NCBI GenBank assembly: GCA_965261545.1
Contig: CBDHDF010000002.1
Coordinates: 1-64,000 of the forward strand
Reading direction: 5' to 3'
From: Bdellovibrionales bacterium
GTDB taxonomy: Bacteria > Bdellovibrionota > Bdellovibrionia > Bdellovibrionales > UBA1609
DNA length: 64,000 nucleotides
In this document: one piece after another, positions 1 to 64,000 of the stretch
Position numbering within the stretch: the first letter of the stretch is position 1
How the letters are laid out: every line of letters starts with the position of its first letter
Notes under the pieces: generated by a model
Databases searched by the model: none
What the model was told of the DNA's origin: nothing
What the model saw: only the letters and a program-made list of their open reading frames with translations
Position numbers and translations under genes: made by a program

Positions 1-84
1 GGGTTGGGTGTAAAATAAAACAAGTCTTATTCTTGTCGATTTATCTAATGATTTCAAGAGATTTTTCTTAAGGAAACGGCATTG
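1..84 (-). mobile_element. Left end of an IS4-family element (second copy, cut by window edge)
   Basis: Reverse complement of 4893-4976; ends in TIR CTTAAGGAAACGGCATTG at 67-84. Confidence 0.9.
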
Positions 85-588
85 ACCTGTGGGAGGATCT
101 CCTGCTTTAAATGCCAGGAACTAGGCTTCCAAAAATAATCCATCAAATCAGATACAGCGAAATTATCCTCCCAAGAGAACTTGGAAATCTCAAGTGCTCT
201 TAATTTCTTGAGCCACCAGGCGGGAGAGCAAACCAAACAGAGAGAATCAGTCATCCTTTTTTCACTCACTTCACCTCGACACACCTTGCTAATCAAAATA
301 TCACTCTCAACAACTTAAACTCAGTCAGGATAAAATCATAAAAATTGCTTCGAGGTCAAAGGAACCCATGAAAAGTCCGTCAAAATAAAGTATTGGATCA
401 CACGTGGGTTAGCTCCTTGACCTTGCTCATGGCTCGGTTCAGAGAAACTGCGATATTGTGCTGAATTTCACGAGTTTGCCCCACCTATCAGTCAGAATGA
501 TCTCTCAACTTATAACCAGGGGGTAAAGGATTGACCCTAAACTTGCTGGCCTCTCTCAGAAAGGCCAGCAAACATGAAGAGATTAATT

Positions 589-792
589 TTACGGTTTTGT
601 TTCACTATCTTGCTTTTCTCTTGGCCCTTTCGAGTCACTGAGCAAGGCATCTGTAAACTTAGTGGTTGGAGTCAAGCCACGAAGGATTTGCTTTGTGGCT
701 GCTTCTTGGAAGAATTGAAAGACCTCTACGGCAGAAAAATACATAAAGACCCAAAATAAAGTGCCTACAATTAAATCGGTTAATGCTTTCAT
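589..792 (-). CDS. Small single-TM membrane peptide (67 aa), paralogue of 49477-49674 and 12742-12948
   Basis: GGAGG RBS upstream; near-identical copy at 49477-49674; hydrophobic N-terminal helix. Confidence 0.75.
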   Translation of the reverse strand: MKALTDLIVGTLFWVFMYFSAVEVFQFFQEAATKQILRGLTPTTKFTDALLSDSKGPREKQDSETKP

Positions 793-1231
793 GATATACC
801 TCCATTATGGTAGTTGAGTTTTGCCCCTTCATTGATGGGGCGTTAATTTTTTTACATTTTTATGCATCGCATTGACGCCTCTTGTTACTTTGGCCCTCAT
901 TTTCATCACATTTGTGGGAATCAAAGAGATGGTGGGGAATCAAAGAGACTGTGACCCACATCTAGGCCACTTTGATGATAGGGGCTTGGGCTTGGCTGAT
1001 TGTGCAATTGCACCTATTCGCCAACACCAGTTTTGCGTGACAACCCGATGGGCAGCCAGCACTTTCCCCCTTAATATCCTCGATGGGCGAGTTAATGGGT
1101 GCCTTCAAGTCACCCACTCCACCCAGGTCAGATTTCTGGGGAAAATACGGGTTCGAGTCCCACCTACCAAGCTGTTCCAAACCTGTCCGTCTGCTTCTTG
1201 GCTGTAGCACCTCAAAAATCCAAGATGGGAT

Positions 1232-1460
1232 CGGTCACCCAAAGGTCACCCAAAAGTCACCCAACTTTGAAATAGTCTGAAATTCTCACAAATACAAAGA
1301 CCCAGAGAGTTTCTCACTTGTGTATTATTAAGTACTTAGAACGATTGAGGAATTAAGAATGTAGCGAAAAGAGGTGTCGCAGCTTGGTCAGTCGGACGGG
1401 ATGGCAGTTAAGTGGCTGAAATCATTGACCCCAATAAAGCCTCGGCCATCAACGGCCATC
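1232..1460. other. att-like non-coding module (arm repeats, core, arm repeats), copy 1
   Basis: GTCACCCAA x3; 17-bp GTGTCGCAGCTTGGTCA (1374-1390) identical at 50207-50223; CGGCCATC x2; same order at 50055-50293. Confidence 0.55.
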
Positions 1461-1648
1461 CATATTTACACCAACTTTACCTTACCAAAATGCAATCACA
1501 AAATCTAGCCCCTAATTCTGCGCTTAATAAAATCAAGAATCTAGCAATTTCTCTCCAATACACTAAAATTCTACTTCTTCTACTTTTTGGTAAAAATTTT
1601 CCAAGTCCTTTGCATTTATACGAAACCCAGTCCCATGATTTCTCGCAC

Positions 1649-1914
1649 TAGTACTCCGTCCAAGAAGTTTTTCAAGATGGCTCATATTCATAGTTGAATT
1701 TTTCTCTCGATTTCTTACGGGTAAAGTTCCATTGAATTACTGGAGCCTTTTTATTCACCGATTTGTTCCAATGCTTTGTCTTCAATTTTAAGGATTTCAT
1801 GTCGCCGACCCTGCCGTCGCCAAGACATTGACGGGAATACATTCCTATCGCAATCTCCGCCTGATTCAACCAAGATGCGTGCTTGGGGGTGTGGTGAACC
1901 TCGAAGCGTTTCCA
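1649..1914 (-). pseudogene. IS630-family transposase C-terminal remnant with right end
   Basis: Frame reads WKRFEVHHTPKHASWLNQAEIAIG...IQWNFT; ends ...ACGGAGTACTAG; truncated at ISCR oriIS (1915). Confidence 0.8.
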
Positions 1915-2809
1915 GGGAATAGGAAGGATAAAAAGCCTTTTTTAGAAATCCACCAGTCATGCCAGTGGCTCCCAAAGTGTAGAAATAGTTTTTTTCAAGC
2001 TCAGTTGGCAGCTTGCGCAAATTCTAGATGCACTCACTATGAATGGGGGAAGGGAGCTAAGAGAAATACGTTGTTTTATTGGTGTTGAGGCGCACTTCTC
2101 CATGGACATAGAAGAGGTTATAAAAAACTCTATGCGTCATTTAGAATCAGAAGTTAAGAAAATGAATCGAAGACCTCACTGCCCTCACTTTGCGGTGGAC
2201 CTCTGGGGGGCCATAGGCTTGGAGGCTGTGAGGTGATGCCGAGATGAGTAAGGATTTTTTCAATGATCTGAGGGTCTTCAATAGAAGAAATGACTTTTAC
2301 TTTTCCACCACACTCAGAGCAAGTTTCAATATCTATATCAAAGACCCTTTTGAGTCTTTGGACCCAGGTCATTCCTGAAGATTTTTTCTTGTTTGCCCTT
2401 GGCTCTGCATCTTCTAAAGCTGAGGTATTTTCCTTTGAGTCTTCATCGATTGAAGTTTCAATTTGGGATTGAGGGACGATTGAGGATCGATATTTGAAAT
2501 TGGGAGCGAAAACTCCGTGGAATCTTGTGAGATTTACTCGTGGCCGAGGAATGAGGGAGGCAAGTCGACTAAGGAAATCAAGGGGGTCGAGAACAATATG
2601 AGTGGTTCCATTATCATAGGCTGTTTTGAGCTTATAGACGACTTGCCCTCTGGCATTCAATGAGAGTCTTTCTTCGCTGAGACTGGGTCTTGAAATATAC
2701 CGGCATACCCTTTCTCGCTTTTTTTTCTCATGGGCTGAGCCTGTAAACTATTTTGTGTAACTGCCGAATCATATTAGGATGAACTATCATCCTGAAAGGA
2801 GAAGGCAAA

Positions 2810-4012
2810 ATGGATATCAAGACAATAGGCAAGGAACTAGCGAAGAACGTCAAGACCCAAAAGGATTTATCCGACATAACGGGTCAACTGATGAAGGTTG
2901 TTTTAGAGACAGCTCTTAATGCGGAAATGGACGATCACCTAGGTTATGAGAGGCATGAGAAGTCTGAGACCCGCAAATCCAACACTCGCAATGGTTACAG
3001 TAGAAAGACCATAAAGGGAGAGAAAGGCGAGGTGGAGCTTCAGGTCCCCCGTGACCGAAGTGCCTCCTTTGAGCCCCAAGTCATTCCCAAAGGCAAGACT
3101 CGTCTTGAGGGCTTTGAAGACAGTATTCTGACCCTCTATGCGAGGGGAATGACGACCAGGGATATTCAAGGAGCTATCAAAGACCTCTACCATGGTGCAG
3201 AGATATCCCACTCAGTGATAGCCAACGTGACGGATGCTGTTATTGATGAAGTTACGGCTTGGCAGAACCGCCCCTTGGATAGCACTTACCCTATCGTATT
3301 TTTGGACTGTATCGTGGTGAAGGTCCATCAAGACAAGAGAGTTATTAATAAGGCGATTTACCTAGCTCTTGGTATTACAGAGGAGGGTCAGAAAGACTTG
3401 TTGGGCCTATGGATTTCTGAAAATGAGGGTTCAAAGTTTTGGTTGAGTGTTTTGACTGAGCTGCAAAATCGAGGGTTGAAAGACGTATTTATATTTTCTG
3501 TAGATGGTCTTACAGGTTTTCCTCAAGCCATTTCAGCGGCTTTTCCCAAGTCTAAAGTACAACTGTGCATTGTCCATATGGTCCGCAATTCCCTTCGCTA
3601 TGTTCCTTCCAAGGATATGAAAGCTGTCGCCCAAGACCTCAAGTCCATTTATGGCTCTACGACTCTGACAGAAGCTGAAAAGGCCCTTGAGGAATTTTGT
3701 ACCAAGTGGTCTTCAAAGTATCCGAATATTGAAAAGTCTTGGCGTAGGAATTGGGACAATCTCATCACTATTTTCGATTATCCGGATGAAATCAGAAAGA
3801 TTTTTTATACCACAAACGCCATAGAGTCGTTAAATAGCGTGATCCGCAAGGCGATCAGAAATCGTAAGATATTTCCCAGTGATCGGTCGGCTTTAAAAGT
3901 TGTATATTTAGCGATAAAAATGGCCTCTAAGCGATGGACACGACCATTACACAACTGGAAGCCAGCCATGAACAGGTTTGCCATTGAATACGGTGACCGT
4001 TTTGACAACTAA
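2810..4012 (+). CDS. IS256-family DDE transposase
   Basis: RNGY, VPRDR, GMTTRDI, VFLD, VDGL, QLCIVH, YTTNAIES motifs. Confidence 0.97.
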   Translation: MDIKTIGKELAKNVKTQKDLSDITGQLMKVVLETALNAEMDDHLGYERHEKSETRKSNTRNGYSRKTIKGEKGEVELQVPRDRSASFEPQVIPKGKTRLEGFEDSILTLYARGMTTRDIQGAIKDLYHGAEISHSVIANVTDAVIDEVTAWQNRPLDSTYPIVFLDCIVVKVHQDKRVINKAIYLALGITEEGQKDLLGLWISENEGSKFWLSVLTELQNRGLKDVFIFSVDGLTGFPQAISAAFPKSKVQLCIVHMVRNSLRYVPSKDMKAVAQDLKSIYGSTTLTEAEKALEEFCTKWSSKYPNIEKSWRRNWDNLITIFDYPDEIRKIFYTTNAIESLNSVIRKAIRNRKIFPSDRSALKVVYLAIKMASKRWTRPLHNWKPAMNRFAIEYGDRFDN

Positions 4013-4106
4013 GTTTTTTAATAAGGTCCACCACCTGCCTTATAAGGGGGCTTAAAAGCCCCTCTAAGGCGTTGACAGAAGTACTGGAATACCGAGACTA
4101 TGGTTA

Positions 4107-4299
4107 GGGTAATATAGTATGGGAACCTAAATACATGCCCTCTTGGTGCAGATTTGGGTTCCCATTTTTTTTCATATTTCATCCCAATTCTGGTATTTCT
4201 CGAATATCCTAAGTTAAAAAAAATAAAAAAAAGGGGGTAATATAGTATGGGAACCTAAACACATGAACCCTTTGATGAGATTGGAATTTCCATTTTTTT
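4107..4299 (+). repeat. Two tandem hairpin/T-tract units with 128-bp period, possible sRNAs
   Basis: GGGTAATATAGTATGGGAACCTAAA identical at 4107-4131 and 4235-4259; each followed by a complementary arm and T-run. Confidence 0.7.
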
Positions 4300-4892
4300 G
4301 AGAGAGCCATTGCTGATTTTTTTTCAACCAAGATGATAATTATTTATTTGAGTTCTTTCCAGTTCTGATATGATCCCATTACGGCTCCATAATACAATCA
4401 AAAGTCCAGAGTAACTAAAGAGGCCAATTATATAGACCAGCGAAGATGTCCACCTCCCCATTAACTTATAATGCATTGTGACTGACAAAATCGCTTGAAG
4501 GAAAAAATGTCAATTATACATTGACGAATAATATGGGACTGTGCTTTTTACCAGGAGTGGAGCCACATAAGTGGCTTTAAGATTTAAGAAAAAAATTGCA
4601 GTTACACAATTATTTTTACAGTCCCCATGGGCTCTACATGCGACTCCTCCATGGAGGCTAAAGCCAGAATATTTGGCGAGAAATTCCTTGTTAAAGTCTT
4701 TACCTCTTGGCGGTACAGTGTGGAGAGTCAATGCTTTTTTCCCTTTGTGGGGACCGAGAGCTATTCTATAGGTGATTGATGATCCTCGGACTTGGTCCAT
4801 ACTGTTAGAGGCTTCCATCGCCAGATACTCTTGCCCTGTCTCATCTTTTAGAATGAGTCCCTTTTTCTCTAGGTGCTTGACCACTCTATGAG

Positions 4893-6309
4893 CTATGCCG
4901 TTTCCTTAAGAAAAATCTCTTGAAATCATTAGATAAATCGACAAGAATAAGACTTGTTTTATTTTACACCCAACCCTCAACCAAGGAGTAAGTCACATGC
5001 AATCCAATATTGATCTCGAAAGCCCCCAAATGACGAGTTCGCGTCACAGATGACCATTTTATTCTACCAAAACTTGATTCTTCCTTCAAGCCAGAGCACC
5101 TTGTCGATCCAGAAAAACAAAAAAGGAATCGAAAATTTAATCCTCAAATTTTCTTTTTTACCATTATCTATCTTATTTCCGGAACAAATTACGAAGGCTA
5201 CCAAATCGCTCTTAAGACGGTATGGACTCATTTTGGTGACCTGCTTCTCATGCCAGTCAAAAGCAGTCTCAGCAAGATACGTCAAAGTATTTCTTACCTA
5301 TTTTTCAAAGATATCTTTGAATCTCTGATTACAGACTACGAACCATTGAGAAAAACGTTTCATGGTTTTTATATCTATGCCATAGATGGCGACCAATTAG
5401 CACTTCCTCGCTCTAAAGATCTTTTAAAGGAGGGTTATTGTGGGTACCCTTGCCCAAATGAGATGGAAACTCATTTCTTACGTATGTATCTATCTCATGC
5501 TTATGACGTTTTATCGGGTGTGACAAAGAATCTTTGCTTTTCTCCCGCTCTCAACGAAATCGCCAATGCTATTCAAATGATAGGTAGTTTTGAGAGTAAT
5601 AGCATAACTCTCTACGATAGGCTTTATTTATCTACAGAGATTATTAAGGCCCATGCTCAAGCCAGTAACTTCTTTATTGCGCGTTGTAAGCGAGGCTCTA
5701 CTTTTATCCCCATCGTAAATTTATTTAATGGCCCAGGTTGGTATTCACAAATGGTTATTGAGGGGGTGGTCATTCATCTCTATAAGTATAAAAACCCAAA
5801 GACTGGGGAGTTCTCTGTTTTGGCCACTAATCTTCCGCATGGCTCCTTGGACAAGAAGGATATGGTTGCTCTTTACTCTCGTCGTTGGGAAATAGAAACG
5901 ACATTTCGTGATTTTACATCGACAATGAAAATGGAGCAGTGGCACTCAACAAGCCTTAATGGAATATTGCAAGAGCTGTATTCTTATTTTTGGCTCTTCA
6001 ATTATACAAAGATTCAAATGAGCATAAATGAGGATGAAGACAGTGTGAATCAGTTGGTAAAAAATGACTACAAAAAACCTAACTTTAAACTGATTCTTGA
6101 TTTCATAATGGATAGCATCCCTCTTTTTGTTGCGGGGCTCTATCAGAAATTTAGGAAGCAGATAAAGTTGCTGATGAAGATTTCAATGGAGAAGAGGAGG
6201 CACTTCAAAAGAAGCTATGAAAGGTCTATCAAAAGCGCTGGGAGTTCTTTTAAAAGAAATAGCTTAACGCAGAGGCAGAGGGGTGTGGTGGCTTAAGGAA
6301 ACGGCATTG
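4893..6309 (+). mobile_element. IS4-family element
   Basis: TIRs CTATGCCGTTTCCTTAAG and CTTAAGGAAACGGCATTG; 10-bp TSD ACTCTATGAG at 4883-4892 and 6310-6319, single in the intact ISCR copy. Confidence 0.93.
5250..6296 (+). CDS. IS4-family transposase (frame open from 5034; true start uncertain)
   Basis: AIDG, YDRLY and YSRRWEIETTFR (YREK-like) motifs. Confidence 0.9.
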   Translation: MPVKSSLSKIRQSISYLFFKDIFESLITDYEPLRKTFHGFYIYAIDGDQLALPRSKDLLKEGYCGYPCPNEMETHFLRMYLSHAYDVLSGVTKNLCFSPALNEIANAIQMIGSFESNSITLYDRLYLSTEIIKAHAQASNFFIARCKRGSTFIPIVNLFNGPGWYSQMVIEGVVIHLYKYKNPKTGEFSVLATNLPHGSLDKKDMVALYSRRWEIETTFRDFTSTMKMEQWHSTSLNGILQELYSYFWLFNYTKIQMSINEDEDSVNQLVKNDYKKPNFKLILDFIMDSIPLFVAGLYQKFRKQIKLLMKISMEKRRHFKRSYERSIKSAGSSFKRNSLTQRQRGVVA

Positions 6310-6978
6310 ACTCTATGAGCTATGCTCACCAAGACATGATCCATTTCACTTTGGATGGGCGGGGTTATGGGGTGAAAATGAGGTTTATCTTCGGGGAATG
6401 TGTACACTCCATCCAAATACATCATATGGAAATGAATATTGAGATTGATGCTTCCACCAAAACGTTGAATGAAGGTAACAGAGCCTGTTTTAGCCCCTGA
6501 TTTTTTGGTAAGACCAGCTTTTTTGGTAAGGTAGGTGGAAATGGCTCGATGAACGATGGCCAGGACCTCTCCCATGACTTTTGGATTTTTGGCAAAGAGG
6601 AATCTTATTTGAAAAGGAAAGCTAAGGACCCATTGCCGTAAGGGTTTTTTGGGAAAAACCTCATCGACCAAGTGGGCCGCACTCTCAGCCATTCTTCTTG
6701 CGCCGCAACTTGGGCAGAAGCCTCGACGCTTGCAGCTAAAGGCCACAAGCCTTTCATGGTGGCAAGATTCACACTGGGTTCTCAAGAAACCATGAGCGAG
6801 AATTCCACACTTGAGAAACTCATCAAATTCTTTTTTAACGAACTGGGGAAGGCCATTTTCATGTTCACTTTCTATGTGCCGGTAGAAAGTGAGCAAGTTT
6901 TCTTGCACCAATTTGTAAAGAAGAGTCTTTTCAGGGCGATGTCGTTGGTATTTGGGAGCATTGTTAAAAATATGGGGA

Positions 6979-7404
6979 TCAACAAGGGCCATGGCCTTTG
7001 TTGGGAGGCAAGTTCAATGCCAATGTGGGTGAGCCACCAAAAAACTCTTTTTTTTCTTTGATTTTTAGTGTGACTCTCGTTGGTTTGTAGACCCCTTCTC
7101 TTTTGAGGATGGTGATGACCATATGGTGGTGCCATCCCTTGCCTTGCTTTTTGGTGGGGACCTTCATAGCATCGAGAAGCCTTGCGATGGCTGTGGGATG
7201 AAGGCCCTCATCTTCATACATACTTTTGATGGTGGTTGCCGTTTTTAATTCGGACTTGTGGTCAAGGAGCTTTCCACCAACTTTCTTTTTTCCATAGATG
7301 GGTCGTGGGTGTGCATAGGACTCTCGGAGGGGAATGTTGTACCTTATCAGTAGGTCCCGGATGTGTGTTTTTGAGCACGCAAGTCCTTGATCTAGGGGAG
7401 CCAT
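6979..7404 (-). CDS. Short recombinase-domain protein (large serine recombinase DNA-binding fragment), probably truncated
   Basis: PIYG...EL...IKSMY..GL...AIARLL....VPTK..GKGWHHHMV..IL pattern. Confidence 0.55.
   Translation of the reverse strand: MAPLDQGLACSKTHIRDLLIRYNIPLRESYAHPRPIYGKKKVGGKLLDHKSELKTATTIKSMYEDEGLHPTAIARLLDAMKVPTKKQGKGWHHHMVITILKREGVYKPTRVTLKIKEKKEFFGGSPTLALNLPPNKGHGPC
7008..7023 (-). promoter_or_regulatory. sigma54-type -24/-12 motif upstream of ISCR transposase
   Basis: TTGGCATTGAACTTGC (GG-N10-GC); conserved at 57899-57914. Confidence 0.55.
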
Positions 7405-7411
7405 GCGTATA

Positions 7412-7455
7412 TCCTCTTGACAAACTACATTAAAACATGTAGTTTGTCAAGAGGA
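7412..7455. promoter_or_regulatory. Perfect inverted repeat with 19-bp arms: symmetric promoter/operator
   Basis: TCCTCTTGACAAACTACAT-TAAAAC-ATGTAGTTTGTCAAGAGGA; TTGACA-17-TAGTTT and GAGGA on both strands. Confidence 0.8.
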
Positions 7456-7461
7456 GCATAA

Positions 7462-7788
7462 GTGGCAGCTAAGAGAGTCAACTACTATGTGACAATAAAT
7501 GGTAAGTCACCTTTCTTAGAATGGACTGACAATTTGGATATTAAAAGCCAGGTTATTGTTGATCGCTTTATACAGAGGGTTGCTCAAGGTGGTGCTAAAA
7601 AATCAATAAAAAGTTTAAAGGATGGTATTTTTGAAATTAAAATCCCACATGCTTCTGGGTTGAGAGTGTATTTTGGAGAGGGTGGTGACCAACTCATTCT
7701 TCTCCTAATTGGTGGAAACAAAAGAACACAAAGTAGAGACATAAAAAAAGCCAAGGAGTACTGGAGTTATTATGGCAAACAGAAGTAA
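7462..7788 (+). CDS. RelE/ParE (HigB/Gp49-like) type II toxin
   Basis: GKSPFLEW...KSLKDGIFEIKI....GLRVYF....LILLLIGGNKRTQSRDIKKAKEYW. Confidence 0.9.
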   Translation: MAAKRVNYYVTINGKSPFLEWTDNLDIKSQVIVDRFIQRVAQGGAKKSIKSLKDGIFEIKIPHASGLRVYFGEGGDQLILLLIGGNKRTQSRDIKKAKEYWSYYGKQK

Positions 7789-8086
7789 AAGCTATGATGA
7801 AGTACTAGCTAAGAAATTTGAAAACCCTGAGTACGCCAAAAGCTACTTATTAAACATCGTTGAAGCAGAAGGGCTTGCTGTGGATACAGCTCTTCGTGAA
7901 ACGATCAAAGCAATGGGGCTTCAAAGCTTTTCTGAAAAATCTGGCCTTTCCATTCAAGCTGTCTCCGATTTTGTGGCAAATAGACAAAAATGGAGTACAG
8001 ATAAACTTTCAAAACATATTGGAGAAGTTTTTCATCTGAGAGTAAAATTATCTCTCGAAAACTCTGATCCAAGCGAAGTGGCATAA
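7772..8086 (+). CDS. HTH antitoxin (addiction module antidote)
   Basis: Overlaps toxin stop; ALRETIKAMGLQSFSEKSGLSIQAVS HTH. Confidence 0.8.
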   Translation: MANRSKSYDEVLAKKFENPEYAKSYLLNIVEAEGLAVDTALRETIKAMGLQSFSEKSGLSIQAVSDFVANRQKWSTDKLSKHIGEVFHLRVKLSLENSDPSEVA

Positions 8087-8341
8087 TTGAAGATATGCTC
8101 ATTCACTTTGTTGCGTTCTCGGCCGCAACAAGATTTTTGCCCTTGATTCCGCAACACATACGCAACAAACACCTAGGCCAGTTGGACGTATTTTCAAGGT
8201 TTTCTTGACGTTGGTTTGAGGTGAGAAAGGGCCGTATTTGCTGAATTTTCATGAACTTAAGGGAGGGGCCTGTCTTTCAAAGGTTAATGATTACAAAATG
8301 TTATCAAAATTAACCTTTCACCTGTTGGAGAAATTTGTCTT

Positions 8342-8409
8342 TAGACGCGCCGGACTCAAAATTCGGTTCTGGTAACAGAGTGGGAGTTCGATTCTCCCCG
8401 GAGGCACCA
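8342..8409 (+). other. tRNA-Leu(CAA) 3' fragment, att site of the adjacent integrase
   Basis: CCGGA-CTCAAAA-TTCGG anticodon arm, long variable arm, GGGAG-TTCGATT-CTCCC T arm, CGGAGGC-ACCA; 5' acceptor strand absent; CGCAACA repeats at 8124-8167. Confidence 0.85.
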
Positions 8410-8432
8410 AATGTCACTTCACAGCATCCACT

Positions 8433-9773
8433 TCAATCTTCCATTTTCCACATTTTTTCATTGAGTATTTCTGCAATTCTTTTGGTATCCATCTTCGGTT
8501 TTCCACAGTAGTGATGCTCGTTGACATCTCGGCCATGGCCAAGAATGGATGCTCTTTCATCCAAAGACATGCCAGCTTCTTTGGCTGTCAGATTAAACCC
8601 TCGGCGCATATCATGCCTTGTGTAGGGCACGCTGTAGTCTTTCCGAACCTTTTTACCATCTTTATACTTCCTCGTCGCTGGGCTGGAACTCTCTTTAGCC
8701 TCTGCCAAACCAGCAGCAATAAATAAAGCTCCCCAGGCACCACTTACAGAGTCTACTCTTCGATAGACAGGCTTTGGACTCTTGGTCGATAAACGACAAT
8801 CTACCATTGTAAAGATAAATCGTGCATCCACTGGAACCAATTTGCCTTGTTGGCTGGGAGCGTAACCCACAACCCGGTGCTTCATAGCTCTTTCCACCAA
8901 AGGTTTGAGCATATCCAAAACATCCGTAGGAATGATTGTCTCTCTGGTCTTTCCATATTTGGGTGACCATTGCATTCCATGCTTGGTGGGACACTCCTTG
9001 GGTTGAATCACCCAATGACCTGTCTCCCAATTGATATCATCCACTTCTAAATACAACCACTCCTTTGTTCGCGCCCCTGTACGAAAAAGCCCATAGGCAA
9101 ATTCTTTGATAGGGAAGCCGTAGCGATGTGTGTAGTTTGCGGATAACAATTGAGGAAGAATGTTTTTTGAAGGGGCCACCGTTCTTGCCCTTTCTTCTTT
9201 GGGCACTGAAATGGCTTCCACATCCACCCAAGGGTTTTGAGGAATTAGCTTTCTCTTTTTAAGCCATTTAAACAAACGCTTTATGGCATTGAGATCATTA
9301 AAAGCAGTGACTCTTTTAATCTCTCCCGCCTTCACACGCTTAAGTAAATGTCTCCGAAAATTATAAGCCTCATATTCCGTAAGTTTGTGAACATAATTGA
9401 CCTTAAACTTTTTCTCCAACACGGCAGCGACAGGAAGCATTCTCGTCTTTTCCGTGTGAAGATAATTGGGTGAAGCCCCTTCAATTTGAAGGTGCTCTAA
9501 ATAGTCGTTGATAGCCATTTCAAAAGTTGAAAGCTTGCTAGAACTCTCTTGGAACTTTTCAAGTTCTTTTTCTGTAAAAAGACCCTTGGCAAGTTCCTTT
9601 TCTTTTTTACTGGCATTTTTTCTAGCTGATTTTTCATCGTTACCAGGAGCACGACCATAAAACCACTTTCCATTGGGGAGTTTAAATTTCCAGTACCAAC
9701 CCCATTTGCGTTGATGCACATAAACTCTTGGAGTGTATTCAAAAGATACTTCAAGTTGTACTAATTCGTTCAT
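8433..9773 (-). CDS. int: Tyrosine integrase
   Basis: RTGARTKE, HDMRR, ILGH...NEHHY catalytic motifs; ends next to tRNA fragment. Confidence 0.92.
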   Translation of the reverse strand: MNELVQLEVSFEYTPRVYVHQRKWGWYWKFKLPNGKWFYGRAPGNDEKSARKNASKKEKELAKGLFTEKELEKFQESSSKLSTFEMAINDYLEHLQIEGASPNYLHTEKTRMLPVAAVLEKKFKVNYVHKLTEYEAYNFRRHLLKRVKAGEIKRVTAFNDLNAIKRLFKWLKKRKLIPQNPWVDVEAISVPKEERARTVAPSKNILPQLLSANYTHRYGFPIKEFAYGLFRTGARTKEWLYLEVDDINWETGHWVIQPKECPTKHGMQWSPKYGKTRETIIPTDVLDMLKPLVERAMKHRVVGYAPSQQGKLVPVDARFIFTMVDCRLSTKSPKPVYRRVDSVSGAWGALFIAAGLAEAKESSSPATRKYKDGKKVRKDYSVPYTRHDMRRGFNLTAKEAGMSLDERASILGHGRDVNEHHYCGKPKMDTKRIAEILNEKMWKMED

Positions 9774-10069
9774 AGTCTTTCTCCTTTAACCCGATCACTC
9801 TGTTTTCTAGAAAGTTGCAGAAATGAATCAAGGTCAGATTTTAGAAAGACTAGACCCTCCTTAGTAAAGTCACAAAAAGTCAGCCTCCTTGATCTCAGTG
9901 CATGATAGCGTATGCTATCAACGCTGCACCGACAGTAAAAGGCGGCTTCTTTTTCATTAAATACATGGTGATTAAACACCATTATTCTTTCTATTTGATT
10001 GTCAAAGAGCGAGTCTTCAGTAGACGCACAGGACGACGGACTGGTGATTTTTTTATTATCATAAAGCAT
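9770..10069 (-). CDS. Excisionase-like HTH protein
   Basis: FNEKEAAFYCRCSVDSIRY...LVFLKSDLDSFL; overlaps int start. Confidence 0.75.
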   Translation of the reverse strand: MLYDNKKITSPSSCASTEDSLFDNQIERIMVFNHHVFNEKEAAFYCRCSVDSIRYHALRSRRLTFCDFTKEGLVFLKSDLDSFLQLSRKQSDRVKGERL

Positions 10070-10567
10070 AGTATTTTCTCCTTAAAAGATCACGAAAAAG
10101 GTGAACGTTCGTCTAAAGATGAACGGCCGTATAAAAATGAGTGGCCGCATAAATCTGATAAACAATGAGCGCAAAAAGTGTTCTTCCCGAATTTTTTGTC
10201 ATCGGACATAAATCTTTCTTAAAAAAGATATTAAAAAATTTCCTGAATGCTTCATGAATACCTCCTTATGGGTATAGTTTGGTTGGGTGAGCCATATAGC
10301 TCACCGGCGGGGAATTGTTAATGATTTGATGAATGTATCTGGTAGGTGTTTGTTGAATAGAATGATTGAATATCGCCTTCATTTTTTACAGCACGAAGAC
10401 GAGGAGTGAACCGTCCGGGGGGGGGAGTGAATACGAGGAACCCCCCAATTTTGAGAATTTTTTGTTGACGACGGGCAAAAAAATCACTTTTAGCCCTTTT
10501 CAAAAAGGCCAAAAAGGATGTAGGCCATGGCCGTTCACAAAAAGTCCAAATAAAGAAGGAGTCAGAA

Positions 10568-10846
10568 ATGGCAAAGTTTAAACACTTAACAAAAGAAAAA
10601 CTAAATCATGTCCGCAATCGCCTTTTTGAAGTGTCCAGTGGCCTCAATGGTCTAGGCTCTTTGTTTGAGTCTCAATCAGTACACTTTTGCCCCTCACCAG
10701 ATGAGCTTTACGGCATTGGACAGCTCTTGAAGCAACTCTCCCGTGAAGTTGAGGTTCAGGAAGACATCCTAAATTGTGGTTATGATAGTCAAGCCGTGAA
10801 GAAGAATTTGGGGGAGACACCAGTGTTAGACTCGAAGAAAAGTTGA
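10568..10846 (+). CDS. Hypothetical helical protein, paralogue of 12250-12492
   Basis: AGGAG RBS; MAKFKHLT..RNRLFEVSSGLNGLG shared. Confidence 0.8.
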   Translation: MAKFKHLTKEKLNHVRNRLFEVSSGLNGLGSLFESQSVHFCPSPDELYGIGQLLKQLSREVEVQEDILNCGYDSQAVKKNLGETPVLDSKKS

Positions 10847-10894
10847 AAAAAGGGAGGCAGAAATTATCTTGCCTCCTAGCCTTTCTCTTCCTTC

Positions 10895-11914
10895 TCATAC
10901 CCTGCCACGTCCTGCCCTCTCATTGAGATCATTAGACCTGTTAGGGACAATCAAATTAGGCCATTCCATTTGTGATTCTTGGCTCATTTGTAACTCTCGA
11001 CTTACCCCTGGTCCTCGGATTTTGGGATAAGCCAAGTTTTGCTTATCTGGATTATTTTCTCTAAAGAGTCTTAAAAGATCTTTTGTTTCTTTCTTGGTTT
11101 TTCCTAGGAGGTAGACATATTTGTGCTTTCTGGGAACTCTGCGGCGCAGGCAGTAACCTTGTTGGCTTTTAGATGCTTCTTTTAACTGAATGACAACATC
11201 CTTTGGAATCTGGTCCCAATAAATTGTAGTTCCGTCACTCCAGTGGCTTTTCCAAGAAATTCCCAACTCGAAGGCATATTTTTTATAGCTGCTGGCACTT
11301 CTAAATCTACGATCACTGAACCAGCCCTTATTTGGACGGCAGGGGTCATAATATTGAAAGCGAGCCCCTGAGTTTTGTCCAAGGTAGATAAAATTAGAGC
11401 CTTGGTAAACAGTGCCCAATTCTCTGGCTTCGGTGTCGGAGTAGGCTGAAAAATAACGGTAGGTAGTATTTTTTACCATCCAACGGACGGAAAACATGAC
11501 AAGAGAGCTTGCAAGATTCTTGGGGCTCCAAGAAATGCAGGCTCCCCGGCTGATGAGTTTTTCCTTGTCACGATTTTCTCTGCCTAAGAGGTGAGAAAAT
11601 GCATTGGGTGTGGCCATCACAATAGCACCGGCCAATTGTCCTTTGTAGGTGGCAATAAATCGATGGGTCGGGCGATGGGGCATTTTTCCAAGCCACTCGT
11701 GGCGAAGGATGAATTGTTTAATTTTTGCACATACCTCCTTATTATCTTTGGAGATGTAGGAAAACTTAAAGTGGGAGACTCGGAGCTTAGACATTTCATC
11801 ATAAGTCAGTCCGGTCATCTTTAGATCTTTGACGAGATTCTTTCTTCTCATTTCGTATTGCCAACAATGATTTTCATTGAAAGCATTCTTCTCTAATATC
11901 CTGTCATTAAACAT
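10895..11914 (-). CDS. Mom-family (GNAT-like) adenine DNA-modification protein
   Basis: HEWLG, ISRGAC...PKNLAS, SAYSD.....GTVYQGSNFIYLG motifs. Confidence 0.75.
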   Translation of the reverse strand: MFNDRILEKNAFNENHCWQYEMRRKNLVKDLKMTGLTYDEMSKLRVSHFKFSYISKDNKEVCAKIKQFILRHEWLGKMPHRPTHRFIATYKGQLAGAIVMATPNAFSHLLGRENRDKEKLISRGACISWSPKNLASSLVMFSVRWMVKNTTYRYFSAYSDTEARELGTVYQGSNFIYLGQNSGARFQYYDPCRPNKGWFSDRRFRSASSYKKYAFELGISWKSHWSDGTTIYWDQIPKDVVIQLKEASKSQQGYCLRRRVPRKHKYVYLLGKTKKETKDLLRLFRENNPDKQNLAYPKIRGPGVSRELQMSQESQMEWPNLIVPNRSNDLNERAGRGRV

Positions 11915-12249
11915 AAACCTCTCTCAAAAAAGATTTTGAAGAGAATATTGAATGAGTCATGAAATACCTCCTTATGGGTATGGGTTGGTTGAACCGTAGG
12001 GCTCAGATTGGTTTTGGGTGGTTGAAGGGACCGGGGCTAAGTGAATACAAAAGGGGGCCGTTCAATGATTGCCTTTTGTGCTTTTTGAGCAGTCACTACC
12101 CAGAGGGGCTAAGTGAGGGGTGGCTCAATTTCTGAGGATTTTTTGTTGACGACGGGCAACAAAGTGAAGTTTGGCCCTTTTCAAAAGGGCCAAAAAAGAT
12201 GTAGGCCATGGCCGTTAACAACAAAAAATCTAAGAAAAGGAGCTGCGAG

Positions 12250-12492
12250 ATGGCAAAATTTAAACATTTAACAGAAAAGAAACTTAAAGATATCCGCAAT
12301 CGCCTGTTTGAGGTTTCCAGTGGTCTTAATGGTTTAGGCACTCTTTTTGAATCTCAATCGAAAGCCTTTTGCCCTTCAACAAGTGAACTGTTTGGTGTTG
12401 GGCAGCTAGTGAAGCAATTTTCTCGTGAGATCGAAATTCAAGAGGATATCCTAAATTGTGGCTATAACAGCCAGGCGGTGAAAAAAGAGTGA
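12250..12492 (+). CDS. Hypothetical protein, paralogue of 10568-10846
   Basis: AGGAG RBS before ATG 12250; conserved upstream region. Confidence 0.8.
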   Translation: MAKFKHLTEKKLKDIRNRLFEVSSGLNGLGTLFESQSKAFCPSTSELFGVGQLVKQFSREIEIQEDILNCGYNSQAVKKE

Positions 12493-12741
12493 CGGATTTA
12501 GAATTTCATAAGCAACTTACCTTGAAGAAGAGTCGTAACAGCCCACCTTGGTTCTCCCTCTATAAGAGGAAAGATAGCGTGCCCGATTTTTCCTATGAGT
12601 CTAGGGAGCAGGGGAGTAAGAAGTGACAAAGAATTCTGACGAAGTTGGAAGAAGTCCGACCTGTCGGGAGCCTCAAATGAAGAATAAGAATAAAAATAAA
12701 AAAATATATCAACCATAACTTTTTCATGAAAAGGAGCAACT

Positions 12742-12948
12742 ATGAAAGGTTTTATTCAAGCTATTATCACTATTATTTTTCTTCTTCTTGGATTTAATTT
12801 TGGGCTAGAGTTCATCCATAAGGAAGTGAGAGAAGCCACCATTAAAAAGTTGAGTAAAGGTCTTATGCCCTTGAGTCCTGCGACTCAAAAAATGACTGGC
12901 ATGAGGTGGGCTCCTGTGGAACCCAAAAAGAAGACAGGCAATCAATAA
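12742..12948 (+). CDS. Small single-TM membrane peptide, distant paralogue of 589-792
   Basis: AGGAG RBS; MK..TM..E....EA..K...GL.P....T pattern. Confidence 0.7.
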   Translation: MKGFIQAIITIIFLLLGFNFGLEFIHKEVREATIKKLSKGLMPLSPATQKMTGMRWAPVEPKKKTGNQ

Positions 12949-13266
12949 CTTTTTTCGTAACTGCTCACACTCCATTAGTTTCATAGGGGAGCGTGTGGAT
13001 TCGCATGAGGTTCGCTGTAGGGAAATGGTAAAGCCAGGTCAATAAAAGGCAGTGGTTCAGGGGGCTCTCCCCGTAGTAAAAATTCACGGGGTGCCCATAA
13101 CTGAATTTTTGGAATCAAATAATTAGCCCCAATTGGAGCGAACCAGACACCGACAGATCCAAACAAACCGAAGTGGACCAAGGAGGAGGTGAACGAGAGA
13201 GTCAGGAGAACCAGAAGAGTCAACGCATGAAGAAATGAGTGAGTAAGAGCATACAAGAAGCAAGTA

Positions 13267-14163
13267 TTATGGTGGAGCTTGGTTGCGGATGAGTTTCAGG
13301 TCCACTTGAAAGGATCTTATGACATTATTGGGGATTTCATGGGAGTCTGTGGCTTCCATGGCGTGAAAGTCCTTCTTGCCCCTGCCTTGGCAGGAGCCAT
13401 ATTCTAGAAACCCCGTTTTGATGTGTCCATTAAAAGTATGTATAGGTCTGATATACAGTTTATCGGTTTTTTCAACCATGCCCGCAGTGACTTTGAGGGA
13501 TACGGTCACGGAGGAACCACCATGAAGCTTGATCTTATCAGAGCGGTAAGAACGACCTCCAAGGATGAAGTATAAGGGAATACTTTCTGGTTGCTCTTCA
13601 AACTCAATGGGTGACTCAACTTTTCCCGTATCATCCCGAAAGGAGGCTGTACACTCCCCACTCTGATAAACTTCAATGCAGTCTCGTATTTTGGAGTTCT
13701 TTCCTTCAAATGGGTGGGAGTTGTCGCATTCAAGCTCAGTCCATACGGAGGTCACATTTTTCTTATAAACCTCTGAAAATCTTCTTGTTATTTTGACACC
13801 TTGAAGTCGAACAAGAATTTCATCTCCTGCCTTCACATGGCCCACAAAGACTTGTTTATCAACCATTTCCCCTTCAAAAATAATATAAGTTTCTGGCCCT
13901 TCTGAAAACTCGGCCCCCTTGTCATGGGAAGGGGGTTCTTGTGTGCCTTCACCTTCTCCAATTCCTTTGCCAGCCTCTTCTCCACCCCTTTTTCCGCTCT
14001 CTCCATTTGTTTCAGTTTCAACTTCAGAGTTTATATCTGGCTCTTCTGGAGAGGTTTCACTTATGGCCTTTGGTGGTGCCTTTGTTCTTTCAGGCTCCTC
14101 CCATTGACTACAGGAAAATAATATCATGGACATAAAAATAGTGGGTAAGATAAATGGATTCAT
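13267..14163 (-). CDS. Predicted lipoprotein, paralogue of 14295-15305
   Basis: LFSC lipobox; shared IIF.....FVG.VK.GD domain with conserved Cys. Confidence 0.75.
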   Translation of the reverse strand: MNPFILPTIFMSMILFSCSQWEEPERTKAPPKAISETSPEEPDINSEVETETNGESGKRGGEEAGKGIGEGEGTQEPPSHDKGAEFSEGPETYIIFEGEMVDKQVFVGHVKAGDEILVRLQGVKITRRFSEVYKKNVTSVWTELECDNSHPFEGKNSKIRDCIEVYQSGECTASFRDDTGKVESPIEFEEQPESIPLYFILGGRSYRSDKIKLHGGSSVTVSLKVTAGMVEKTDKLYIRPIHTFNGHIKTGFLEYGSCQGRGKKDFHAMEATDSHEIPNNVIRSFQVDLKLIRNQAPP

Positions 14164-14294
14164 ATTGAACTCCTTCTTTAAAATTTGAAATTATTTAGTT
14201 GTTAAGGTGACCAATGAGGCCAATCTGACTAAGAGGACCAGTGATTAAGGTTGAGCAATGCGACGAAGATGACTAAAAAAAGTGTCATAAAGCC

Positions 14295-15305
14295 TCACTC
14301 TGTCTCTTTCATAACTTCCTGACTAAGAATCTTTAGAGTCAACTCAAACTCTCTGGTTATTTTATGAGGTATGGTTGTTGATGAAGTGGTTTTCTCAAAA
14401 CGAAAGTCTTTCGCATATTTGTTCGGACAATAAATGTAAGATTGAAAACCAACCTTAACTTCACCCTTGGATTCGTTGAGGGGCTTGAGGTATAGTTCGT
14501 TTATACCTCGAAGCATGTTTCTCGTTATTTTAAGGGAGGCAGAGAGATGTGAGTCATGATTAAGATCTACAAAATGCTGTATTTCCTCAAATTTATAGTC
14601 CTGATCTCCAATTCTTAGAACTAAGTCGACACTATCTGTGTATTCATCCATATCAATAGATGTTTCACTTTCTCCAAGATAGTCTCGACGAGAGGTCATA
14701 CACTGTTCCTCTTCATATATGTATCCACACCTTTCTGAACTGTTAAATTTTGAAGGTCCTTCACAGTAATAGTTTTTCTGGATTGTTTCTATGGCAACAT
14801 CATAGAAATCTGAAAATTGAGTTTCTTTTTGGATGCCAGATATTATCTCTACCTTCACAAGGTCACCCTCTTTGACACGACCTACAAAGCGCTCTTGGTT
14901 GATCTTCTCATTTTGAAAGATGATATCAGAGGTCCTCTTAAAGCAAGGTGGAGGTGTCTCTTTCTCAGCTTCAAGAGATGAAGTTTGAGAAGGATATTGA
15001 GTGAATGTTTTGTCGGTGTTTTTCATAGAATCTTGGAAGAAATTTTCATCCTCTCGGCCTTCAATGTATTCTGCATTATATATACCTGGATCCTGGTCAA
15101 AGCCTTTCGTCCTTTCATTTTCTATTTCCATGGAAGGGTTGCAGGAGGTAGTTTCTAATTTTTTATTTGCCCCATTACATGCAAATAAAAACATTGGAAA
15201 TATCATAAAAATTAAAAAGATTCTTGACCTTTCTGAACTGTTCTTAGAAATGATTAAATCATTATTTTTACACAAATATGGATATATATTTACGTTATTT
15301 ATCAT
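14295..15305 (-). CDS. Predicted lipoprotein
   Basis: AGGAG RBS before ATG 15305; LFAC lipobox; paralogous domain. Confidence 0.7.
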   Translation of the reverse strand: MINNVNIYPYLCKNNDLIISKNSSERSRIFLIFMIFPMFLFACNGANKKLETTSCNPSMEIENERTKGFDQDPGIYNAEYIEGREDENFFQDSMKNTDKTFTQYPSQTSSLEAEKETPPPCFKRTSDIIFQNEKINQERFVGRVKEGDLVKVEIISGIQKETQFSDFYDVAIETIQKNYYCEGPSKFNSSERCGYIYEEEQCMTSRRDYLGESETSIDMDEYTDSVDLVLRIGDQDYKFEEIQHFVDLNHDSHLSASLKITRNMLRGINELYLKPLNESKGEVKVGFQSYIYCPNKYAKDFRFEKTTSSTTIPHKITREFELTLKILSQEVMKETE

Positions 15306-15499
15306 TTTAATTCTCCTAAAGGTTGTTCTCTTTAGCCCTTTAGGGTGTAAAGAGAGTGGACTCATAGGGCTCCCTATGAGATTACAAATTAATGGTGGCG
15401 TTATACCCCTTGGAAATGTGAAATAGTTAAGATATTAAATACTAAAATGATAGAAGTGATGAGGCAGTATCACCTCTTACCTTCGCTTTCTCCGCTCCA

Positions 15500-15800
15500 T
15501 AAACGTCTCTTGCCTCTGTCTCTGGCCCTGTTTCTGATTTGCCCTACCTTCTGCTTATCTACTGTCTAAGCTTCAGCTTCATCTTCAGCCTCAACCTCAG
15601 CTTCCTTATCGGCCCCTGTTCCTACCTTCACACCGGCCCCTGCTTCTATCTACGTCTCAGTCTCCTTGCTTATGTCTACCTTTGTGTTTGTCTCCACACT
15701 TTCATCTTCTATTTCTGTCTTTATTCCTATCTTTGTATCTTTCTTTGCTGTCTCTGTACCTCCCATTACTGTCTCTATGCCTAACTTTGTCTTTATCTGT
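15500..15800. repeat. Degenerate hexamer-period low-complexity tract
   Basis: TCTGTC/CTTCAG/CTCAAC-type units running through the gene end and intergenic DNA. Confidence 0.7.
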
Positions 15801-16216
15801 GGCCTCATTTGGACTCCTAAAATATCTGGAGTCTTCTCTGAAGCCTTCCTTTTGGGTTTTCGCCCTAGCTTCTTTTTGGAAATATTCACTTTGTCGAGAT
15901 AAAGCTTGATGGACTCATCCATATTCTCATTGTTTGAGCTTTGAATGAGTTTTATCAGATAGGATTTCTTATCAAAAAATCCACGGGCGACATTTTCGTA
16001 CTCTAAGGATTCATACTTCTGAAAAAATATCTTTAGAGAAGTATTGACGACTTTGGAGACACTCACCTTGCATGAATCTCTTTTCAGTTGAGTCACCCAT
16101 TCATTGACATATGACATAATCTCTTTGTCCAACAAGACTCTTTGAGATACATTTCTTTTCAATGAGTTCTTGGGTGGCAAATCTTTGTTTTTATTCTTGT
16201 GAACTAAGTTGTTCAT
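15650..16216 (-). CDS. Hypothetical protein, possible ribbon-helix-helix DNA-binding/relaxosome accessory
   Basis: QRVLLD..I...V......SVSKVVN pattern; coupled to upstream gene. Confidence 0.55.
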   Translation of the reverse strand: MNNLVHKNKNKDLPPKNSLKRNVSQRVLLDKEIMSYVNEWVTQLKRDSCKVSVSKVVNTSLKIFFQKYESLEYENVARGFFDKKSYLIKLIQSSNNENMDESIKLYLDKVNISKKKLGRKPKRKASEKTPDILGVQMRPQIKTKLGIETVMGGTETAKKDTKIGIKTEIEDESVETNTKVDISKETET

Positions 16217-16878
16217 CGGCGATCTCCTTTCGATCTTTTGTTACGACTTCTTTGACGGGGTTTCTTCATTGACCCATGCGGTCCCTGTGGCCCCTGAAAT
16301 GAACCTTCTGAAGGGGGAACCCAGGAGGAATCTCTGTCAATGATCCACACACAGTGCCCCTCGACGAGTTTCTTATTTCTGATCTCCCAGTCAAAACATT
16401 CTTTGCTAATGCCAGGAGGAGCCACCAGGAAATCATGAACTCCATTCTCACTGGGTTCCTTTTCAGTGGAAAGTAAGGATGAAAATTTCTCTAGTTCAAA
16501 GAGAGTTTCTTTCCTCACTGCTTCATCTCTGCTCTTCAGCGAGTTGTGAATAATGTAAGAACTGGTGCCTCCAATTGTGGCTCCTATGAAAAGGCCATGC
16601 AGTATCCATTTTTTCCTATTCCTCTTCGTGGTGGCACCCACCATGGCTCCCGTCGCCGCTCCAAGACCTAATCCCATAAGAAGAGATGAGTTGGTGAGTT
16701 TGTTAGTGGAAGTTTCGGAATTTGTGGACGTGGAAGCGCAGCCTGAAATGAGCATTGTTCCAACAATCATTTTTATCAATATAATTCTTTTAATGGATTC
16801 CTCCTTGTTGTATTTGTTGTCAATTCTTCCAAATTTTTTCTCTTTTTTGTTCTTTTTGCTTCGTTTTTTTCTGTTCAT
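16213..16878 (-). CDS. Glycine-zipper lipoprotein, TraV/VirB7-like
   Basis: ISGC lipobox, GLGLGAATGAMVG, C-terminal LVEGHCVWII. Confidence 0.6.
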   Translation of the reverse strand: MNRKKRSKKNKKEKKFGRIDNKYNKEESIKRIILIKMIVGTMLISGCASTSTNSETSTNKLTNSSLLMGLGLGAATGAMVGATTKRNRKKWILHGLFIGATIGGTSSYIIHNSLKSRDEAVRKETLFELEKFSSLLSTEKEPSENGVHDFLVAPPGISKECFDWEIRNKKLVEGHCVWIIDRDSSWVPPSEGSFQGPQGPHGSMKKPRQRSRNKRSKGDRR

Positions 16879-17212
16879 TTATTATTATCTTCCTATTATT
16901 TTCCTATTCTATTCTTATTTACTTCTTCCTACCTCTTCTACTCTCTTTCTTTTTCTTTTAACTCTTATTTTATTAATCTCCTCTATTGATTTCATTTCTC
17001 ACCAATGATTCGGTTTTTCTCTTGATTTCTGGCCCCCTCTCAGCCTTCAAAAAACACACTATTTTCCATTTTCATGAATCCCCCTTGACTAGATTTGAGG
17101 ATTTTTTTGCAGTACCACATGATTTCAATAGGTTACAGATTTTTTCCCCTCCCCTGCGTAAGGGACAAGTAAGGGGTCTATGTAAGGGGTAAGTCTATTT
17201 AATATTTGGATT

Positions 17213-18034
17213 TTACTTCAAAGCCCATTGGCTATTTTTAAAATCTGTAATATCCACATGTTCAGGTGAAGAAATGATATCATCAAATTGGCAGTAGAAA
17301 ACTCTGGAAACTTTACTGGTAAAAATTTCTTTTTCTATACCTCGAATAGATTCTTCAATGGATTTACTCTTGCAAACATAAAGAATCGCTCGAATGTCAC
17401 TTAGTTGCAAATACTCAGACAACTTGTCCCGAATCCTTCTCTTAGATTTCACAGTTGATTCATACTCCAAGGCTAATTTGAAAATACTGTCATTGATTTT
17501 AACCTTAAAAGCACCATCGGAATGAATTTGGGTAAAAGACATATAGTCGTTAGAGTTTGCCACTTCCTCGCAGCATTGAAGGACATTTTCTTGTATAAAC
17601 CCTACCACAAGCGACCTTCTTTGTAGCCACTCTCCAACTTCTAAAAGTTTAAGATCATGGAGTGGATGGTTACTTCTTTTTTGTCTCTGGCAGAGTGTAT
17701 AGGGTAGTTCTTGCCTTACCCTGCGGAGGGCCTTGTCTGTGAGAGAGTAATAAAAACGCCAATCATCATATTGGTCCACAAAGTGTCTTGAAAGATACTT
17801 TTCTCTGACAAGGCGACTTAAGCGCACTTTGGAGGCTTGGTAACTGGCACCTTGAAAGGGATATTTTGCCAATTGCCTGATGGTCCCCACCTTGTATTTA
17901 AAAAGAAAGAGAAATAACTCTATATCTCTTTTGGTAAGTCTTATAGCACAGGGTTTTCTTTTTAAAGCCCCACGAGTCTTTTTTGTTACTTCATTGACGC
18001 CATCGCCATGGCCACGAGATGGTTTGCTGCTCAT
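17213..18034 (-). CDS. Replication-relaxation (MOBC-like) family protein, putative relaxase
   Basis: LTKRD wHTH N-terminus, HDL, SDG, LALEYE...KS PD-(D/E)xK-like motifs. Confidence 0.75.
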   Translation of the reverse strand: MSSKPSRGHGDGVNEVTKKTRGALKRKPCAIRLTKRDIELFLFLFKYKVGTIRQLAKYPFQGASYQASKVRLSRLVREKYLSRHFVDQYDDWRFYYSLTDKALRRVRQELPYTLCQRQKRSNHPLHDLKLLEVGEWLQRRSLVVGFIQENVLQCCEEVANSNDYMSFTQIHSDGAFKVKINDSIFKLALEYESTVKSKRRIRDKLSEYLQLSDIRAILYVCKSKSIEESIRGIEKEIFTSKVSRVFYCQFDDIISSPEHVDITDFKNSQWALK

Positions 18035-19530
18035 AGAGGGCGCCCTGTTAAGGACTGCGAAAGGTCATCACTGACTTGACCTTTATCCTCATTCACCTCT
18101 ATCATGGGTTGAAAGTTAAGATTCTCTTGGCCCTCGTATTTTTCCTTAAGGAAAGATATTTTCTCTTTGAGGTCTTCATCGGAAATCAAAGGGGACTGAA
18201 TCTCTATGAATTGATTCCCCGTAGCCCAAATGCCACGGCCCTTAATATCAGGAAGACGAAAGGCCATGTTGTTACCAATGGCACGCATGGAGTTCTCAAG
18301 GGTGTTGACACGAAAACACAGACGTCCTCCGATGTTTTCTTGAACCTTGGGGTCCATGGTGTCTTTGTTGATTTTCTGGGTGGCAAAAATCAAATGGATG
18401 CCAGCCGCACGGGCCAACTTGGCCAGTTCATCGGTCAATTCCCTGGCTTGAAGGATGAGCTTTTGTTTTGAGTTTTGGACAGAAACCTTGGTGTAAAGCT
18501 CACTGGCCTCATCAATACCTATAATAATCTTATCGAGTTTATCCCTTTGGGAGACAATGCTCTTATGCCCTTTCTCTTCTAAAATGGCAAAACGTCGCTT
18601 CATTTCATCCCTCACCTTTTTCAATATACTCACGGCTTCGGATTCACTTTTCACCACCCTGACATTGGGAAGGTCCCCAAACTCCTTCATTTCCACCCCA
18701 CCTTTGAGGTCTAAGAGGTACATTTGAATATAATCTGAGCTATGGAGAAGCCCCAAAAGGGCTTGTTTGAAAAAAACACTTTTCCCACCCCCCGTGGAAC
18801 CAGCAATCAACATATGGGGCAAAGTGCTAATATCCACTGTGATAATGCCACCCAAAGATTCTCCAATGACAAGGGAGTAGGGCTTTTTTAAGTGTCCTAT
18901 GAGGGGAGCCCACTCCACCTTTTGGGGAAGGATTTTTGTTGTCAGAAGTATTTCCACAAACTGGGGGGAACTTCCCAAGTGGATGGACTCAATGATGGAG
19001 TTAAAGGATGAGGCAAGTTGATTTTGCTTCTGGGTGTATGTCTCAAGCCCCACTCCCTTGCTCAATAATGTAAGCTTTGTTTTGAAGTAATCCAATCTTT
19101 CAATGGCTACCACCTGTGGTGCTGTACCATGACCTGATTTGATGTGGACTTCATCCAATTGTTTTTGGAGCTTCTTCTTTTGATAATAAGGACCTAGACC
19201 AAGAAGAATTAGAATAACAAAGCCTGAGAATATAGCCACCAGAACATAATGATGTAGCCAAGAAGGTGTTATCAAAAGAACACATAGTCCCTCAGTAAAG
19301 ATATGGGGTGCTATTTTATGGGCCACAAAGATATAGTAGTGTTTGTAAGTAATACCAAAGACGAACCCCAAAAAGGAAGGCGCATAAACCTTAAACTCAA
19401 TGGATCTAAAGTCAATCCTTCTGGCTCCATGGAAGGCAATATGGCACAATATCCATGACGCCTTTCCGAGTTCAATAATAACTCTCTCTATGCTCTCTGC
19501 TAATTTTTGATAATTATCGTTTTTACTCAT
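18031..19530 (-). CDS. FtsK/SpoIIIE-family ATPase, putative coupling protein
   Basis: 2 TM segments; PHMLIAGSTGGGKS, DLKGG, EMKRR, IDEASEL, ARAAGIHLIFATQ. Confidence 0.9.
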   Translation of the reverse strand: MSKNDNYQKLAESIERVIIELGKASWILCHIAFHGARRIDFRSIEFKVYAPSFLGFVFGITYKHYYIFVAHKIAPHIFTEGLCVLLITPSWLHHYVLVAIFSGFVILILLGLGPYYQKKKLQKQLDEVHIKSGHGTAPQVVAIERLDYFKTKLTLLSKGVGLETYTQKQNQLASSFNSIIESIHLGSSPQFVEILLTTKILPQKVEWAPLIGHLKKPYSLVIGESLGGIITVDISTLPHMLIAGSTGGGKSVFFKQALLGLLHSSDYIQMYLLDLKGGVEMKEFGDLPNVRVVKSESEAVSILKKVRDEMKRRFAILEEKGHKSIVSQRDKLDKIIIGIDEASELYTKVSVQNSKQKLILQARELTDELAKLARAAGIHLIFATQKINKDTMDPKVQENIGGRLCFRVNTLENSMRAIGNNMAFRLPDIKGRGIWATGNQFIEIQSPLISDEDLKEKISFLKEKYEGQENLNFQPMIEVNEDKGQVSDDLSQSLTGRPL

Positions 19531-20746
19531 GCAAAAATTCTCCTTTCATGGGAGCGGTAAGGCTCACCACAAGATTGGTTTCTATTGGAATGGTGACATA
19601 GGGAACCAAGTGATTTAGTTCCGATGCCTGACGTTGAGACTCCATATTCGCCACCTTAGAGGCCCCGTGGTAAAAAGCATTTTTTAGGGTGGCTTTTGGA
19701 GTGATGGATACAGAACTAGGACTAGAGCCAGAACCAGAACCAGATTCAGATCTTCCAAGAGCCTCCTTTTGAGTTAAAGTTTCAGTCATGCCCGCAACCA
19801 TGCTGAGTCCTAGAATGGAAGCCATTTGCCCACCTCGGCGACTGTGATATTTTCCAGAAAGGCCCGGTCGATGACTCCTAGGAGCCAGTGCTTCGGCCTG
19901 CAAACCAAACTCATTTCCATTGGGAAGAACACCCTTTGAAAAATGAATAAAAACTTTTTTCCCTTTCCCTGGATAGTGAATGCTGCCTATAAGAATCGTC
20001 TCTTTGGGAAGTTGCCCCCGATCTCGTCCCTTAAACCTTCCGCCCTTGGGAAGCCTCACTCTCACCCACGCACCCTCTTGTCGGGTATCAATGGCACTGA
20101 GTAACTGGCCCTCAAAATAAGTGCCTGTGGGTAGTGCCAATGATTCGTGGTCTTCTTCCCGTACAATGACTTGTGGGGCTTTATACTTAATGGGTGAAGC
20201 CTGGGAAAGAGCCACTCTCTGACTTCTATGCCTTTGACTTCGGTGTCTTTGATTGTCATGCCCTTGACTTTCATGCATTTTACCTCCATGGTTCCCTTGG
20301 AACCCATGGCGTTTATGAGCTTCCTGGATCTCATCGGAATAATTTGCACTCATGTCAGAAATCCCACCCAACAAGGGAGGCTGCTTTTTCCTTTTGTGGG
20401 AGTCTGGTTGCCCTCCTTGGAATCTCCCATGAGTCTCATCCCCTTGAGGGAGAAGCCCTAGGGATTGATTGTCTTGAAGCTGACTTCCTGGCAATTGACT
20501 CTCTGGCAGTTGACTCCCTTGGAAATGGCTTCCTCGGAGTTCTCTCCTAATAAAGCTGCTATCGTGGGAACCCAAAACAGTCATAAAAATAAGAACTGTG
20601 GCGGATGGGGGTATTAAAACAAGAAAAGCCCTATGGAACTTAATGACCTTCTTGCCAGCCTCCTCAACATAGAAAAGCCCCATTGTTTTTCTTAAAAATT
20701 TCTTCAACCTCTTCAAATTTTTTAAAGAAAATGACTTATTGCTCAT
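19523..20746 (-). CDS. TrbI/VirB10-like T4SS core protein
   Basis: TM, disordered linker, LPTGT.FEGQLLSAID and C-terminal PYVTIP. Confidence 0.8.
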   Translation of the reverse strand: MSNKSFSLKNLKRLKKFLRKTMGLFYVEEAGKKVIKFHRAFLVLIPPSATVLIFMTVLGSHDSSFIRRELRGSHFQGSQLPESQLPGSQLQDNQSLGLLPQGDETHGRFQGGQPDSHKRKKQPPLLGGISDMSANYSDEIQEAHKRHGFQGNHGGKMHESQGHDNQRHRSQRHRSQRVALSQASPIKYKAPQVIVREEDHESLALPTGTYFEGQLLSAIDTRQEGAWVRVRLPKGGRFKGRDRGQLPKETILIGSIHYPGKGKKVFIHFSKGVLPNGNEFGLQAEALAPRSHRPGLSGKYHSRRGGQMASILGLSMVAGMTETLTQKEALGRSESGSGSGSSPSSVSITPKATLKNAFYHGASKVANMESQRQASELNHLVPYVTIPIETNLVVSLTAPMKGEFLHE

Positions 20747-21657
20747 AAAAACCTTTTTTTAATAATGATTTTTCTGGTTTCCTTCTGGTATCCCAAGTGG
20801 AGGCTAAACCTCTTTTTTTCCATGATTTTAAATATAATGCGGCAGATTTGAGCTTGACCCACAGGAATTTTATGACTTTCACAAATGGCTTCCAATTGAG
20901 GTAAAACCTTGCTAGCTCTTGTTATCCACAGTTGAATCTCAGAGGTCTTAAGAGTCTTTTCTGAGATATTCCAGAGTTTAATATCTATGAAATAAAGATT
21001 TTCATGGGTTTTTAAACTCTCAATATTAGAAACTATCCCAATGATCTTGTGTCTAATGCCTATTTTTAGCCATTGGTCTGGAGTAGGGCGATGGGGAGAC
21101 GGAGTAAAGCGATGGGAGGGTGAATTAGATCGATGAAAAGATGAAAACTTCTTTCTCTGATGGATATTATTGGTCTTGTTGGTGACTTTCCTCTGACCAT
21201 TTTTTTGACTTCTTCGACTCTTCCTATAACCTGCATTGCTTCGGGAAGACTTCCATCGAACCTTCACCAAGTCGTCGTATTTATTCCCTGAATTTAGCAC
21301 CCTTAAGGTAAACCCATAAGTATGGTATTTCCCATAGACAAAGAGGTTGGTGCTCATGGGTCCTTGGGGTTGTATGGTGACATCATTACCGATAAATTCT
21401 ATTTGGAAATAATTCTGATTTCCAATAACAACCTTCTTTGGGCGTTCATGGAAGCGTAAAATCGTGGATTGCCCCATTTTTAAATAAATGGGTTTCATTT
21501 TTTCATCATTCATCTTAAGGGTTCTGATAGAACCAGCCCTTAGAGATGTTCCAGAAAAAAGAATGCCAGCACACATTATGCTAAGATTTATTGATCTTAG
21601 CATTTTTATCGCCATAGTCGCTCTTATCGTCCTTGCTGCCAACAGTTCTTTTCTCAT
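20743..21657 (-). CDS. TrbG/VirB9 (TraK)-like protein
   Basis: Signal peptide; STILRF.ERPKKVVIG...VTIQP....TNLFV. Confidence 0.7.
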   Translation of the reverse strand: MRKELLAARTIRATMAIKMLRSINLSIMCAGILFSGTSLRAGSIRTLKMNDEKMKPIYLKMGQSTILRFHERPKKVVIGNQNYFQIEFIGNDVTIQPQGPMSTNLFVYGKYHTYGFTLRVLNSGNKYDDLVKVRWKSSRSNAGYRKSRRSQKNGQRKVTNKTNNIHQRKKFSSFHRSNSPSHRFTPSPHRPTPDQWLKIGIRHKIIGIVSNIESLKTHENLYFIDIKLWNISEKTLKTSEIQLWITRASKVLPQLEAICESHKIPVGQAQICRIIFKIMEKKRFSLHLGYQKETRKIIIKKRFL

Positions 21658-22268
21658 TTACTAACCTCATGGGCAGTTTCATGAATAGTAATCCCGTCAA
21701 CATATAAGCCCATGGGATTCCACACGGTGGGGTTGTTCCGAATAATACGGAAGGACAAGCGGGTGGGGGCAATGAGGGGAATATTGTTCACTCTTACAAT
21801 TCTGTCAAAAGAAGCTAAGGCTTGGTTTTTGGTTACAATGGGTTTTATATTAGAGACTGTTTGCTCAATTTTTTTGTTGGATTCTTCTTTACCAAAGTCT
21901 TTTCTTATTTGATCTCTCATCTTTTGAAGAAGCCCCTTTGTCGTGAGGGGAGAAATATTTTGAAGAGCTGAGATGGGGTTGGAGTCACTCCATGTATAGC
22001 GAAGCCTGATATACTCTTCAATGAAACGGGCGATGTCCTTTTCAGAAAGATGAATCTCTTTTTTCTCGGAAGAATAAAATCTCCTCTCCTCTCCCTTTTG
22101 AAGAACCACCACCGGAGGGTTGGTGGACAAGTAGAATGAGAAAACTGTGAGTGAGAAACATAGAAATCCCAATAAAACTCCCATGAGCTTGTAGAGGTAA
22201 AGCACCTTGTTAAGGGCCACCCATTGGTTTGAGGGTTGAATACGATTTTTTGTCATTGTTTTAGTCAT
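21654..22268 (-). CDS. VirB8/TraE-like bitopic protein
   Basis: TM plus PPVVV; C-terminal NPMGLYV motif. Confidence 0.7.
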   Translation of the reverse strand: MTKTMTKNRIQPSNQWVALNKVLYLYKLMGVLLGFLCFSLTVFSFYLSTNPPVVVLQKGEERRFYSSEKKEIHLSEKDIARFIEEYIRLRYTWSDSNPISALQNISPLTTKGLLQKMRDQIRKDFGKEESNKKIEQTVSNIKPIVTKNQALASFDRIVRVNNIPLIAPTRLSFRIIRNNPTVWNPMGLYVDGITIHETAHEVSK

Positions 22269-22277
22269 GGTCTTTTC

Positions 22278-23225
22278 CTATGTGTGTGAGTTTTTGGTTG
22301 TAGTTGTGGTGGAAATTCTGGCTGTCCCAATCGCCCGATTTGTACGAGTCGATCTGGTTGCCCTGGTCGCCTTGGTCAGTTGCCCTATGGGTGAGTCCGT
22401 GGGCGGTGGCGTTTCTGTGGAGGGTCTGCCTAGAGTTCTTGCAAGAGCCCTGCGACCTTTTTGGTTCAGAACTCCTTTCAGGGTTCCACTCAAAGCAACG
22501 GCTGGAGCAAGGGCTAGGGCGGATGCCGTCTTAGAAAGGCCGTCATTGATAAGAGACCTTGTGGTCAGAGGAATAAACAACATGGACAAACCAATGCAAA
22601 GGTTCATCATAATGGTGTATAAGAAATTTTCCATATCTGCCACTTGGGGATTAGTGGCTATTTTTAGAAGTATCACACCGAGGATGGACCACATAATTTT
22701 CCACAAAACCACATGGATGAGCCCCTTATAGAGATTCATTGCTATAAATGCAGTGTTTGCTGAAACATACATGAGTATCATCAAGGGAGAGCAGACATAA
22801 AGAACATGCCAAACAAATTGAACAAGGATATTGGCAATAAAAATGCCTGCGTAAGCCACAACATAGGAGATCACACACAGGATGAACACAATGCTTTCTC
22901 GTAGCTTGAGCCAACTCACTTCCATTTTCTGATAATTGGTTTCTAGGTGAACCAATAGATCCTTTAATTGGCCCATGGCATGTATTTTCTGAGCAATTCC
23001 ATCACCCAAGAAAGCAATTGTATTGAGACATTCTTCAAATGAAATAAGCATAATTATGGAGATCACAACCCTTTTTAGAATTTCATGGACATTGGGGTTT
23101 TGTGATGGAATTTTAAAGAACTCTAAAATAATGGCTAAGAGAGTAAATGGAACCAAGAGAAGCCAATAAAGCTCTCTTATGTTCCCATGGATTTCTTGGC
23201 ACACCTCGGATAAACCTTCAAACAT
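22278..23225 (-). CDS. VirB6/TrbL-like polytopic membrane protein
   Basis: Multiple TMs; position between VirB5- and VirB8-like genes. Confidence 0.7.
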   Translation of the reverse strand: MFEGLSEVCQEIHGNIRELYWLLLVPFTLLAIILEFFKIPSQNPNVHEILKRVVISIIMLISFEECLNTIAFLGDGIAQKIHAMGQLKDLLVHLETNYQKMEVSWLKLRESIVFILCVISYVVAYAGIFIANILVQFVWHVLYVCSPLMILMYVSANTAFIAMNLYKGLIHVVLWKIMWSILGVILLKIATNPQVADMENFLYTIMMNLCIGLSMLFIPLTTRSLINDGLSKTASALALAPAVALSGTLKGVLNQKGRRALARTLGRPSTETPPPTDSPIGQLTKATRATRSTRTNRAIGTARISTTTTTKNSHT

Positions 23226-24028
23226 TATTTAAACCTCCGAAGTGAGAAGTCAGGTTTGAGAGACTTCAAACCACTCTTCATATCTTTGTTAAGTCTATTG
23301 AAAGCAACAACGCTATCTTTTCCGTACTTATTGGTCATGGCGAGATATTCACCTTGGAGTTTGAGAATTTGACCATTGATTTTGAGTATCTGATTAAGTG
23401 TATGCAATATTTTGGCATTGCTTTCAGCCGTCATGCGCATGGCTCCCTTGGGGGAAGCCCCCCGGCTTTGCATGGAAAGAATTTTTGAATTTTGCTCTTG
23501 CCTCTTGGTGTATGGTCCAATAAACCCCACCATCTTAATGCTTTCGGCGACACTTTGGTCATGGAGCATCTGCATGGTGGACTCCATGCTGGGTGGAACT
23601 TCACCATAGACCTTTACAATGGACTTATAGGCTCTATTAAAGTCTTTCAGGCCACTTAAAATTTTGGCATCTTTGATGGGGAGTGAATGAAGCAGACCCA
23701 CGGAATTCTCTAGCCCCTCATTGATCAGTCTTAAATAGTTGTCCTTATTTTTCTCAGTTTCGAGAATCACTCTTAGTTGCTCATATCTTTTCATATTCTC
23801 TGAAAGAATGTTCGCCAAGTAGGGAACCTGTGCCCATCCAGCACCTGCATCGCCTAAGAAAGCATGGGAGCATGGAACTGCAAAGAGATGAATCCCTATG
23901 GAAAGAAGAATGGCTTTTCTAATAAGCTTAATAATGATTTTGCTAATGAGTTTAATAATCTTAATGGCTCTGCTAATAAGTTTAATGACTCTTTTGATGA
24001 GCTTTCGGATGATGGATTTTCGGATCAA
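23225..24028 (-). CDS. VirB5/TrbJ-like secreted helical protein
   Basis: Signal peptide (SHA), helical body, ASPKGAMRMTAE. Confidence 0.65.
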   Translation of the reverse strand: MIRKSIIRKLIKRVIKLISRAIKIIKLISKIIIKLIRKAILLSIGIHLFAVPCSHAFLGDAGAGWAQVPYLANILSENMKRYEQLRVILETEKNKDNYLRLINEGLENSVGLLHSLPIKDAKILSGLKDFNRAYKSIVKVYGEVPPSMESTMQMLHDQSVAESIKMVGFIGPYTKRQEQNSKILSMQSRGASPKGAMRMTAESNAKILHTLNQILKINGQILKLQGEYLAMTNKYGKDSVVAFNRLNKDMKSGLKSLKPDFSLRRFK

Positions 24029-24072
24029 GTCTCTTGTTTGTCGGACAAAATGTCTTATTCCATTGAGTGATT

Positions 24073-26817
24073 CTATGGGGCCTCCTTTTTGCCTTCAAAG
24101 GCAATTTTTTTAAGAATTTCTAACTTTGGTAGTTTGGGATATTTTCTTGCCATGGCTTCAATGGCAGCTTTATCAAAACCATCTGTGGTGCATATCCAGT
24201 AACTCAAAGGATCTGGGGTGAGTCGAATGACAGCCTTATTTTCATCCTGCATAAAAAAGAACTCACTGAAACGCCCCTTTTCAAGGGAGAGGCTTTTGAT
24301 GACTTCCACTTCATCGTTGTTGAAATCCATGACCTCTTGGAAATCTTTCCAGTCTATTTTCTTTTGGCGGAGAATAAAGACACTTGCTGTATTGGGAAAA
24401 ATGGCATTTTTGATTTCTTGGCTAGAGAGAAAATCCTTGTAGTTTTGGCTAATGCACCAAATGCCTCCATTGAACTTCCTAAAGGTACGGTAGGCTTCCA
24501 TGGCAAAGCTGAGGCCACTGGGTGTCTCAAAGAGTTTCCATGCCTCGTCGATAATGAGAAGGTAGGGGGTGGAGAGGTCACGGGCAGCTTCGCTCTTTAT
24601 AAAATCTGTAAAGAGGAGCAAGAAAACGTTTTGTAAATCGGGGTAGGCGTCAAGCCCCTTCGTCTCAATAGTGATAAGGTCTTTAGTGAGCTTCACATTG
24701 CTGGGACCATCCAGCATTTGACCGTAGGCGGTGTTTCCCGTCCAAGAGTAAAGAGTTTGAGCAAAGTTTCTCATCTCTAAAACTTCATGTTTAGAGAGGA
24801 TTTTTCTCAAATCTGATAAAATGGGCACTCGGCCCTTGGTTTGTTCATTGTTGGTTTGTTTATGGATTTGCTCGGCCTGTTCATTGGTTTGTTCATGAGT
24901 TCGCTCATTGTTCGTTTGCTCACTGTTCGCTTGCTCATAGGTTTGAAAGATAGCCTCTTCGAGAAGGGCTTTTTCTCTCTTGGGAAGCCCTCTTTTTTCC
25001 TCATCCTTCAGGATGGACTCCAGCACAGCCAAGATCAGTTTCACCTTTGATGTTGTGGGCGTGGTTTGAGTCGTGGTGGTGGTCTGGTCTTCTGACGAAA
25101 GATCAAACATATTGAGCCTTATCTTTGAGTCTATGTTGAGGTTGATAAACTCACCTCCATGGACTTCAAGAAGCCTTTGGGAAGAAGCCCCGTTGTCCAC
25201 CCAAATGATTTTGGGTCTTGGAGTTTGGGTGCAAAATTGCAACATCATTTGAGAAATGGTAAAGCTCTTACCCACGCCAGAGCCACCAAAGATGAGGGCA
25301 TTCCAGTTGGTAAGCTCTTTGGCAAAGGGGTCCATGGAAAACAAAACTCCATATCTATTTGGAAACAAGCACACGGGTTTGCTGTGCCCCCTCCAATAGG
25401 AATAAAGGGGCATCAAGTGGGCGACATTGGAGCTTTTCATTTTTTTGGGTCTGAGCCCACGAGTGCTTCCGGGAAAAGTCATGGAAAAAGCTTCAAAGCC
25501 TGGCAAAGTCTCCACCACCCCTTCGGATTGATTCATTCGCTTAAAGGCACTCAGCACCTCATCTGCTTTTTCTGTTAGCTCCTCTCTTCCCTTGCCCCAA
25601 ATAATCACATTGAGGTCTGTGGAGACGAGTTTTTCTGAACCCTCAAGAAGCTCTCTCATTAAATCCTCAATCTGATAGAGCTTGGACTCAGATTCTAGGT
25701 CACTGATATTTTGCGGACTTGAGGTCATGGAGTGGGCAAGCCTTCTTTGCACTTTCAACTTCTCAACCTCTGACTTTTGCCTGTGAATTTGGATATTTTG
25801 CAAAAGCCAAAAGTGGAAGGGCAGGCTTGTGAGATGATGGATCATGGCTGCATGGGTTTCCTCTTCGGGAAGAGTCTTCATTGTGATGACTTGGAAAAAG
25901 TAGTTCCCACACTTTATACAATCCTCATAGATGCCTATATCCGTAAAGAGGATTTGGTGGGCAAGGCTTGGGGCAAAAAGGTCGTAAAACTCTGACAAAG
26001 GCTCATGGAGGCCAAATTTTGACGAAGGGGGCTCAGGTTCCCCAAGTTCTAGTGAAGGCTCAAGTTCCCCAAGTCCTGACAAAGGTTCAAATTCCCCAAT
26101 CCCTGACGAAGGCTCAAAGTCTTCAAGTTCCTCAATATCTTCTGGGGACTTAATATCACCAAGATCAGAGAGACCAGAAAAATCACCAAGGTCAGCAAGT
26201 CTGCCGTTTTCCTTCCAATGGGGAGGGCCAACCTTCTCACTGCGAGAGAGATTGAAGTATTCAAACAACAGGCCGGTCCACTGTGAACTCTCAAGTTCTA
26301 CAGGGGCAAGTCCTCCATCCTTGAGTAAAAAGAAAAGTTGCCTGCGGTTTCTTTCAAAGGTTTTCTTGTGTTCATCGTACTCTTGCTTGGAAGACTGCTG
26401 AAATTTCTCTTGAGATTTCCAAAATCCTTGGCGTTTATACTTAAGGGGCTCTCCCCGAAGAAACAAGTAAGTTTCTGGCAAGAAATACTCGCCTTGGTGC
26501 TTGTTCAAGAAATCAATTCTTGCCTGCACTATCTCTTGTTGTGCTTTATTTGAGGTCACCGAGATTTTTTCATGCTCTTTGATGGTTTCAGAGACATGGG
26601 GAGTTAACCTGTAAAAGACCTGGAGAGATAGACCTTCAGGAATGGAAGTCAGAAGGCTCCCCATCCTTCTATTAAAGTTGTTGACGCTCTCGGTGGAAGT
26701 GCAACTTATATCCATGCCATTGAGTTTAAATCCTGCCCCTAGGGAGCCATCGGAAAAAACCATGAGATTTTCATCAAAGTGCCAAATGGGTAGTTTATCT
26801 GCGAGAGCGTGAGTCAT
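24073..26817 (-). CDS. virB4: VirB4/TraC T4SS ATPase with repeat insertions
   Basis: NALIFGGSGVGKS, IIDEAWKL, RTFRKFNG...ISQ. Confidence 0.93.
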   Translation of the reverse strand: MTHALADKLPIWHFDENLMVFSDGSLGAGFKLNGMDISCTSTESVNNFNRRMGSLLTSIPEGLSLQVFYRLTPHVSETIKEHEKISVTSNKAQQEIVQARIDFLNKHQGEYFLPETYLFLRGEPLKYKRQGFWKSQEKFQQSSKQEYDEHKKTFERNRRQLFFLLKDGGLAPVELESSQWTGLLFEYFNLSRSEKVGPPHWKENGRLADLGDFSGLSDLGDIKSPEDIEELEDFEPSSGIGEFEPLSGLGELEPSLELGEPEPPSSKFGLHEPLSEFYDLFAPSLAHQILFTDIGIYEDCIKCGNYFFQVITMKTLPEEETHAAMIHHLTSLPFHFWLLQNIQIHRQKSEVEKLKVQRRLAHSMTSSPQNISDLESESKLYQIEDLMRELLEGSEKLVSTDLNVIIWGKGREELTEKADEVLSAFKRMNQSEGVVETLPGFEAFSMTFPGSTRGLRPKKMKSSNVAHLMPLYSYWRGHSKPVCLFPNRYGVLFSMDPFAKELTNWNALIFGGSGVGKSFTISQMMLQFCTQTPRPKIIWVDNGASSQRLLEVHGGEFINLNIDSKIRLNMFDLSSEDQTTTTTQTTPTTSKVKLILAVLESILKDEEKRGLPKREKALLEEAIFQTYEQANSEQTNNERTHEQTNEQAEQIHKQTNNEQTKGRVPILSDLRKILSKHEVLEMRNFAQTLYSWTGNTAYGQMLDGPSNVKLTKDLITIETKGLDAYPDLQNVFLLLFTDFIKSEAARDLSTPYLLIIDEAWKLFETPSGLSFAMEAYRTFRKFNGGIWCISQNYKDFLSSQEIKNAIFPNTASVFILRQKKIDWKDFQEVMDFNNDEVEVIKSLSLEKGRFSEFFFMQDENKAVIRLTPDPLSYWICTTDGFDKAAIEAMARKYPKLPKLEILKKIAFEGKKEAP

Positions 26818-27125
26818 AGAATCCTCTTTTGTCTTTTGGGTTCAAATTTTCCTACATTGCCAGCACTATAAACCCCTGGAGTCATCTTGTAGGTTAGGAG
26901 GTGAAGGAAGTAGTTCTCAGGCTTATTTCTTTTGACGAAATACAAGACCACAGCCATCATCACGGGTAAAATGAAAACAAGGTAGGTGGCCAAGAAGGTG
27001 GAGCCAAAAAATAGATTCATGGTGGCTGCAAATAGGAGAATAAAAAGAAGATCGTGAGCCTCCATGCCCACAACCTTAAGTTTGGCATCTAGTCTTCGAT
27101 GAATTCTTGAAGTCTCCAAAGCCAT
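26814..27125 (-). CDS. VirB3/TraL-like membrane protein
   Basis: IHRRLD..LKVVG.E..D, two TMs, directly upstream of virB4. Confidence 0.75.
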   Translation of the reverse strand: MALETSRIHRRLDAKLKVVGMEAHDLLFILLFAATMNLFFGSTFLATYLVFILPVMMAVVLYFVKRNKPENYFLHLLTYKMTPGVYSAGNVGKFEPKRQKRIL

Positions 27126-27584
27126 TTAGTACCCCACCGCAGCTTGGAACCAGCTAATAATATGGGGAGCAAGAAAGCCCACAATACTGCATACAATCAC
27201 CATGATGATTCTGCCCTTGGCGGCACCATCTCCTGTAAGGGCGAGAATCACCGCATACACAAGGCCCAAAACACTTATAAGGGGAAGTATCACGGTCATA
27301 AGCTGATTTGTGAGCCCCTTCATACGGCTTTCAAAGCCACTTCCAAGAAGCTGAGACCACGCTGTTTCTGAGTAGTAAAGGGCCAACATCACCAAGAAAA
27401 AAATGGCGACCCACTTCAAAGAAGCCCTTAAGGTTGTGAATTGATTCATTTTGTCCACTTCGTTCGCCACGTTTGCCTTGTTCGTCTCGTTCACCTTGCT
27501 TACTTCGTTCGCCTCGTTTACTTTGCTCATCTCGCCCGCTTTGTTCATATTGCTCATCTCGTTTACCTTACTCATCTTGCTCAC
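27126..27584 (-). CDS. TrbC/VirB2 pilin-like protein with repetitive N-terminal extension
   Basis: Signal plus two hydrophobic helices; first gene of the T4SS block. Confidence 0.75.
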   Translation of the reverse strand: MSKMSKVNEMSNMNKAGEMSKVNEANEVSKVNETNKANVANEVDKMNQFTTLRASLKWVAIFFLVMLALYYSETAWSQLLGSGFESRMKGLTNQLMTVILPLISVLGLVYAVILALTGDGAAKGRIIMVIVCSIVGFLAPHIISWFQAAVGY

Positions 27585-27981
27585 CTTCTGGGCTTCCCAT
27601 GATAAGAGACCTACTATAAGGACCGATATTCATAATCACATCCCCCTGGGTAAGAGCATTTGAGTGGCCTTCACCCACTGACTTGCGTGTCTTAAATTTT
27701 CCATTCTTTTTGATGACCACCTCCACTCGATAGCGAGTTCGATCTCCCGTGGATAAAATGGGCTTGAGGTAGTATTGATTCTCTGGGTGTATATCAATTT
27801 TCAGTCGATATTCCCCAAAGTTATGCTCATGAAAAGCAACTCCTGCTGGGAAGTGACGCTTTTCTTCTTTATCAAACCACCACAATTGAAATACTTTGGA
27901 TTTCTTATCTCCTTGATATTCTTTAATTTTCTGATTTTTTTGATCTTCATGAGATGATTGAAAGTTCTTTGTTTTTTTCAT
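27568..27981 (-). CDS. Hypothetical protein
   Basis: GGAGG RBS; overlaps pilin start. Confidence 0.7.
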   Translation of the reverse strand: MKKTKNFQSSHEDQKNQKIKEYQGDKKSKVFQLWWFDKEEKRHFPAGVAFHEHNFGEYRLKIDIHPENQYYLKPILSTGDRTRYRVEVVIKKNGKFKTRKSVGEGHSNALTQGDVIMNIGPYSRSLIMGSPEGEQDE

Positions 27982-28083
27982 GCTTTATCCTCCAGAATTT
28001 GTTTTCAGAATCATCGATTCTGATTCGGGTTCTTAGTTCTTATAAATCGTTGATATTTTTCCCATTCAACATAAATACATTCC

Positions 28084-28359
28084 CTAATTGTTCAGTTCAT
28101 CCAGCATAGATTCCTTCATTATCTCTAAAGACTCATTAATAAGGTGATCTGTTTGAGACCAATCCAGATGAAGCACCATAGATATTTCTAAAATAGAAAA
28201 GTGATACCAAAATCGAAGTATAATAGAAATTTTATGTTTCTCTGGTAACCTTGCCACATGTTTCCTTACCCACTTTCTTCCATATTCAATAAGTTTCTTT
28301 TCATAAATGAATTGCTTCAAAAATAAATCCTCGCTTTTATAGGTTTGTAAGTCTTCCAT
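28084..28359 (-). CDS. Sigma-70 region 4-like HTH protein
   Basis: LPEKHKISIILRFW...SILEISMVL pattern. Confidence 0.6.
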   Translation of the reverse strand: MEDLQTYKSEDLFLKQFIYEKKLIEYGRKWVRKHVARLPEKHKISIILRFWYHFSILEISMVLHLDWSQTDHLINESLEIMKESMLDELNN

Positions 28360-28362
28360 CCA

Positions 28363-28773
28363 CTAAGAAATGCGACGTAAATCTCCTTTCACGGGGTGTT
28401 GATGTTCATAACCACGACCACCGCCATCACTATGACTATAGACATGCTGCTTATCCTCATGAATTTGGAGTTTTTGAGCCATATTAGCCTCTTTAGTCTT
28501 CTGAGCCTTCTTAAGTCCTTGAGACTGAGATTTGAGATGCTGACTTTTTGGAGGCTGAGACTTCGCATTCTCGTCATTGAGTACATCGTCAACTTCTTTG
28601 AGCATTTTTTCTAAATCAGCACACATGGGGTAGTAGTAGGATTGGCTTCTCAAAGCTTCCTCCTGGCTATCCCTAGGCTGCCAATTGCATGAATAGCAAA
28701 TCGTGTAGGATTCTCTTTCTTCCAAACTTAAGCATTTGCATCTTGGGCATTGATTCAACGTATTCGTCTTCAT
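28363..28773 (-). CDS. Zinc-ribbon protein with low-complexity tail
   Basis: CPRC...CYSC; AAGGA RBS. Confidence 0.65.
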   Translation of the reverse strand: MKTNTLNQCPRCKCLSLEERESYTICYSCNWQPRDSQEEALRSQSYYYPMCADLEKMLKEVDDVLNDENAKSQPPKSQHLKSQSQGLKKAQKTKEANMAQKLQIHEDKQHVYSHSDGGGRGYEHQHPVKGDLRRIS

Positions 28774-29083
28774 ATTCGTATCCTTTCTTGATATTGATCT
28801 TGTAAATGCTCATATCCAGAGGATCGGAGCATGCGTCTTGTTTATTGTCCTTAATCATTTCTGTTATGTAGTTTCTGACTCACCATCCTCTATCAGTTCA
28901 AAGGAAATCACAAAATGGCCAAATTTATACTTTCCCGTTCCTAAAGAGACAAAAATTGTCAGTCGTTACATTTAATTATTTTCTTTAATTTAAATTCTTT
29001 TCTTCAATTTCTTGGGTCGATAGAAATCAAATTCCAAACCTCCAAAATAATTAATTTAAAATTTTACCCCTCACGTTTATAGT

Positions 29084-29130
29084 TGCGAAATCTATGCCAA
29101 CTTTATTTGTGAGATATTTCAATGACTTAG
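29084..29130 (-). promoter_or_regulatory. sigma54 -24/-12 promoter with adjacent IHF-like site facing the transfer operon
   Basis: TTGGCATAGATTTCGCA (GG-N10-GC) at 29100-29084; TTTCAATGACTTA at 29117-29129. Confidence 0.65.
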
Positions 29131-29381
29131 AGAGAGATAGAGTCGAATGACGAAAAAGAAAAAACTTTTTTAAGTACGAAATAAAGTACATAAAAAAAGA
29201 ATTCATATTTATTTAATATCTTATAAATATATAGTAATGATTGATCAGATTATTTTTTAAGAAATTTATCTTGAAATAAATCATCTTTTATTGTATAATA
29301 ATTTGTACATCATTTGAAAAATACTCCCCAAAGGATTGAAATCAAGTTACGAAAGACATGAAAGAATAACTGGAGAGACAA

Positions 29382-30755
29382 TTGAGTGAAATATTGAAAG
29401 ATCCATTAAAAAGCAAAGTCGTCAGTGTGCATGTTATAGAGGACAGCAAATTAGACTCTGAACTCATTCAAGATCTCATCAAAGTAGAACTAAGAAAGTG
29501 TGGATTGACCCCCAAGGTTTCAGCCACATTCAAAGAAAAAAGCTCTTATAGTGCTTTAAATCAAAATAACTATGATATTGTGGTTTTTGATATTGATCTA
29601 GATCGAAGAATGGCAGGGATTGACCTTCTTGGTATGTTTACTAAAAAGGTACAGTTTCCGATCATCTCCTCTTGCCGTGAGTCAGATGATATCGTAAAAA
29701 AAGCTTACAGTCTAGGTTGTGAGCACTTTTTAAACAAGCCTATCAAGCAGTCAAAGATTGCCCATCTGGTCGATCAATATACAAAGCAAATAAACTCCAA
29801 GAGCATCTTGCGAGTTATAAAATCAAGATACATGACCCAAGATGAAGAGACCCTCAGTGAGCTTAATAAAGTCACTTCATCGAAAAATGCTCATTTATTT
29901 GGACCCACAGGGGTAGGCAAACAAATCGTCGCTGAACTTATTCATCATATACATTATGGCAACTCAAACCCCTTTGTTGAAAAGAACTGTTCATCTATCA
30001 CAGAGTCTCTTGCGGAGTCCTTCCTTTTCGGCCATGAAAAGGGAGCCTTCACAGGTGCCAACAACCAAAGAAAGGGTATCTTTGAGCTTGCCAAGGGAGG
30101 CACCGTCTTCTTAGATGAAATCGATAAGACATCAAAGTCTTTTCAAGCCAAGTTATTAAAAGTTATAGAGAAAAAGGAAATTCAAAGGGTTGGATCTGAA
30201 AAATCAACACCTGTTGACTTCTCGCTGGTCACAGCAAGTAGTACAGACCTTAATTTCCTTGTGGAAAAGGATAAATTCTTACCTGATCTTTGGGAAAGGC
30301 TTCAGGTGGAGGTCATTCACTTGAAACCTCTGAAAGAACGTCCCTTGGATATAGAGCTACAAATGCAGAATTTCATTAGGCTTCATGAGTCAGGAAGACT
30401 GTTTGTCATCTCTGAAGAAGCCCATAAGTTTTTGATGAGTTACCACTGGCCAGGAAATACAAGGGAATTAAAAAACGTTGTGGACAGCTTACAAAGGAAG
30501 AATATCAAGATTCTTGAACTCAAAGACCTTAAATTCTTACAAAAAAAATCCATCAGACAGCAATATGGCCTCGTCAATCAACAAATACTTCAGGCCATGG
30601 AACAAAATGGACTCAAAAATGTCGTCAATCAAATATGCCGGGAAGCAGTTCATCATTTTTTCACTCAAAATGATGGGAAAAGAAGAATCACAATGAGGCA
30701 GCTTGAAATTAGCTCAGATACTTTATACAGACACTTAAAAGAAAATATGGGGTAA
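29382..30755 (+). CDS. NtrC-like sigma54 enhancer-binding response regulator (REC-AAA-HTH)
   Basis: VIED/FDID/KP REC; GPTGVGK, LFGHEKGAFTGA, FLDEID, WPGNTREL; ISSDTLYRHL. Confidence 0.95.
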   Translation: MSEILKDPLKSKVVSVHVIEDSKLDSELIQDLIKVELRKCGLTPKVSATFKEKSSYSALNQNNYDIVVFDIDLDRRMAGIDLLGMFTKKVQFPIISSCRESDDIVKKAYSLGCEHFLNKPIKQSKIAHLVDQYTKQINSKSILRVIKSRYMTQDEETLSELNKVTSSKNAHLFGPTGVGKQIVAELIHHIHYGNSNPFVEKNCSSITESLAESFLFGHEKGAFTGANNQRKGIFELAKGGTVFLDEIDKTSKSFQAKLLKVIEKKEIQRVGSEKSTPVDFSLVTASSTDLNFLVEKDKFLPDLWERLQVEVIHLKPLKERPLDIELQMQNFIRLHESGRLFVISEEAHKFLMSYHWPGNTRELKNVVDSLQRKNIKILELKDLKFLQKKSIRQQYGLVNQQILQAMEQNGLKNVVNQICREAVHHFFTQNDGKRRITMRQLEISSDTLYRHLKENMG

Positions 30756-30758
30756 AAA

Positions 30759-30977
30759 ATGAATTTAACAAAAGAAGAAATAAAGCACGATTTGAAAAGA
30801 AATATAAGTTCTATTTTATCTGGAACAACAATGATAATGAATAAGATTCCTAAGATAGATATTTATATTCGAGAAACAATAGAAGAAATAGAAAAGCAAT
30901 GTGAACAAACATTTAAACTGTTAGACATTTTCACGGAAAGTAAAGATGAAAATAAGAAAAAGCCAAAGGAGGTATAA
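30759..30977 (+). CDS. Stand-alone HisKA/DHp-like protein
   Basis: KHDLKRNISSILSG H-box-like motif and two-helix pattern. Confidence 0.55.
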   Translation: MNLTKEEIKHDLKRNISSILSGTTMIMNKIPKIDIYIRETIEEIEKQCEQTFKLLDIFTESKDENKKKPKEV

Positions 30978-30978
30978 A

Positions 30979-31299
30979 ATGAGAAAAATATGGACCATAC
31001 TTGTTGCTATGCTCGGAATGTCGAGTAATGCATCTTCCGCATACTCTGGTTGCTATGATGAAGCCATGGAAGTTTCAACAGACAGCAACCTTGAAGTGAG
31101 TCTAGAACAAAGTGCAGAAGAAGATTTTGATGAACTTGATAGAATCATGGATTTATACCCACATGCTAGTATTGATGAAAAAGTTGGAATGAGCTTTAAA
31201 GCACATAGAATAGCGGATCGTCTTGAGCGTCAAGGTTTTGATGTTGCTGATTCTATGTCTCAATCATCAAGAACATGTGACTATTGTGTGAAACCATAA
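30979..31299 (+). CDS. Secreted small protein, candidate RiPP precursor (106 aa)
   Basis: AGGAGG RBS before ATG 30979; signal-like N-terminus, acidic middle, C-terminal SMSQSSRTCDYCVKP. Confidence 0.7.
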   Translation: MRKIWTILVAMLGMSSNASSAYSGCYDEAMEVSTDSNLEVSLEQSAEEDFDELDRIMDLYPHASIDEKVGMSFKAHRIADRLERQGFDVADSMSQSSRTCDYCVKP

Positions 31300-31344
31300 C
31301 ATTCAATCATTATTGATGGCATAAGAAAGGATATAAATTCAAGA

Positions 31345-32901
31345 ATGAAAAATAAATTTATTTATATTATTTTATTTATATTCATTATTGTTATAACTTA
31401 TAGTTTCATTCGTGAGCAAAGGAATAAGTCAATGTTGATTCAGACAAATTTAATAAGTTTTGAACCAGAAGACACAATGGACCCCACAAGACTCAGGTTT
31501 GTCCAAGAATATTTTGTGCTTGATAACGTCACGGCAAAGCTCACTCAAGTGGGAGACGATGGTGAATATAAAAATGATCTTGCTGAGCATATTAGTTTCT
31601 CTGATGATAAACTCACCATAGATGTTCAATTAAAGAATGATGCTAGATTTAGTGATGGAAGCCCTATTTTAGCTCAAGATGTGGCTCAATCATTCAAAAG
31701 ATCCATATTATGGGGAGTGCCCCATATTGATCTAAAAAATCTTTGGATAGGAGCCGATCAGCTTAAATCTATAAATGAAGATATACCAGGCATTGAGGTT
31801 TTATCCAACAAAGAGTTGCGACTCAAGCTTATCAAACCCACTAAAGAAGTTCTTTTTTTTCTCACAATAACCGACCTTGCCATACTCCATAAGAGTCAAT
31901 ATACAAAGACTCATTTAAAAGTTTCTGACTGGGAAAGAGTAACTTCTGGTGCTTATAGAATAGGCTACACCAATGAAGGTAGAGTCATGCTCATTTCTAA
32001 TAAGAGTTCTCATAATTTTAAAGAGGCCATGCCTCAGAAAGTCGTTTTCAATGGGTATAAGAACGCCAATGTGATTCGACAAATTGAAGAAAAGAGCTTG
32101 GACTTTGGAATGTTGACTCTCAGTGAATATTTTCCTAATGTAGAAAAAATTGAATCCTCCAAGGATTTTGATATTGTGAGCAATAAGACAGATGGTGTCG
32201 TTCATATTGTTCTCAATGCCGCATCAGGGCCATTTGAAAATATTGAGAATCGTCAATGGATCCAGAAAAAAATGATGGAAACCTACAAAATTGATGAAAA
32301 AGACTCTTCTGTTTTAACCAAAGCTCTTCAGTTTTTTCTCCCAAACTCCAAGGGTCATAAAGATGGTGCTGACGTTCTAAGCATTCTCAAAGACATTAAT
32401 ACTTCAAATATTCCTGAAGAATTAAAAAAAGGAATCACCATAAAAACTCTAGAAGGAATGAAGTATTTTTTACCGGATAATATGGAAATAAAATTATCTC
32501 AAACCTTAGGCATTCCAGTAAATTTGGAAATCAATATTCCAAAAAAAGAGTATTTTCAATCCATTGACAAAGAAAGAACTTTTGATGCCACTATTATGGC
32601 TATCTCCATGGACTATAAAGTTCTCAATGAGGCTCTCAATCTTCAATATTTATCTGAAAATAGTCCCCTTATCGATCCCACAGGGAAAATAAAAGAACTT
32701 CTTAAGTCCTATCAAGGTGAAGATGATCTTGAGAAAGAAAGTGAAATCATTAATAAGATATTGAATCAAATGATTTACGATTCAGAATCAATTCCCATTT
32801 TTTATTTTGCATCCCCATTTCTTATAAAAAAAGATACCATTCAAAGCTCAAGTGTGAATTTTCATGAACCCATTAAATTTCACAAAATGGTGATGAAATG
32901 A
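31345..32901 (+). CDS. Family 5 (OppA/DppA-like) solute-binding protein, membrane anchored, no cognate permease
   Basis: DLAE.I.FS.D.LT....LK.DARFSDGSPILAQDVAQSF; SGAY. Confidence 0.88.
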   Translation: MKNKFIYIILFIFIIVITYSFIREQRNKSMLIQTNLISFEPEDTMDPTRLRFVQEYFVLDNVTAKLTQVGDDGEYKNDLAEHISFSDDKLTIDVQLKNDARFSDGSPILAQDVAQSFKRSILWGVPHIDLKNLWIGADQLKSINEDIPGIEVLSNKELRLKLIKPTKEVLFFLTITDLAILHKSQYTKTHLKVSDWERVTSGAYRIGYTNEGRVMLISNKSSHNFKEAMPQKVVFNGYKNANVIRQIEEKSLDFGMLTLSEYFPNVEKIESSKDFDIVSNKTDGVVHIVLNAASGPFENIENRQWIQKKMMETYKIDEKDSSVLTKALQFFLPNSKGHKDGADVLSILKDINTSNIPEELKKGITIKTLEGMKYFLPDNMEIKLSQTLGIPVNLEINIPKKEYFQSIDKERTFDATIMAISMDYKVLNEALNLQYLSENSPLIDPTGKIKELLKSYQGEDDLEKESEIINKILNQMIYDSESIPIFYFASPFLIKKDTIQSSSVNFHEPIKFHKMVMK

Positions 32902-33908
32902 AGCACGCTCAATCCTTAAATATTTTAAAGAATGTAATAAATTATTTTCAATCACTACCAGATCATCAATTAAAAGTGAAGGATATTAGTTCCGAGCATT
33001 TTACTCTTCCTTGCATGTTCTCTGTATCTGTTAACCACCGAGGAAATCAAATGCAAGGGTTCGGTCAATCTGAATCTAAAGATAAGGCTATTTTTATTGC
33101 TTTTATGGAAATTATTGAAAGAATCCTAATACCAAAGCCTAAAGACTTGACCTACTCACAGAAATATCTTTTTTTCTCTATCAGAAAAAATTATGAGGAT
33201 CTTTTAAAGTCATTTCCTAGATCGAGAAATTGGGTTGAAGGCTCTTCCAATGGTTTTGCCATTCATTCGAGTAGAAAAATGGCTCAAAAATCAGCTCTTG
33301 ACGAACTTATTGAGCGGCATGTTGTACTTAAAGCTCTTGTTTCTCAGTTTTCTCCGGCCAAGGTGTTAGCACCTAAAATACTTACCCATGGGAGCTATGT
33401 GATTCCCTCCGAGATGACCTATGAGTTTTATGCTTGGTTAGGACCTTTGGGCAGACATGTGGTTCTTTTTAAATGCCAGATGAATTCAAAGGTGATCTAT
33501 GGGTTTGGATGTGAGAAGAGTCTAGAAAGAGCCAAGGAGAAGGCTTTTTTTGAAGCTAGCTCTAGGATTATCGCACTCCACCGATCTCAGAATCCTTCCT
33601 TTGTAGTTCTCAATACGAGTAAAAATTTCCTTTATCATTGGTATGAGGAGACTGCCTGGACAGGAGGGTTTCTTAAAAAAGCCTCCCATGACATGCCATC
33701 TATAGATCACCACCTTTCATACAGTGATTTTTGGTTTGGTGAGCCTCCAAAAAATGAACTTCTCCACCAACTGGGCCTCCATGTTGTCAAGGCTGTTTCC
33801 CCAAAGATTCAGCCACTTTTTTCAGGGCACTGGAAGGCCAAATATATGAACCCCGAAGCTCTAGGGAATGACTACAGCTTTCCAGAAGACATGCATATGA
33901 TTGGGTAA
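32898..33908 (+). CDS. YcaO-like enzyme
   Basis: GFGQS.....A...AFMEIIER; SSNGFAIH....AQKSALDELIERH; AFFEA; C-terminal PEDMHMIG. Confidence 0.82.
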   Translation: MKHAQSLNILKNVINYFQSLPDHQLKVKDISSEHFTLPCMFSVSVNHRGNQMQGFGQSESKDKAIFIAFMEIIERILIPKPKDLTYSQKYLFFSIRKNYEDLLKSFPRSRNWVEGSSNGFAIHSSRKMAQKSALDELIERHVVLKALVSQFSPAKVLAPKILTHGSYVIPSEMTYEFYAWLGPLGRHVVLFKCQMNSKVIYGFGCEKSLERAKEKAFFEASSRIIALHRSQNPSFVVLNTSKNFLYHWYEETAWTGGFLKKASHDMPSIDHHLSYSDFWFGEPPKNELLHQLGLHVVKAVSPKIQPLFSGHWKAKYMNPEALGNDYSFPEDMHMIG

Positions 33909-33914
33909 ATTGAT

Positions 33915-35648
33915 ATGAAAAATCGATCCATACGAATCTCTATTTTATTGGCAGCCACCATGAGTCTTTTGGCTCTTGCCACTGTGATGCTGATATTCTT
34001 ATCAAAGCACGAGGTGGAAAGAATTCAAGCCAATACTCAATCCCTGGTGCGTGAGCAAATAGAACTCACAGTTAAGAAATTAGATATCTATAGAGTGGTC
34101 AATCAAATATCATATATTCTCAATATCACTTTCAATCTGGATCGTGTGAATGGAGTCAATATCTTTGATTCCAAATGCAACTTAGTGGATAAGCAACCTG
34201 TTAATTTTAAAATCCCATGGGACTGTAAGAGCCCTCACCCTGATTCTATGGTTCTTTATAAATCTCAAACCTCGATTTCTGACTCTTCAGGAGCCCCCAA
34301 ATATATATTGGCTCGCCTCAAAGATGAGCCCCATATTCTCTTGAATCACCATAGCTTGAAGGTTCTCGTCATATCATTAGTTTTGATTCTTATCACCTTA
34401 CTTTGCTTGAACTTTTTAATGAAAAAACATATTTTAAGGCCCATTGACGAGTTGATAAGAATCATTAGAAAACCTGGCGCTCTTGAGAGGAATAGTCAGA
34501 AACAACAAAAGCTTCCCTTGGAACTAAGAGAAATTTATAATGATGTTTTGTCTCGTGACGAAATCATCCAGCAGAATAAAATTGAACTACTCAAAAGAAA
34601 TGAAATGGAAACACGAAGCCATTTAAGTGAGCAAGTCGCCCATGATATCAGGTCACCCATTATGATTCTTAGAGACTACCACTTAAATCACTTAAATTTA
34701 CATAGAAACGAGGATACAAAAGAAAGCGTATACCTCAATGCCATTAACGATCTGGACCTCCTCACCAAGCAATTGATTGAAGACTCTAGTGAGTATGCAA
34801 AAAATGTCAATCTCGTGGGCTTAATGGATGCCCTCGTCGACATGAAAGAAGTTGAATTTCAACAAGGGCCTAAATCTAAGATATTGTTGAATCCTCAGTC
34901 TAAGAATTTGAAGATTAAAACCAATCCCACAAAATTAAAATTTGTTCTCTCCAATATTATTAATAATGCCAGGGAGGCTTCTAAGAAGGATGACCCTTGT
35001 GAGATTCAAATCAAGTTGACAAGAAAGGGGTCTAATGCCTTCATTGAGATTGAAGATAACGGGAAAGGTATCAAAGAATCAGACATTAAGAGAGTCTTTT
35101 CCCGAGGGGTGAGTATAGACAAGCCTGGAGGCAACGGCTGGGGACTCAGTGATGCCAAAAAATTTATTGAGAGCCAAGATGGGACTATCGAGATAGAGTC
35201 AAAACTCAACAAGGGAACCACTGTCAAAATAAATCTCCCCATACTTCTCTCGAACTTTCAATCTCGTGGGAAAGCCCCCTTTGACCATGTTTTGGTGGAA
35301 GACTACAAGCTCAGCCAACTTCTATGGCTTGAAAAGGCTGATAGCAAAAAACTCAACTTCGCAGCCTTCTCTTCCCCCTCAGAGTTTTTAGAAAATATGG
35401 AATTGGTGAGTCCCAATGCCACCTTGTATATCGACTCTCACTTTCCCGATTTTCCCATGCGTGGCGAAGAATGGGCCAGAGAACTTTACAGTAAGTATGG
35501 ATTCAAAAAAATATATATGTGCTCCACATCCCCCATCGACATCACCGACATGCCATGGATCAAAGCGTGCATTGCCAAGCATAAGCCATTTGATCGTCAA
35601 TTAAAAGAAATGATAAATTGCAACACATCACAGTGTATTAAAATTTAA
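33915..35648 (+). CDS. Membrane histidine kinase with C-terminal receiver-like domain
   Basis: 2 TM; QVAHDIRSP, NIINNA, EDNGKG, GNGWGL, GTT; LVED...YID. Confidence 0.93.
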   Translation: MKNRSIRISILLAATMSLLALATVMLIFLSKHEVERIQANTQSLVREQIELTVKKLDIYRVVNQISYILNITFNLDRVNGVNIFDSKCNLVDKQPVNFKIPWDCKSPHPDSMVLYKSQTSISDSSGAPKYILARLKDEPHILLNHHSLKVLVISLVLILITLLCLNFLMKKHILRPIDELIRIIRKPGALERNSQKQQKLPLELREIYNDVLSRDEIIQQNKIELLKRNEMETRSHLSEQVAHDIRSPIMILRDYHLNHLNLHRNEDTKESVYLNAINDLDLLTKQLIEDSSEYAKNVNLVGLMDALVDMKEVEFQQGPKSKILLNPQSKNLKIKTNPTKLKFVLSNIINNAREASKKDDPCEIQIKLTRKGSNAFIEIEDNGKGIKESDIKRVFSRGVSIDKPGGNGWGLSDAKKFIESQDGTIEIESKLNKGTTVKINLPILLSNFQSRGKAPFDHVLVEDYKLSQLLWLEKADSKKLNFAAFSSPSEFLENMELVSPNATLYIDSHFPDFPMRGEEWARELYSKYGFKKIYMCSTSPIDITDMPWIKACIAKHKPFDRQLKEMINCNTSQCIKI

Positions 35649-35773
35649 GGATCGTAAATGATACTTTATACCATTGCATATAATTTTCTATGAACTTAAA
35701 GAAGATTGAATAATTAAAAATATAATTGACATTTGATATATAAATGAATATGATAATACAGCGTAGCTAAGGA

Positions 35774-38700
35774 TTGGTATTTAAGATGAAAAAATATGGA
35801 TTATTATTGATATGTATTATTTTTTGTATTTCAAATAGTAATATAAAAGAGAAATATAAAAATAAATTAGAGTTGAAAGGATATTTTTCACAGAAGAAAG
35901 TCTTAGAAACAATTTCCTTAATGGTTGATATTGATGGTGGAATTACTCCAGAAAGCAAATTGATTCATACTTTAGCACCTCATAATAATAAAATAATTGT
36001 ATATTCCGATGGGTCTAATATTTCAAAAATATCTACATGCCGTGACAGAGATACGAGCTTAGATAATATATTTTTTCATAGTTATTCAGGTGGAAATATT
36101 TCAGATGGAACTAACATATATATGTATTTCGATACAAAATATAAAAAATGGATTAAAGGTCTTGAAACTGCTCATTATGAAGGAGGAAGGCATCAACCTT
36201 GGTTGTCTAAAAATAATTTTTGTACATGGAAATCATATAAATCTAACATAGAAACCATATCCTATTTATTAAGAAATCTTTCGATTAGAAAAGAAGGGAA
36301 TGATAAAATACGTAAAAAAAATGGTATTTGGAAATATAGGTTGCTTCCGTCAAGAAAAACAAGATTTATTATTAATAAATTATATAAATTTACACCACTC
36401 TTTTTGAAAATAGAGAAAATATCTTCTTCAAAATGGACAGCATTAATCATAAAAAAAATATCTTCTTGTTATAGTGAAAATTGTGATGACTATGATAAGT
36501 TGGGAGTAGTTGTTGTACATGATAATGATAAAGACATTTGGTATTCTATCTCTGATTTCTTATATTATCCATCTAATTTAAAGATAAATAAAAATAGTGT
36601 TTATGCGACATTCTGTAGGAATATATTTCGTATGAGTAGAAAAAATCCATGTTTATATTCAAATTTTAGAATAAATTTATTGAATTTTAAATATATTGAT
36701 ATTGAGAAATACGTAGTTGGAAGCAGCATCATCCATGATTTAGTTTTATATGGGGATAAAGAAGCACTTATATTATTTCTTAATAATAAGAAAAATATAG
36801 ACATAAATATTAAAAATATTTCTGGAATCACTCCTCTTCATTATGCTATAAAGGATGAGAATATAGAGATAATTGATCTTCTGATTAAACATGGAGCGAA
36901 TGTAGATGAATATGGATGGTTCTATTTGCATAACATTAGTTATAACGGCTATCTTGAAATAGCTTCAATATTGATAAATAGTGGGGCTAAAATTAACGTG
37001 AAAGATCCGGGTGGCAAAACACCTTTGCATTTAGCAATTTTCGGTGGCCATTTGAGAATGGTATCTCTATTACTGAAGCATGAGGCAAAGGTTAATGAAG
37101 CGGATAAGGACGGCAAAACACCTTTGCATTTAGCAATTTCCGGTGGCCATTTGAGAATGGTATCTCTATTACTGAAGCATGAGGCAAAGGTTAATGAAGC
37201 GGATAAGGACGGCAAAACACCTTTACATTTAGCAAGTTCTGGTGGTCACTTGAAAATGGTATCTCCATTACTGAAGCATGAGGCAAAGGTTAATGAAGCG
37301 GATAAGGACGGCAAAACACCTTTACATTTAGCAAGTTCTGGTGGTCACTTGAAAATGGTATCTCTATTACTGAAGCATGAGGCAAAGGTTAATGAAGCGG
37401 ATAAGGACGGCAAAACACCTTTACATTTAGCAAGTTCTGGTGGTCACTTGAAAATGGTATCTCTATTACTGAAGCATGAGGCAAAAGTTAATGAAGCGGA
37501 TAAGGACGGCAAAACACCTTTACATTTAGCAAGTTCTGGTGGTCACTTGAAAATGGTATCTCTATTACTGAAGCATGAGGCAAAAGTTAATGAAGCGGAT
37601 AAGGACGGCAAAACACCTTTACATTTAGCAAGTTCTGGTGGTCACTTGAAAATGGTATCTCTATTATTGAAGCATGAGGCAGAAGTTAATGAAACAGATA
37701 AAGATGGACAAACATCTTTATATTTAGCAAGTTCCAATGGTCACCTCGGAGTAACTTTATTATTGATGAATCATGGAGCGAAAGCTAATGCCAAAAATAA
37801 GGATGGTCAAACATCTTTATATTTAGCAAGTTCCAATGGTCACCTCGGAGTAACTTTATTATTGATGAATCATGGAGCGAAAGCTAATGCCAAAAATAAG
37901 GATGGTCAAACACCCCTACATTTAGCAAGTTCTAATGGTCATTTAGAGATAGTTGCACTATTATTGAAATATGGATCGAAAGTTAATATAAAAAATAGAA
38001 ATGGGCAAACATCCTTACATTTAGCAAGTTCTGGTGGTCATCTAGAGGTAGTTTCATTATTATTGAAGTATGGATCGAAGGTTAATACAAAAGATAGAGA
38101 CGGAGAAGAGCCTCTGCATTTAGCAATTTCTAATGACCACTTAAAGATTGCGTCCCTACTAATGAAGGATGGAGATAAATCTTTTATCTTAAAAAATAAT
38201 ATAAAAAAAGAAAATGGAAATAAACTTCTAGGATATTTTTCTCAAAAAAAATTCTTAGAGAAGATTATCTTAATAAATGATAATGATAATGATAGTGGAG
38301 CTTTTGCTCCAAGTAAATTATTTCATATTAAAAAATCTTTTTATAAGAAAAAAATAATTGTATACTCCGATGGATCTAATATTTCAGAAATGTCTACATG
38401 TCGTGATAGAGAGACAGGTTTGGACAACATACTATTTCATAGTCATGCAGGCGGCAATATTTCAGATGGAACCAATATAGCTATGTATTTTGATATAAAA
38501 AATGAAAAATGGATTAAAGGTCTTGAAACTTATTATAATTATGGAGAGAACCATCCTCCATGGTTGTATAAAAAAGGTTTATGCACATGGAGATTGCATA
38601 AATCAAATTTAGAAAATCTTTCACAAATATTGAAGAACTTAGAAATAGGGGGAGGTAGTTCTAAAGAAATATCAATACCAGACGGGTCATGGAAATTTAA

Positions 38701-39757
38701 AATATTACAAACTAAAGGTTCAAAATATTTTGTTGACGAAATATATAAATTTCCATCTTTCTTAGTAAGTATAGAAAGAAATTCTTCTATGCGATGGGAT
38801 TTGTTCGTCATAAATAAATTTATTTCTTGTCTCAATGAGGATTGCAAAGATAAAGATTATGATGGAAATGGCATCATAATAATTTATGATAATAAAGAAA
38901 ATATTTGGTATTCTATTCTTGACTTTTTATATTATCCATCTAATATAAAAATAAATAAAAACATTGTTTATGTTACACTTTGTAAGAATATTTTTGAGTA
39001 CAGGAACTCATGTTTGTATTCAAATTTTAGAATAAACTTATTAAACTTTAAATATATTGATATTGGAAAATATGTAGTGGGCAACAGTATTATCCATGAT
39101 TTAGTTTTAAATGGAGATAAAGAAAGACTTACATCATATTTAGGTGAAAAGAAAAATAGAAAGATAAACATAAATATTAAAAATATTTCTGGAAGCACCC
39201 CTCTTCACTATGCTGTCAAAGATAAAAATATAGAAATAGTTAACTTCTTGATTAAACATGGGGCTAATGTGAATATATTAGACGAACATGGATGGTCTCC
39301 TTTACATAATGCTAGCTATAATGGTTATTTGGAAATATCTTCAATGTTGATAAGTAGTGGATCAAAAATTAATTTAATGAATGATATATCAAAAAATAAT
39401 AAACGTATTTATAAATCTCAAGAAGAGTCTTCATCGAATTTCAAAAATAATAAAAATACTTGGCAGACAACTCCCCTACATTTAGCAATATCTCGTGATC
39501 ATATGGATGTGGTATCAGTGCTATTAAAAAAGGGAGCAAAAGTTAATATAAAAGACAAGGACGGGCAAGCACCTTTGCATTTGGCAAGCTCTCATGGTTA
39601 TTTAAAAATGGTATCATTATTACTAGAACATGGAGCAAAAATTAATATAAAAGATAAGAACAAACAAACTCCCTTAGATCTAGCAAGATTGGGTGGACAC
39701 CTAGAAGTAGAATCATTCTTATTCTTATTGAAGCGTGAATCAGAGGCGATGAAATAG
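35774..39757 (+). CDS. Large ankyrin-repeat protein with internally duplicated non-ankyrin domain (start probably ATG 35786)
   Basis: Many GKTPLHLA repeats; IIVYSDGSNIS..STCRDR..GGNISDGTNI domain present twice. Confidence 0.92.
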   Translation: MVFKMKKYGLLLICIIFCISNSNIKEKYKNKLELKGYFSQKKVLETISLMVDIDGGITPESKLIHTLAPHNNKIIVYSDGSNISKISTCRDRDTSLDNIFFHSYSGGNISDGTNIYMYFDTKYKKWIKGLETAHYEGGRHQPWLSKNNFCTWKSYKSNIETISYLLRNLSIRKEGNDKIRKKNGIWKYRLLPSRKTRFIINKLYKFTPLFLKIEKISSSKWTALIIKKISSCYSENCDDYDKLGVVVVHDNDKDIWYSISDFLYYPSNLKINKNSVYATFCRNIFRMSRKNPCLYSNFRINLLNFKYIDIEKYVVGSSIIHDLVLYGDKEALILFLNNKKNIDINIKNISGITPLHYAIKDENIEIIDLLIKHGANVDEYGWFYLHNISYNGYLEIASILINSGAKINVKDPGGKTPLHLAIFGGHLRMVSLLLKHEAKVNEADKDGKTPLHLAISGGHLRMVSLLLKHEAKVNEADKDGKTPLHLASSGGHLKMVSPLLKHEAKVNEADKDGKTPLHLASSGGHLKMVSLLLKHEAKVNEADKDGKTPLHLASSGGHLKMVSLLLKHEAKVNEADKDGKTPLHLASSGGHLKMVSLLLKHEAKVNEADKDGKTPLHLASSGGHLKMVSLLLKHEAEVNETDKDGQTSLYLASSNGHLGVTLLLMNHGAKANAKNKDGQTSLYLASSNGHLGVTLLLMNHGAKANAKNKDGQTPLHLASSNGHLEIVALLLKYGSKVNIKNRNGQTSLHLASSGGHLEVVSLLLKYGSKVNTKDRDGEEPLHLAISNDHLKIASLLMKDGDKSFILKNNIKKENGNKLLGYFSQKKFLEKIILINDNDNDSGAFAPSKLFHIKKSFYKKKIIVYSDGSNISEMSTCRDRETGLDNILFHSHAGGNISDGTNIAMYFDIKNEKWIKGLETYYNYGENHPPWLYKKGLCTWRLHKSNLENLSQILKNLEIGGGSSKEISIPDGSWKFKILQTKGSKYFVDEIYKFPSFLVSIERNSSMRWDLFVINKFISCLNEDCKDKDYDGNGIIIIYDNKENIWYSILDFLYYPSNIKINKNIVYVTLCKNIFEYRNSCLYSNFRINLLNFKYIDIGKYVVGNSIIHDLVLNGDKERLTSYLGEKKNRKININIKNISGSTPLHYAVKDKNIEIVNFLIKHGANVNILDEHGWSPLHNASYNGYLEISSMLISSGSKINLMNDISKNNKRIYKSQEESSSNFKNNKNTWQTTPLHLAISRDHMDVVSVLLKKGAKVNIKDKDGQAPLHLASSHGYLKMVSLLLEHGAKINIKDKNKQTPLDLARLGGHLEVESFLFLLKRESEAMK
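37013..37906 (+). repeat. 99-bp tandem repeats encoding ankyrin units
   Basis: Seven near-identical units from 37013, then two identical units of a second type. Confidence 0.92.
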
Positions 39758-39768
39758 AAAGAATAAAT

Positions 39769-39788
39769 GGGACTGTAAACTATTTTGT
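39769..39788 (+). mobile_element. Solo IS256-type terminal repeat
   Basis: GGGACTGTAAACTATTTTGT matches the ends of the IS256 at 2737-4625. Confidence 0.6.
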
Positions 39789-39847
39789 AATAAAAAATAG
39801 AATTTATTCGTTTATTTAATAAGGCTCCTTTAATAAATCTGATTACG

Positions 39848-40846
39848 ATGAAAATGGAGATGAATATGATTAATGTAGTTGCAGATTATTTATTTAATGG
39901 AGAAGAAATTCCAGCACTTATCTTTATAGTTGCTTGTTTATTTATGTTCGTTGCATTTTTTCTCGGATATTTTTTTAGACAACCGGATCATGCTAGATCA
40001 ACGATTATGACTTTAGGTATATTAGGTACTTTTGGTGGAATTTCCTTTGGACTCATGGGATTTAATTCAGATGATATTGAAGGAAGTATTCCAAGTCTTC
40101 TCAATGGGTTACAAACAGCTTTCTATTCCTCAATATTTGGAATGTTCCTGACTACCTTGATAAATATGATTTCATTTTTCCAAGAAAAATATATATCAAC
40201 TATAGGGGAAGTTTCTGATGAGGCATCTGATGTTATCATAAAGGCTTTGGAGAAAACTATGGAAGATTTTAATAAGAATTTAAAAGAACATTTTGGAGAA
40301 AATTTTAGTAGCCTTAATGATGCATGTTCAAAATTAATTCAATGGCAAGAAAATTATAAAGAACAAATTAAAAATGGCAATGATCAGTTAAATGAAATAT
40401 ATAAGGATTTGGTAAAAATGAGAGAATCATACTCCCTTATAGAAGAAGGAAATAAAAATACAATTGAAGTTCATAAAAAAATTAACAATTTAATTGAAAA
40501 ATATGAAAATACTATCAATGAATTATATCAAGGCTTTGGTGGATTTAATGAAATTGCAGAAAGAGGAGCGAAGATTCTCAATGTGATCAAGAAAGATTCT
40601 GAGGATGTTAAGAAAGAAATTAGTGGATTTAGTAATGAAATTCAGGGTAGTTTGCGTGGTCAGTCTCAAGCCTTAGAGGAGTTGACAAAAAATATTAAAG
40701 ACAACCTACCCGGTTCACTTGATAGCTTGAATCAAGCTTTAACAGATCAAGTAAAGCAATTCATAGCTGCATATAAAGAATATTTAAAGAATATACCTAA
40801 GGATGTCTTTAGAGACGATGAGGTTATAAAAAAGAAATCAGAATGA
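39848..40846 (+). CDS. zorA: ZorA-like MotA/ExbB membrane protein with coiled tail
   Basis: TLGILGTFGGI..GL, LLNGLQTAFYSSIFGM. Confidence 0.8.
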   Translation: MKMEMNMINVVADYLFNGEEIPALIFIVACLFMFVAFFLGYFFRQPDHARSTIMTLGILGTFGGISFGLMGFNSDDIEGSIPSLLNGLQTAFYSSIFGMFLTTLINMISFFQEKYISTIGEVSDEASDVIIKALEKTMEDFNKNLKEHFGENFSSLNDACSKLIQWQENYKEQIKNGNDQLNEIYKDLVKMRESYSLIEEGNKNTIEVHKKINNLIEKYENTINELYQGFGGFNEIAERGAKILNVIKKDSEDVKKEISGFSNEIQGSLRGQSQALEELTKNIKDNLPGSLDSLNQALTDQVKQFIAAYKEYLKNIPKDVFRDDEVIKKKSE

Positions 40847-40939
40847 AATCATATAATATTTTATTTTTACTTTAATAAATGCTAAACTATTTTAATTTAT
40901 TTCTAAATATTCAATGATATTGAATATGGAGTATTATTT

Positions 40940-41611
40940 GTGAAAATTAATAATAGTGAATGGATCAGTATCTCTGACCTTATGTCTGGATTAATGATGA
41001 TCTTTTTATTTGTGGCGATAGCTCTTCTTATACCTGAAAAGAATGAGAATAAGTATATTAAAGAAGCAATAGATAAATCTAAACATGATGTGAATAAACT
41101 AAACAGTGCTTTGGATTCAATCTTCAAAGAAGATTTTAGCAAATGGGGAGCCGTTCGTTTAAGAGATGGAACTGTCAGATTTCAAGAGCCTAAGATCATG
41201 TTTTCTCCAGGAAGTCACACTATATCTTATCGATTTAAGAAAATATTGAATGTTTTTTGTCCTCGCTATGTAAGGTTATTAAAAAATAATTTTAGAGATG
41301 AAATCCATGAAATAAGAGTTGTTGGACATTCATCAAGTGAATGGAAAACAAACAATCTTATGATAAGAAGTCTTAAAAACATTAAACTCTCTTCTGATAG
41401 GTCTTTGGATGTTTACTCTTTTTGCTATAAATCTATGAAGTCAAATCGTAAATGGTTTACAGAGAAGACGATATCAGTTGGTGCAGGATTTGTTCATAGA
41501 ATAAAAAATAATAGAAAAGAAATACGATGGATGTCTAGAAGAGTGGAATTCAGAGTTCAAATGAAGAGCGTTTCAAATTTAGAAGAATTATTGAGAGGAA
41601 AAAATTGGTAA
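40940..41611 (+). CDS. zorB: ZorB-like MotB/OmpA protein
   Basis: WISISDLMSGLMMIFLF, EIRVVGHSSSEW, LSSDRS, SRRVEF. Confidence 0.87.
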   Translation: MKINNSEWISISDLMSGLMMIFLFVAIALLIPEKNENKYIKEAIDKSKHDVNKLNSALDSIFKEDFSKWGAVRLRDGTVRFQEPKIMFSPGSHTISYRFKKILNVFCPRYVRLLKNNFRDEIHEIRVVGHSSSEWKTNNLMIRSLKNIKLSSDRSLDVYSFCYKSMKSNRKWFTEKTISVGAGFVHRIKNNRKEIRWMSRRVEFRVQMKSVSNLEELLRGKNW

Positions 41612-42519
41612 ACTTCACTAAATTTTATGCATTTAAAGAAATAAATAAAGAATTAACATCTATACTTGGTATTAAAAATAAGAAGGATGATTTTGAGATT
41701 TCTGAAATAGAAATAAATGAAGAGAATAAAGGGGACTTTATTTATTCTCCAAATGGAAAATTTATTTATAAAGAAATTCGACCAGGTGTAGTGGCTCGAA
41801 TGATTCTTTATATGTGTGATACGGATATTCAATGGATTAAGAGAAATTGTAAAGAAGATGAGTTTAAGCGCATTCAAAAAATATTTGAGAAACTTAACCA
41901 TGTATCACTTCCGTCTGATGAGTGTGATAATTCTCTTAATAGAGAATATATCTGCGAACATTTGCATAGATACCATTTCACCTATTGTCAAACATTGGAA
42001 AAACTCTTTAATGAGGGATTAAAGCATCGGTACTATGCTTCATGTCGGTGGGATGGAACTTTTTCTTATTCATTTATAGGTAAAAATATTCATTTATATA
42101 AAAATAAAAAACAAATACTATATCCTTGTCAACATTGTTTGAGGAATATAGACTTAGATGTAGATGTTGGAGTTAAATTGTGTAAAGAAATAATAGATCA
42201 AGTACTTAATCATGTCCCCAATAGTCAATTTCAATCAGAACATAGTATTAAATCAGAATTTGAACATATTCCTAATATTTACCCAGAAGATTGGAACGAA
42301 ATATCAAAAAGGTTAAAAGAGCGTAGAAATTATATATGCGAAGAATGCGAAAGAGATTGTTCCAATACAGGAGATGAATTGCATTGCCACCATATTAATA
42401 GACTTAAACATGATAATAGTTCATTCAATTTAAAGGTTCTTTGTAGAGAGTGCCATCAAAAAGAGCATCCTCATATGAGACAGTATACAAAGAATAATTA
42501 CATTGGGGCGAAGAGCTAA
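41605..42519 (+). CDS. HNH endonuclease, ZorE-like effector
   Basis: CEEC...LHCHHIN..KHDN...NLKVLCRECH; follows zorAB. Confidence 0.82.
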   Translation: MVNFTKFYAFKEINKELTSILGIKNKKDDFEISEIEINEENKGDFIYSPNGKFIYKEIRPGVVARMILYMCDTDIQWIKRNCKEDEFKRIQKIFEKLNHVSLPSDECDNSLNREYICEHLHRYHFTYCQTLEKLFNEGLKHRYYASCRWDGTFSYSFIGKNIHLYKNKKQILYPCQHCLRNIDLDVDVGVKLCKEIIDQVLNHVPNSQFQSEHSIKSEFEHIPNIYPEDWNEISKRLKERRNYICEECERDCSNTGDELHCHHINRLKHDNSSFNLKVLCRECHQKEHPHMRQYTKNNYIGAKS

Positions 42520-42896
42520 AATGAATCTAGGAATTGGCCCTGATGATCGGTTGAAAGCTACCATCAGTAGCTTTTCTAGACTCCTCATCGAAAAATCCAG
42601 GTTTTAGGATTCCATCAGTGCCCCAACTTGAGCCTCGGCAGTGCCCCTCCATCAAATTTTACATCCAGTCAGAGTTCACGAATTGTATAACATTGCCCGC
42701 ACTGATTGGCATGACCGATTCTTCTCAGCATAGCGTCATTGATGTTCTGTAAAGACCTCCAATCTTTAGAGTTCAGGGCTGAGGTGACAGATATGACAAA
42801 CACGACACAGGAGGTAAATGGAGTATATATGACACATGGTTGAAATATGAATGGCCCATTGACTCATTATCTTCCCAAAGGAGGTCATTATTTTTC

Positions 42897-43172
42897 ATGA
42901 AAAATAAAAAAAAGATGGGGGACAGCAAAGCCTGCTCTAAGTGCTTCAGAGAGTTGCATTTAGATCAGTTTTATTCTAAAGGAAATCGTATAGATAGCTG
43001 TTGCAAAGCGTGTAAGAAAGCGCAAGTTCGGTCTACATATGTAGCCAGAAAACACCCCATAAATTTAAGAAAACTCCAAGAGTTTGTTACTATGGCCTGT
43101 GAGCTTGAAATGAAAAGGCTCGATCAGATTATAAACCAACTCGATGAAATCATCGAAAGGAGAACAAAATGA
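42897..43172 (+). CDS. Small zinc-finger protein coupled to serine recombinase
   Basis: CSKC...CCKAC; GGAGG upstream; ATGA overlap with recombinase. Confidence 0.6.
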   Translation: MKNKKKMGDSKACSKCFRELHLDQFYSKGNRIDSCCKACKKAQVRSTYVARKHPINLRKLQEFVTMACELEMKRLDQIINQLDEIIERRTK

Positions 43173-44960
43173 CAGCAGCCATTGATTACAATCATTTAAA
43201 AGATTTGCCCGACCATGAGAAGGCCAAAATTGCAGATATTCTTCTCAAAAGTTCAAGGGGGAATTTGGGAGGAAGGCGTCTCTTTCTAGCCAAGCAAAGC
43301 ACTCCTGAAAATGTTTGTGTGGAATTTTGGAGGGTGTCTTCGACCGACCAAAGAGATGGGTTTTCATTAAAAGCCCAAGAAGAGAAGGCCAAGGAGTACA
43401 GTGACCTTAACAGCCTTAAGAGTTCCAAAAATTGGTCGGTGAGTGAGTCTGCCTCCCAGGAGTTTGACCGAAAGAAATTTTTTGAAATGATTGATTATGT
43501 CACTGAAAACGGGATTAAGAATGTTGTCTTTGATAAAGTCGATCGAGCTTGTCGTGGTCTTAGGGCTGCGGTTGTGATTGAGGACCTTATCGAGTCAGGG
43601 GTTTGCTTTCATTTTGTCCGAGATAACCTTGTGGTGAACAAGGAGTCTGCCCCCAGTGAGAAGCTGCGGTTTTATCTCGGAGTTGTCTTGGCTAAGTGGT
43701 ATATTGATAACTTGAAGTCTGAGATCAAGAAAGGTCTTCATGGCCGCCTTGAAAATGGCTACTTCAATGCCAAAGCCCCTGTGGGCTATCGCAATGTTCG
43801 CCCTGAGTTTGGAAAAGCCAACCTTGAAGTACACCCAGAGATCGGCCCTTTTATTGCCGATTGCTTTGAACTCTACAAAACGGGCAATTATTCCAAAAAG
43901 GACTTGGAAAAAATTGGTTTGGAGAGAGGAATCAAGTGGATTGTGAAAAGAAGGGTCTTTGATAAAAACGGAGAAGCCCAGGTGGTGGTTCAAGAAAAGT
44001 TTGTCACCCATAAGGCTTTGGAGAGAGTGTTAAGTAACCCTGTCTATTGCCATTACAGACGAGTTTCCAAGAGTTCCCCAAATTATAAGAACTGTGGAGG
44101 CTCTAATGGTTTTACGGGGTCTAAGAAGGGGCTTACAGGCTCTGAGGGCTCTACAGACTCAAGAGGTAGAGGTTCTAGTGGCTCCAAGAGGAGCTGGAAA
44201 AGTCCTGGTGGCTTGAGTATGTGAAAAATGCCAAGTGGCCAGCTTTGATTAGCTTTGAGACCTTTATGGCTTGCCAGAAGATTCGTGGGATCAGAGCGCA
44301 GTCCACCAAGCTCAATTTGGCCGGCAGAGTCTCCAAGCCCCTCATGCAACTTATGAAGTGCGGGACCTGCGATCATCACATCACGGGGCAGTCTGTTAGC
44401 TGACAATTAAAATGCCCCACCGTCGCCAATGAAAAGTGGCCACTTTTCAGAGGAGGACCTATGGTGATTTTTGGCATTGTCAACCGAGACGCATATAATC
44501 AATTGATATTACTCATAAAAAGGCTCCGAGCTGATAAGAACTCCTTTTGGGTTCTTGTCGACCTGGAAAGGGGCTCCGTGTTGGAGAGTCCTTCCATGAC
44601 AGCCTATTCAGGTTCCATATTTGTCATTTGTAGACTGTTTCTGGATTTCAATGAGGTTAAATATATAGTCAAGAAAAGCCTGTTTAGGCTGTGCCCATTT
44701 TCTAAAGTATTTAAATTCCACAAGATTCCAACATTTGCCTCAATTTTCATGGAATTTCTTTCTGAAGACAGGCTTCCCTTAAAGCCGTCGCCAATTAAAA
44801 TGTCCCACTTTCAATATGGAGGTTGTCGCCAATGAAAAGTGACCAATCTTCAGGGAGTGTTCAAATACTAGACAATGAAGTCTCTTCTTCTGATATAGAT
44901 ACTAAGCTCACAGAGTCCCTCCCTCTTGCAACTCAAAAGGTTAGCAATGAGGAGGATCTT

Positions 44961-46427
44961 ATGATTAGTCAATACACTTTCGGCCGCATTCGTGACCTGA
45001 GTCACAGTGGTAAAAATAAGACAGAAATATCTCGTGAATTAGGGATCAATCGTAAGACGGTGCGCAAGTACTGTGAGTCCAACACCCCACCGAAGTACAA
45101 GGCGAGGTCCAAAAGAACTCGCCCAGATCCCCTTAATGGATATATGGATCGGGTGAAGTACTTTTTGAAGTTGAACCCAAGTAACACCGCCCGTGAAATA
45201 TATGAGCTATTAGTTGAGGAGGGTTATCGTGGGAGTGAGAGAACGGTTCAGAGAAGAGTTTGTGAGATTCTTGGTTCTCGCCCCAAGGAGCGTTTTTTCA
45301 GCCAAAGATATGATCCTGGAGAACAGGCTCAGTTTGATTTTAAGGAGAAGGTTGCTTTACCATTTGCCGATGGTGTTCAGATCGTTCATCTCCATTTTGG
45401 AACATTGCCTTGTAGTGGCACCTGTTGGGTTCGTGCCTACCCCTTTCTTGTCTATGAGTGTTTCATCGATGGGGTGCATGCTTTTTTTGAAAAGATAGGT
45501 GGGATGAGTGCGAACATCCGTATTGATAATTTATCTCCCTGTGTGAAGAAAGTTCTTAAAGGAAATCAGCGAATTTACACCCAATCTTTTGATCGAGCCA
45601 TCCAATACTATGGATTTAAGGTTCTTCCCTGCCGCGCAGGGAAGGGCTCTGACAAGGGAGATGTGGAGCGTGATATTCGAACCTTCAGTTCTCGGATAAA
45701 AAATATTGTTAGAAACAAAGGAATTGTTTTTAAAGACTGGGATCATTTGAATCAGTTTTTAGAGTCTTATATGGATCAGCATCAGAGTGACTCCACCAAA
45801 TCTCGCTTTGAGGAGGAGGCCAAAGTTCTTAAGCCTTTGCCTCCACGAGATGAAGATATTCTCTGTAAGGTGAATATTTGTCAAAGTAATGGTTATGGGA
45901 CTTTGAGAATAGGTAAAACCACATATTCCATACCTGATGAGGTGATCCAAGCTCCCTGTAAAACCGTACAGGGTCCCTATCATGTCACGATCTATCGTGC
46001 AGGAGGGAAGCAAGAAATTGTCGCTCGCCATCAAAGAAAACCTGATGGGGAGCATAGTCTTCTTCTTGAACATATCCTTCCTTCTTTAGTTCGTAAGCCG
46101 CAAGCCATGGTAAGATGGGCTCACCGATCCATTCTTTTTCCAACAAATGTGTTTGAAAATTTTTATCAATACCTCAAGCAACAAGATTCAAGCCGTGCCG
46201 AGCATGAATATTTAAGAGTTATCAACTTGATTCAGCATGTGAGTTGGCAGGACTTATCTACAGCCATGGAGCTTCAATTAGAAAGTCGTGAGATTTTCGA
46301 CTTTAAATCCATAAAAGATTTGCTCTTAGGCAATCCCACCAAAATTAATTTGAATGACCAACAAAAACCACTTCAACCTAGATTGTCTCAATATGACAGT
46401 CTTGTTCCAAACATAGGAGGTTCTTAA
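44961..46427 (+). CDS. istA: IS21 transposase IstA
   Basis: GAGGAGG RBS; EISRELGINRKTVRKY, PGEQAQFDF, IDNL, KGDVER. Confidence 0.93.
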   Translation: MISQYTFGRIRDLSHSGKNKTEISRELGINRKTVRKYCESNTPPKYKARSKRTRPDPLNGYMDRVKYFLKLNPSNTAREIYELLVEEGYRGSERTVQRRVCEILGSRPKERFFSQRYDPGEQAQFDFKEKVALPFADGVQIVHLHFGTLPCSGTCWVRAYPFLVYECFIDGVHAFFEKIGGMSANIRIDNLSPCVKKVLKGNQRIYTQSFDRAIQYYGFKVLPCRAGKGSDKGDVERDIRTFSSRIKNIVRNKGIVFKDWDHLNQFLESYMDQHQSDSTKSRFEEEAKVLKPLPPRDEDILCKVNICQSNGYGTLRIGKTTYSIPDEVIQAPCKTVQGPYHVTIYRAGGKQEIVARHQRKPDGEHSLLLEHILPSLVRKPQAMVRWAHRSILFPTNVFENFYQYLKQQDSSRAEHEYLRVINLIQHVSWQDLSTAMELQLESREIFDFKSIKDLLLGNPTKINLNDQQKPLQPRLSQYDSLVPNIGGS

Positions 46428-47209
46428 TGAATCACGAAGAACTTATAGGTTCTCTTAAAAAACTCCGACTTCCAGCGATGGCGGATGAATATGTTGCAAC
46501 GGCTAGAGTTGCCGAAAAAACAAAAAAGACGTATGAACAGTATTTAGGTATACTCGTTCAAAATGAGCTTGCTGACAAGCATTCCCAGAGAGTGAAAAGA
46601 TTGCTTAAGGGGGCCAAGCTTCCTCAACTTAAATCACTCCAAACTTATAACTTCCAGAAAAGAACGGGAGTGACAGCTCAGCAAATTAATTGGATGGCAG
46701 AGGGAGAGTGGGTCAGAAAAGCCTGTAATGTTGTGTTTTACGGAAGCTTTGGAATGGGGAAAAGTCATTTGGCCATGTCCCTAGTTCGTTCACTCTGTGA
46801 ACAAGGCTATCGATGTTTATGGGTCACCACTCATGAACTTATTGAAACAATGCGTGAAAGCAAGAAAGAACTCTCATTGAATGCTCTTTTTAAGAAATTA
46901 GACCGTTTTGATCTTATTGCTTGTGATGAACTTGGCTATACAGCTTCCTGCACAGAGGGGGCAGATCTTTTCTTTCAATTCATATCTCAGCGATATGAAA
47001 GGAAAAGTCTCATGATCACTACAAACTTAACTTACTCTGAATGGGATAAGGTGTTTCTTAACCCTATTACCACCGCTGCTGCTGTTGATCGAATTATTCA
47101 CAACTGTGAAACCCTCAACATTGAAGGAAAAGAAAGTTGGAGAACCGAATCCGCAAAAGCCAAGTCTAAACAGAGCAAAGAGGAAAGTTCAACCAAAGAA
47201 GTTCATTAG
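46427..47209 (+). CDS. istB: IS21 helper ATPase IstB
   Basis: GSFGMGKSHL, DELGY, RYERKS..ITTN, DRIIH. Confidence 0.95.
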   Translation: MNHEELIGSLKKLRLPAMADEYVATARVAEKTKKTYEQYLGILVQNELADKHSQRVKRLLKGAKLPQLKSLQTYNFQKRTGVTAQQINWMAEGEWVRKACNVVFYGSFGMGKSHLAMSLVRSLCEQGYRCLWVTTHELIETMRESKKELSLNALFKKLDRFDLIACDELGYTASCTEGADLFFQFISQRYERKSLMITTNLTYSEWDKVFLNPITTAAAVDRIIHNCETLNIEGKESWRTESAKAKSKQSKEESSTKEVH

Positions 47210-47261
47210 AGATCCCCACTTTTGGGGAAGGAACCCGCCAGTTATCCACAAAATTTATCCA

Positions 47262-47908
47262 ATCGAGTAGACAGTGGGAACTTCCCCCACTGCCCCTCAC
47301 AGACACGTACGTGACAGTCTCCCGTCATACGGCTCCTCTAATATTTGCGAGGTTCCACTATTGTAAACCATTTAAATGGACCACAGAGTGTCCGACTGGT
47401 TAGTGTTTCCTCACATATTAGGAGACCCCTTCGCTCCAGCTCCGTTACAGAACCTTCTTCACTACTACGAGTCTCTCTGCCCCTATCTGGTGTCATCGGT
47501 ATTTGCCCTTCGGTTTCCACCTTATAGCCGTTCCCTTAACATCCACCAGTAGGTTCCCCAGTTCCAACACGACGCCAAGTCTGTGCTCATGCCACCTTTA
47601 CGCCGGCTGCCACTCGGCCAGTAATCAGGTACCTTCCGAGTTTATCCCAAGGTACTACCGGGACCTTGGTTTTGACAGCAACTAACGCATTTTCGGCGCC
47701 TCATCGATGGTTCGCTTTCGCTCATCTTCACAGACTACACATGACCAGTTATTCTGGCCTTTTCCCTAACGCTCACCACCCAGGTCTTGCCCCCTGCGCA
47801 GCTTAGGGTTGTTTGTTCCCAATTCCTGTAAATCGAGAACGGTGGACCTACCACCATCATCATGTCAGCTTTCTATAGTCGTTACCTCCTATATTGTGCT
47901 GGGCACAC
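47262..47908 (-). ncRNA. ORF-less group II intron (IIB-like), 647 nt
   Basis: 5' GUGUGCCC; DV GAGCCGUAUGACGGGAGACUGUCACGUAC; DVI ending CUACUCGAU; closed short DIV; EBS1/EBS2 pair with the flanking exon. Confidence 0.9.
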
Positions 47909-48919
47909 CAGCAGCACTGCGTTGCTAGACATCGGGGTCACAGCCGCAGTGTCGCCATGGATAAATTTATGGATAACTGGCTTTTACCGTACTATTTGCT
48001 CGTCACTCTCGCGGAGCTTTAGACATTAGCTGCGCCAAGGAATCCTGAAAAATACTCCATTTACCTCTGCCATAGGGCTGAAGGATGCATTTGGGGTCAT
48101 GCCAAAAGTGGTGGGCAGAAAATCATTCCTCAGAATCTTGTGGCATAGTCCGAGTTAAATGATGAGCAAAATAAAGACACTTGACTAAACTCTGAACGAA
48201 GAATAACTAAATCAGTACATCATCAACTGGCCGTTTTTCATTGGCGACGGCTTCTAAAAATGGCCAATTTTAATTGGCGCCTAACACAGTCTAAGAAAAA
48301 AGCATCAGGCAAGATTTATACCTATTATCATTGTGCCAATAAGAGGTGTGAGCAAAATGGTGTGTACACGGAGCAAAGAAGACTCATTGCGCAGTTCTCG
48401 GCGGCCTTTGAGCCCTTTCAGCGTTTTACTCCAAAGGCTACGGCTGCCTTTATAAAAATGGTGCAAGGTCGTATCAGCCAACTGAGTGGGCACTCCACAG
48501 AAAAGGTCAACCAACTTCGAGAAAAGAAAACCCAGCTTCAAGATCGTATGGCACAGATTCATGATCTTTATGAAAAGGGCTTATTGAGCCACGAGGAAGC
48601 CTTGGAGTTTCAGGCCATAAAAGAACGGGAGCTTGAAAAAATTGGAAAAGATATAATGCTTCACGGTATTTCTGTAACGCAAGGTGGAGAAAGGAGTTGG
48701 GGAGGCGTATCAGAAGTTCAAGGGGATTGGCGGATTGCGTTAGATCTCATAGAACTTTTGAAAACATCTCATGATTTCATGCAGTTAGATGGCTTTGAGG
48801 GCCAAAAAGCACGGATCTATAGATCCATGCTCTCGAACCCGACTTTAAAAGATGGAACTATTGAATATCGCTATGCAAAATGGTTTGCGGACCTCCTGTT
48901 ATTGACAGGGGGTCGCAAC

Positions 48920-49277
48920 TGGTGGAGGTGGTGGGAATTGAACCCACGTCCATAAGTCTTTCACATTAAGGCAAAGCTACATGCTTAGTCTATGTTTTAT
49001 AGGTGACTTATAGACCTCCACAGACAAAGTGCTATAAGTCCCTCCTCCAGATGATTTAAGTCGCAACTCCTGGAGAAACCAAATTTGCGACCGAGGTAGT
49101 TTGAGTGACATCTCTCCATACCCACTACCTTAGTGCGAAGAGATGTAGCTGAACCGATTAGGCAGCTAGTGCATAGTTGCTATTATCAACTATAGTTTTA
49201 CCCGTTTTGAAGAGGACCTCGGGTGCCTCTGCATGCTCCTTAAGCTTCAATACCCATGTCGAATCCGTGTCACCCCC
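48920..49277 (-). ncRNA. ssrA: tmRNA
   Basis: GGGGGUG/CACCUCC-ACCA acceptor stem with G3.U70, GGAUUCGAC, T arm, tag frame DNSNYALAA* at 49187-49158. Confidence 0.97.
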
Positions 49278-49476
49278 ATAAAACAAGCCCATCGAGGATT
49301 ATTCGGGTCTTGAGGGTTCATCGCAATACTGTGAAGAAATATCTTCTACACTTTTTTCCAACCAAGCCCGGATGGGTTGGCACACCTTAGAGTCTTTAAA
49401 AAACCTGAAGGGGTAAACATTCACAAAAGTTGAAGTTGGGGTTACCCCCTCCGTAACTGGCTCGGACTTACACCAA

Positions 49477-49674
49477 CTAAAAAGACTCTGTTCTGCTCCC
49501 ATTCTTCTCTTCCGAGTCACTAAGCAAAGCATCTGTGAACTTAGTGGTTGGAGTTAAGCCACGAAGGATTTGCTTTGTGGCTGCCTCTTGGAAGAATTGA
49601 AAAACTTCTATAGCAGAAAAGCACATAAAAACCCAAAATAAAGTGCCTACAATTAAATCAGTTAATGCTTTCAT
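49477..49674 (-). CDS. Small single-TM membrane peptide, paralogue of 589-792
   Basis: Near-identical first 54 aa; GGAGG RBS. Confidence 0.75.
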   Translation of the reverse strand: MKALTDLIVGTLFWVFMCFSAIEVFQFFQEAATKQILRGLTPTTKFTDALLSDSEEKNGSRTESF

Positions 49675-50054
49675 AATAATACCTCCATTTATGGCTTAAG
49701 TTGAATCCTCACTCTCTGGCCCATCGGGGCTGGTAAGGGTGTTCATTTTATTTTCTCAAGTCCCAATCCTAGATGCTCAGTAAGCCCGCAGGGCAGGCAA
49801 TCACCAAATTTGATTATTGTCAGCTAACAGCACAGCACCTAACATCTCTAACAAATGACCTAGACATGGACCAAACCTTCTTTTGAAGCTCCTCAATTAT
49901 GGCCCGGCGCAGACCCCGATGGGCAGAAGGGCCATAAAAGTGGAGTAAGAAAAGAAACAACGCAAAGCGCAAAAACTTATCTTGCCTGACAAGTCCAACT
50001 TCTTCCGTTGCCCCAGCCCCGGGGGGCCAGTTCATGGAAAATTCCAAAAATTTA

Positions 50055-50293
50055 GGTCAACAACAGGTCAACAAAAAGTCAACTGACTTTGAAATAACCC
50101 GAAAGATTCAGAAATATAGACTTAAAATCATAATCTCAAGTTGTGTATTTTCAACTACTTAGAATGAATGAACTTTTGCGACTCCAAGGAAATTTGGAGT
50201 TTTAATGTGTCGCAGCTTGGTCAAAACTACGGTTTATACCCTAAACGGTTGAATTTATTGAGTCAAGCCATGCATCGGCCATCCACGGCCATC
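50055..50293. other. att-like non-coding module, copy 2
   Basis: GTCAAC x3, 17-bp core 50207-50223, CGGCCATC x2. Confidence 0.55.
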
Positions 50294-50403
50294 GTATTAT
50301 TCACAATGAATTCAGCCCTCCATCAAAAGATAGAAACCAACTCTAATTTTTAGCTAAACTTGAAAAACTCCCTGCCATCAATGTAATTCTATGCCGACAT
50401 ACA

Positions 50404-51615
50404 TCAATCAAAAGAGTGACCTCTTATTTTATCAAAAATTTTGTCAAAGGAAAAACCAGAAACAAATGCAGTAATAATTGACAACGCATTTAGCTTTATC
50501 AGATCAATAGGTAGGTCCGGAGATGGAGTTAAATCAGGAAAGATAGGGCCACTAATAATTCCCGCTGATATTAAGTAATAGCTTAATAGGCCAGCAACTA
50601 GGCCTAACACGCACCCATACATTGCACGCCTTATTTCCTGATTACCCTCGGAATCTCCAACTTCGATTTTATTGTACTTCCTTAAACTCATCAATACGGC
50701 ACATAAGGAGCCACTTGCGCCAAGAAAACTCCAGTTTATAACGTTCAACTCTTTTGAATCACAAAATAAAGGCACTAAGCCCATAAATAGAAAAAATAGC
50801 ATAGCAGAGATTGTAAAATAACAGAGGTATTTCAGAAGGGTCGTACCTTCAGCCCATACCATTTGAAAGTTTGCAATATGATCATACAGCGTTTTGACGT
50901 GTGCCCGTAGGCGCTCACCTTTACTGTCAATTTTTTCACAAATTCCAGCCCCTCCTGAGGCTTTAATTTCTTGCTCAATCTTCTCAACTTCGTGTTCAAT
51001 TTTAGTCTTCCATGTATAATATTGGCCCATGTCGTACGAATTATTAGAATCGGAAGCATAGGTGTATAGATCTTCCAGAATTGACTGGGCACTTGATATC
51101 AGTGTATCGAGATCCCAAAAGTCAACAAGATTCTGCCTGAGATTTAAGACTTGATATTCTGTCCAACAATTTAGCCCATCGTTTTCTAATTGATCTACTT
51201 CTTCTCCTAGCTTTTTCTCTTTGAATTCACAGTTTGATGGTAAATCTTTATCTTTAATTCTAGGTTCCACTCTTTTAGCTTCTACAAGCAATGCTTTCAC
51301 AACGCTAGGATCTTCAAGCCTTGAGTCATGGACTTTCATATCAAATTTTGAAACAAGGTAGAGAAGAGAGCCTGAAATTCCACAAACTCCTAAAGGGTAT
51401 CCAAACCTATTTGGGCCAATGCAGCATTCAGCATTAAAAAGAGAAATTATGAAACCGCAACAATAAAATAATACACCAAATACGCCACATATAAATAGTA
51501 CAAATCCCACAATACATACAAACTTACCCCAACAAGAAAAGGCTGGAGGAAAACCACTTGTTGTAAAGCTTGGAGACCAATTCGTAATTTTCCTAATGAA
51601 GCTTTGGCATTGCAT
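50404..51615 (-). CDS. Multi-pass membrane protein of unknown function
   Basis: 403-aa ORF; N- and C-terminal TM bundles (FLGASGS, AFVSGFS) around a helical soluble domain. Confidence 0.7.
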   Translation of the reverse strand: MQCQSFIRKITNWSPSFTTSGFPPAFSCWGKFVCIVGFVLFICGVFGVLFYCCGFIISLFNAECCIGPNRFGYPLGVCGISGSLLYLVSKFDMKVHDSRLEDPSVVKALLVEAKRVEPRIKDKDLPSNCEFKEKKLGEEVDQLENDGLNCWTEYQVLNLRQNLVDFWDLDTLISSAQSILEDLYTYASDSNNSYDMGQYYTWKTKIEHEVEKIEQEIKASGGAGICEKIDSKGERLRAHVKTLYDHIANFQMVWAEGTTLLKYLCYFTISAMLFFLFMGLVPLFCDSKELNVINWSFLGASGSLCAVLMSLRKYNKIEVGDSEGNQEIRRAMYGCVLGLVAGLLSYYLISAGIISGPIFPDLTPSPDLPIDLIKLNALSIITAFVSGFSFDKIFDKIRGHSFD

Positions 51616-51745
51616 TATGAGCTTTATTTAATTGAATCCAAAAAAAATAGCAACCTTTAGCCTTGAACTAGACCATTTTAATAAGATAGAGTTTGAATAA
51701 AATTTAATTAGACTCAATTCGGAAAAAATTATAGGAATCAATAAA

Positions 51746-52144
51746 ATGAATAATGCTGCGCATAATGATATAACTAAAATCTATGGTTATGAGCTGATTT
51801 TGGACATCCATAACTGTAATCCAAAAACATTTAATCGAGACAGTTTGAAAGACTTTTTTGAAACCTTATGTGATGCAATCAAAATGGAAGCTTGTGATTT
51901 ACATTTTTGGGATGATGTTGGCGTTCCCGAAGAAGATCGACAAACTGAGCCTCATGCCAAAGGCACATCTGCTGTTCAATTTATTCTCACAAGTACTATT
52001 GTTATTCATACTTTAGATTTACTTGAAAAAGTTTTTATCAACATCTTTTCCTGCAAAGAGTTTGATAAATCTGTTGCAGAAAAAATTTCAGTCGATTGGT
52101 TTCAAGGACAATGTAAAAACTCCCATTTTATTGAGAGGTACTGA
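51746..52144 (+). CDS. S-adenosylmethionine decarboxylase-family proenzyme
   Basis: GYELILD, GTSAVQFILTSTIVIHT, INIFSCKEFD. Confidence 0.85.
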   Translation: MNNAAHNDITKIYGYELILDIHNCNPKTFNRDSLKDFFETLCDAIKMEACDLHFWDDVGVPEEDRQTEPHAKGTSAVQFILTSTIVIHTLDLLEKVFINIFSCKEFDKSVAEKISVDWFQGQCKNSHFIERY

Positions 52145-52145
52145 C

Positions 52146-53519
52146 ATGAACATAACTGAAAAAGAGATTGAAATTCCCTGCTTCTTAGGAACTAGACATT
52201 TAATTGCGCTAGTAACAGAGCAAGTGACTAAAAGTATGAAATCAAATGAGATTCCCGTCAGATTTGCAATTACAGAAACCACGAGCGAAAGATCGGTCTG
52301 TGAAATAGGAATAATTCAACAACCCAAAGACCAAAAATTCCCCAATATATTTGAGTTCAAAAAAAGAACACATGAAAATACACATACTTTTAATGCTGCT
52401 CTTATTATTCCCACAGGGGTTGGGGCTGAGATTGGAGGACATGCGGCAGATGCAACACCAGTTCTGAAGCTATTGTCTAAAGCCTGCGACAATATTATCA
52501 CACATCCTAATGTAGTTAATGGTTCCGATATGAATGAAATGACGGCAAACTCAATCTACGTTGAAGGAAGCATATTAACTCAACTTATTATGGGGTCAAT
52601 CGGCTTACAGCCAGTCAGATCAAATAGACTCTTAGTAATTGCAGATAATTCTCAGCCAATTTTTGTGAATGGAGCATTAAACTCTGTAAATGCTGCTCGA
52701 GCAATTATGGGCCTTGAAGTTGAAGAAGTAATTGTGGTTGATGATATTTTTCGGATGGTAACTAGGTATTCACCATCAGGAAGAGCAACAGGAATAGTTG
52801 AAAATATAGATGCTCTCTTTAATATAATTGATCAACAAAAGAATAAGTTTGATGCCATCGCTGTAAGTTCTCGAATAAGAGTTCCTCTTAATTACCATAT
52901 GGATTACTTCAAAAGTGAGGGTGATATGGTTAATCCTTGGGGTGGGGTTGAGGCTCTATTGACACATTCAATTTCATTAAAATATGAAGTTCCCTCAGCA
53001 CACTCACCAATGTTTGAATCTGAGTCTATTGCGAATATGGATGCGGGTGTAGTTGATCCACGAATGGCTGCTGAAGCAATTTCCTTATCCTTTTTCCAAT
53101 GTGTTTTAAAAGGACTTCACAAAAGCCCCAAGATAACCACTGAAAGATCATGTATCGAATCAAATGATGTACTCAGCGCAAAGGATATTTCTTGCCTTGT
53201 TATTCCTGATGGCTGTTTAGGGTTACCTACTTTAGCGGCTCTTGAGCAAAGCATTCCCGTGATTGCAGTTGAAGAAAATACTAACCTTATGAAAAACGAC
53301 CTCTCTACCTTGCCATGGCAGAAAGGAAAGTTTTTCAAGGTAAAAAGCTACCTTGAAGCCGTTGGTGTTATGAAAGCAATTCAGGCAGGCATTTCAGTTT
53401 CATCGGTAAGAAGACCCTTCACTAAAGTAGCAACAAAATATCTGAACTGCGAAAAACCCTCTGAGATCAAAAGAGGTGACATTTCAGATTCAGTAAAGCT
53501 CATGTCGGTTAAGAGGTGA
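52146..53519 (+). CDS. DUF3326-family protein
   Basis: LIIPTGVGAEIGGHAADA, THPNVVN, YVEG, GGVEA..TH, AHSP, DPRMAAE; ATG follows the SAMDC stop. Confidence 0.85.
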   Translation: MNITEKEIEIPCFLGTRHLIALVTEQVTKSMKSNEIPVRFAITETTSERSVCEIGIIQQPKDQKFPNIFEFKKRTHENTHTFNAALIIPTGVGAEIGGHAADATPVLKLLSKACDNIITHPNVVNGSDMNEMTANSIYVEGSILTQLIMGSIGLQPVRSNRLLVIADNSQPIFVNGALNSVNAARAIMGLEVEEVIVVDDIFRMVTRYSPSGRATGIVENIDALFNIIDQQKNKFDAIAVSSRIRVPLNYHMDYFKSEGDMVNPWGGVEALLTHSISLKYEVPSAHSPMFESESIANMDAGVVDPRMAAEAISLSFFQCVLKGLHKSPKITTERSCIESNDVLSAKDISCLVIPDGCLGLPTLAALEQSIPVIAVEENTNLMKNDLSTLPWQKGKFFKVKSYLEAVGVMKAIQAGISVSSVRRPFTKVATKYLNCEKPSEIKRGDISDSVKLMSVKR

Positions 53520-53744
53520 ATCTAAGGAATTGCTGAGAAGTTGTGAAGGCTCCCTTAAGACCCTTTAAATTTCCTTTGTCCATTCTTTCACCTTCCACAA
53601 CTACGCTGCAAGCTAAGAATCACGTCGGCACACAATTCTTCAAGTCAATAATTTGTTCCTTGATGCCCTTGCCAACAAAGAAGAGGTTATCAAAGATTAT
53701 ACTTGACCCTGCTAATCAGCAGGAATTTTTACTCAATTTCATTC

Positions 53745-53852
53745 TCAATCCCGAAAGAGAGAAACCACCCGACTTTCCAAGTTCTCGCAAGGGAGAGTAT
53801 AGCTCAGTTTTTTTGTAGCTCCGTCGATATTCACACCAGCAAGTGTTAGATA
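53745..53852 (-). pseudogene. Orphan duplicate of the integrase C-terminus (att-like)
   Basis: YLTLAGVNIDGATKKLSYTLPCENLESRVVSLFRD* versus YLRLAGVNINGATKKLGYSLPCKDLGGQVVSLFQD*. Confidence 0.85.
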
Positions 53853-53936
53853 TCCTAGACTCGAACTCAATTTGGACTGCCTCATATACCAAGTTATACC
53901 AAACTTTTATTTTAAGCCCCCCTCAACAATCAGGCC

Positions 53937-54968
53937 TTATAACTCTTCAAGATCTAATCCTTTTAGATTTGACGCCGAAAGAACACCCCACGTCTCGTCC
54001 TGATGTCTCTTTACCGCCTCCTGAAATTGATGCCAGTCTGTCTCTTGATAATTTCTAGAATTCTTCCATGTGTATTTATCTGTAAATGGGTCGAAACGGA
54101 GCAACTTAACATCACTGCGGTCTTGTAAACCTCGTACATCCTCTTTAACAGACAATTCAAACCACAAGTCTTCGTCATAAAGTGGCAACTTTGTATCACC
54201 GTAGTCGGCCTTCTCAGCAAGTTTTAAGTAACGCCCTATGCGTTCCTCACGTCGTTCATTCGTTTGATCACGCTCACCGATAGCCTCGCTCAAGTCAGTC
54301 AGGAGTTTTTCTTTCTCCATTAAAATTTTCTCATTAGATTTATTGGATCGAGCAAACCGTGCCAGCTTTTCAAATAAATATCCAGCTGCCTCAAGAAAAC
54401 GCACCTTATTATCGACAGCTCCATTAATAAGACGCGGATCCCACCAAACCAACGCAGGCCAATCCGGGTTATGCCCAGCTTCTGCATGCCCAATATTCGG
54501 TAAGACTTTCCTTAAGCCAATCTTCATAGCATTAAAGTCGTCATAGTAACCAATAAAATTCTGGTGTGCCCATGTATCAACATAACCGTGTGCCGCAATT
54601 CCAATACGGTACAAATCCCCCGAAGCAATAGCCATATCCATAGTCTTGTTGGCATTTTCACTGTTAGGGGTCGTACAGAGCCAATGCATTTTGCCGTCTT
54701 TGCGCCACGCTGTTTTACTGAGTGGATCTCCTGGAATGAAGTGGAAAATGGGGTAAATGCGTAGCAACTTCGGCTTCGGCTTGAGAATATTCATAGTCTG
54801 ACTGATATAATTCCTATAGGCGGAGGACTGTCCCTTATCAACCTCAAAAATCATGTCGTTGTTATCAATGAACTGCGAGGAATGCGCTAACACTTGAGCC
54901 CTATCTGGATCCAAGCCTGCCTTTGTAGAAATGAGATAAGTCATATAGTAGTGAAATTCAATATCCAT
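53937..54968 (-). CDS. DUF6765-like protein (zinc phospholipase C/S1-P1-like fold suspected)
   Basis: MDIEFHYY.TY, SQFID, FHFIPG, GIAAHGYVDTWAHQNF, IGHAEA. Confidence 0.75.
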   Translation of the reverse strand: MDIEFHYYMTYLISTKAGLDPDRAQVLAHSSQFIDNNDMIFEVDKGQSSAYRNYISQTMNILKPKPKLLRIYPIFHFIPGDPLSKTAWRKDGKMHWLCTTPNSENANKTMDMAIASGDLYRIGIAAHGYVDTWAHQNFIGYYDDFNAMKIGLRKVLPNIGHAEAGHNPDWPALVWWDPRLINGAVDNKVRFLEAAGYLFEKLARFARSNKSNEKILMEKEKLLTDLSEAIGERDQTNERREERIGRYLKLAEKADYGDTKLPLYDEDLWFELSVKEDVRGLQDRSDVKLLRFDPFTDKYTWKNSRNYQETDWHQFQEAVKRHQDETWGVLSASNLKGLDLEEL

Positions 54969-55003
54969 TAGCTATTCTCCGTGAAATTTCTGATTGGTTA
55001 GTT

Positions 55004-55029
55004 TGGACTTCCCAAAAAAGTGTACACTC
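55004..55029 (+). mobile_element. Possible solo IS3-type end
   Basis: TGGACTTCCCAAAAAAGTGTACACTC resembles IS3-family TIRs; no partner seen. Confidence 0.35.
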
Positions 55030-55187
55030 TCTAAGTGATATTTTGTTTACGCCTGTAGTCAATGGGGCGCGGGTAGTCAAGTGCTGAATGTCTTCGTCGT
55101 ACATTATGCCAAGTTTCAATATATTCAAAAACTAAAACTTGACGAGCACCCAAGTATAGATCCACAAATTAGTTTACTATATCGACC

Positions 55188-56133
55188 TCAATCTTGGAAT
55201 AAAGAAACCACCTGCCCACCCAAATCCTTACAAGGCAGGCTGTAGCCAAGTTTTTTTGTGGCTCCGTTGATATTCACACCAGCAAGCCTCAAATACTCAT
55301 CCGTAGTTGACATCTTACGGTGCCCAACAATCGACATGACTTGAACCAAAGAGGCTCCTTGAGACAACATATTAGTAATAAATGTGGCTCTTAGGTCGTG
55401 AAAGCGAATCTCACTAATGCCCAAGGCTTGGCAAAAATTTCTTAAGACCTGAGCTTGTTCCCCATGCTCCCACTCTTTCAATCTCGGCAAAATAAAGTCA
55501 TCAATAGCGACCGTCTTTTTAGAACGACTGTCCCAAAGCTCTTGTGAATAGCTTTCATTATTAGCTCTGAACTCCATAAGAAGCCTTCTCAAATCATCGT
55601 TAATTGGAACGATTCGATCTTCTCGATTCTTTGGTGGAGCAATACCGTCTTTATTTGTCCACTGCTTATTCACAGAAATAAAACCTGTTTCAAAGTCTAC
55701 GTCCTTCCACCTGAGAGCAAACATCTCTCCAGAACGCATTCCCGTCATCAAAGCAAAAGCCCAAACCTTATAAAATCTATGCTTGCATTTAAAGGCTTCC
55801 TCTAAAAGAATATCCGCCTCTTTAGAGTTTAAAACTTTTTGCTGAATCTTTGGAACCTTCACCTTAAGAGCTATCGCTGGATTTCTTGTAATAACCTCCT
55901 CCTCTAAGGCCATTTGAAAAATGCGTCGAATCATTTTCAGAAGGTTTCTCTGGTAATGAGGAGATACTTTATCACCAATATTTTCAAATATGACTTTATA
56001 AATATCTTGAGCCTTAATCTTCTCAATAGGCAGTTCTATAAAATCTTTAGGAAGCCACTTTTTTAAGCCACCATCATAACATTTCAGAGTTGAGATTTTA
56101 CAAGAGAGTTTCATTCGCTTCAAACACTCCTCA
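55188..56133 (-). pseudogene. Tyrosine integrase, N-terminus removed by ISCR oriIS junction
   Basis: TGMRSGE, HDLR, VGH...TTDEY; first 14 codons of the listed ORF are ISCR sequence. Confidence 0.85.
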
Positions 56134-56377
56134 GGGAATAGGAAGGATAAAAGGTCTTTTTTAGAAATTCGCAAGGCATATCAGTAAAAACTGCAGAGGC
56201 CAGCAAAGACTCCAATAGGATTTTTGGGCTTAGTTGGTGGTTTGGAGTGGTGTTGGGCAAAGTTTGAGGAGAATGGGGCCAGAAAAATATGTTGTTTTAT
56301 GATGTTGAGACGTACCTCTCCATGGACATAGAGGGAGCAGATGATACAGCCTATGCGTCATTCAGGGTAGTCAGAAG

Positions 56378-57883
56378 TTAAGAAAATGAATCGAAGCTCT
56401 CACTTTGTGGTGGGCCTCTAGGAGGCCATAGGCTTGGAGGTTGTGAGGTGATGCCGAGATGAGTAAGAATTTTTTCAATGACCTGAGGGTCTTCAATGGA
56501 AGAAATGACTTTTACTTTTCCACCACACTCATGGCAAGTTTCAATGTCTATGTCAAAAACCCTCCTGAGCCTTTGAGCCCAGGTCATTCCTGAAGATTTT
56601 TTCTTGTTTGGCCTTGGCTCTGAATCTTCCAAATCTAAGGCATCTTCCCTTGAGTCTTCATCGATGGAGGCTTCGATTTGGAATTGAGGGACGATTGAGG
56701 ATCGATATTTGAAATTGGGCGCGAAAACTCCGTGGAATCTTGTGAGATTCACTCGTGGTCGAGGGATAAGGGAAGCAAGACGGCTAAGGAAATCAAGGGG
56801 GTCCAGAACGATATGAGTGGTTCCATTGTCATAGGCAGTTTTGAGTTTATAGACAACTTGGCCCCTGGTATTTAATGAGAGCCTTTCTTCACTGAGGCTG
56901 GGTCTTGAAATATACCGGCATACCCTCTCTCGCTTTTTTTTCTCATGGGCTCTACATGCGACTCCTCCATGGAGGCTAAAGCCAGAATATTTGGCGAGAA
57001 ATTCACTGTTAAAATCTTTACCTCTTGCTGATACAGTGTGAAGAGTCAGTGCTTTTTTCCCTTTGTGAGGACCGAGAGCTATTCTATAGGTGACTGATGA
57101 TCCGTGGACTTGGTCCATACTGTCAGAGGCTTCCATAGCCAGATACTCTTGCCCTGTTTCATCCCTTAGGATGAGTCCCTTTTTTTCTAGGTGCTTGACC
57201 ACTCTATGAGCTATGCTCACCAAGATGTGATCCATTTCACTTTGGGTGGGTGGAGTTATGGGGTGAAAATGAGGTTTACCTTCGGGGAATGTGTACACTC
57301 CATCCAAATACATCATATGGAAATGAATATTGAGATTGATGCTTCCGCCAAAGCGTTGAATGAAGGTAACAGAACCCGCCTTGGCTCCTGATTTTTTGGT
57401 GAGACCAGCTTTTTTGATCAGGTAGGTGGAAATGGCTCGATGAACGATGGCTAAGACCTCTCCCATGACCTTTGGATTTTTGGCAAAGAGGAATCTTATT
57501 TGAAAAGGAAAGCTAAGGACCCATTGTCGTAGGGGTTTTTGGGGAAAAACTTCATCAACTAAGTGAGCTGCACTTTCAGCCATTCTTCTTGCGCCGCAGC
57601 TTGGGCAGAAGCCTCGACGCTTGCAGCTAAAGGCCACAAGCCTTTCATGGTGGCAAGATTCACACTGGGTTCTCAAGAAACCATGGGCAAGAATTCCACA
57701 CTTGAGAAACTCATCGAATTCTTTTTTAACGAACTGGGGAAGGCCATTTTCATGCTCATTTTCTATGTGCCGGTAGAAAGTGAGTAGATTTTCTTGCACC
57801 AATTTGTAAAGGAGAGTCTTTTCAGGGCGGTGTCGTTGGTATTTGGGAGCATTGTTAAAGATATGGGGATCAACAAGGGCCAT
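56378..57883 (-). CDS. IS91-family (ISCR-type) rolling-circle transposase
   Basis: Zn-binding SCKRRGFCPSC, HFH (HUH), RYISRP, RFHGVFAPN. Confidence 0.95.
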   Translation of the reverse strand: MALVDPHIFNNAPKYQRHRPEKTLLYKLVQENLLTFYRHIENEHENGLPQFVKKEFDEFLKCGILAHGFLRTQCESCHHERLVAFSCKRRGFCPSCGARRMAESAAHLVDEVFPQKPLRQWVLSFPFQIRFLFAKNPKVMGEVLAIVHRAISTYLIKKAGLTKKSGAKAGSVTFIQRFGGSINLNIHFHMMYLDGVYTFPEGKPHFHPITPPTQSEMDHILVSIAHRVVKHLEKKGLILRDETGQEYLAMEASDSMDQVHGSSVTYRIALGPHKGKKALTLHTVSARGKDFNSEFLAKYSGFSLHGGVACRAHEKKKRERVCRYISRPSLSEERLSLNTRGQVVYKLKTAYDNGTTHIVLDPLDFLSRLASLIPRPRVNLTRFHGVFAPNFKYRSSIVPQFQIEASIDEDSREDALDLEDSEPRPNKKKSSGMTWAQRLRRVFDIDIETCHECGGKVKVISSIEDPQVIEKILTHLGITSQPPSLWPPRGPPQSESFDSFS

Positions 57884-57898
57884 GGCCTTTGTTGGAAG

Positions 57899-57914
57899 GC
57901 AAATTCAAGGCCAA
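57899..57914 (-). promoter_or_regulatory. sigma54-type -24/-12 motif
   Basis: TTGGCCTTGAATTTGC, same spacing to the ATG as in copy 1. Confidence 0.55.
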
Positions 57915-57976
57915 CTGTACCCAGTAAGTCAGCAATTGAGCCACAAGGTGGGAGAGTTCATCACTGGGTGGTGTCA

Positions 57977-59130
57977 TCACGGCATTGAAAGAGGAGCCCC
58001 ATTAATCAAGGTACTTGAACACTTATCTTTAAAAAACTCTGAATCTTGCCTTGAATCCTTACTTTTTTGGTTTTTTTTGGTATCGGGAGTGGCTATGGGC
58101 GAGTCCACAACCTCCCCCAATGAATACTGCCCTGCGTAATAATGAATCTTCACCTTATCCATCCCAATTTCTATCTTATGCACCAACCTCTTGATAATCT
58201 TAGCTTGAACTTCAGGGTCGCCTCCCTCCCCAAGAACTTTGTTCGCAAGCTCCAAAAAGGACTGGTAACTTTGAAAATCCACCGGCAACTCTTGAAGACC
58301 CACATATCCATTTTTCAGTTCATCAAGCCTTTCCTGAGCCACCTTTTTCGCAGCTTCAAGTTTGGACATCTGTTTAAAAATAAGACTCGCCGAAACATCC
58401 TTTGGCAACTCCCCAAGCCTCTCAGTAAGAGCTTCCAAGTTTCTGCTGTAACCTGACACTTGTAATTGGAGACGCCGAACTTCTTGATGATCCCCACTTT
58501 GATCATGAATTTGTTGAGCCTTTTCAAGAATTTTTTGAACTAAACCTGGATCTTTCGCGAAGCGTCGGAGGTGGTTTAAGACAATCTTTTCCAACTTTTC
58601 CGCAGGAACCCTATGGGGGTTGCATTTAAGAATAGGGGCAGTGGGTGGACCCCTTCTTGCTCGCCCATGAGTGTTCATAGTAGCCGTATTTACGGCGTTT
58701 CCCATGGGCGGACTTGCCACACATGATATTTTTGCAATGGGCACAAAGGGTGAGACCTGATAAAATATAAGGATACCTTTGAATCGTGAATGGTTTCTTC
58801 TTTGAACGATTTTGGTTCAGTATCTCTTGCACCCTGTCAAACTGATCTGAAGAAACAAGGCCCTCCCAAACCGCTTTTACCTCATGCTCCTGATCTCCAT
58901 CCCGATAGGCTCTTACCCCTTTGTAGGCCTTGTTGGTTAAGATATTATGTAGGTTGCCCACGGTGAAAAAATCTAGTCTGGGCCAGCCCCCTCCTCCCTG
59001 CATACAACGATTTAGCTCAACCCCATCTTCATTCAATTTTTTAGCCGTCTTGCTAAGGGTTTCATATTTTAAAAAATATTGAAATGCCGCCTTAACGCTT
59101 TTAGCCCTTTCGGGGTCCACCTCAAGGAAT
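57977..59130 (-). pseudogene. Large serine recombinase C-terminal half, frameshifted near 58650, catalytic domain missing
   Basis: ILTNKAYKG, LVSSDQFDRVQ, LSGLTLCAHC, coiled coil, LVHKIEI. Confidence 0.8.
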
Positions 59131-59323
59131 GAAGAACTTGCTGAACAACAAAGCCCTCTTGACTTTTAGAGGAACTATTAATAGCGCGTCGCGCTAAGAA
59201 AAGTCGCCTGGTAATTAAACTGTTAGAATTGCGTGGTAATGACAGGGAATCCACTCCTTACAGAAAAACTCTTTTTGGGGAATTAATGGAAAACGTAATA
59301 TCCATCAAGAAAGAAGCAGCAAT

Positions 59324-61546
59324 ATGATTGAAGGTATTAAAATAAAATCTATTGCCAGCTATGGAGACGATGAGCAAATTTTGGAAGGCTTGTCTCAAAT
59401 GAATTTCTTTTACGGTTCAAATGGTTCTGGAAAAACGACGATTTCAAGAGTGATAGCTGATGAAGATAAATACCCAGAATGCACGATTGCCTGGCGCAAC
59501 AGCAACAAACTGCAAACTTTGGTTTATAACCACGATTTTGTAGACAAGAACTTTAACTCGAATGCTGAGCTAAAAGGAATATTTACCCTTGGTGAGAAAA
59601 ATCAAGCTCACCAACAAGCGATAAGAGATGCCAAAGATGAATCCGAGAAGTTGGTAGTTGATATTCATGATAAAAAGAAGACCTTAGAAGGTGCTGATGA
59701 AGGCGGAGGAAAGAAGGAAGAACTGTCAACTTTGGAAAACGAATTCGGAGATTATTGCTGGACGCAGAAAGAAAAATATGACCAATCTTTTAAAGAAGCT
59801 TTTAAAAGATGCAGAAGTCAAAAAGTCAAGTTTAAATCCAAGCTTCTAGAGGAGGCAAATAATAATAAAGCAGTTTTGCACACACTGGAAAAGTTGAAGA
59901 CCAAATGTGAAACCATCTTCGTAGATAACCATGAAAAAATAGAACTCATTCCTCCGCTACAGTACTCTGATCTGATTACTCTTGAAACATCAGATATTCT
60001 GTCCAAGAAAGTTATCGGTAAGGAAGACGTTGATATTGCGGCAATGATTAAAAAGCTGAATAATAGTGATTGGGTAAATCAGGGGCAAACATACTATAAC
60101 AACAATGATAGTATCTGCCCATTTTGTCAACAGGAAACCGATAAATCCTTTACTGAGAGCTTGAATAAATATTTTGATGAAACCTATTTAGGGGACATTA
60201 CTGCAATTAATCAATTAGAAAAAAAATATGATCTCCATAGTGAAGATATTATTCAGCACCTACAAAAAATAATTAATGCTACTCCAAAATATATGGATTG
60301 TGAAAACATGAAATCACAGAAGAATCTGTTTGAAACAAAGATTGATGTAAATAAGAAGTATATAGAGCATAAGAAAAAAGAAGCCAGTTCTGTTATCAGA
60401 CTAGATCCTCTGAGTGAAATATTGGAAGAAATCGATCAAGCTATTGATCAAGCGAATATAAAAATAGAAACCCATAATCAAACTGTAGAAAACATAGATC
60501 AAGAAAAATGTACACTCATCTCGGAGATATGGAGATTTGTTATCGAAGAAACAAAACATCATTGTTCTGATTATAACCTCAAGAAAAAAAATCTTGAAAT
60601 AGCAATTACTGAGCTTGAGAAAGGGATTAAGAGAAAAGAGGATGAAAAGAGAATAAAGAACAATGAGATCAAGAAGATGGAAAAAAATATAACAAGTATT
60701 CAGCCTACAGTTGATGAAATAAATATGTTGTTGTCATCGTTTGGTTTTACGGGCTTCAAAATATCTAAGTCAAAGAAAGATGGCTATTACAGCATTGTCC
60801 GCCCAGATGGTTCTGAGGCGAAAGAGACACTTAGTGAAGGCGAGCGATCTTTTGTTACTTTCCTATATTTCTACCATTTGTTAAAAGGGAATATCTCTGA
60901 AAGTGGTATGACAGAAAATCGTATCGTTGTCATTGATGATCCAGTTTCAAGTTTGGATAGTGACATTTTATTTATTGTGAGCAATTTGATAAAGAGATTA
61001 TTCAATGAAATTCGCTCTAAAACCGGTCATATAAAACAAATTTTTGTCTTAACCCATAACGTCTATTTCCACAAAGAGATCACATTTAATCAGAAACGCA
61101 CTAGAGGTGCGATGAAGGAAGAGACATTCTGGATTGTAAAAAAGATTGATCAGATTTCGTCAATAGAAAAGCATAGCGATAATCCAGTAAAGACCTCTTA
61201 TCATTTATTATGGAACGAGGTGAAAAATAAAAACCGCTCAATTCAAACTATACAAAATACATTAAGGCGCATCTTAGAAAATTACTTTAAAATACTCGGT
61301 AACATCAATAATGACGACATTATTAATAAATTTGAAGGCAAGGAAAAGCAAGTATGTGGATCACTTCTTTCCTGGTTGAATGACGGATCACACTTTATCC
61401 TTGACGATCTTTATGTAAGTTGTGGTGCTGAAATGGTAGACACATATCTTGATATCTTCAGAAAAATATTTGAAAAATCGAATCATATCGCTCATTACAA
61501 TATGATGATGGGAAAACCGGAAGAGCAGAAAGTCCAAGAAAGGTAA
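59324..61546 (+). CDS. RloC-like AAA_13 ATPase with zinc hook and HEPN-type C-terminus
   Basis: GSNGSGKTT, CPFC, LSEGE, VIDDPVSSLD, THN, RRILENYF, NDGSH. Confidence 0.85.
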   Translation: MIEGIKIKSIASYGDDEQILEGLSQMNFFYGSNGSGKTTISRVIADEDKYPECTIAWRNSNKLQTLVYNHDFVDKNFNSNAELKGIFTLGEKNQAHQQAIRDAKDESEKLVVDIHDKKKTLEGADEGGGKKEELSTLENEFGDYCWTQKEKYDQSFKEAFKRCRSQKVKFKSKLLEEANNNKAVLHTLEKLKTKCETIFVDNHEKIELIPPLQYSDLITLETSDILSKKVIGKEDVDIAAMIKKLNNSDWVNQGQTYYNNNDSICPFCQQETDKSFTESLNKYFDETYLGDITAINQLEKKYDLHSEDIIQHLQKIINATPKYMDCENMKSQKNLFETKIDVNKKYIEHKKKEASSVIRLDPLSEILEEIDQAIDQANIKIETHNQTVENIDQEKCTLISEIWRFVIEETKHHCSDYNLKKKNLEIAITELEKGIKRKEDEKRIKNNEIKKMEKNITSIQPTVDEINMLLSSFGFTGFKISKSKKDGYYSIVRPDGSEAKETLSEGERSFVTFLYFYHLLKGNISESGMTENRIVVIDDPVSSLDSDILFIVSNLIKRLFNEIRSKTGHIKQIFVLTHNVYFHKEITFNQKRTRGAMKEETFWIVKKIDQISSIEKHSDNPVKTSYHLLWNEVKNKNRSIQTIQNTLRRILENYFKILGNINNDDIINKFEGKEKQVCGSLLSWLNDGSHFILDDLYVSCGAEMVDTYLDIFRKIFEKSNHIAHYNMMMGKPEEQKVQER

Positions 61547-61550
61547 TGCA

Positions 61551-62843
61551 ATGATTGAACCAATTATTATTTGTCCAAACTGTTCGATAGAAATCAAAGT
61601 TACAGAGTCATTGGCTGCACCGCTTATACAGGCAACACGAAAGAAATATGAGACAAAGATAGCTGAAAAAGAAGCTGATGTTTCAAAACGGGAAGCAGCA
61701 CTACGTGGTCAACAAAAAGCAGTTGCGGATGCCAAAAAAGCTATTGATGAGCAAGTTGCAGAAAGGCTAGATATTGAGCGCAAATCAATTGCAGAGGAAG
61801 CAGGAAAGAAAGCAAAATCGTTTTTTGCATCGGATTTGGAATTAAAGGCGAGAGAACTAACCGAAATTCAAGAGATTCTTGAAACAAAAAATGAAAAACT
61901 TGAGGAGGCACAAAAAAACCAAGCTGATTTAATGCGAAAACAACGTGAACTGGACGATTCAAAGCGTGAATTAGAATTGACTGTAGAGAAGCGTGTTCAG
62001 GAATCAATTACAGAAGTTCGAGAAAAAGTAAAAAAGGAAGTCGAAGGTGATTTGAAACTTAAAGTTCTGGAAAAAGAAGAACAAATTTCTTCAATGCAGA
62101 ACAAAATTGAAGAGTTAAAGCGCAAGGCAGAGCAAGGATCACAACAGCTTCAAGGCGAAGTAATGGAATTAGAATTGGAAGATACACTGCGCTACAAGTT
62201 TCCCTTCGATACCATTGAACCAATTGCCAAGGGAGAGTTTGGTGGGGATGTTATCCAGCGCGTTGTTTCGCCGATGGGACTTTCATGTGGTGCTATTTTA
62301 TGGGAATCAAAACGCACCAAGAATTGGAGTGATTCCTGGCTTGCCAAGCTGCGCAAAGACCAACGATCAGCAAAGGCAGAAATTTCTGTTCTTGTATCTC
62401 AGACGTTACCGAAGAATGTAGAAAGCTTTAGTTATGTGGATGGTATTTGGGTTACTGCCCTGCAATACGCTTTTCCACTTGTGATTTCTCTTCGACAAAC
62501 CTTAATCGAAGTTGCCAACTCGAAGCAGGCTCAAGAAGGTCAGCAGACTAAAATGGAATTGGTATACGACTATCTTACTAGCCCGCGTTTCCGACACCGT
62601 ATTGAAGCTATTGTGGAAAAATTCTCCGATATGCAAGCAGATTTGGAGCGAGAGAAAAAGGCCATGACTCGGCTTTGGGCAAAACGTGATATGCAAATAC
62701 AGAAGGTTATCGAATCAACTGTCGGAATGTATGGCGACTTGCAAGGAATTGCTGGTCGTGCATTTCAGGAAATAGAAGGTCTGGAAGTGCAGTTGATTGG
62801 AAGTGATATTAGTGAGGATCAAGAAAAAAAAATTGATGATTGA
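61551..62843 (+). CDS. DUF2130-family coiled-coil protein with C-terminal nuclease-like domain
   Basis: ICPNC, GSQQLQGE..ELELE, GGD, ILWESKRTKNWS..WL.KL..DQR. Confidence 0.87.
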   Translation: MIEPIIICPNCSIEIKVTESLAAPLIQATRKKYETKIAEKEADVSKREAALRGQQKAVADAKKAIDEQVAERLDIERKSIAEEAGKKAKSFFASDLELKARELTEIQEILETKNEKLEEAQKNQADLMRKQRELDDSKRELELTVEKRVQESITEVREKVKKEVEGDLKLKVLEKEEQISSMQNKIEELKRKAEQGSQQLQGEVMELELEDTLRYKFPFDTIEPIAKGEFGGDVIQRVVSPMGLSCGAILWESKRTKNWSDSWLAKLRKDQRSAKAEISVLVSQTLPKNVESFSYVDGIWVTALQYAFPLVISLRQTLIEVANSKQAQEGQQTKMELVYDYLTSPRFRHRIEAIVEKFSDMQADLEREKKAMTRLWAKRDMQIQKVIESTVGMYGDLQGIAGRAFQEIEGLEVQLIGSDISEDQEKKIDD

Positions 62844-63343
62844 TAAAATACTTAAGCAAGGATTCTACGCAGTAGACCATAATTTGCATAGTGGTCCCTT
62901 TAATTGGGGCTGAAAAACATTAGCTATTTAAAATCATTAGGTAAAATATTATTTTCTCTTGAATCCTATGATTAAGTGCTTTTGTTGAAAAGATAGGCAT
63001 CATAAACCTCTATAAACAAGGGATATTTCACAAATAAATAGATCTTAGGAGGTGTTCATAGGTGTTCGTGGTTTTTTTCTAATTTTAATTCCGAATTAAT
63101 GGAAATACTTTTCAAGCCTCCTTTTTTACATAGAGGGAAGTGGGCGATTTATAAATATTTGTAACTGTTCAGGGGGTAGCAGAGTTCAAGAGGTAAATTG
63201 CTCCTTCTTACCAGAGAAAATATAAATCTCTCTCTGTAAACTCATGCCCCCCTGAATAGATACAAATATTTATAGATGGTATTTTGAGAAATGGACGCAG
63301 ATTGACATTTGATATCCACGACAAGCCATGTGTTTTAAGAGAC

Positions 63344-63808
63344 TTAATTGTGTAACGAAATAACTGTGGACTTTTGGGAACAACAGAATTTAAATTTCTT
63401 TCCACTTCCGCATGGACAGGATTGATTTCTTCCAATTTTTTCGCTTTGGTCATTTTTCTGCTGTGATGCAGACATATCTTCAGTTACAATTTTTTTTTGC
63501 TTTTCATCTTCCAAATCCTCATCCAAATTATCAAAAAGAATATCTCCTAGATTCTGGTGAAAGTAACGATTTTTAAATTGAGATATGAGCATCATAAAAA
63601 TACATGTAAGAACCAAAAGTGTGAGTGAAGCAAAAAACAAAGAAGATGCTTGCATCTGAGTTAATGGGAGGATGAGTGTCAGTAAATAACCAAATCCAAA
63701 TACCAATAAGGAAATAAGAAGAGATATAAAGGATCCCAAAGAAAGTAATATTAAAAGTCCAAAAATCATTGCTATTTTTTGCTCCTGTCGAATACAATGA
63801 ATCCGCAT
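63344..63808 (-). CDS. Membrane protein with SEC-C motif
   Basis: TM helices then KIGRNQSCPCGSGKKFKFCC. Confidence 0.85.
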   Translation of the reverse strand: MRIHCIRQEQKIAMIFGLLILLSLGSFISLLISLLVFGFGYLLTLILPLTQMQASSLFFASLTLLVLTCIFMMLISQFKNRYFHQNLGDILFDNLDEDLEDEKQKKIVTEDMSASQQKNDQSEKIGRNQSCPCGSGKKFKFCCSQKSTVISLHN

Positions 63809-64000
63809 AGATACAAGTGAGTTATCTACAGACTTAATGATTCTCGCGTTAGTATCTTAATAGGTCAAGATTAATTGGAGGAAATTTTTATTTTTTAAAC
63901 GCAGGGGGCAAATATGAGCACGGAAGCTCAAACACTTAAAACGATCAAAAAATGTTTCAAGAAAGTTATTCCTGAAAAGGACTCTCGGGCAACCATTCCA

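What the first reader, a model, noticed from the sequence alone, without database searches (positions are those of the whole stretch)
29084..35648. Candidate YcaO-peptide (RiPP) signalling circuit controlling a conjugation operon through sigma54
Seen: one tightly packed operon encodes a GAFTGA-containing REC-AAA activator, a lone HisKA-like protein, a small secreted protein with a Ser/Thr/Cys-rich tail, an orphan OppA-like binding protein (no permease or ATPase), a YcaO-like enzyme and a hybrid membrane kinase. It is divergent from the T4SS operon, which begins with a -24/-12 motif. Known: YcaO enzymes phosphorylate peptide backbone amides (azoline, thioamide or amidine formation); binding proteins can act as kinase co-receptors (LuxP/LuxQ); peptide control of conjugation is known mainly from Gram-positive elements. 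Inference: modified peptide -> OppA-like receptor -> kinase -> sigma54 activator -> transfer genes, a quorum-sensing switch on a Gram-negative-type ICE. I know of no description of this arrangement.
Basis: partly seen in the sequence, partly recalled or inferred. Interest (0 to 1): 0.92.

Follow-up and report, generated by a model that had tools for sequence, protein, structure and literature searches.

The report
YcaO-peptide sensor switch on conjugative element
A mobile DNA element carries a conserved six-gene sensing unit (an enzyme that probably modifies a small secreted peptide, a binding protein, a kinase and a sigma-54 activator) placed to switch on its DNA-transfer genes, a form of peptide signalling I found no description of.

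Summary
Window 29382-35648 encodes six tightly packed genes. They are a REC-AAA+ sigma-54 activator with GAFTGA, a 72-aa His-box protein, a Sec-exported small protein ending in CxxC, a membrane-anchored orphan SBP_bac_5 protein, a 336-aa YcaO and a kinase with a receiver-like end. The operon is divergent from an F-like T4SS operon preceded by TGGCATAGATTTCGCA.

The core (small secreted protein, binding protein, YcaO, kinase) recurs in many genomes of the order that holds a Bacteriovoracaceae MAG. Of 26 loci with the binding-protein gene's 5' side in view, 25 have a signal-peptide ORF just upstream, and 23 of the 26 tails carry a cysteine. Twelve loci also carry the activator, and 9 of these 12 face a transfer operon. 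Strong -24/-12 motifs are concentrated in these intergenic regions. The YcaO keeps its ATP/Mg-binding acids. A complex model binds it to the small protein (0.71 against 0.00 in the best control).

Best reading: YcaO modifies the peptide, the peptide is exported by Sec and sensed by the binding protein and kinase, and a phosphorelay drives sigma-54 transcription of the transfer genes.

Not shown: the chemistry, the ligand-receptor link and density dependence. The searched literature holds no description.

The parts
29084..29099 (-). Candidate sigma-54 (-24/-12) promoter TGGCATAGATTTCGCA, with GG-N10-GC spacing, facing the T4SS operon
   Evidence: Two mismatches to TGGCAC-N5-TTGCW. Only match to TGGCAY-N5-TNGCW in the window. 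Motifs at equivalent positions in L008, L051, L055, L058, L060 and L061.
29271..29299 (+). Sigma-70-like promoter candidate TTGAAA-17-TATAAT, about 80 nt upstream of the activator gene
   Evidence: 11 of 12 consensus matches. This is a consensus match only; the total count in the region is not above shuffles.
29382..30755 (+). Sigma-54 enhancer-binding protein with receiver, AAA+ domain (GAFTGA) and lid; the C-terminal HTH is seen by eye only
   Evidence: Pfam Response_reg, Sigma54_activat and AAA_lid_14. Translation. Homologues in L008, L051, and L055 and L066.
30759..30977 (+). 72-aa helical His-box protein. It is a candidate stand-alone DHp/HisKA-like phosphotransfer protein.
   Evidence: H10 is invariant with the L008 homologue. 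ESM-Atlas neighbours are 66-75-aa HisKA proteins. The L066 65-aa positional homologue has HisKA as best Pfam hit, E 0.028. No HMM hit for the window protein itself.
30979..31299 (+). 106-aa Sec-exported small protein, the candidate YcaO substrate. It has a signal peptide (residues 1-21), a helical hairpin (about 38-84), an RxG motif (84-86) and a flexible tail.
   Evidence: Homologues start at this Met. AF2 gives pLDDT 71-89 for residues 41-90 by 10-residue blocks (the DSSP hairpin helices span 38-84) and below 50 for 93-106. R84, G86 and C100 are invariant in 6 sequences. The complex model with YcaO passes.
31237..31296 (+). C-terminal tail FDVADSMSQSSRTCDYCVKP with CxxC, the proposed modified core
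   Evidence: CxxC is kept in 6 of 6 complete subfamily-A proteins. P0018 against P0019: 3 of 87 differences in the body, 9 of 17 in the tail.
31345..32901 (+). Membrane-anchored orphan SBP_bac_5 (OppA/NikA-type) binding protein
   Evidence: Pfam E 2.3e-23. Distant PDB relatives are AapF, OppA and YejA. It lies next to the YcaO gene in 28 of 40 loci examined.
32898..33908 (+). 336-aa stand-alone YcaO enzyme
   Evidence: PF02624 at 46.7 bits. AF2 pLDDT 89.4. The top Foldseek PDB rows, through rank 40 (16 listed), are all YcaO entries. E71, E74, R75, E136, E139 and E219 are conserved.
33915..35648 (+). Membrane histidine kinase with two predicted TM segments around a roughly 120-aa periplasmic part, H-box AHDIRSP, HATPase_c and a C-terminal receiver-like domain (about residues 452-554)
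   Evidence: Pfam HATPase_c. The C-terminal profile hits PDB receivers. The same domain occurs in 17 kinases of related loci.
24073..28773 (-). Promoter-proximal part of the T4SS operon: a 136-aa Zn-ribbon-like protein, a 91-aa sigma-70 region-4-like protein, a 137-aa protein, a pilin-like protein, a TraL-like protein and TraC/VirB4
   Evidence: Pfam and NCBIfam. Homologous to the L008 operon at 44-55% identity.
17213..24028 (-). Further T4SS genes, including VirB9-like, TrbI/VirB10-like and an FtsK/SpoIIIE-type ATPase
   Evidence: Pfam and NCBIfam.

Best explanation
The six genes form one sensory circuit that gates the element's transfer genes.

Step 1 (inferred, about 0.65). The cytoplasmic stand-alone YcaO binds the helical body of the 106-aa precursor. 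Using ATP, it modifies the flexible C-terminal tail, most likely turning one or both Cys of the CxxC into thiazoline.

Step 2 (inferred from the sequence). The Sec pathway exports the product and signal peptidase removes residues 1-21. The tail may then be released after the conserved R-x-G.

Step 3 (inferred, about 0.45). The modified tail, free or still attached, is bound by the membrane-tethered OppA-like protein. That protein acts as co-receptor for the kinase's periplasmic domain.

Step 4 (domains shown, phosphate flow inferred). Phosphate passes from the kinase His to its own receiver-like domain, then to the 72-aa His-box protein, then to the receiver of the activator.

Step 5 (promoter and rpoN shown, dependence inferred, about 0.8). 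The activated AAA+ protein opens the sigma-54 promoter at 29099-29084 and transcribes the T4SS operon.

Because signal maker and receptor are co-encoded, the circuit would work as an autoinducer (quorum or kin) switch for transfer.
For: Architecture: domains as.

Conservation of the core:
- A YcaO-family match at E<=1e-8 occurs in 52 of 238 genomes of the order around a Bacteriovoracaceae MAG.
- Of the 40 loci examined, an SBP_bac_5 gene abuts the YcaO gene in 28 (4 of 4 first loci, 14 of 16, 10 of 20).
- A kinase gene lies in the cluster in 25 of those 28.
- A small signal-peptide ORF lies directly upstream of the binding-protein gene in 25 of 26 loci whose 5' side is present. The tail has a Cys in its last ~20 residues in 23 of 26.

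Enzyme:
- AF2 model pLDDT 89.4. The top Foldseek rows, through rank 40 (16 listed), are all YcaO entries.
- The acids that align with E75, E78, E199 and E202 of E. coli YcaO are kept: E136 and E139 in 40 of 40 sequences, E219 in 39 of 40, and E71, E74 and R75 in all 24 sequences aligned there.

Enzyme-peptide binding:
- The complex model scores 0.71 (runs 0.71, 0.66, 0.74) against a best of 3 controls of 0.00.
- The mark was reached by 116 of 157 solved complexes and 2 of 215 mismatched pairs. These counts hold only roughly because my own alignments were used.
- The runs share at least 37% of contacts and the partner's pLDDT is at least 61.
- The interface joins YcaO residues 24-53 and 236-250 to peptide residues 57-84, just before the tail.

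Tail diversification: P0018 against P0019 shows 3 of 87 differences in the body and 9 of 17 in the tail, with CxxC kept.

Link to transfer genes:
- 12 loci carry the activator, and 9 of these 12 are divergent from an operon with sigma-70 region-4-like genes followed by T4SS genes.
- In two of the L055-type loci, G160 and G242, the operon continues into TraE, TraK, TrbI, TraC, an FtsK-like ATPase and an integrase.

Sigma-54:
- rpoN is present.
- A motif of score >=9 faces the transfer operon in 7 of 9 loci. L051 has a perfect TTGGCACGCTCCTTGCAT.
- Of 31 sites scoring >=10 in 1.77 million scanned positions, 12 lie in or beside these roughly 6.8 kb of intergenic DNA.

Self-activation: a motif of score >=9 also faces the module in 8 of 12 activator-bearing loci.

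Precedent: bufferin precursors are Sec-exported RiPPs modified before export (PMC11626156, passages read).
Against: - No chemistry is shown. The C-terminal proline-rich motif that I recall from azoline-forming YcaOs is absent; the family ends in ...DMHMIG or ...FNIVA.
- The locus has no dehydrogenase, TfuA, E1-like/RRE partner, dedicated protease or exporter.
- The tail Cys is not universal. L044, L047 and L067 lack it, as do P0142, P0144 and P0146.
- Tails are conserved, not variable, in the L055/L058/L061/L065 clade.
- The complex model does not place the tail in the active site. The peptide's own model is weak, with mean pLDDT 63.
- Pfam does not recognise HisKA in the 72-aa protein or a receiver in the kinase.
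- The 72-aa gene is present in only 3 loci (window, L008, L066). L055-type kinases have a receiver-like end by eye and a sub-threshold cREC_REC hit (E 0.025, L055; E 0.052, L063), although the A2 receiver profile does not detect it, and their loci have no such gene.
- 3 of 12 activator-bearing loci show no transfer genes: L056, L063 and L066.
- L052 has no good -24 element facing its transfer operon, and L065 scores only 8.
- Most cassettes lack the activator, so their output is unknown.
- The -12 of L008 reads GG, not GC.
Confidence: 0.5

Rival explanations
1. The cassette senses an outside ligand. The OppA-like protein would bind an exogenous peptide, for example cell-wall or prey- or host-derived peptides, and signal through the kinase. 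The YcaO-modified small protein would be a periplasmic accessory, such as a tethered competitor, inhibitor or adaptor, and not a diffusible signal.
For: - SBP_bac_5 relatives in the PDB bind external peptides or nickel: AapF, OppA and YejA.
- The small protein has a confidently predicted helical hairpin, pLDDT 71-89, like a folded protein and unlike a throw-away leader.
- Tails are conserved between species in one clade.
- There is no protease or exporter gene.
- An earlier AI note places the genome near the predatory Bdellovibrio group (unchecked).
Against: - The small ORF is kept beside the binding protein and YcaO in 25 of 26 loci, so it is integral to the cassette.
- In one close pair the tail diverges while the body is conserved, as expected of a specificity-determining ligand.
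- Sigma-54 promoters face the module in 8 of 12 loci, which fits self-amplification.
Confidence: 0.25
2. The small protein is a bufferin-like periplasmic metal- or redox-binding protein. YcaO installs Cys-derived heterocycles or thioamides. The binding protein, whose relatives include nickel and metallophore binders, and the kinase would then read its loaded or oxidised state.
For: - Bufferins are 80-120-residue, Cys-bearing, Sec-exported RiPPs that bind copper (PMC11626156, passages read).
- CxxC is a common metal or redox motif (general knowledge).
- NCBIfam gives weak NikA-type hits to the binding protein, E 3e-6 and far below cut-off.
- The kinase's periplasmic part has a Cys pair.
- A copper P-type ATPase lies about 3 kb downstream of the kinase gene in L008.
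Against: - Several tails have one Cys or none.
- No metal-resistance genes accompany the window module.
- Control of a transfer operon by metal status has no evident logic.
- The copper pump was seen in only one locus.
Confidence: 0.12
3. The activator does not control the transfer operon. The -24/-12 match would be fortuitous or would drive only a small leader transcript, and the module would regulate other genes, with adjacency reflecting co-mobilised cargo.
For: - About 300 nt separate the motif from the first long ORF in the window.
- 3 of 12 activator-bearing loci lack transfer genes nearby.
- No upstream activator site was identified.
- No RNA data are available.
Against: - The motif recurs at the equivalent place and orientation in 7 of 9 T4SS-linked loci from distinct clades.
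- 12 of the 31 strongest motif matches in 1.77 million positions fall in these intergenic regions.
- The divergent arrangement is kept while protein identity falls to about 40%.
Confidence: 0.08
4. The YcaO has a target other than the small protein, for example the kinase, the binding protein, or a housekeeping protein as proposed for E. coli YcaO with ribosomal protein S12. The small ORF would then be unrelated to it.
For: - E. coli YcaO is annotated as an S12 methylthiotransferase accessory factor (PDB title).
- No RRE or leader-binding partner is present.
Against: - The complex model passes for the small protein with all controls at 0.00.
- The small ORF co-occurs in 25 of 26 loci.
- The tails are rich in Cys, Gly, Ser and Thr, like azoline RiPP cores.
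Confidence: 0.05

Closest known systems
Vibrio LuxP/LuxQ-LuxU-LuxO quorum-sensing phosphorelay (recalled; NCBIfam LuxO and LuxQ models gave sub-threshold hits)
   Same: A periplasmic binding protein acts as co-receptor of a hybrid kinase. A small His-containing phosphotransfer protein follows, then a receiver-AAA+ sigma-54 activator as the output.
   Different: - The binding protein is SBP_bac_5, not the LuxP type.
- The middle protein looks like a stand-alone HisKA/DHp hairpin, not an Hpt domain.
- The signal would be a ribosomal peptide made by a YcaO, not AI-2.
- The target is a T4SS operon, not Qrr RNAs.
- All parts sit in one operon on a mobile element.
Gram-positive peptide quorum-sensing operons with a co-encoded modifying enzyme (agrBDCA, comQXPA) (recalled)
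   Same: Precursor, modifying enzyme, membrane kinase and response regulator sit in one unit. Pherotype-like variation appears in the signal part: 9 of 17 tail positions against 3 of 87 body positions differ in one pair.
   Different: - The enzyme is a YcaO, and export is by Sec.
- Reception uses a binding protein plus a kinase.
- The output is a sigma-54 activator.
- The host has an outer-membrane-spanning T4SS.
Pheromone-controlled conjugation (pCF10 with the OppA-like PrgZ; ICEBs1 RapI-PhrI) (recalled)
   Same: An element-encoded orphan OppA-like protein and a small secreted peptide sit upstream of transfer genes.
   Different: In those systems the peptide is imported through the Opp permease and acts on a cytoplasmic receptor. 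Here there is no permease or RRNPP-type receptor; a kinase takes the signal at the membrane.
ChvE-VirA-VirG control of the Agrobacterium vir T4SS, and TraI/TraR acyl-homoserine-lactone control of Ti-plasmid conjugation (recalled)
   Same: A binding protein plus kinase regulates T4SS genes (ChvE-VirA). Density control of conjugation in a Gram-negative host (TraI/TraR).
   Different: Those systems use plant sugars and phenolics, or AHL signals, with sigma-70-type activators. Neither has a peptide, a YcaO or sigma-54.
Stand-alone YcaO enzymes: M. jannaschii MJ1094 (6pe3/6peu), M. kandleri YcaO (6ci7), and McbD of microcin B17 synthetase (6gri)
   Same: Same fold (Foldseek probability 1.00, TM 0.5-0.6), same ATP/Mg-binding acids and similar size (MJ1094 is 385 aa).
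   Different: Sequence similarity is very low (profile E 7.4e-8 at best). The locus has no TfuA, E1-like partner or dehydrogenase. The C-terminus differs. The substrate carries a Sec signal peptide. The genomic partners are signalling proteins.
Bufferins (MNIO-modified, Sec-exported Cys-containing RiPPs; PMC11626156, passages read)
   Same: [quoted passage not shown]
   Different: The enzyme class differs (YcaO, not MNIO/DUF692). The neighbours are a binding protein and a kinase, not DUF2063 and DoxX-type partners. The bufferin role is copper buffering, not signalling.

Membership tests
YcaO superfamily (PF02624) | Match to the family HMM above the curated cut-off | tested here: met
   46.7 bits against 25.7, E 3.7e-12. 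Homologues in L008, L009, L039 and L051 also match.
YcaO superfamily (PF02624) | YcaO fold | tested here: met
   AF2 pLDDT 89.4, pTM 0.90. The top Foldseek rows, through rank 40 (16 listed), are all YcaO entries, probability 1.00, TM 0.41-0.61.
YcaO superfamily (PF02624) | ATP/Mg-binding acidic residues (the role of E75, E78, E199 and E202 in E. coli YcaO is recalled) | tested here: met
   The alignment pairs E71, E74 and R75 with E75, E78 and R79, and E136 and E139 with E199 and E202. E136 and E139 are invariant in 40 of 40 sequences and E219 in 39 of 40.
Azoline-forming cyclodehydratase YcaOs (TOMM type) | Proline-rich C-terminal motif, and an E1-like/RRE partner or fused domain (recalled) | tested here: not met
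   The C-terminus is ...PEDMHMIG. The TIGR03604 SagD hit is 36.9 bits against a cut-off of 219. No partner gene lies in the operon.
Thioamide-forming YcaOs | TfuA partner, which is usual but not universal (recalled) | tested here: not met
   No TfuA-like gene was found in the window ORFs scanned. The closest solved relative by sequence is the stand-alone MJ1094.
RiPP biosynthetic unit | Precursor gene beside the modifying enzyme, with a recognition part and a modified core | tested here: inconclusive
   A small ORF is adjacent in 25 of 26 loci. The predicted interface uses residues 57-84, upstream of the tail. The tail is disordered. The product was not observed.
RiPP biosynthetic unit | Enzyme-dependent post-translational modification of the peptide | not testable with these tools
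   Needs mass spectrometry.
NtrC-class sigma-54 enhancer-binding response regulator | Receiver, AAA+ Sigma54_activat domain with GAFTGA, and a DNA-binding HTH | tested here: met
   Receiver and AAA+ domains and GAFTGA are present. HTH_8 is not called in the window protein; it is weak (E 7e-4) in the L055 homologue.
Sigma-54-dependent regulon | rpoN in the genome and a GG-N10-GC promoter upstream of the target | tested here: met
   rpoN at 425 bits, over the cut-off. Motif at 29099-29084. Recurrence and enrichment in related loci.
Hybrid histidine kinase | H-box, HATPase_c and a C-terminal receiver with acidic pocket, Asp, Thr/Ser and Lys | tested here: inconclusive
   HATPase_c is met. The H-box AHDIRSP is seen in the sequence. 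The receiver is not called by Pfam, but the profile hits PDB receivers at E 5.2e-5. E8, D9 and D53 of the domain are invariant in the 4 sequences aligned.
Hpt/LuxU-type or Spo0B/ChpT-type phosphotransfer protein | Conserved phospho-accepting His on a helical bundle, and transfer between receivers | tested here: inconclusive
   His10 is conserved in 2 of 2 aligned sequences, and an H-box is seen in L066. There are HisKA leads, no PDB hit and no fold test. Phosphotransfer is not testable here.
Oligopeptide/nickel ABC binding proteins (SBP_bac_5) | Family HMM match, and partnership with an ABC permease and ATPase | tested here: not met
   The HMM is met, but no permease or ATPase lies in the window element or in any cassette locus. 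It is a family member by sequence and an orphan by context.

The most novel reading that the evidence does not exclude
This would be a ribosomal, YcaO-tailored (thiazoline-type) peptide autoinducer in diderm bacteria. It would be exported by Sec, read at the membrane by an orphan OppA-like co-receptor plus kinase, and wired through a His-Asp-His-Asp relay to a sigma-54 activator. A conjugative element would then transfer only when it senses its own peptide type. The same four-gene cassette (peptide, binding protein, YcaO, kinase) would be a widespread, undescribed cell-cell signalling family in Bdellovibrio-like bacteria, with peptide types that diversify like pherotypes.
Probability: 0.4. Interest if true: 0.92.

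Novelty: new variant of a known kind. Interest (0 to 1): 0.82.

Why it matters
YcaO enzymes are known for antibiotics, toxins and enzyme maturation, not for signalling. Peptide pheromone control of conjugation is a Gram-positive paradigm.

If confirmed, this cassette would add three things:
- A new chemical class of bacterial signal.
- A new receptor logic, in which an orphan ABC-type binding protein feeds a kinase.
- A sigma-54 route to switching on DNA transfer.

It would also give a handle on how mobile elements spread among predatory and host-associated bacteria.

The cassette is small and self-contained, and it exists in many natural variants. At least 28 loci are in hand here. Every step can therefore be tested in E. 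coli.

Tried and rejected
- Expression data. The look-up of sequencing runs listed 7 runs, 5 holding the stretch, from 2 studies. No RNA holder was listed.
- Contexts of the protein-only hits. The only links are equal contig lengths: P0019 with P0002 (20156) and P0021 with P0003 (21641). This is inference.
- Viral contigs. No relative was found.
- Family size. The first impression that the YcaO family is tiny, with 17 proteins in 5.8 billion, was an artefact of the word prefilter. A profile search found 52 of 238 genomes in one order.
- Activator and transfer genes. My interim idea that the activator occurs only beside T4SS genes failed. L056, L063 and L066 have it without transfer genes.
- 72-aa gene and hybrid kinases. 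My interim idea that the 72-aa gene tracks hybrid kinases holds only in part. It fits the window, L008 and L066 against the non-hybrid L051 and L052. L055-type kinases have a receiver-like end without the gene.
- Upstream activator sites. Only AT-rich, low-complexity inverted repeats turned up, with nothing shared with L008.
- ESM Atlas on the small protein. Best score 0.77, uninformative.
- PDB profile search with the 72-aa alignment. Only designed helical repeats matched.
- Terminator scan. No terminator lies between the six genes; the single terminator-like site (29703-29724) lies inside the activator gene. Total promoter counts are not above shuffles.
- L010 is a distant 341-aa YcaO in another context and not part of this family.
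- Literature. Five searches of the library's full text and one paper read in passages found no description of a YcaO with a binding protein, kinase or sigma-54 activator, nor of sigma-54 control of an ICE's T4SS. Only listings and abstract starts were seen, except for passages of PMC11626156.

Full report
WHAT IS IN THE WINDOW

On the + strand, six ORFs run from 29382 to 35648 with gaps of 3, 1, 45, -4 and 6 nt.
- The first is a 457-aa protein with Response_reg, Sigma54_activat and AAA_lid_14 and the motif EKGAFTGA.
- The second is a 72-aa protein without any HMM hit.
- The third is a small protein whose homologues begin at the internal Met at 30979, giving 106 aa. It has a Sec-type signal peptide and the tail ...SQSSRTCDYCVKP.
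- The fourth is a 518-aa SBP_bac_5 protein with an N-terminal membrane anchor.
- The fifth is a 336-aa YcaO, PF02624 at 46.7 bits against a cut-off of 25.7.
- The sixth is a 577-aa membrane kinase with HATPase_c.

On the minus strand, from 28773 downwards, lies a T4SS operon. It encodes a sigma-70 region-4-like 91-aa protein, a pilin-like protein, a TraL-like protein, a 914-aa TraC/VirB4, VirB9-like and TrbI-like proteins and an FtsK-type ATPase. An integrase lies at 8433-9773 and a tmRNA gene at 48920-49277. This is therefore an integrative conjugative element.

Between the two operons, on the minus strand at 29099-29084, is TGGCATAGATTTCGCA with GG-N10-GC spacing. It is the only match to TGGCAY-N5-TNGCW in the window. 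The genome has rpoN. A sigma-70-like TTGAAA-17-TATAAT sits about 80 nt before the activator gene.

The genome holds a second copy of the element at C11:419815-444876, 96-98% identical. All six genes are intact there. The kinase differs at 44 residues, all after residue 178.

THE TWO DOMAIN CALLS THAT PFAM DOES NOT MAKE

The kinase's C-terminal ~100 residues are not called as a receiver. A profile of four homologous C-termini hits receiver domains of solved structures: 3luf at E 5.2e-5, and YycF and CovR near 0.1. An acidic pair, an Asp and a Trp are invariant in the 4 sequences aligned.

The 72-aa protein shares an invariant His in a box (KHDLKRNISSILSG against LHNLLAKHSSVMSG) with its L008 homologue. 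Its nearest ESM-Atlas clusters are 66-75-aa proteins of which 41-80% carry HisKA, score 0.97 (a lead only). The 65-aa protein at the same position in L066 has HisKA as its best Pfam hit, at a sub-threshold E of 0.028.

'Hybrid kinase' and 'lone HisKA-like protein' are therefore reasonable readings, but neither is HMM-grade.

THE YcaO

With 16 family sequences, AF2 gives pLDDT 89.4 and pTM 0.90. The top Foldseek PDB rows, through rank 40 (16 listed), are all YcaO entries, including LynD, McbD, MJ1094, M. kandleri YcaO, E. coli YcaO and a YcaO peptidase. The profile's best PDB match is the stand-alone MJ1094 at E 7.4e-8.

The alignment to E. coli YcaO pairs E71, E74 and R75 with E75, E78 and R79, and E136 and E139 with E199 and E202. 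I recall these as the ATP/Mg ligands. Across 40 family sequences from the loci, E136 and E139 are kept in 40, R140 in 39 and E219 in 39. E71, E74 and R75 are kept in all 24 sequences aligned there.

The proline-rich C-terminus that I recall for azoline-forming enzymes is absent. No E1-like, TfuA or dehydrogenase partner is encoded.

HOW WIDE THE FAMILY IS

A word-indexed search found only 17 relatives. That was an undercount. The profile finds matches at E<=1e-8 in 52 of 238 genomes of the order around the genome of L006, a MAG titled Bacteriovoracaceae. Among 60 relatives of the window's own genome, only 3 weak matches appeared.

I examined 40 loci: the window, L008 (L007 is the same element from another metagenome), L009, L006, 16 loci and 20.
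- An SBP_bac_5 gene abuts the YcaO gene in 28 of them. A kinase gene is in the cluster in 25 of those 28.
- The other 12 include canonical 399-aa YcaOs beside ABC-type ATPases (L053, L069) and YcaO-kinase pairs without a detected binding protein.
- No ABC-ATPase signature occurs in any cassette locus.

THE SMALL PROTEIN

In 25 of 26 loci where the 5' side of the binding-protein gene is present, the ORF directly upstream on the same strand encodes a protein of 53-171 aa with a signal peptide. L067 is doubtful. The last ~20 residues hold a Cys in 23 of 26.

The forms differ:
- Short peptides ending GCGKCN, TGCSRC, GCGTCIHSYH, GGCSGTGHC or SCSGCIKC.
- The window type, ending C-x-x-C.
- A type ending ...RRGNIRDVVSRGGTICF.
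- A type ending GG-x-[RK]-W-G-S-[IV]-G-x-P..., in which the Cys is optional.

A profile search of 1.84 billion representatives found 12 proteins at E<=0.001. Six of six complete window-type proteins keep CxxC. Three of six of the GG-type in the combined set lack a tail Cys.

Between P0018 and P0019, the body differs at 3 of 87 positions and the tail at 9 of 17, with both Cys kept. The matching YcaOs are 79% identical. The pairing of P0019 with P0002 rests on equal contig length.

AF2 models a helical hairpin (residues 38-84; pLDDT 71-89 for residues 41-90 by 10-residue blocks) and a tail with pLDDT below 50.

DOES THE YcaO BIND IT?

The one complex job paired the YcaO alignment with residues 22-106 of the small-protein alignment.
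- The score was 0.71 (runs 0.71, 0.66, 0.74). The best of 3 controls was 0.00.
- The mark was reached by 116 of 157 solved complexes and 2 of 215 mismatched pairs. These counts hold only roughly because my own alignments were used.
- The runs share at least 37% of contacts and the partner's pLDDT is at least 61.
- The confident interface joins YcaO residues 24, 26, 44, 51, 53 and 236-250 to peptide residues 57-84, the helix just before R84-x-G86 and the tail.
- The YcaO loop 240-242 was the only segment with pLDDT below 50 in the monomer model.
- The tail itself is not placed.

Solved YcaO-peptide complexes exist, so some memory effect cannot be excluded. The model supports binding; it does not show it.

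LINK TO TRANSFER GENES AND TO SIGMA-54

Twelve of the loci carry a receiver-AAA+ activator at the head of the cassette: the window, L008, L051, L052, L055, L056, L058, L060, L061, L063, L065 and L066.

In 9 of the 12, the cassette is divergent from an operon that opens with sigma-70 region-4-like genes and continues with T4SS genes.
- The window, L008, L051 and L052 have pilin, TraL and TraC.
- L055, L058 and L065 have TraU or a T2SSE ATPase.
- In G160 and G242 the operon goes on to TraE, TraK, TrbI, TraC, an FtsK-like ATPase and an integrase.
- L060 and L061 match L055 and L058 at 100% and 80-88% identity.

L055 and L060 are identical elements in two species-level genomes, so they count as one lineage. 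The exceptions are L056 (Cas12-like, Cas4 and Cas1 genes), L063 (IS genes) and L066 (SNF2, RpoD).

In the 9 activator-less cassette loci with several kilobases of context, my four T4SS profiles found nothing. These profiles also missed the L055-type operons, so this absence is weak evidence.

A sigma-54 motif scoring at least 9 of 11, with GG present, faces the transfer operon in 7 of the 9 T4SS-linked loci: the window, L008, L051 (a perfect TTGGCACGCTCCTTGCAT about 45 nt before the first gene), L055, L058, L060 and L061. L065 scores 8. L052 keeps only the -12 part.

A motif also faces the cassette itself in 8 of 12 loci: L052, L055, L056, L058, L060, L061, L063 and L065. The window is not among them.

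Of 31 sites scoring at least 10 in 1.77 million scanned positions, 12 fall in or beside these roughly 6.8 kb of intergenic DNA.

TraC relatives are numerous, at least 200 clusters, and the named ones come from Bdellovibrionota. The cassette is therefore an accessory of a subset of this element family.

MECHANISM

I commit to an autoinducer-type circuit. YcaO modifies the tail, the product is exported by Sec, it is received by the tethered binding protein plus kinase, phosphate is relayed to the activator, and sigma-54 transcribes the transfer operon.
- Shown: the domains, the operon structure, rpoN, the promoter motifs, their recurrence, and co-inheritance of the parts.
- Inferred: the modification (about 0.65), the ligand-receptor link (about 0.45), the path of the phosphate, and density dependence.

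The relay through the 72-aa protein fits the window, L008 and L066, where a hybrid kinase occurs with the small His-box gene. It also fits L051 and L052, where the kinase ends with HATPase_c and the gene is absent. L055-type loci have a receiver-like kinase end without the gene.

Bufferins show that a Sec signal peptide on a RiPP precursor is rare but real (PMC11626156, passages).

COMPARISON AND NOVELTY

The wiring resembles LuxPQ-LuxU-LuxO. The logic resembles agr and com operons. The element-borne OppA-like protein recalls PrgZ. All three comparisons are recalled, not tested. None of those systems uses a YcaO, an SBP_bac_5 co-receptor with a kinase, or sigma-54 on a T4SS operon.

Five full-text searches found no description. 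I saw listings and abstract starts only.

I rate this a new variant of known kinds of system, and of high interest. The main claim is now directly testable, and at least 28 natural variants are in hand.

Noticed in passing
window 39848-42519: A type II Zorya-like defence trio sits in the element's cargo: ZorA2 (E 1.1e-44, but only 332 aa against models of 420-590), ZorB2 (E 4.1e-58) and the ZorE2 HNH nuclease (E 3.8e-30).
   Followed up: partly
window 35774-39757: A 1327-aa ankyrin-repeat protein lies directly after the kinase gene. It has 99-bp tandem repeat units at 37013-38171 and its own sigma-70-like promoter at 35726-35754. The second element copy has different cargo here.
   Followed up: partly
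window 59324-62843: A 740-aa AAA_13 protein matches the candidate defence family PDC-S06 (E 4e-290). A DUF2130 protein follows it.
   Followed up: no
G000 C11:419815-457273 against window 11010-48926: A second copy of the conjugative element, 96-98% identical, with the cargo between kinase and resolvase replaced. The kinase's sensor half is identical while its cytoplasmic half differs at 44 residues.
   Followed up: partly
window 2737-4625, 4895-6309, 44394-47261, 63264-64000: The genome is riddled with insertion sequences. These four (Mutator-type, DDE_Tnp_1, IS21 with IstB, and one more) each have dozens of near-identical copies across the 11 contigs.
   Followed up: no
L055 (G160) and L060 (G133): Three transfer-operon proteins compared (T2SSE ATPase, region-4-like protein and a 332-aa protein) are 100% identical in two species-level genomes, and the printed small-protein sequences are also identical. 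This suggests very recent horizontal transfer of this element.
   Followed up: partly
L056 1336-5563: One activator-bearing cassette lies next to a Cas12f-like TNB-domain protein of 898 aa with Cas4 and Cas1, in place of transfer genes.
   Followed up: no
window 18031-19530; L075 5412-7001; L076 9532-11157: These F-like T4SS operons carry an FtsK/SpoIIIE-type ATPase where a VirD4-type coupling protein would be expected. No relaxase was recognised by Pfam or NCBIfam.
   Followed up: no
L042 8534-10002: The binding-protein gene of this cassette is split into two ORFs of 225 and 253 aa. It is probably a frameshifted or decaying copy.
   Followed up: no
G061 (genome of L006): C14, C15, C10: One Bacteriovoracaceae genome holds three YcaO-family paralogues of about 320 aa, so cassettes can be multi-copy within a genome.
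   Followed up: no
window 28363-28858: The first genes after the sigma-54 motif differ from those in relatives. A 136-aa protein with a CxxC...CxxC N-terminus, overlapped by a 61-aa ORF, replaces the region-4-like first gene of L008. About 300 nt of leader precede it.
   Followed up: partly

Follow-up and report, generated by a model that had tools for sequence, protein, structure and literature searches.

A non-autonomous, class D-like group II intron at guide-matched sites in two unrelated IS families of a Bdellovibrionales bacterium

Introduction

How does a group II intron that encodes no protein come to lie, exactly, within a DnaA box on an insertion sequence (IS)? The question is raised by a 647-nt intron in a 64,000-nt stretch of a Bdellovibrionales genome (GCA_965261545.1, contig CBDHDF010000002.1, positions 1–64,000; hereafter the window). 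The original prediction, made from the letters of this stretch, was that the intron is mobilised in trans, hitch-hikes on its host IS and targets a replication-linked hairpin. Here we examine the anatomy of the intron, its guide sequences and its other copies in the genome, and find that guide pairing probably accounts for where it lies.

Results

A complete ORF-less group IIB intron in an IS21 element

We find that the minus strand at 47262–47908 holds a complete ORF-less group II intron of 647 nt (family A), as predicted. Both of its ends, GUGUG...CUCGAU reading from 47908 to 47262, are intact; the RNA matches Rfam RF01999 (group-II-D1D4-2) with 93.4 bits and RF00029 (Intron_gpII) with 43.6 bits, at a cut-off of 40 bits, and the whole intron folds with a z of −5.3. 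The group II hallmarks are present, namely 5′ GUGYG, 3′ AY, the domain V catalytic triad and the bulged A of domain VI. The Rfam alignment and a position check place domains V and VI at 47262–47335 (minus), with an AGC triad and the bulged A at 47268, seven from the end. Domain IV, at about 47336–47429 (minus), is a closed stem-loop of ~95 nt with no ORF (fold z −3.6), and a blastx comparison with seven class D-like reverse transcriptase (RT) sequences finds no RT trace in it at E ≤ 10, bearing out the claim of a closed stem without an RT remnant. The subgroup IIB pairings EBS1, EBS2, EBS3 and delta–delta′ can all be assigned, and we describe the RNA as a class D-like one of subgroup IIB. Group IIC identity was considered and is ruled out by the presence of EBS2 and by an insertion at a hairpin-free site.

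The host is an IS21-family element on the plus strand (44394–48286; istA 44823–46427, istB 46427–47209; NCBIfam NF033546 and NF038214), again as predicted. Its target duplication is 5 bp long (CAGTC), and the gene that it interrupts encodes a serine recombinase (Pfam Resolvase). The intron lies between istB and the IS21 right end, antisense to istAB; a promoter scan upstream of it returns three weak sites against 1.3 in shuffles, and no clear promoter. It interrupts an IS-borne hairpin (47237–47981) that measures about 100 bp when empty and, as the single-stranded DNA of an empty copy, folds with a z of −9.7. This hairpin carries a perfect DnaA box, TTATCCACA, at 47242–47250 and a second one that the intron splits into 47255–47261 and 47909–47910.

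The genome holds 31 full-length empty IS21 copies among 98 pieces, and in 56 empty copies of the window hairpin TTATCCACA runs across the junction (TTATCCA/CA). The exact 647-nt skip from 47261 to 47909 also appears in contigs of four of four public runs (three samples, three studies), two of which may be the source sample; at low depth, runs X5 and X6 contain the empty IS end with the intron body uncovered. The predicted junction is therefore correct: removing the intron restores the box, and the insertion is precise and without target duplication, so that "precisely homed" is an apt description.

The split recombinase gene (43169–48955) ends at the 3′ end of a tmRNA (48920–49277), and the site occurs once more, free of the IS, at C11:456245–456747; the locus is probably a tmRNA-integrated element. 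Elsewhere in the window, at 39848–42519, a MotA/ExbB-like coiled-coil gene, an OmpA-domain gene (a weak Pfam match) and an HNH-like gene stand in a row, a layout that we take to recall a Zorya-type defence locus.

Guide sequences and their pairings

EBS1, CGGUAGU, lies in the ID3 loop (47654–47660, minus), where it is a joint best hexamer for position −1; the homologous loop is present in the aligned introns. Its first six bases (47660–47655) pair with CUGCUG, including two G–U pairs, exactly as claimed, and the pairing is extendable to 7 bp. Delta and delta′ are C47661 and G47700 (minus), a C–G pair in family A and G–C in a sister family (family B, below). EBS3 is A47598 (minus), which pairs with the +1 T of the 3′ exon: +1 is T at six of six family-A 3′ ends, and an alignment read by eye gives EBS3/+1 covariation of A/T, U/A and G/C. 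The 5′ exon (47909–47923, minus) supplies IBS1 at 47909–47915 and IBS2 at 47918–47923.

The EBS2 assignment has to be revised. GCUGCG at 47802–47797, the hexamer first proposed, is part of the conserved IC1 stem (47775–47802, minus), in which GCUGC (47802–47798) pairs with GUGGU (47779–47775); this helix is paired in 50 of 50 cells across 10 of 10 aligned introns, with one pair varying as U–G, U–A or G–C, and GCUGC is near-invariant among them despite their differing targets. The proposed position does not track the introns' own exons (p 0.55, 11 introns). We place EBS2 instead at UGCGUU (47684–47689, minus), in the loop directly after CGAAA. Across an alignment of the window intron, family B and nine plasmid introns, the loop after CGAAA tracks each intron's own exon with a permutation p of 0.0002 (11 introns), an optimistic value because four of the 11 share one EBS2 and target type, and the summed score against own exons is 47.5 for this loop and 37.5 for the GCUGC position. 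UGCGUU (47689–47684) also ranks first among the hexamers of intron positions 1–340, with a mean of 5.9/6 over four distinct exons; the hexamer first proposed comes second in this single-intron scan (5.1/6), which explains the misassignment. In IIB1 and IIB2 introns EBS2 is described as lying in an internal loop of subdomain ID, three bases past a helix (PMC8643678), and the placement of UGCGUU agrees with that description. The homologous EBS2 of family B pairs only 3.5/5 and falls outside the top six of an unbiased hexamer scan.

Near-identical copies at sites that match the guides

Family A has seven intact 5′ junctions in the genome. Four lie in the window-type IS21 hairpin (the window, C11:1056592, C10:508798 and C2:463512). 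One lies in the hairpin arm of a second IS21 family, where the 9-mer at the junction differs from the DnaA box in two positions and the 3′ side is inferred from 18 empty copies. The remaining two, C4:188023 and C2:910162, lie in terminal inverted repeats of the IS1634 type (NF033559), of which 74 are empty. An orphan 3′ junction at C11:811574 sits in a box-free repeated gene; of the seven paralogues listed for this gene, two (C2:613806 and C2:610608) contain a sequence that matches EBS1 in full.

All occupied sites match EBS1 and EBS3, and the EBS2 register is canonical in the two IS21 hairpins and shifted by one base in the IS1634 repeats. The target motif has 148 matches in the genome, in the first IS21 family (56), the second (18) and the IS1634 repeats (74), and none elsewhere; since the motif was derived from occupied sites, this shows only that other perfect sites are absent. 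Copies at different sites are 99.4–100% identical, with 0–4 changes between them, so that family A, with no ORF in domain IV and several near-identical copies at EBS-matching sites, fits, as predicted, the definition of a non-autonomous intron and has been copied recently.

Several copies are cut by an IS or by another intron: the C10:508798 copy carries, in antisense, an RT intron of another class, itself intact (C10:509088–511248). The C2:463512 copy has a foreign 3′ flank and is a family A/B recombinant. This chimera (C2:463512–464144) has an A-type 5′ flank and joins family-A domain I to family-B domains II–VI at a short shared stretch; it looks like a rearrangement between two introns.

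Family B itself is 626 nt long and 71% identical to family A (C2:405672–406297 and 16 other 5′ ends), occurs as head-to-tail tandem copies and keeps an RT-start stub in domain IV. Its main target has 59 empty sites, one copy lies inside IS1634, and, as in family A, its copies are nearly identical to one another. EBS2, the triad and the Rfam family rule out group IIC for it as well. The genome has 23 RF01999 matches, every one of them ORF-less: seven belong to family A and 16 to family B; the same Rfam family covers family A, family B and the plasmid relatives.

Beyond this genome, we find no close relatives of the window intron among 60 related genomes, and eight of 400 genomes of the phylum give only short or 68–93% partial matches. 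A phage search yields one 46-nt match, and a domain VI pattern search one match each among genome contigs and among metagenome contigs, both judged to be chance.

No intact RT gene of the same class in the assembly

The assembly (96.8% complete, 11 contigs, many contig ends in repeats) contains no intact same-class RT gene. A class D-like RT intron, family C, is present only as IS-cut pieces, one of them frameshifted, and its RNA is about 65% identical to the window intron in domains I–III, further away than some plasmid introns. Full-length RT frames fall into three families, with RNA of the Rfam D1-D4-6 type at the loci scanned. The closest RT-encoding relatives are plasmid introns with 69.5–74% identity in domains I–III and proteins of 415–425 aa; these proteins, the family C protein and a 419-aa S. 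meliloti protein form one clade (support 100/98). We presume that these RTs merit the class D label and carry its C-terminal LFxHW signature, an assignment that rests on likeness to the 419-aa S. meliloti protein and its relatives, in a tree that holds no labelled class D or RmInt reference. RmInt1-type class D proteins are described as having 419 aa (PMC4615759), and the class definitions follow PMC3552965, as far as these sources bear on them.

From these observations we infer that family A is mobilised in trans, and the simplest reading is that the helper was family C in the past or a relative outside the assembly; given the 65% RNA identity, family C is a putative helper. One family C intron (C11:870416–874105) lies in istB of the same IS21, at the site that corresponds to window position 46780, and is cut by a 1925-bp element present in seven copies.

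DnaA boxes and the IS hairpin

The genome contains 298 perfect TTATCCACA boxes against 48 expected from composition, and 200 permuted 9-mers have a median of 35 and a maximum of 167. Two perfect boxes sit in and just after dnaA, which makes the consensus plausible for this host, and 240 of the 298 lie in IS-borne contexts repeated three or more times; these could titrate or recruit DnaA and may deserve a separate look. The right end of IS1634 has a single perfect box, in 38 copies. Variants of the ~100-bp box-bearing hairpin stand 3′ of the transposase genes in four IS types (two IS21 families, an ISL3 and an IS110), at 109 loci including fragments (e.g., C2:205763, C2:460115 and C7:186329). 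Three empty copies have no Rfam match at E ≤ 1, and the hairpin has no plasmid match; a box-array pattern is found in 42 viral contigs and three of 300 genomes of the phylum, and the matches listed mostly resemble origin-type box arrays, not the IS hairpin. A literature search, with subscription journals largely outside its range, returned neither a description of this hairpin nor a paper that connects DnaA boxes with the insertion of group II introns. The ends of Tn5 are known to contain a DnaA site (PMC3347997).

Discussion

We consider it probable that family A is a non-autonomous class D-like IIB intron that retrohomes by EBS pairing, with an RT supplied in trans, into the targets offered by two unrelated IS types. 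The intron is predicted to splice, and the excised lariat would reverse-splice into DNA that pairs with EBS1 CGGUAGU, EBS2 UGCGUU and EBS3 A. An RT/maturase from elsewhere, most likely that of family C before ISs broke its copies or of a copy outside the assembly, would then copy the inserted intron in trans. A single guide fits, by chance, the 3′ hairpins of two IS21 families and both IS1634 terminal repeats, and at least one ectopic gene site as well. Class D introns that lack the endonuclease (En-minus) use replication-fork priming, and family A may do the same; GC skew is scrambled along the contigs and gives no fork direction against which a lagging-strand bias could be read.

The counterpoint to guide pairing as the explanation is that five of the seven intact 5′ junctions lie in DnaA-box hairpins, and it could be that EBS pairing fixes the junction while insertion is made easier by single strands laid bare at these IS ends, either by bound DnaA or by extrusion of the hairpin. 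The high stability of the hairpin as single-stranded DNA, a one-mismatch box 60 bp from the C2:910162 site, the perfect box in the IS1634 right end and the published DnaA site in Tn5 ends all fit such assistance. We nevertheless regard it as improbable. The four junctions that split a perfect box are all at the same IS21 site and the other distinct sites do not split one, two of the seven being in IS1634 repeats and one at a two-mismatch 9-mer; of all 298 boxes, family A occupies only the one beside an IBS match. The C4:188023 insertion lacks both a box-like 9-mer, over a range of 150 bp, and a stable hairpin (−6.0 versus −5.5 kcal/mol in shuffles). Hairpins are occupied in 5/79 cases and IS1634 repeats in 2/76 (Fisher p 0.44), ISL3 and IS110 hairpins that carry boxes but mismatch IBS2 in 0/26, and at each of eight distinct family-B sites the upstream exon is free of boxes over 150 bp. 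The target, moreover, lies inside an arm of the hairpin that is itself paired, and this pairing would be in competition with that of the EBSs. Only three box bases (two of IBS1, plus IBS3) fall in the EBS-paired region, and the split box is thus a by-product, an overlap that looks incidental. A DnaA box is not required for insertion, and a modest preference is compatible with these small numbers; the box preference among other copies, on which the original prediction staked its hairpin targeting, is contradicted by the IS1634-repeat sites. The DnaA link that made the window intron look special fails as a targeting rule. Nor do the data bear out hitch-hiking on the IS, in which a single homing into IS21 would be followed by transposition of the IS and intron as a unit. 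In favour of such a unit, the window IS21 is intact with its target duplication, and neither istAB nor the terminal repeats are touched by the intron; the other two IS21 copies with both intron junctions are IS fragments whose transposition history is unreadable. Those three copies show three different variant sets (IS haplotypes) beside the intron, the C10 copy has an intron variant in common with the IS1634 copy and not with the other IS21 copies, and transposition of IS21 cannot produce the copies in IS1634 repeats. The variants of IS and intron therefore suggest separate homing events rather than co-transposition, with the qualification that the IS haplotypes are mosaic and gene conversion could mimic separate homing. 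Hitch-hiking is unlikely as the main route, and we give it slightly less weight still than assistance by DnaA or the hairpin.

Two other readings concern the helper rather than the target. In one, family A was mobile while its cognate RT existed and is now stranded and immobile, which is compatible with EBS-guided homing in the past. We hold this to be possible, somewhat short of an even chance: class D-like RTs survive only as broken copies, ISs or introns interrupt several of the family-A copies and one copy has recombined with family B, but the near-identity of the copies and their intact catalytic domains speak for recent activity, and the incompleteness of the assembly, with its many contig ends in repeats, leaves room for a helper gene outside it. 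In the other, the two ORF-less class D-like families (seven copies of A, 16–17 of B), having spread recently in a genome that has no intact RT of their class, would owe their movement to a protein that is distant or of another class, for example one from the three intact D1-D4-6 RT families, possibly with box-bearing IS ends aiding access. We regard this as improbable; cross-class mobilisation, if true, would represent a move, within bacteria, in the direction of a general splicing factor.

Guide-directed homing with an RT in trans would place family A among known systems. RmInt2 of Sinorhizobium meliloti is described as targeting both inverted repeats of ISRm17, with a one-base EBS2 shift, tolerance of an EBS2 mismatch and head-to-tail copies (PMC4615759, PMC5894124). 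As far as those accounts go, RmInt1 and RmInt2 (class D, IIB3) resemble family A in homing into IS elements and, putatively, in their En-minus class RNA type, and RmInt2 further in the EBS2 shift and, for family B, the head-to-tail copies; the window intron differs in having no ORF and in a guide that fits two unrelated IS families and an ectopic site. The ORF-less TeI3 introns of Thermosynechococcus elongatus, of type IIB1 (PMC8643678), are reported to be mobilised in trans into IS elements and other introns (PMC2882425); as described there, remnants of the ORF persist in them and their drivers are intact and close relatives, whereas family A shows no ORF trace and has no intact driver of its class in the assembly. 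Group IIC introns are described as lacking EBS2–IBS2 and recognising stem-loops (PMC8643678), and the window insertion recalls that habit in lying at a hairpin in the DNA of a mobile element; set against this description, the window intron has an EBS2, an AGC triad and a length of 647 nt, and family A inserts within the stem arm and also where no hairpin exists. Two plasmids, CP157007.1 (Methylomonas) and NZ_AP017978.1 (Neochlamydia), carry ORF-less relatives that belong to the same Rfam family at a similar length and about 71% identity in domains I–III, but their EBSs and targets differ.

With RmInt2 in ISRm17, TeI3 and these plasmid relatives as precedents, introns of this hitch-hiking kind are already known, and family A, on present evidence, illustrates their behaviour cleanly, as a streamlined intron that makes its home on ISs. 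Particular to it are the closed domain IV, one guide for two unrelated IS families and the lack of an intact same-class RT in the assembly. At 647 nt it is a compact IIB ribozyme, its natural targets are well defined and, because its helper is missing or distant, it provides a natural test of how far RT–intron specificity can relax. Among the plasmid introns we observe three unannotated ORF-less introns in tandem in NZ_AP017978.1 (2434–4367), with differing EBS1 loops, and a further unannotated ORF-less intron of the same Rfam family in CP157007.1 (2440–3097). Several plasmid relatives (L023, L041, L042 and L045) are inserted immediately behind the codons for YADD in other RT genes and have the EBS2 GCGUA in common.
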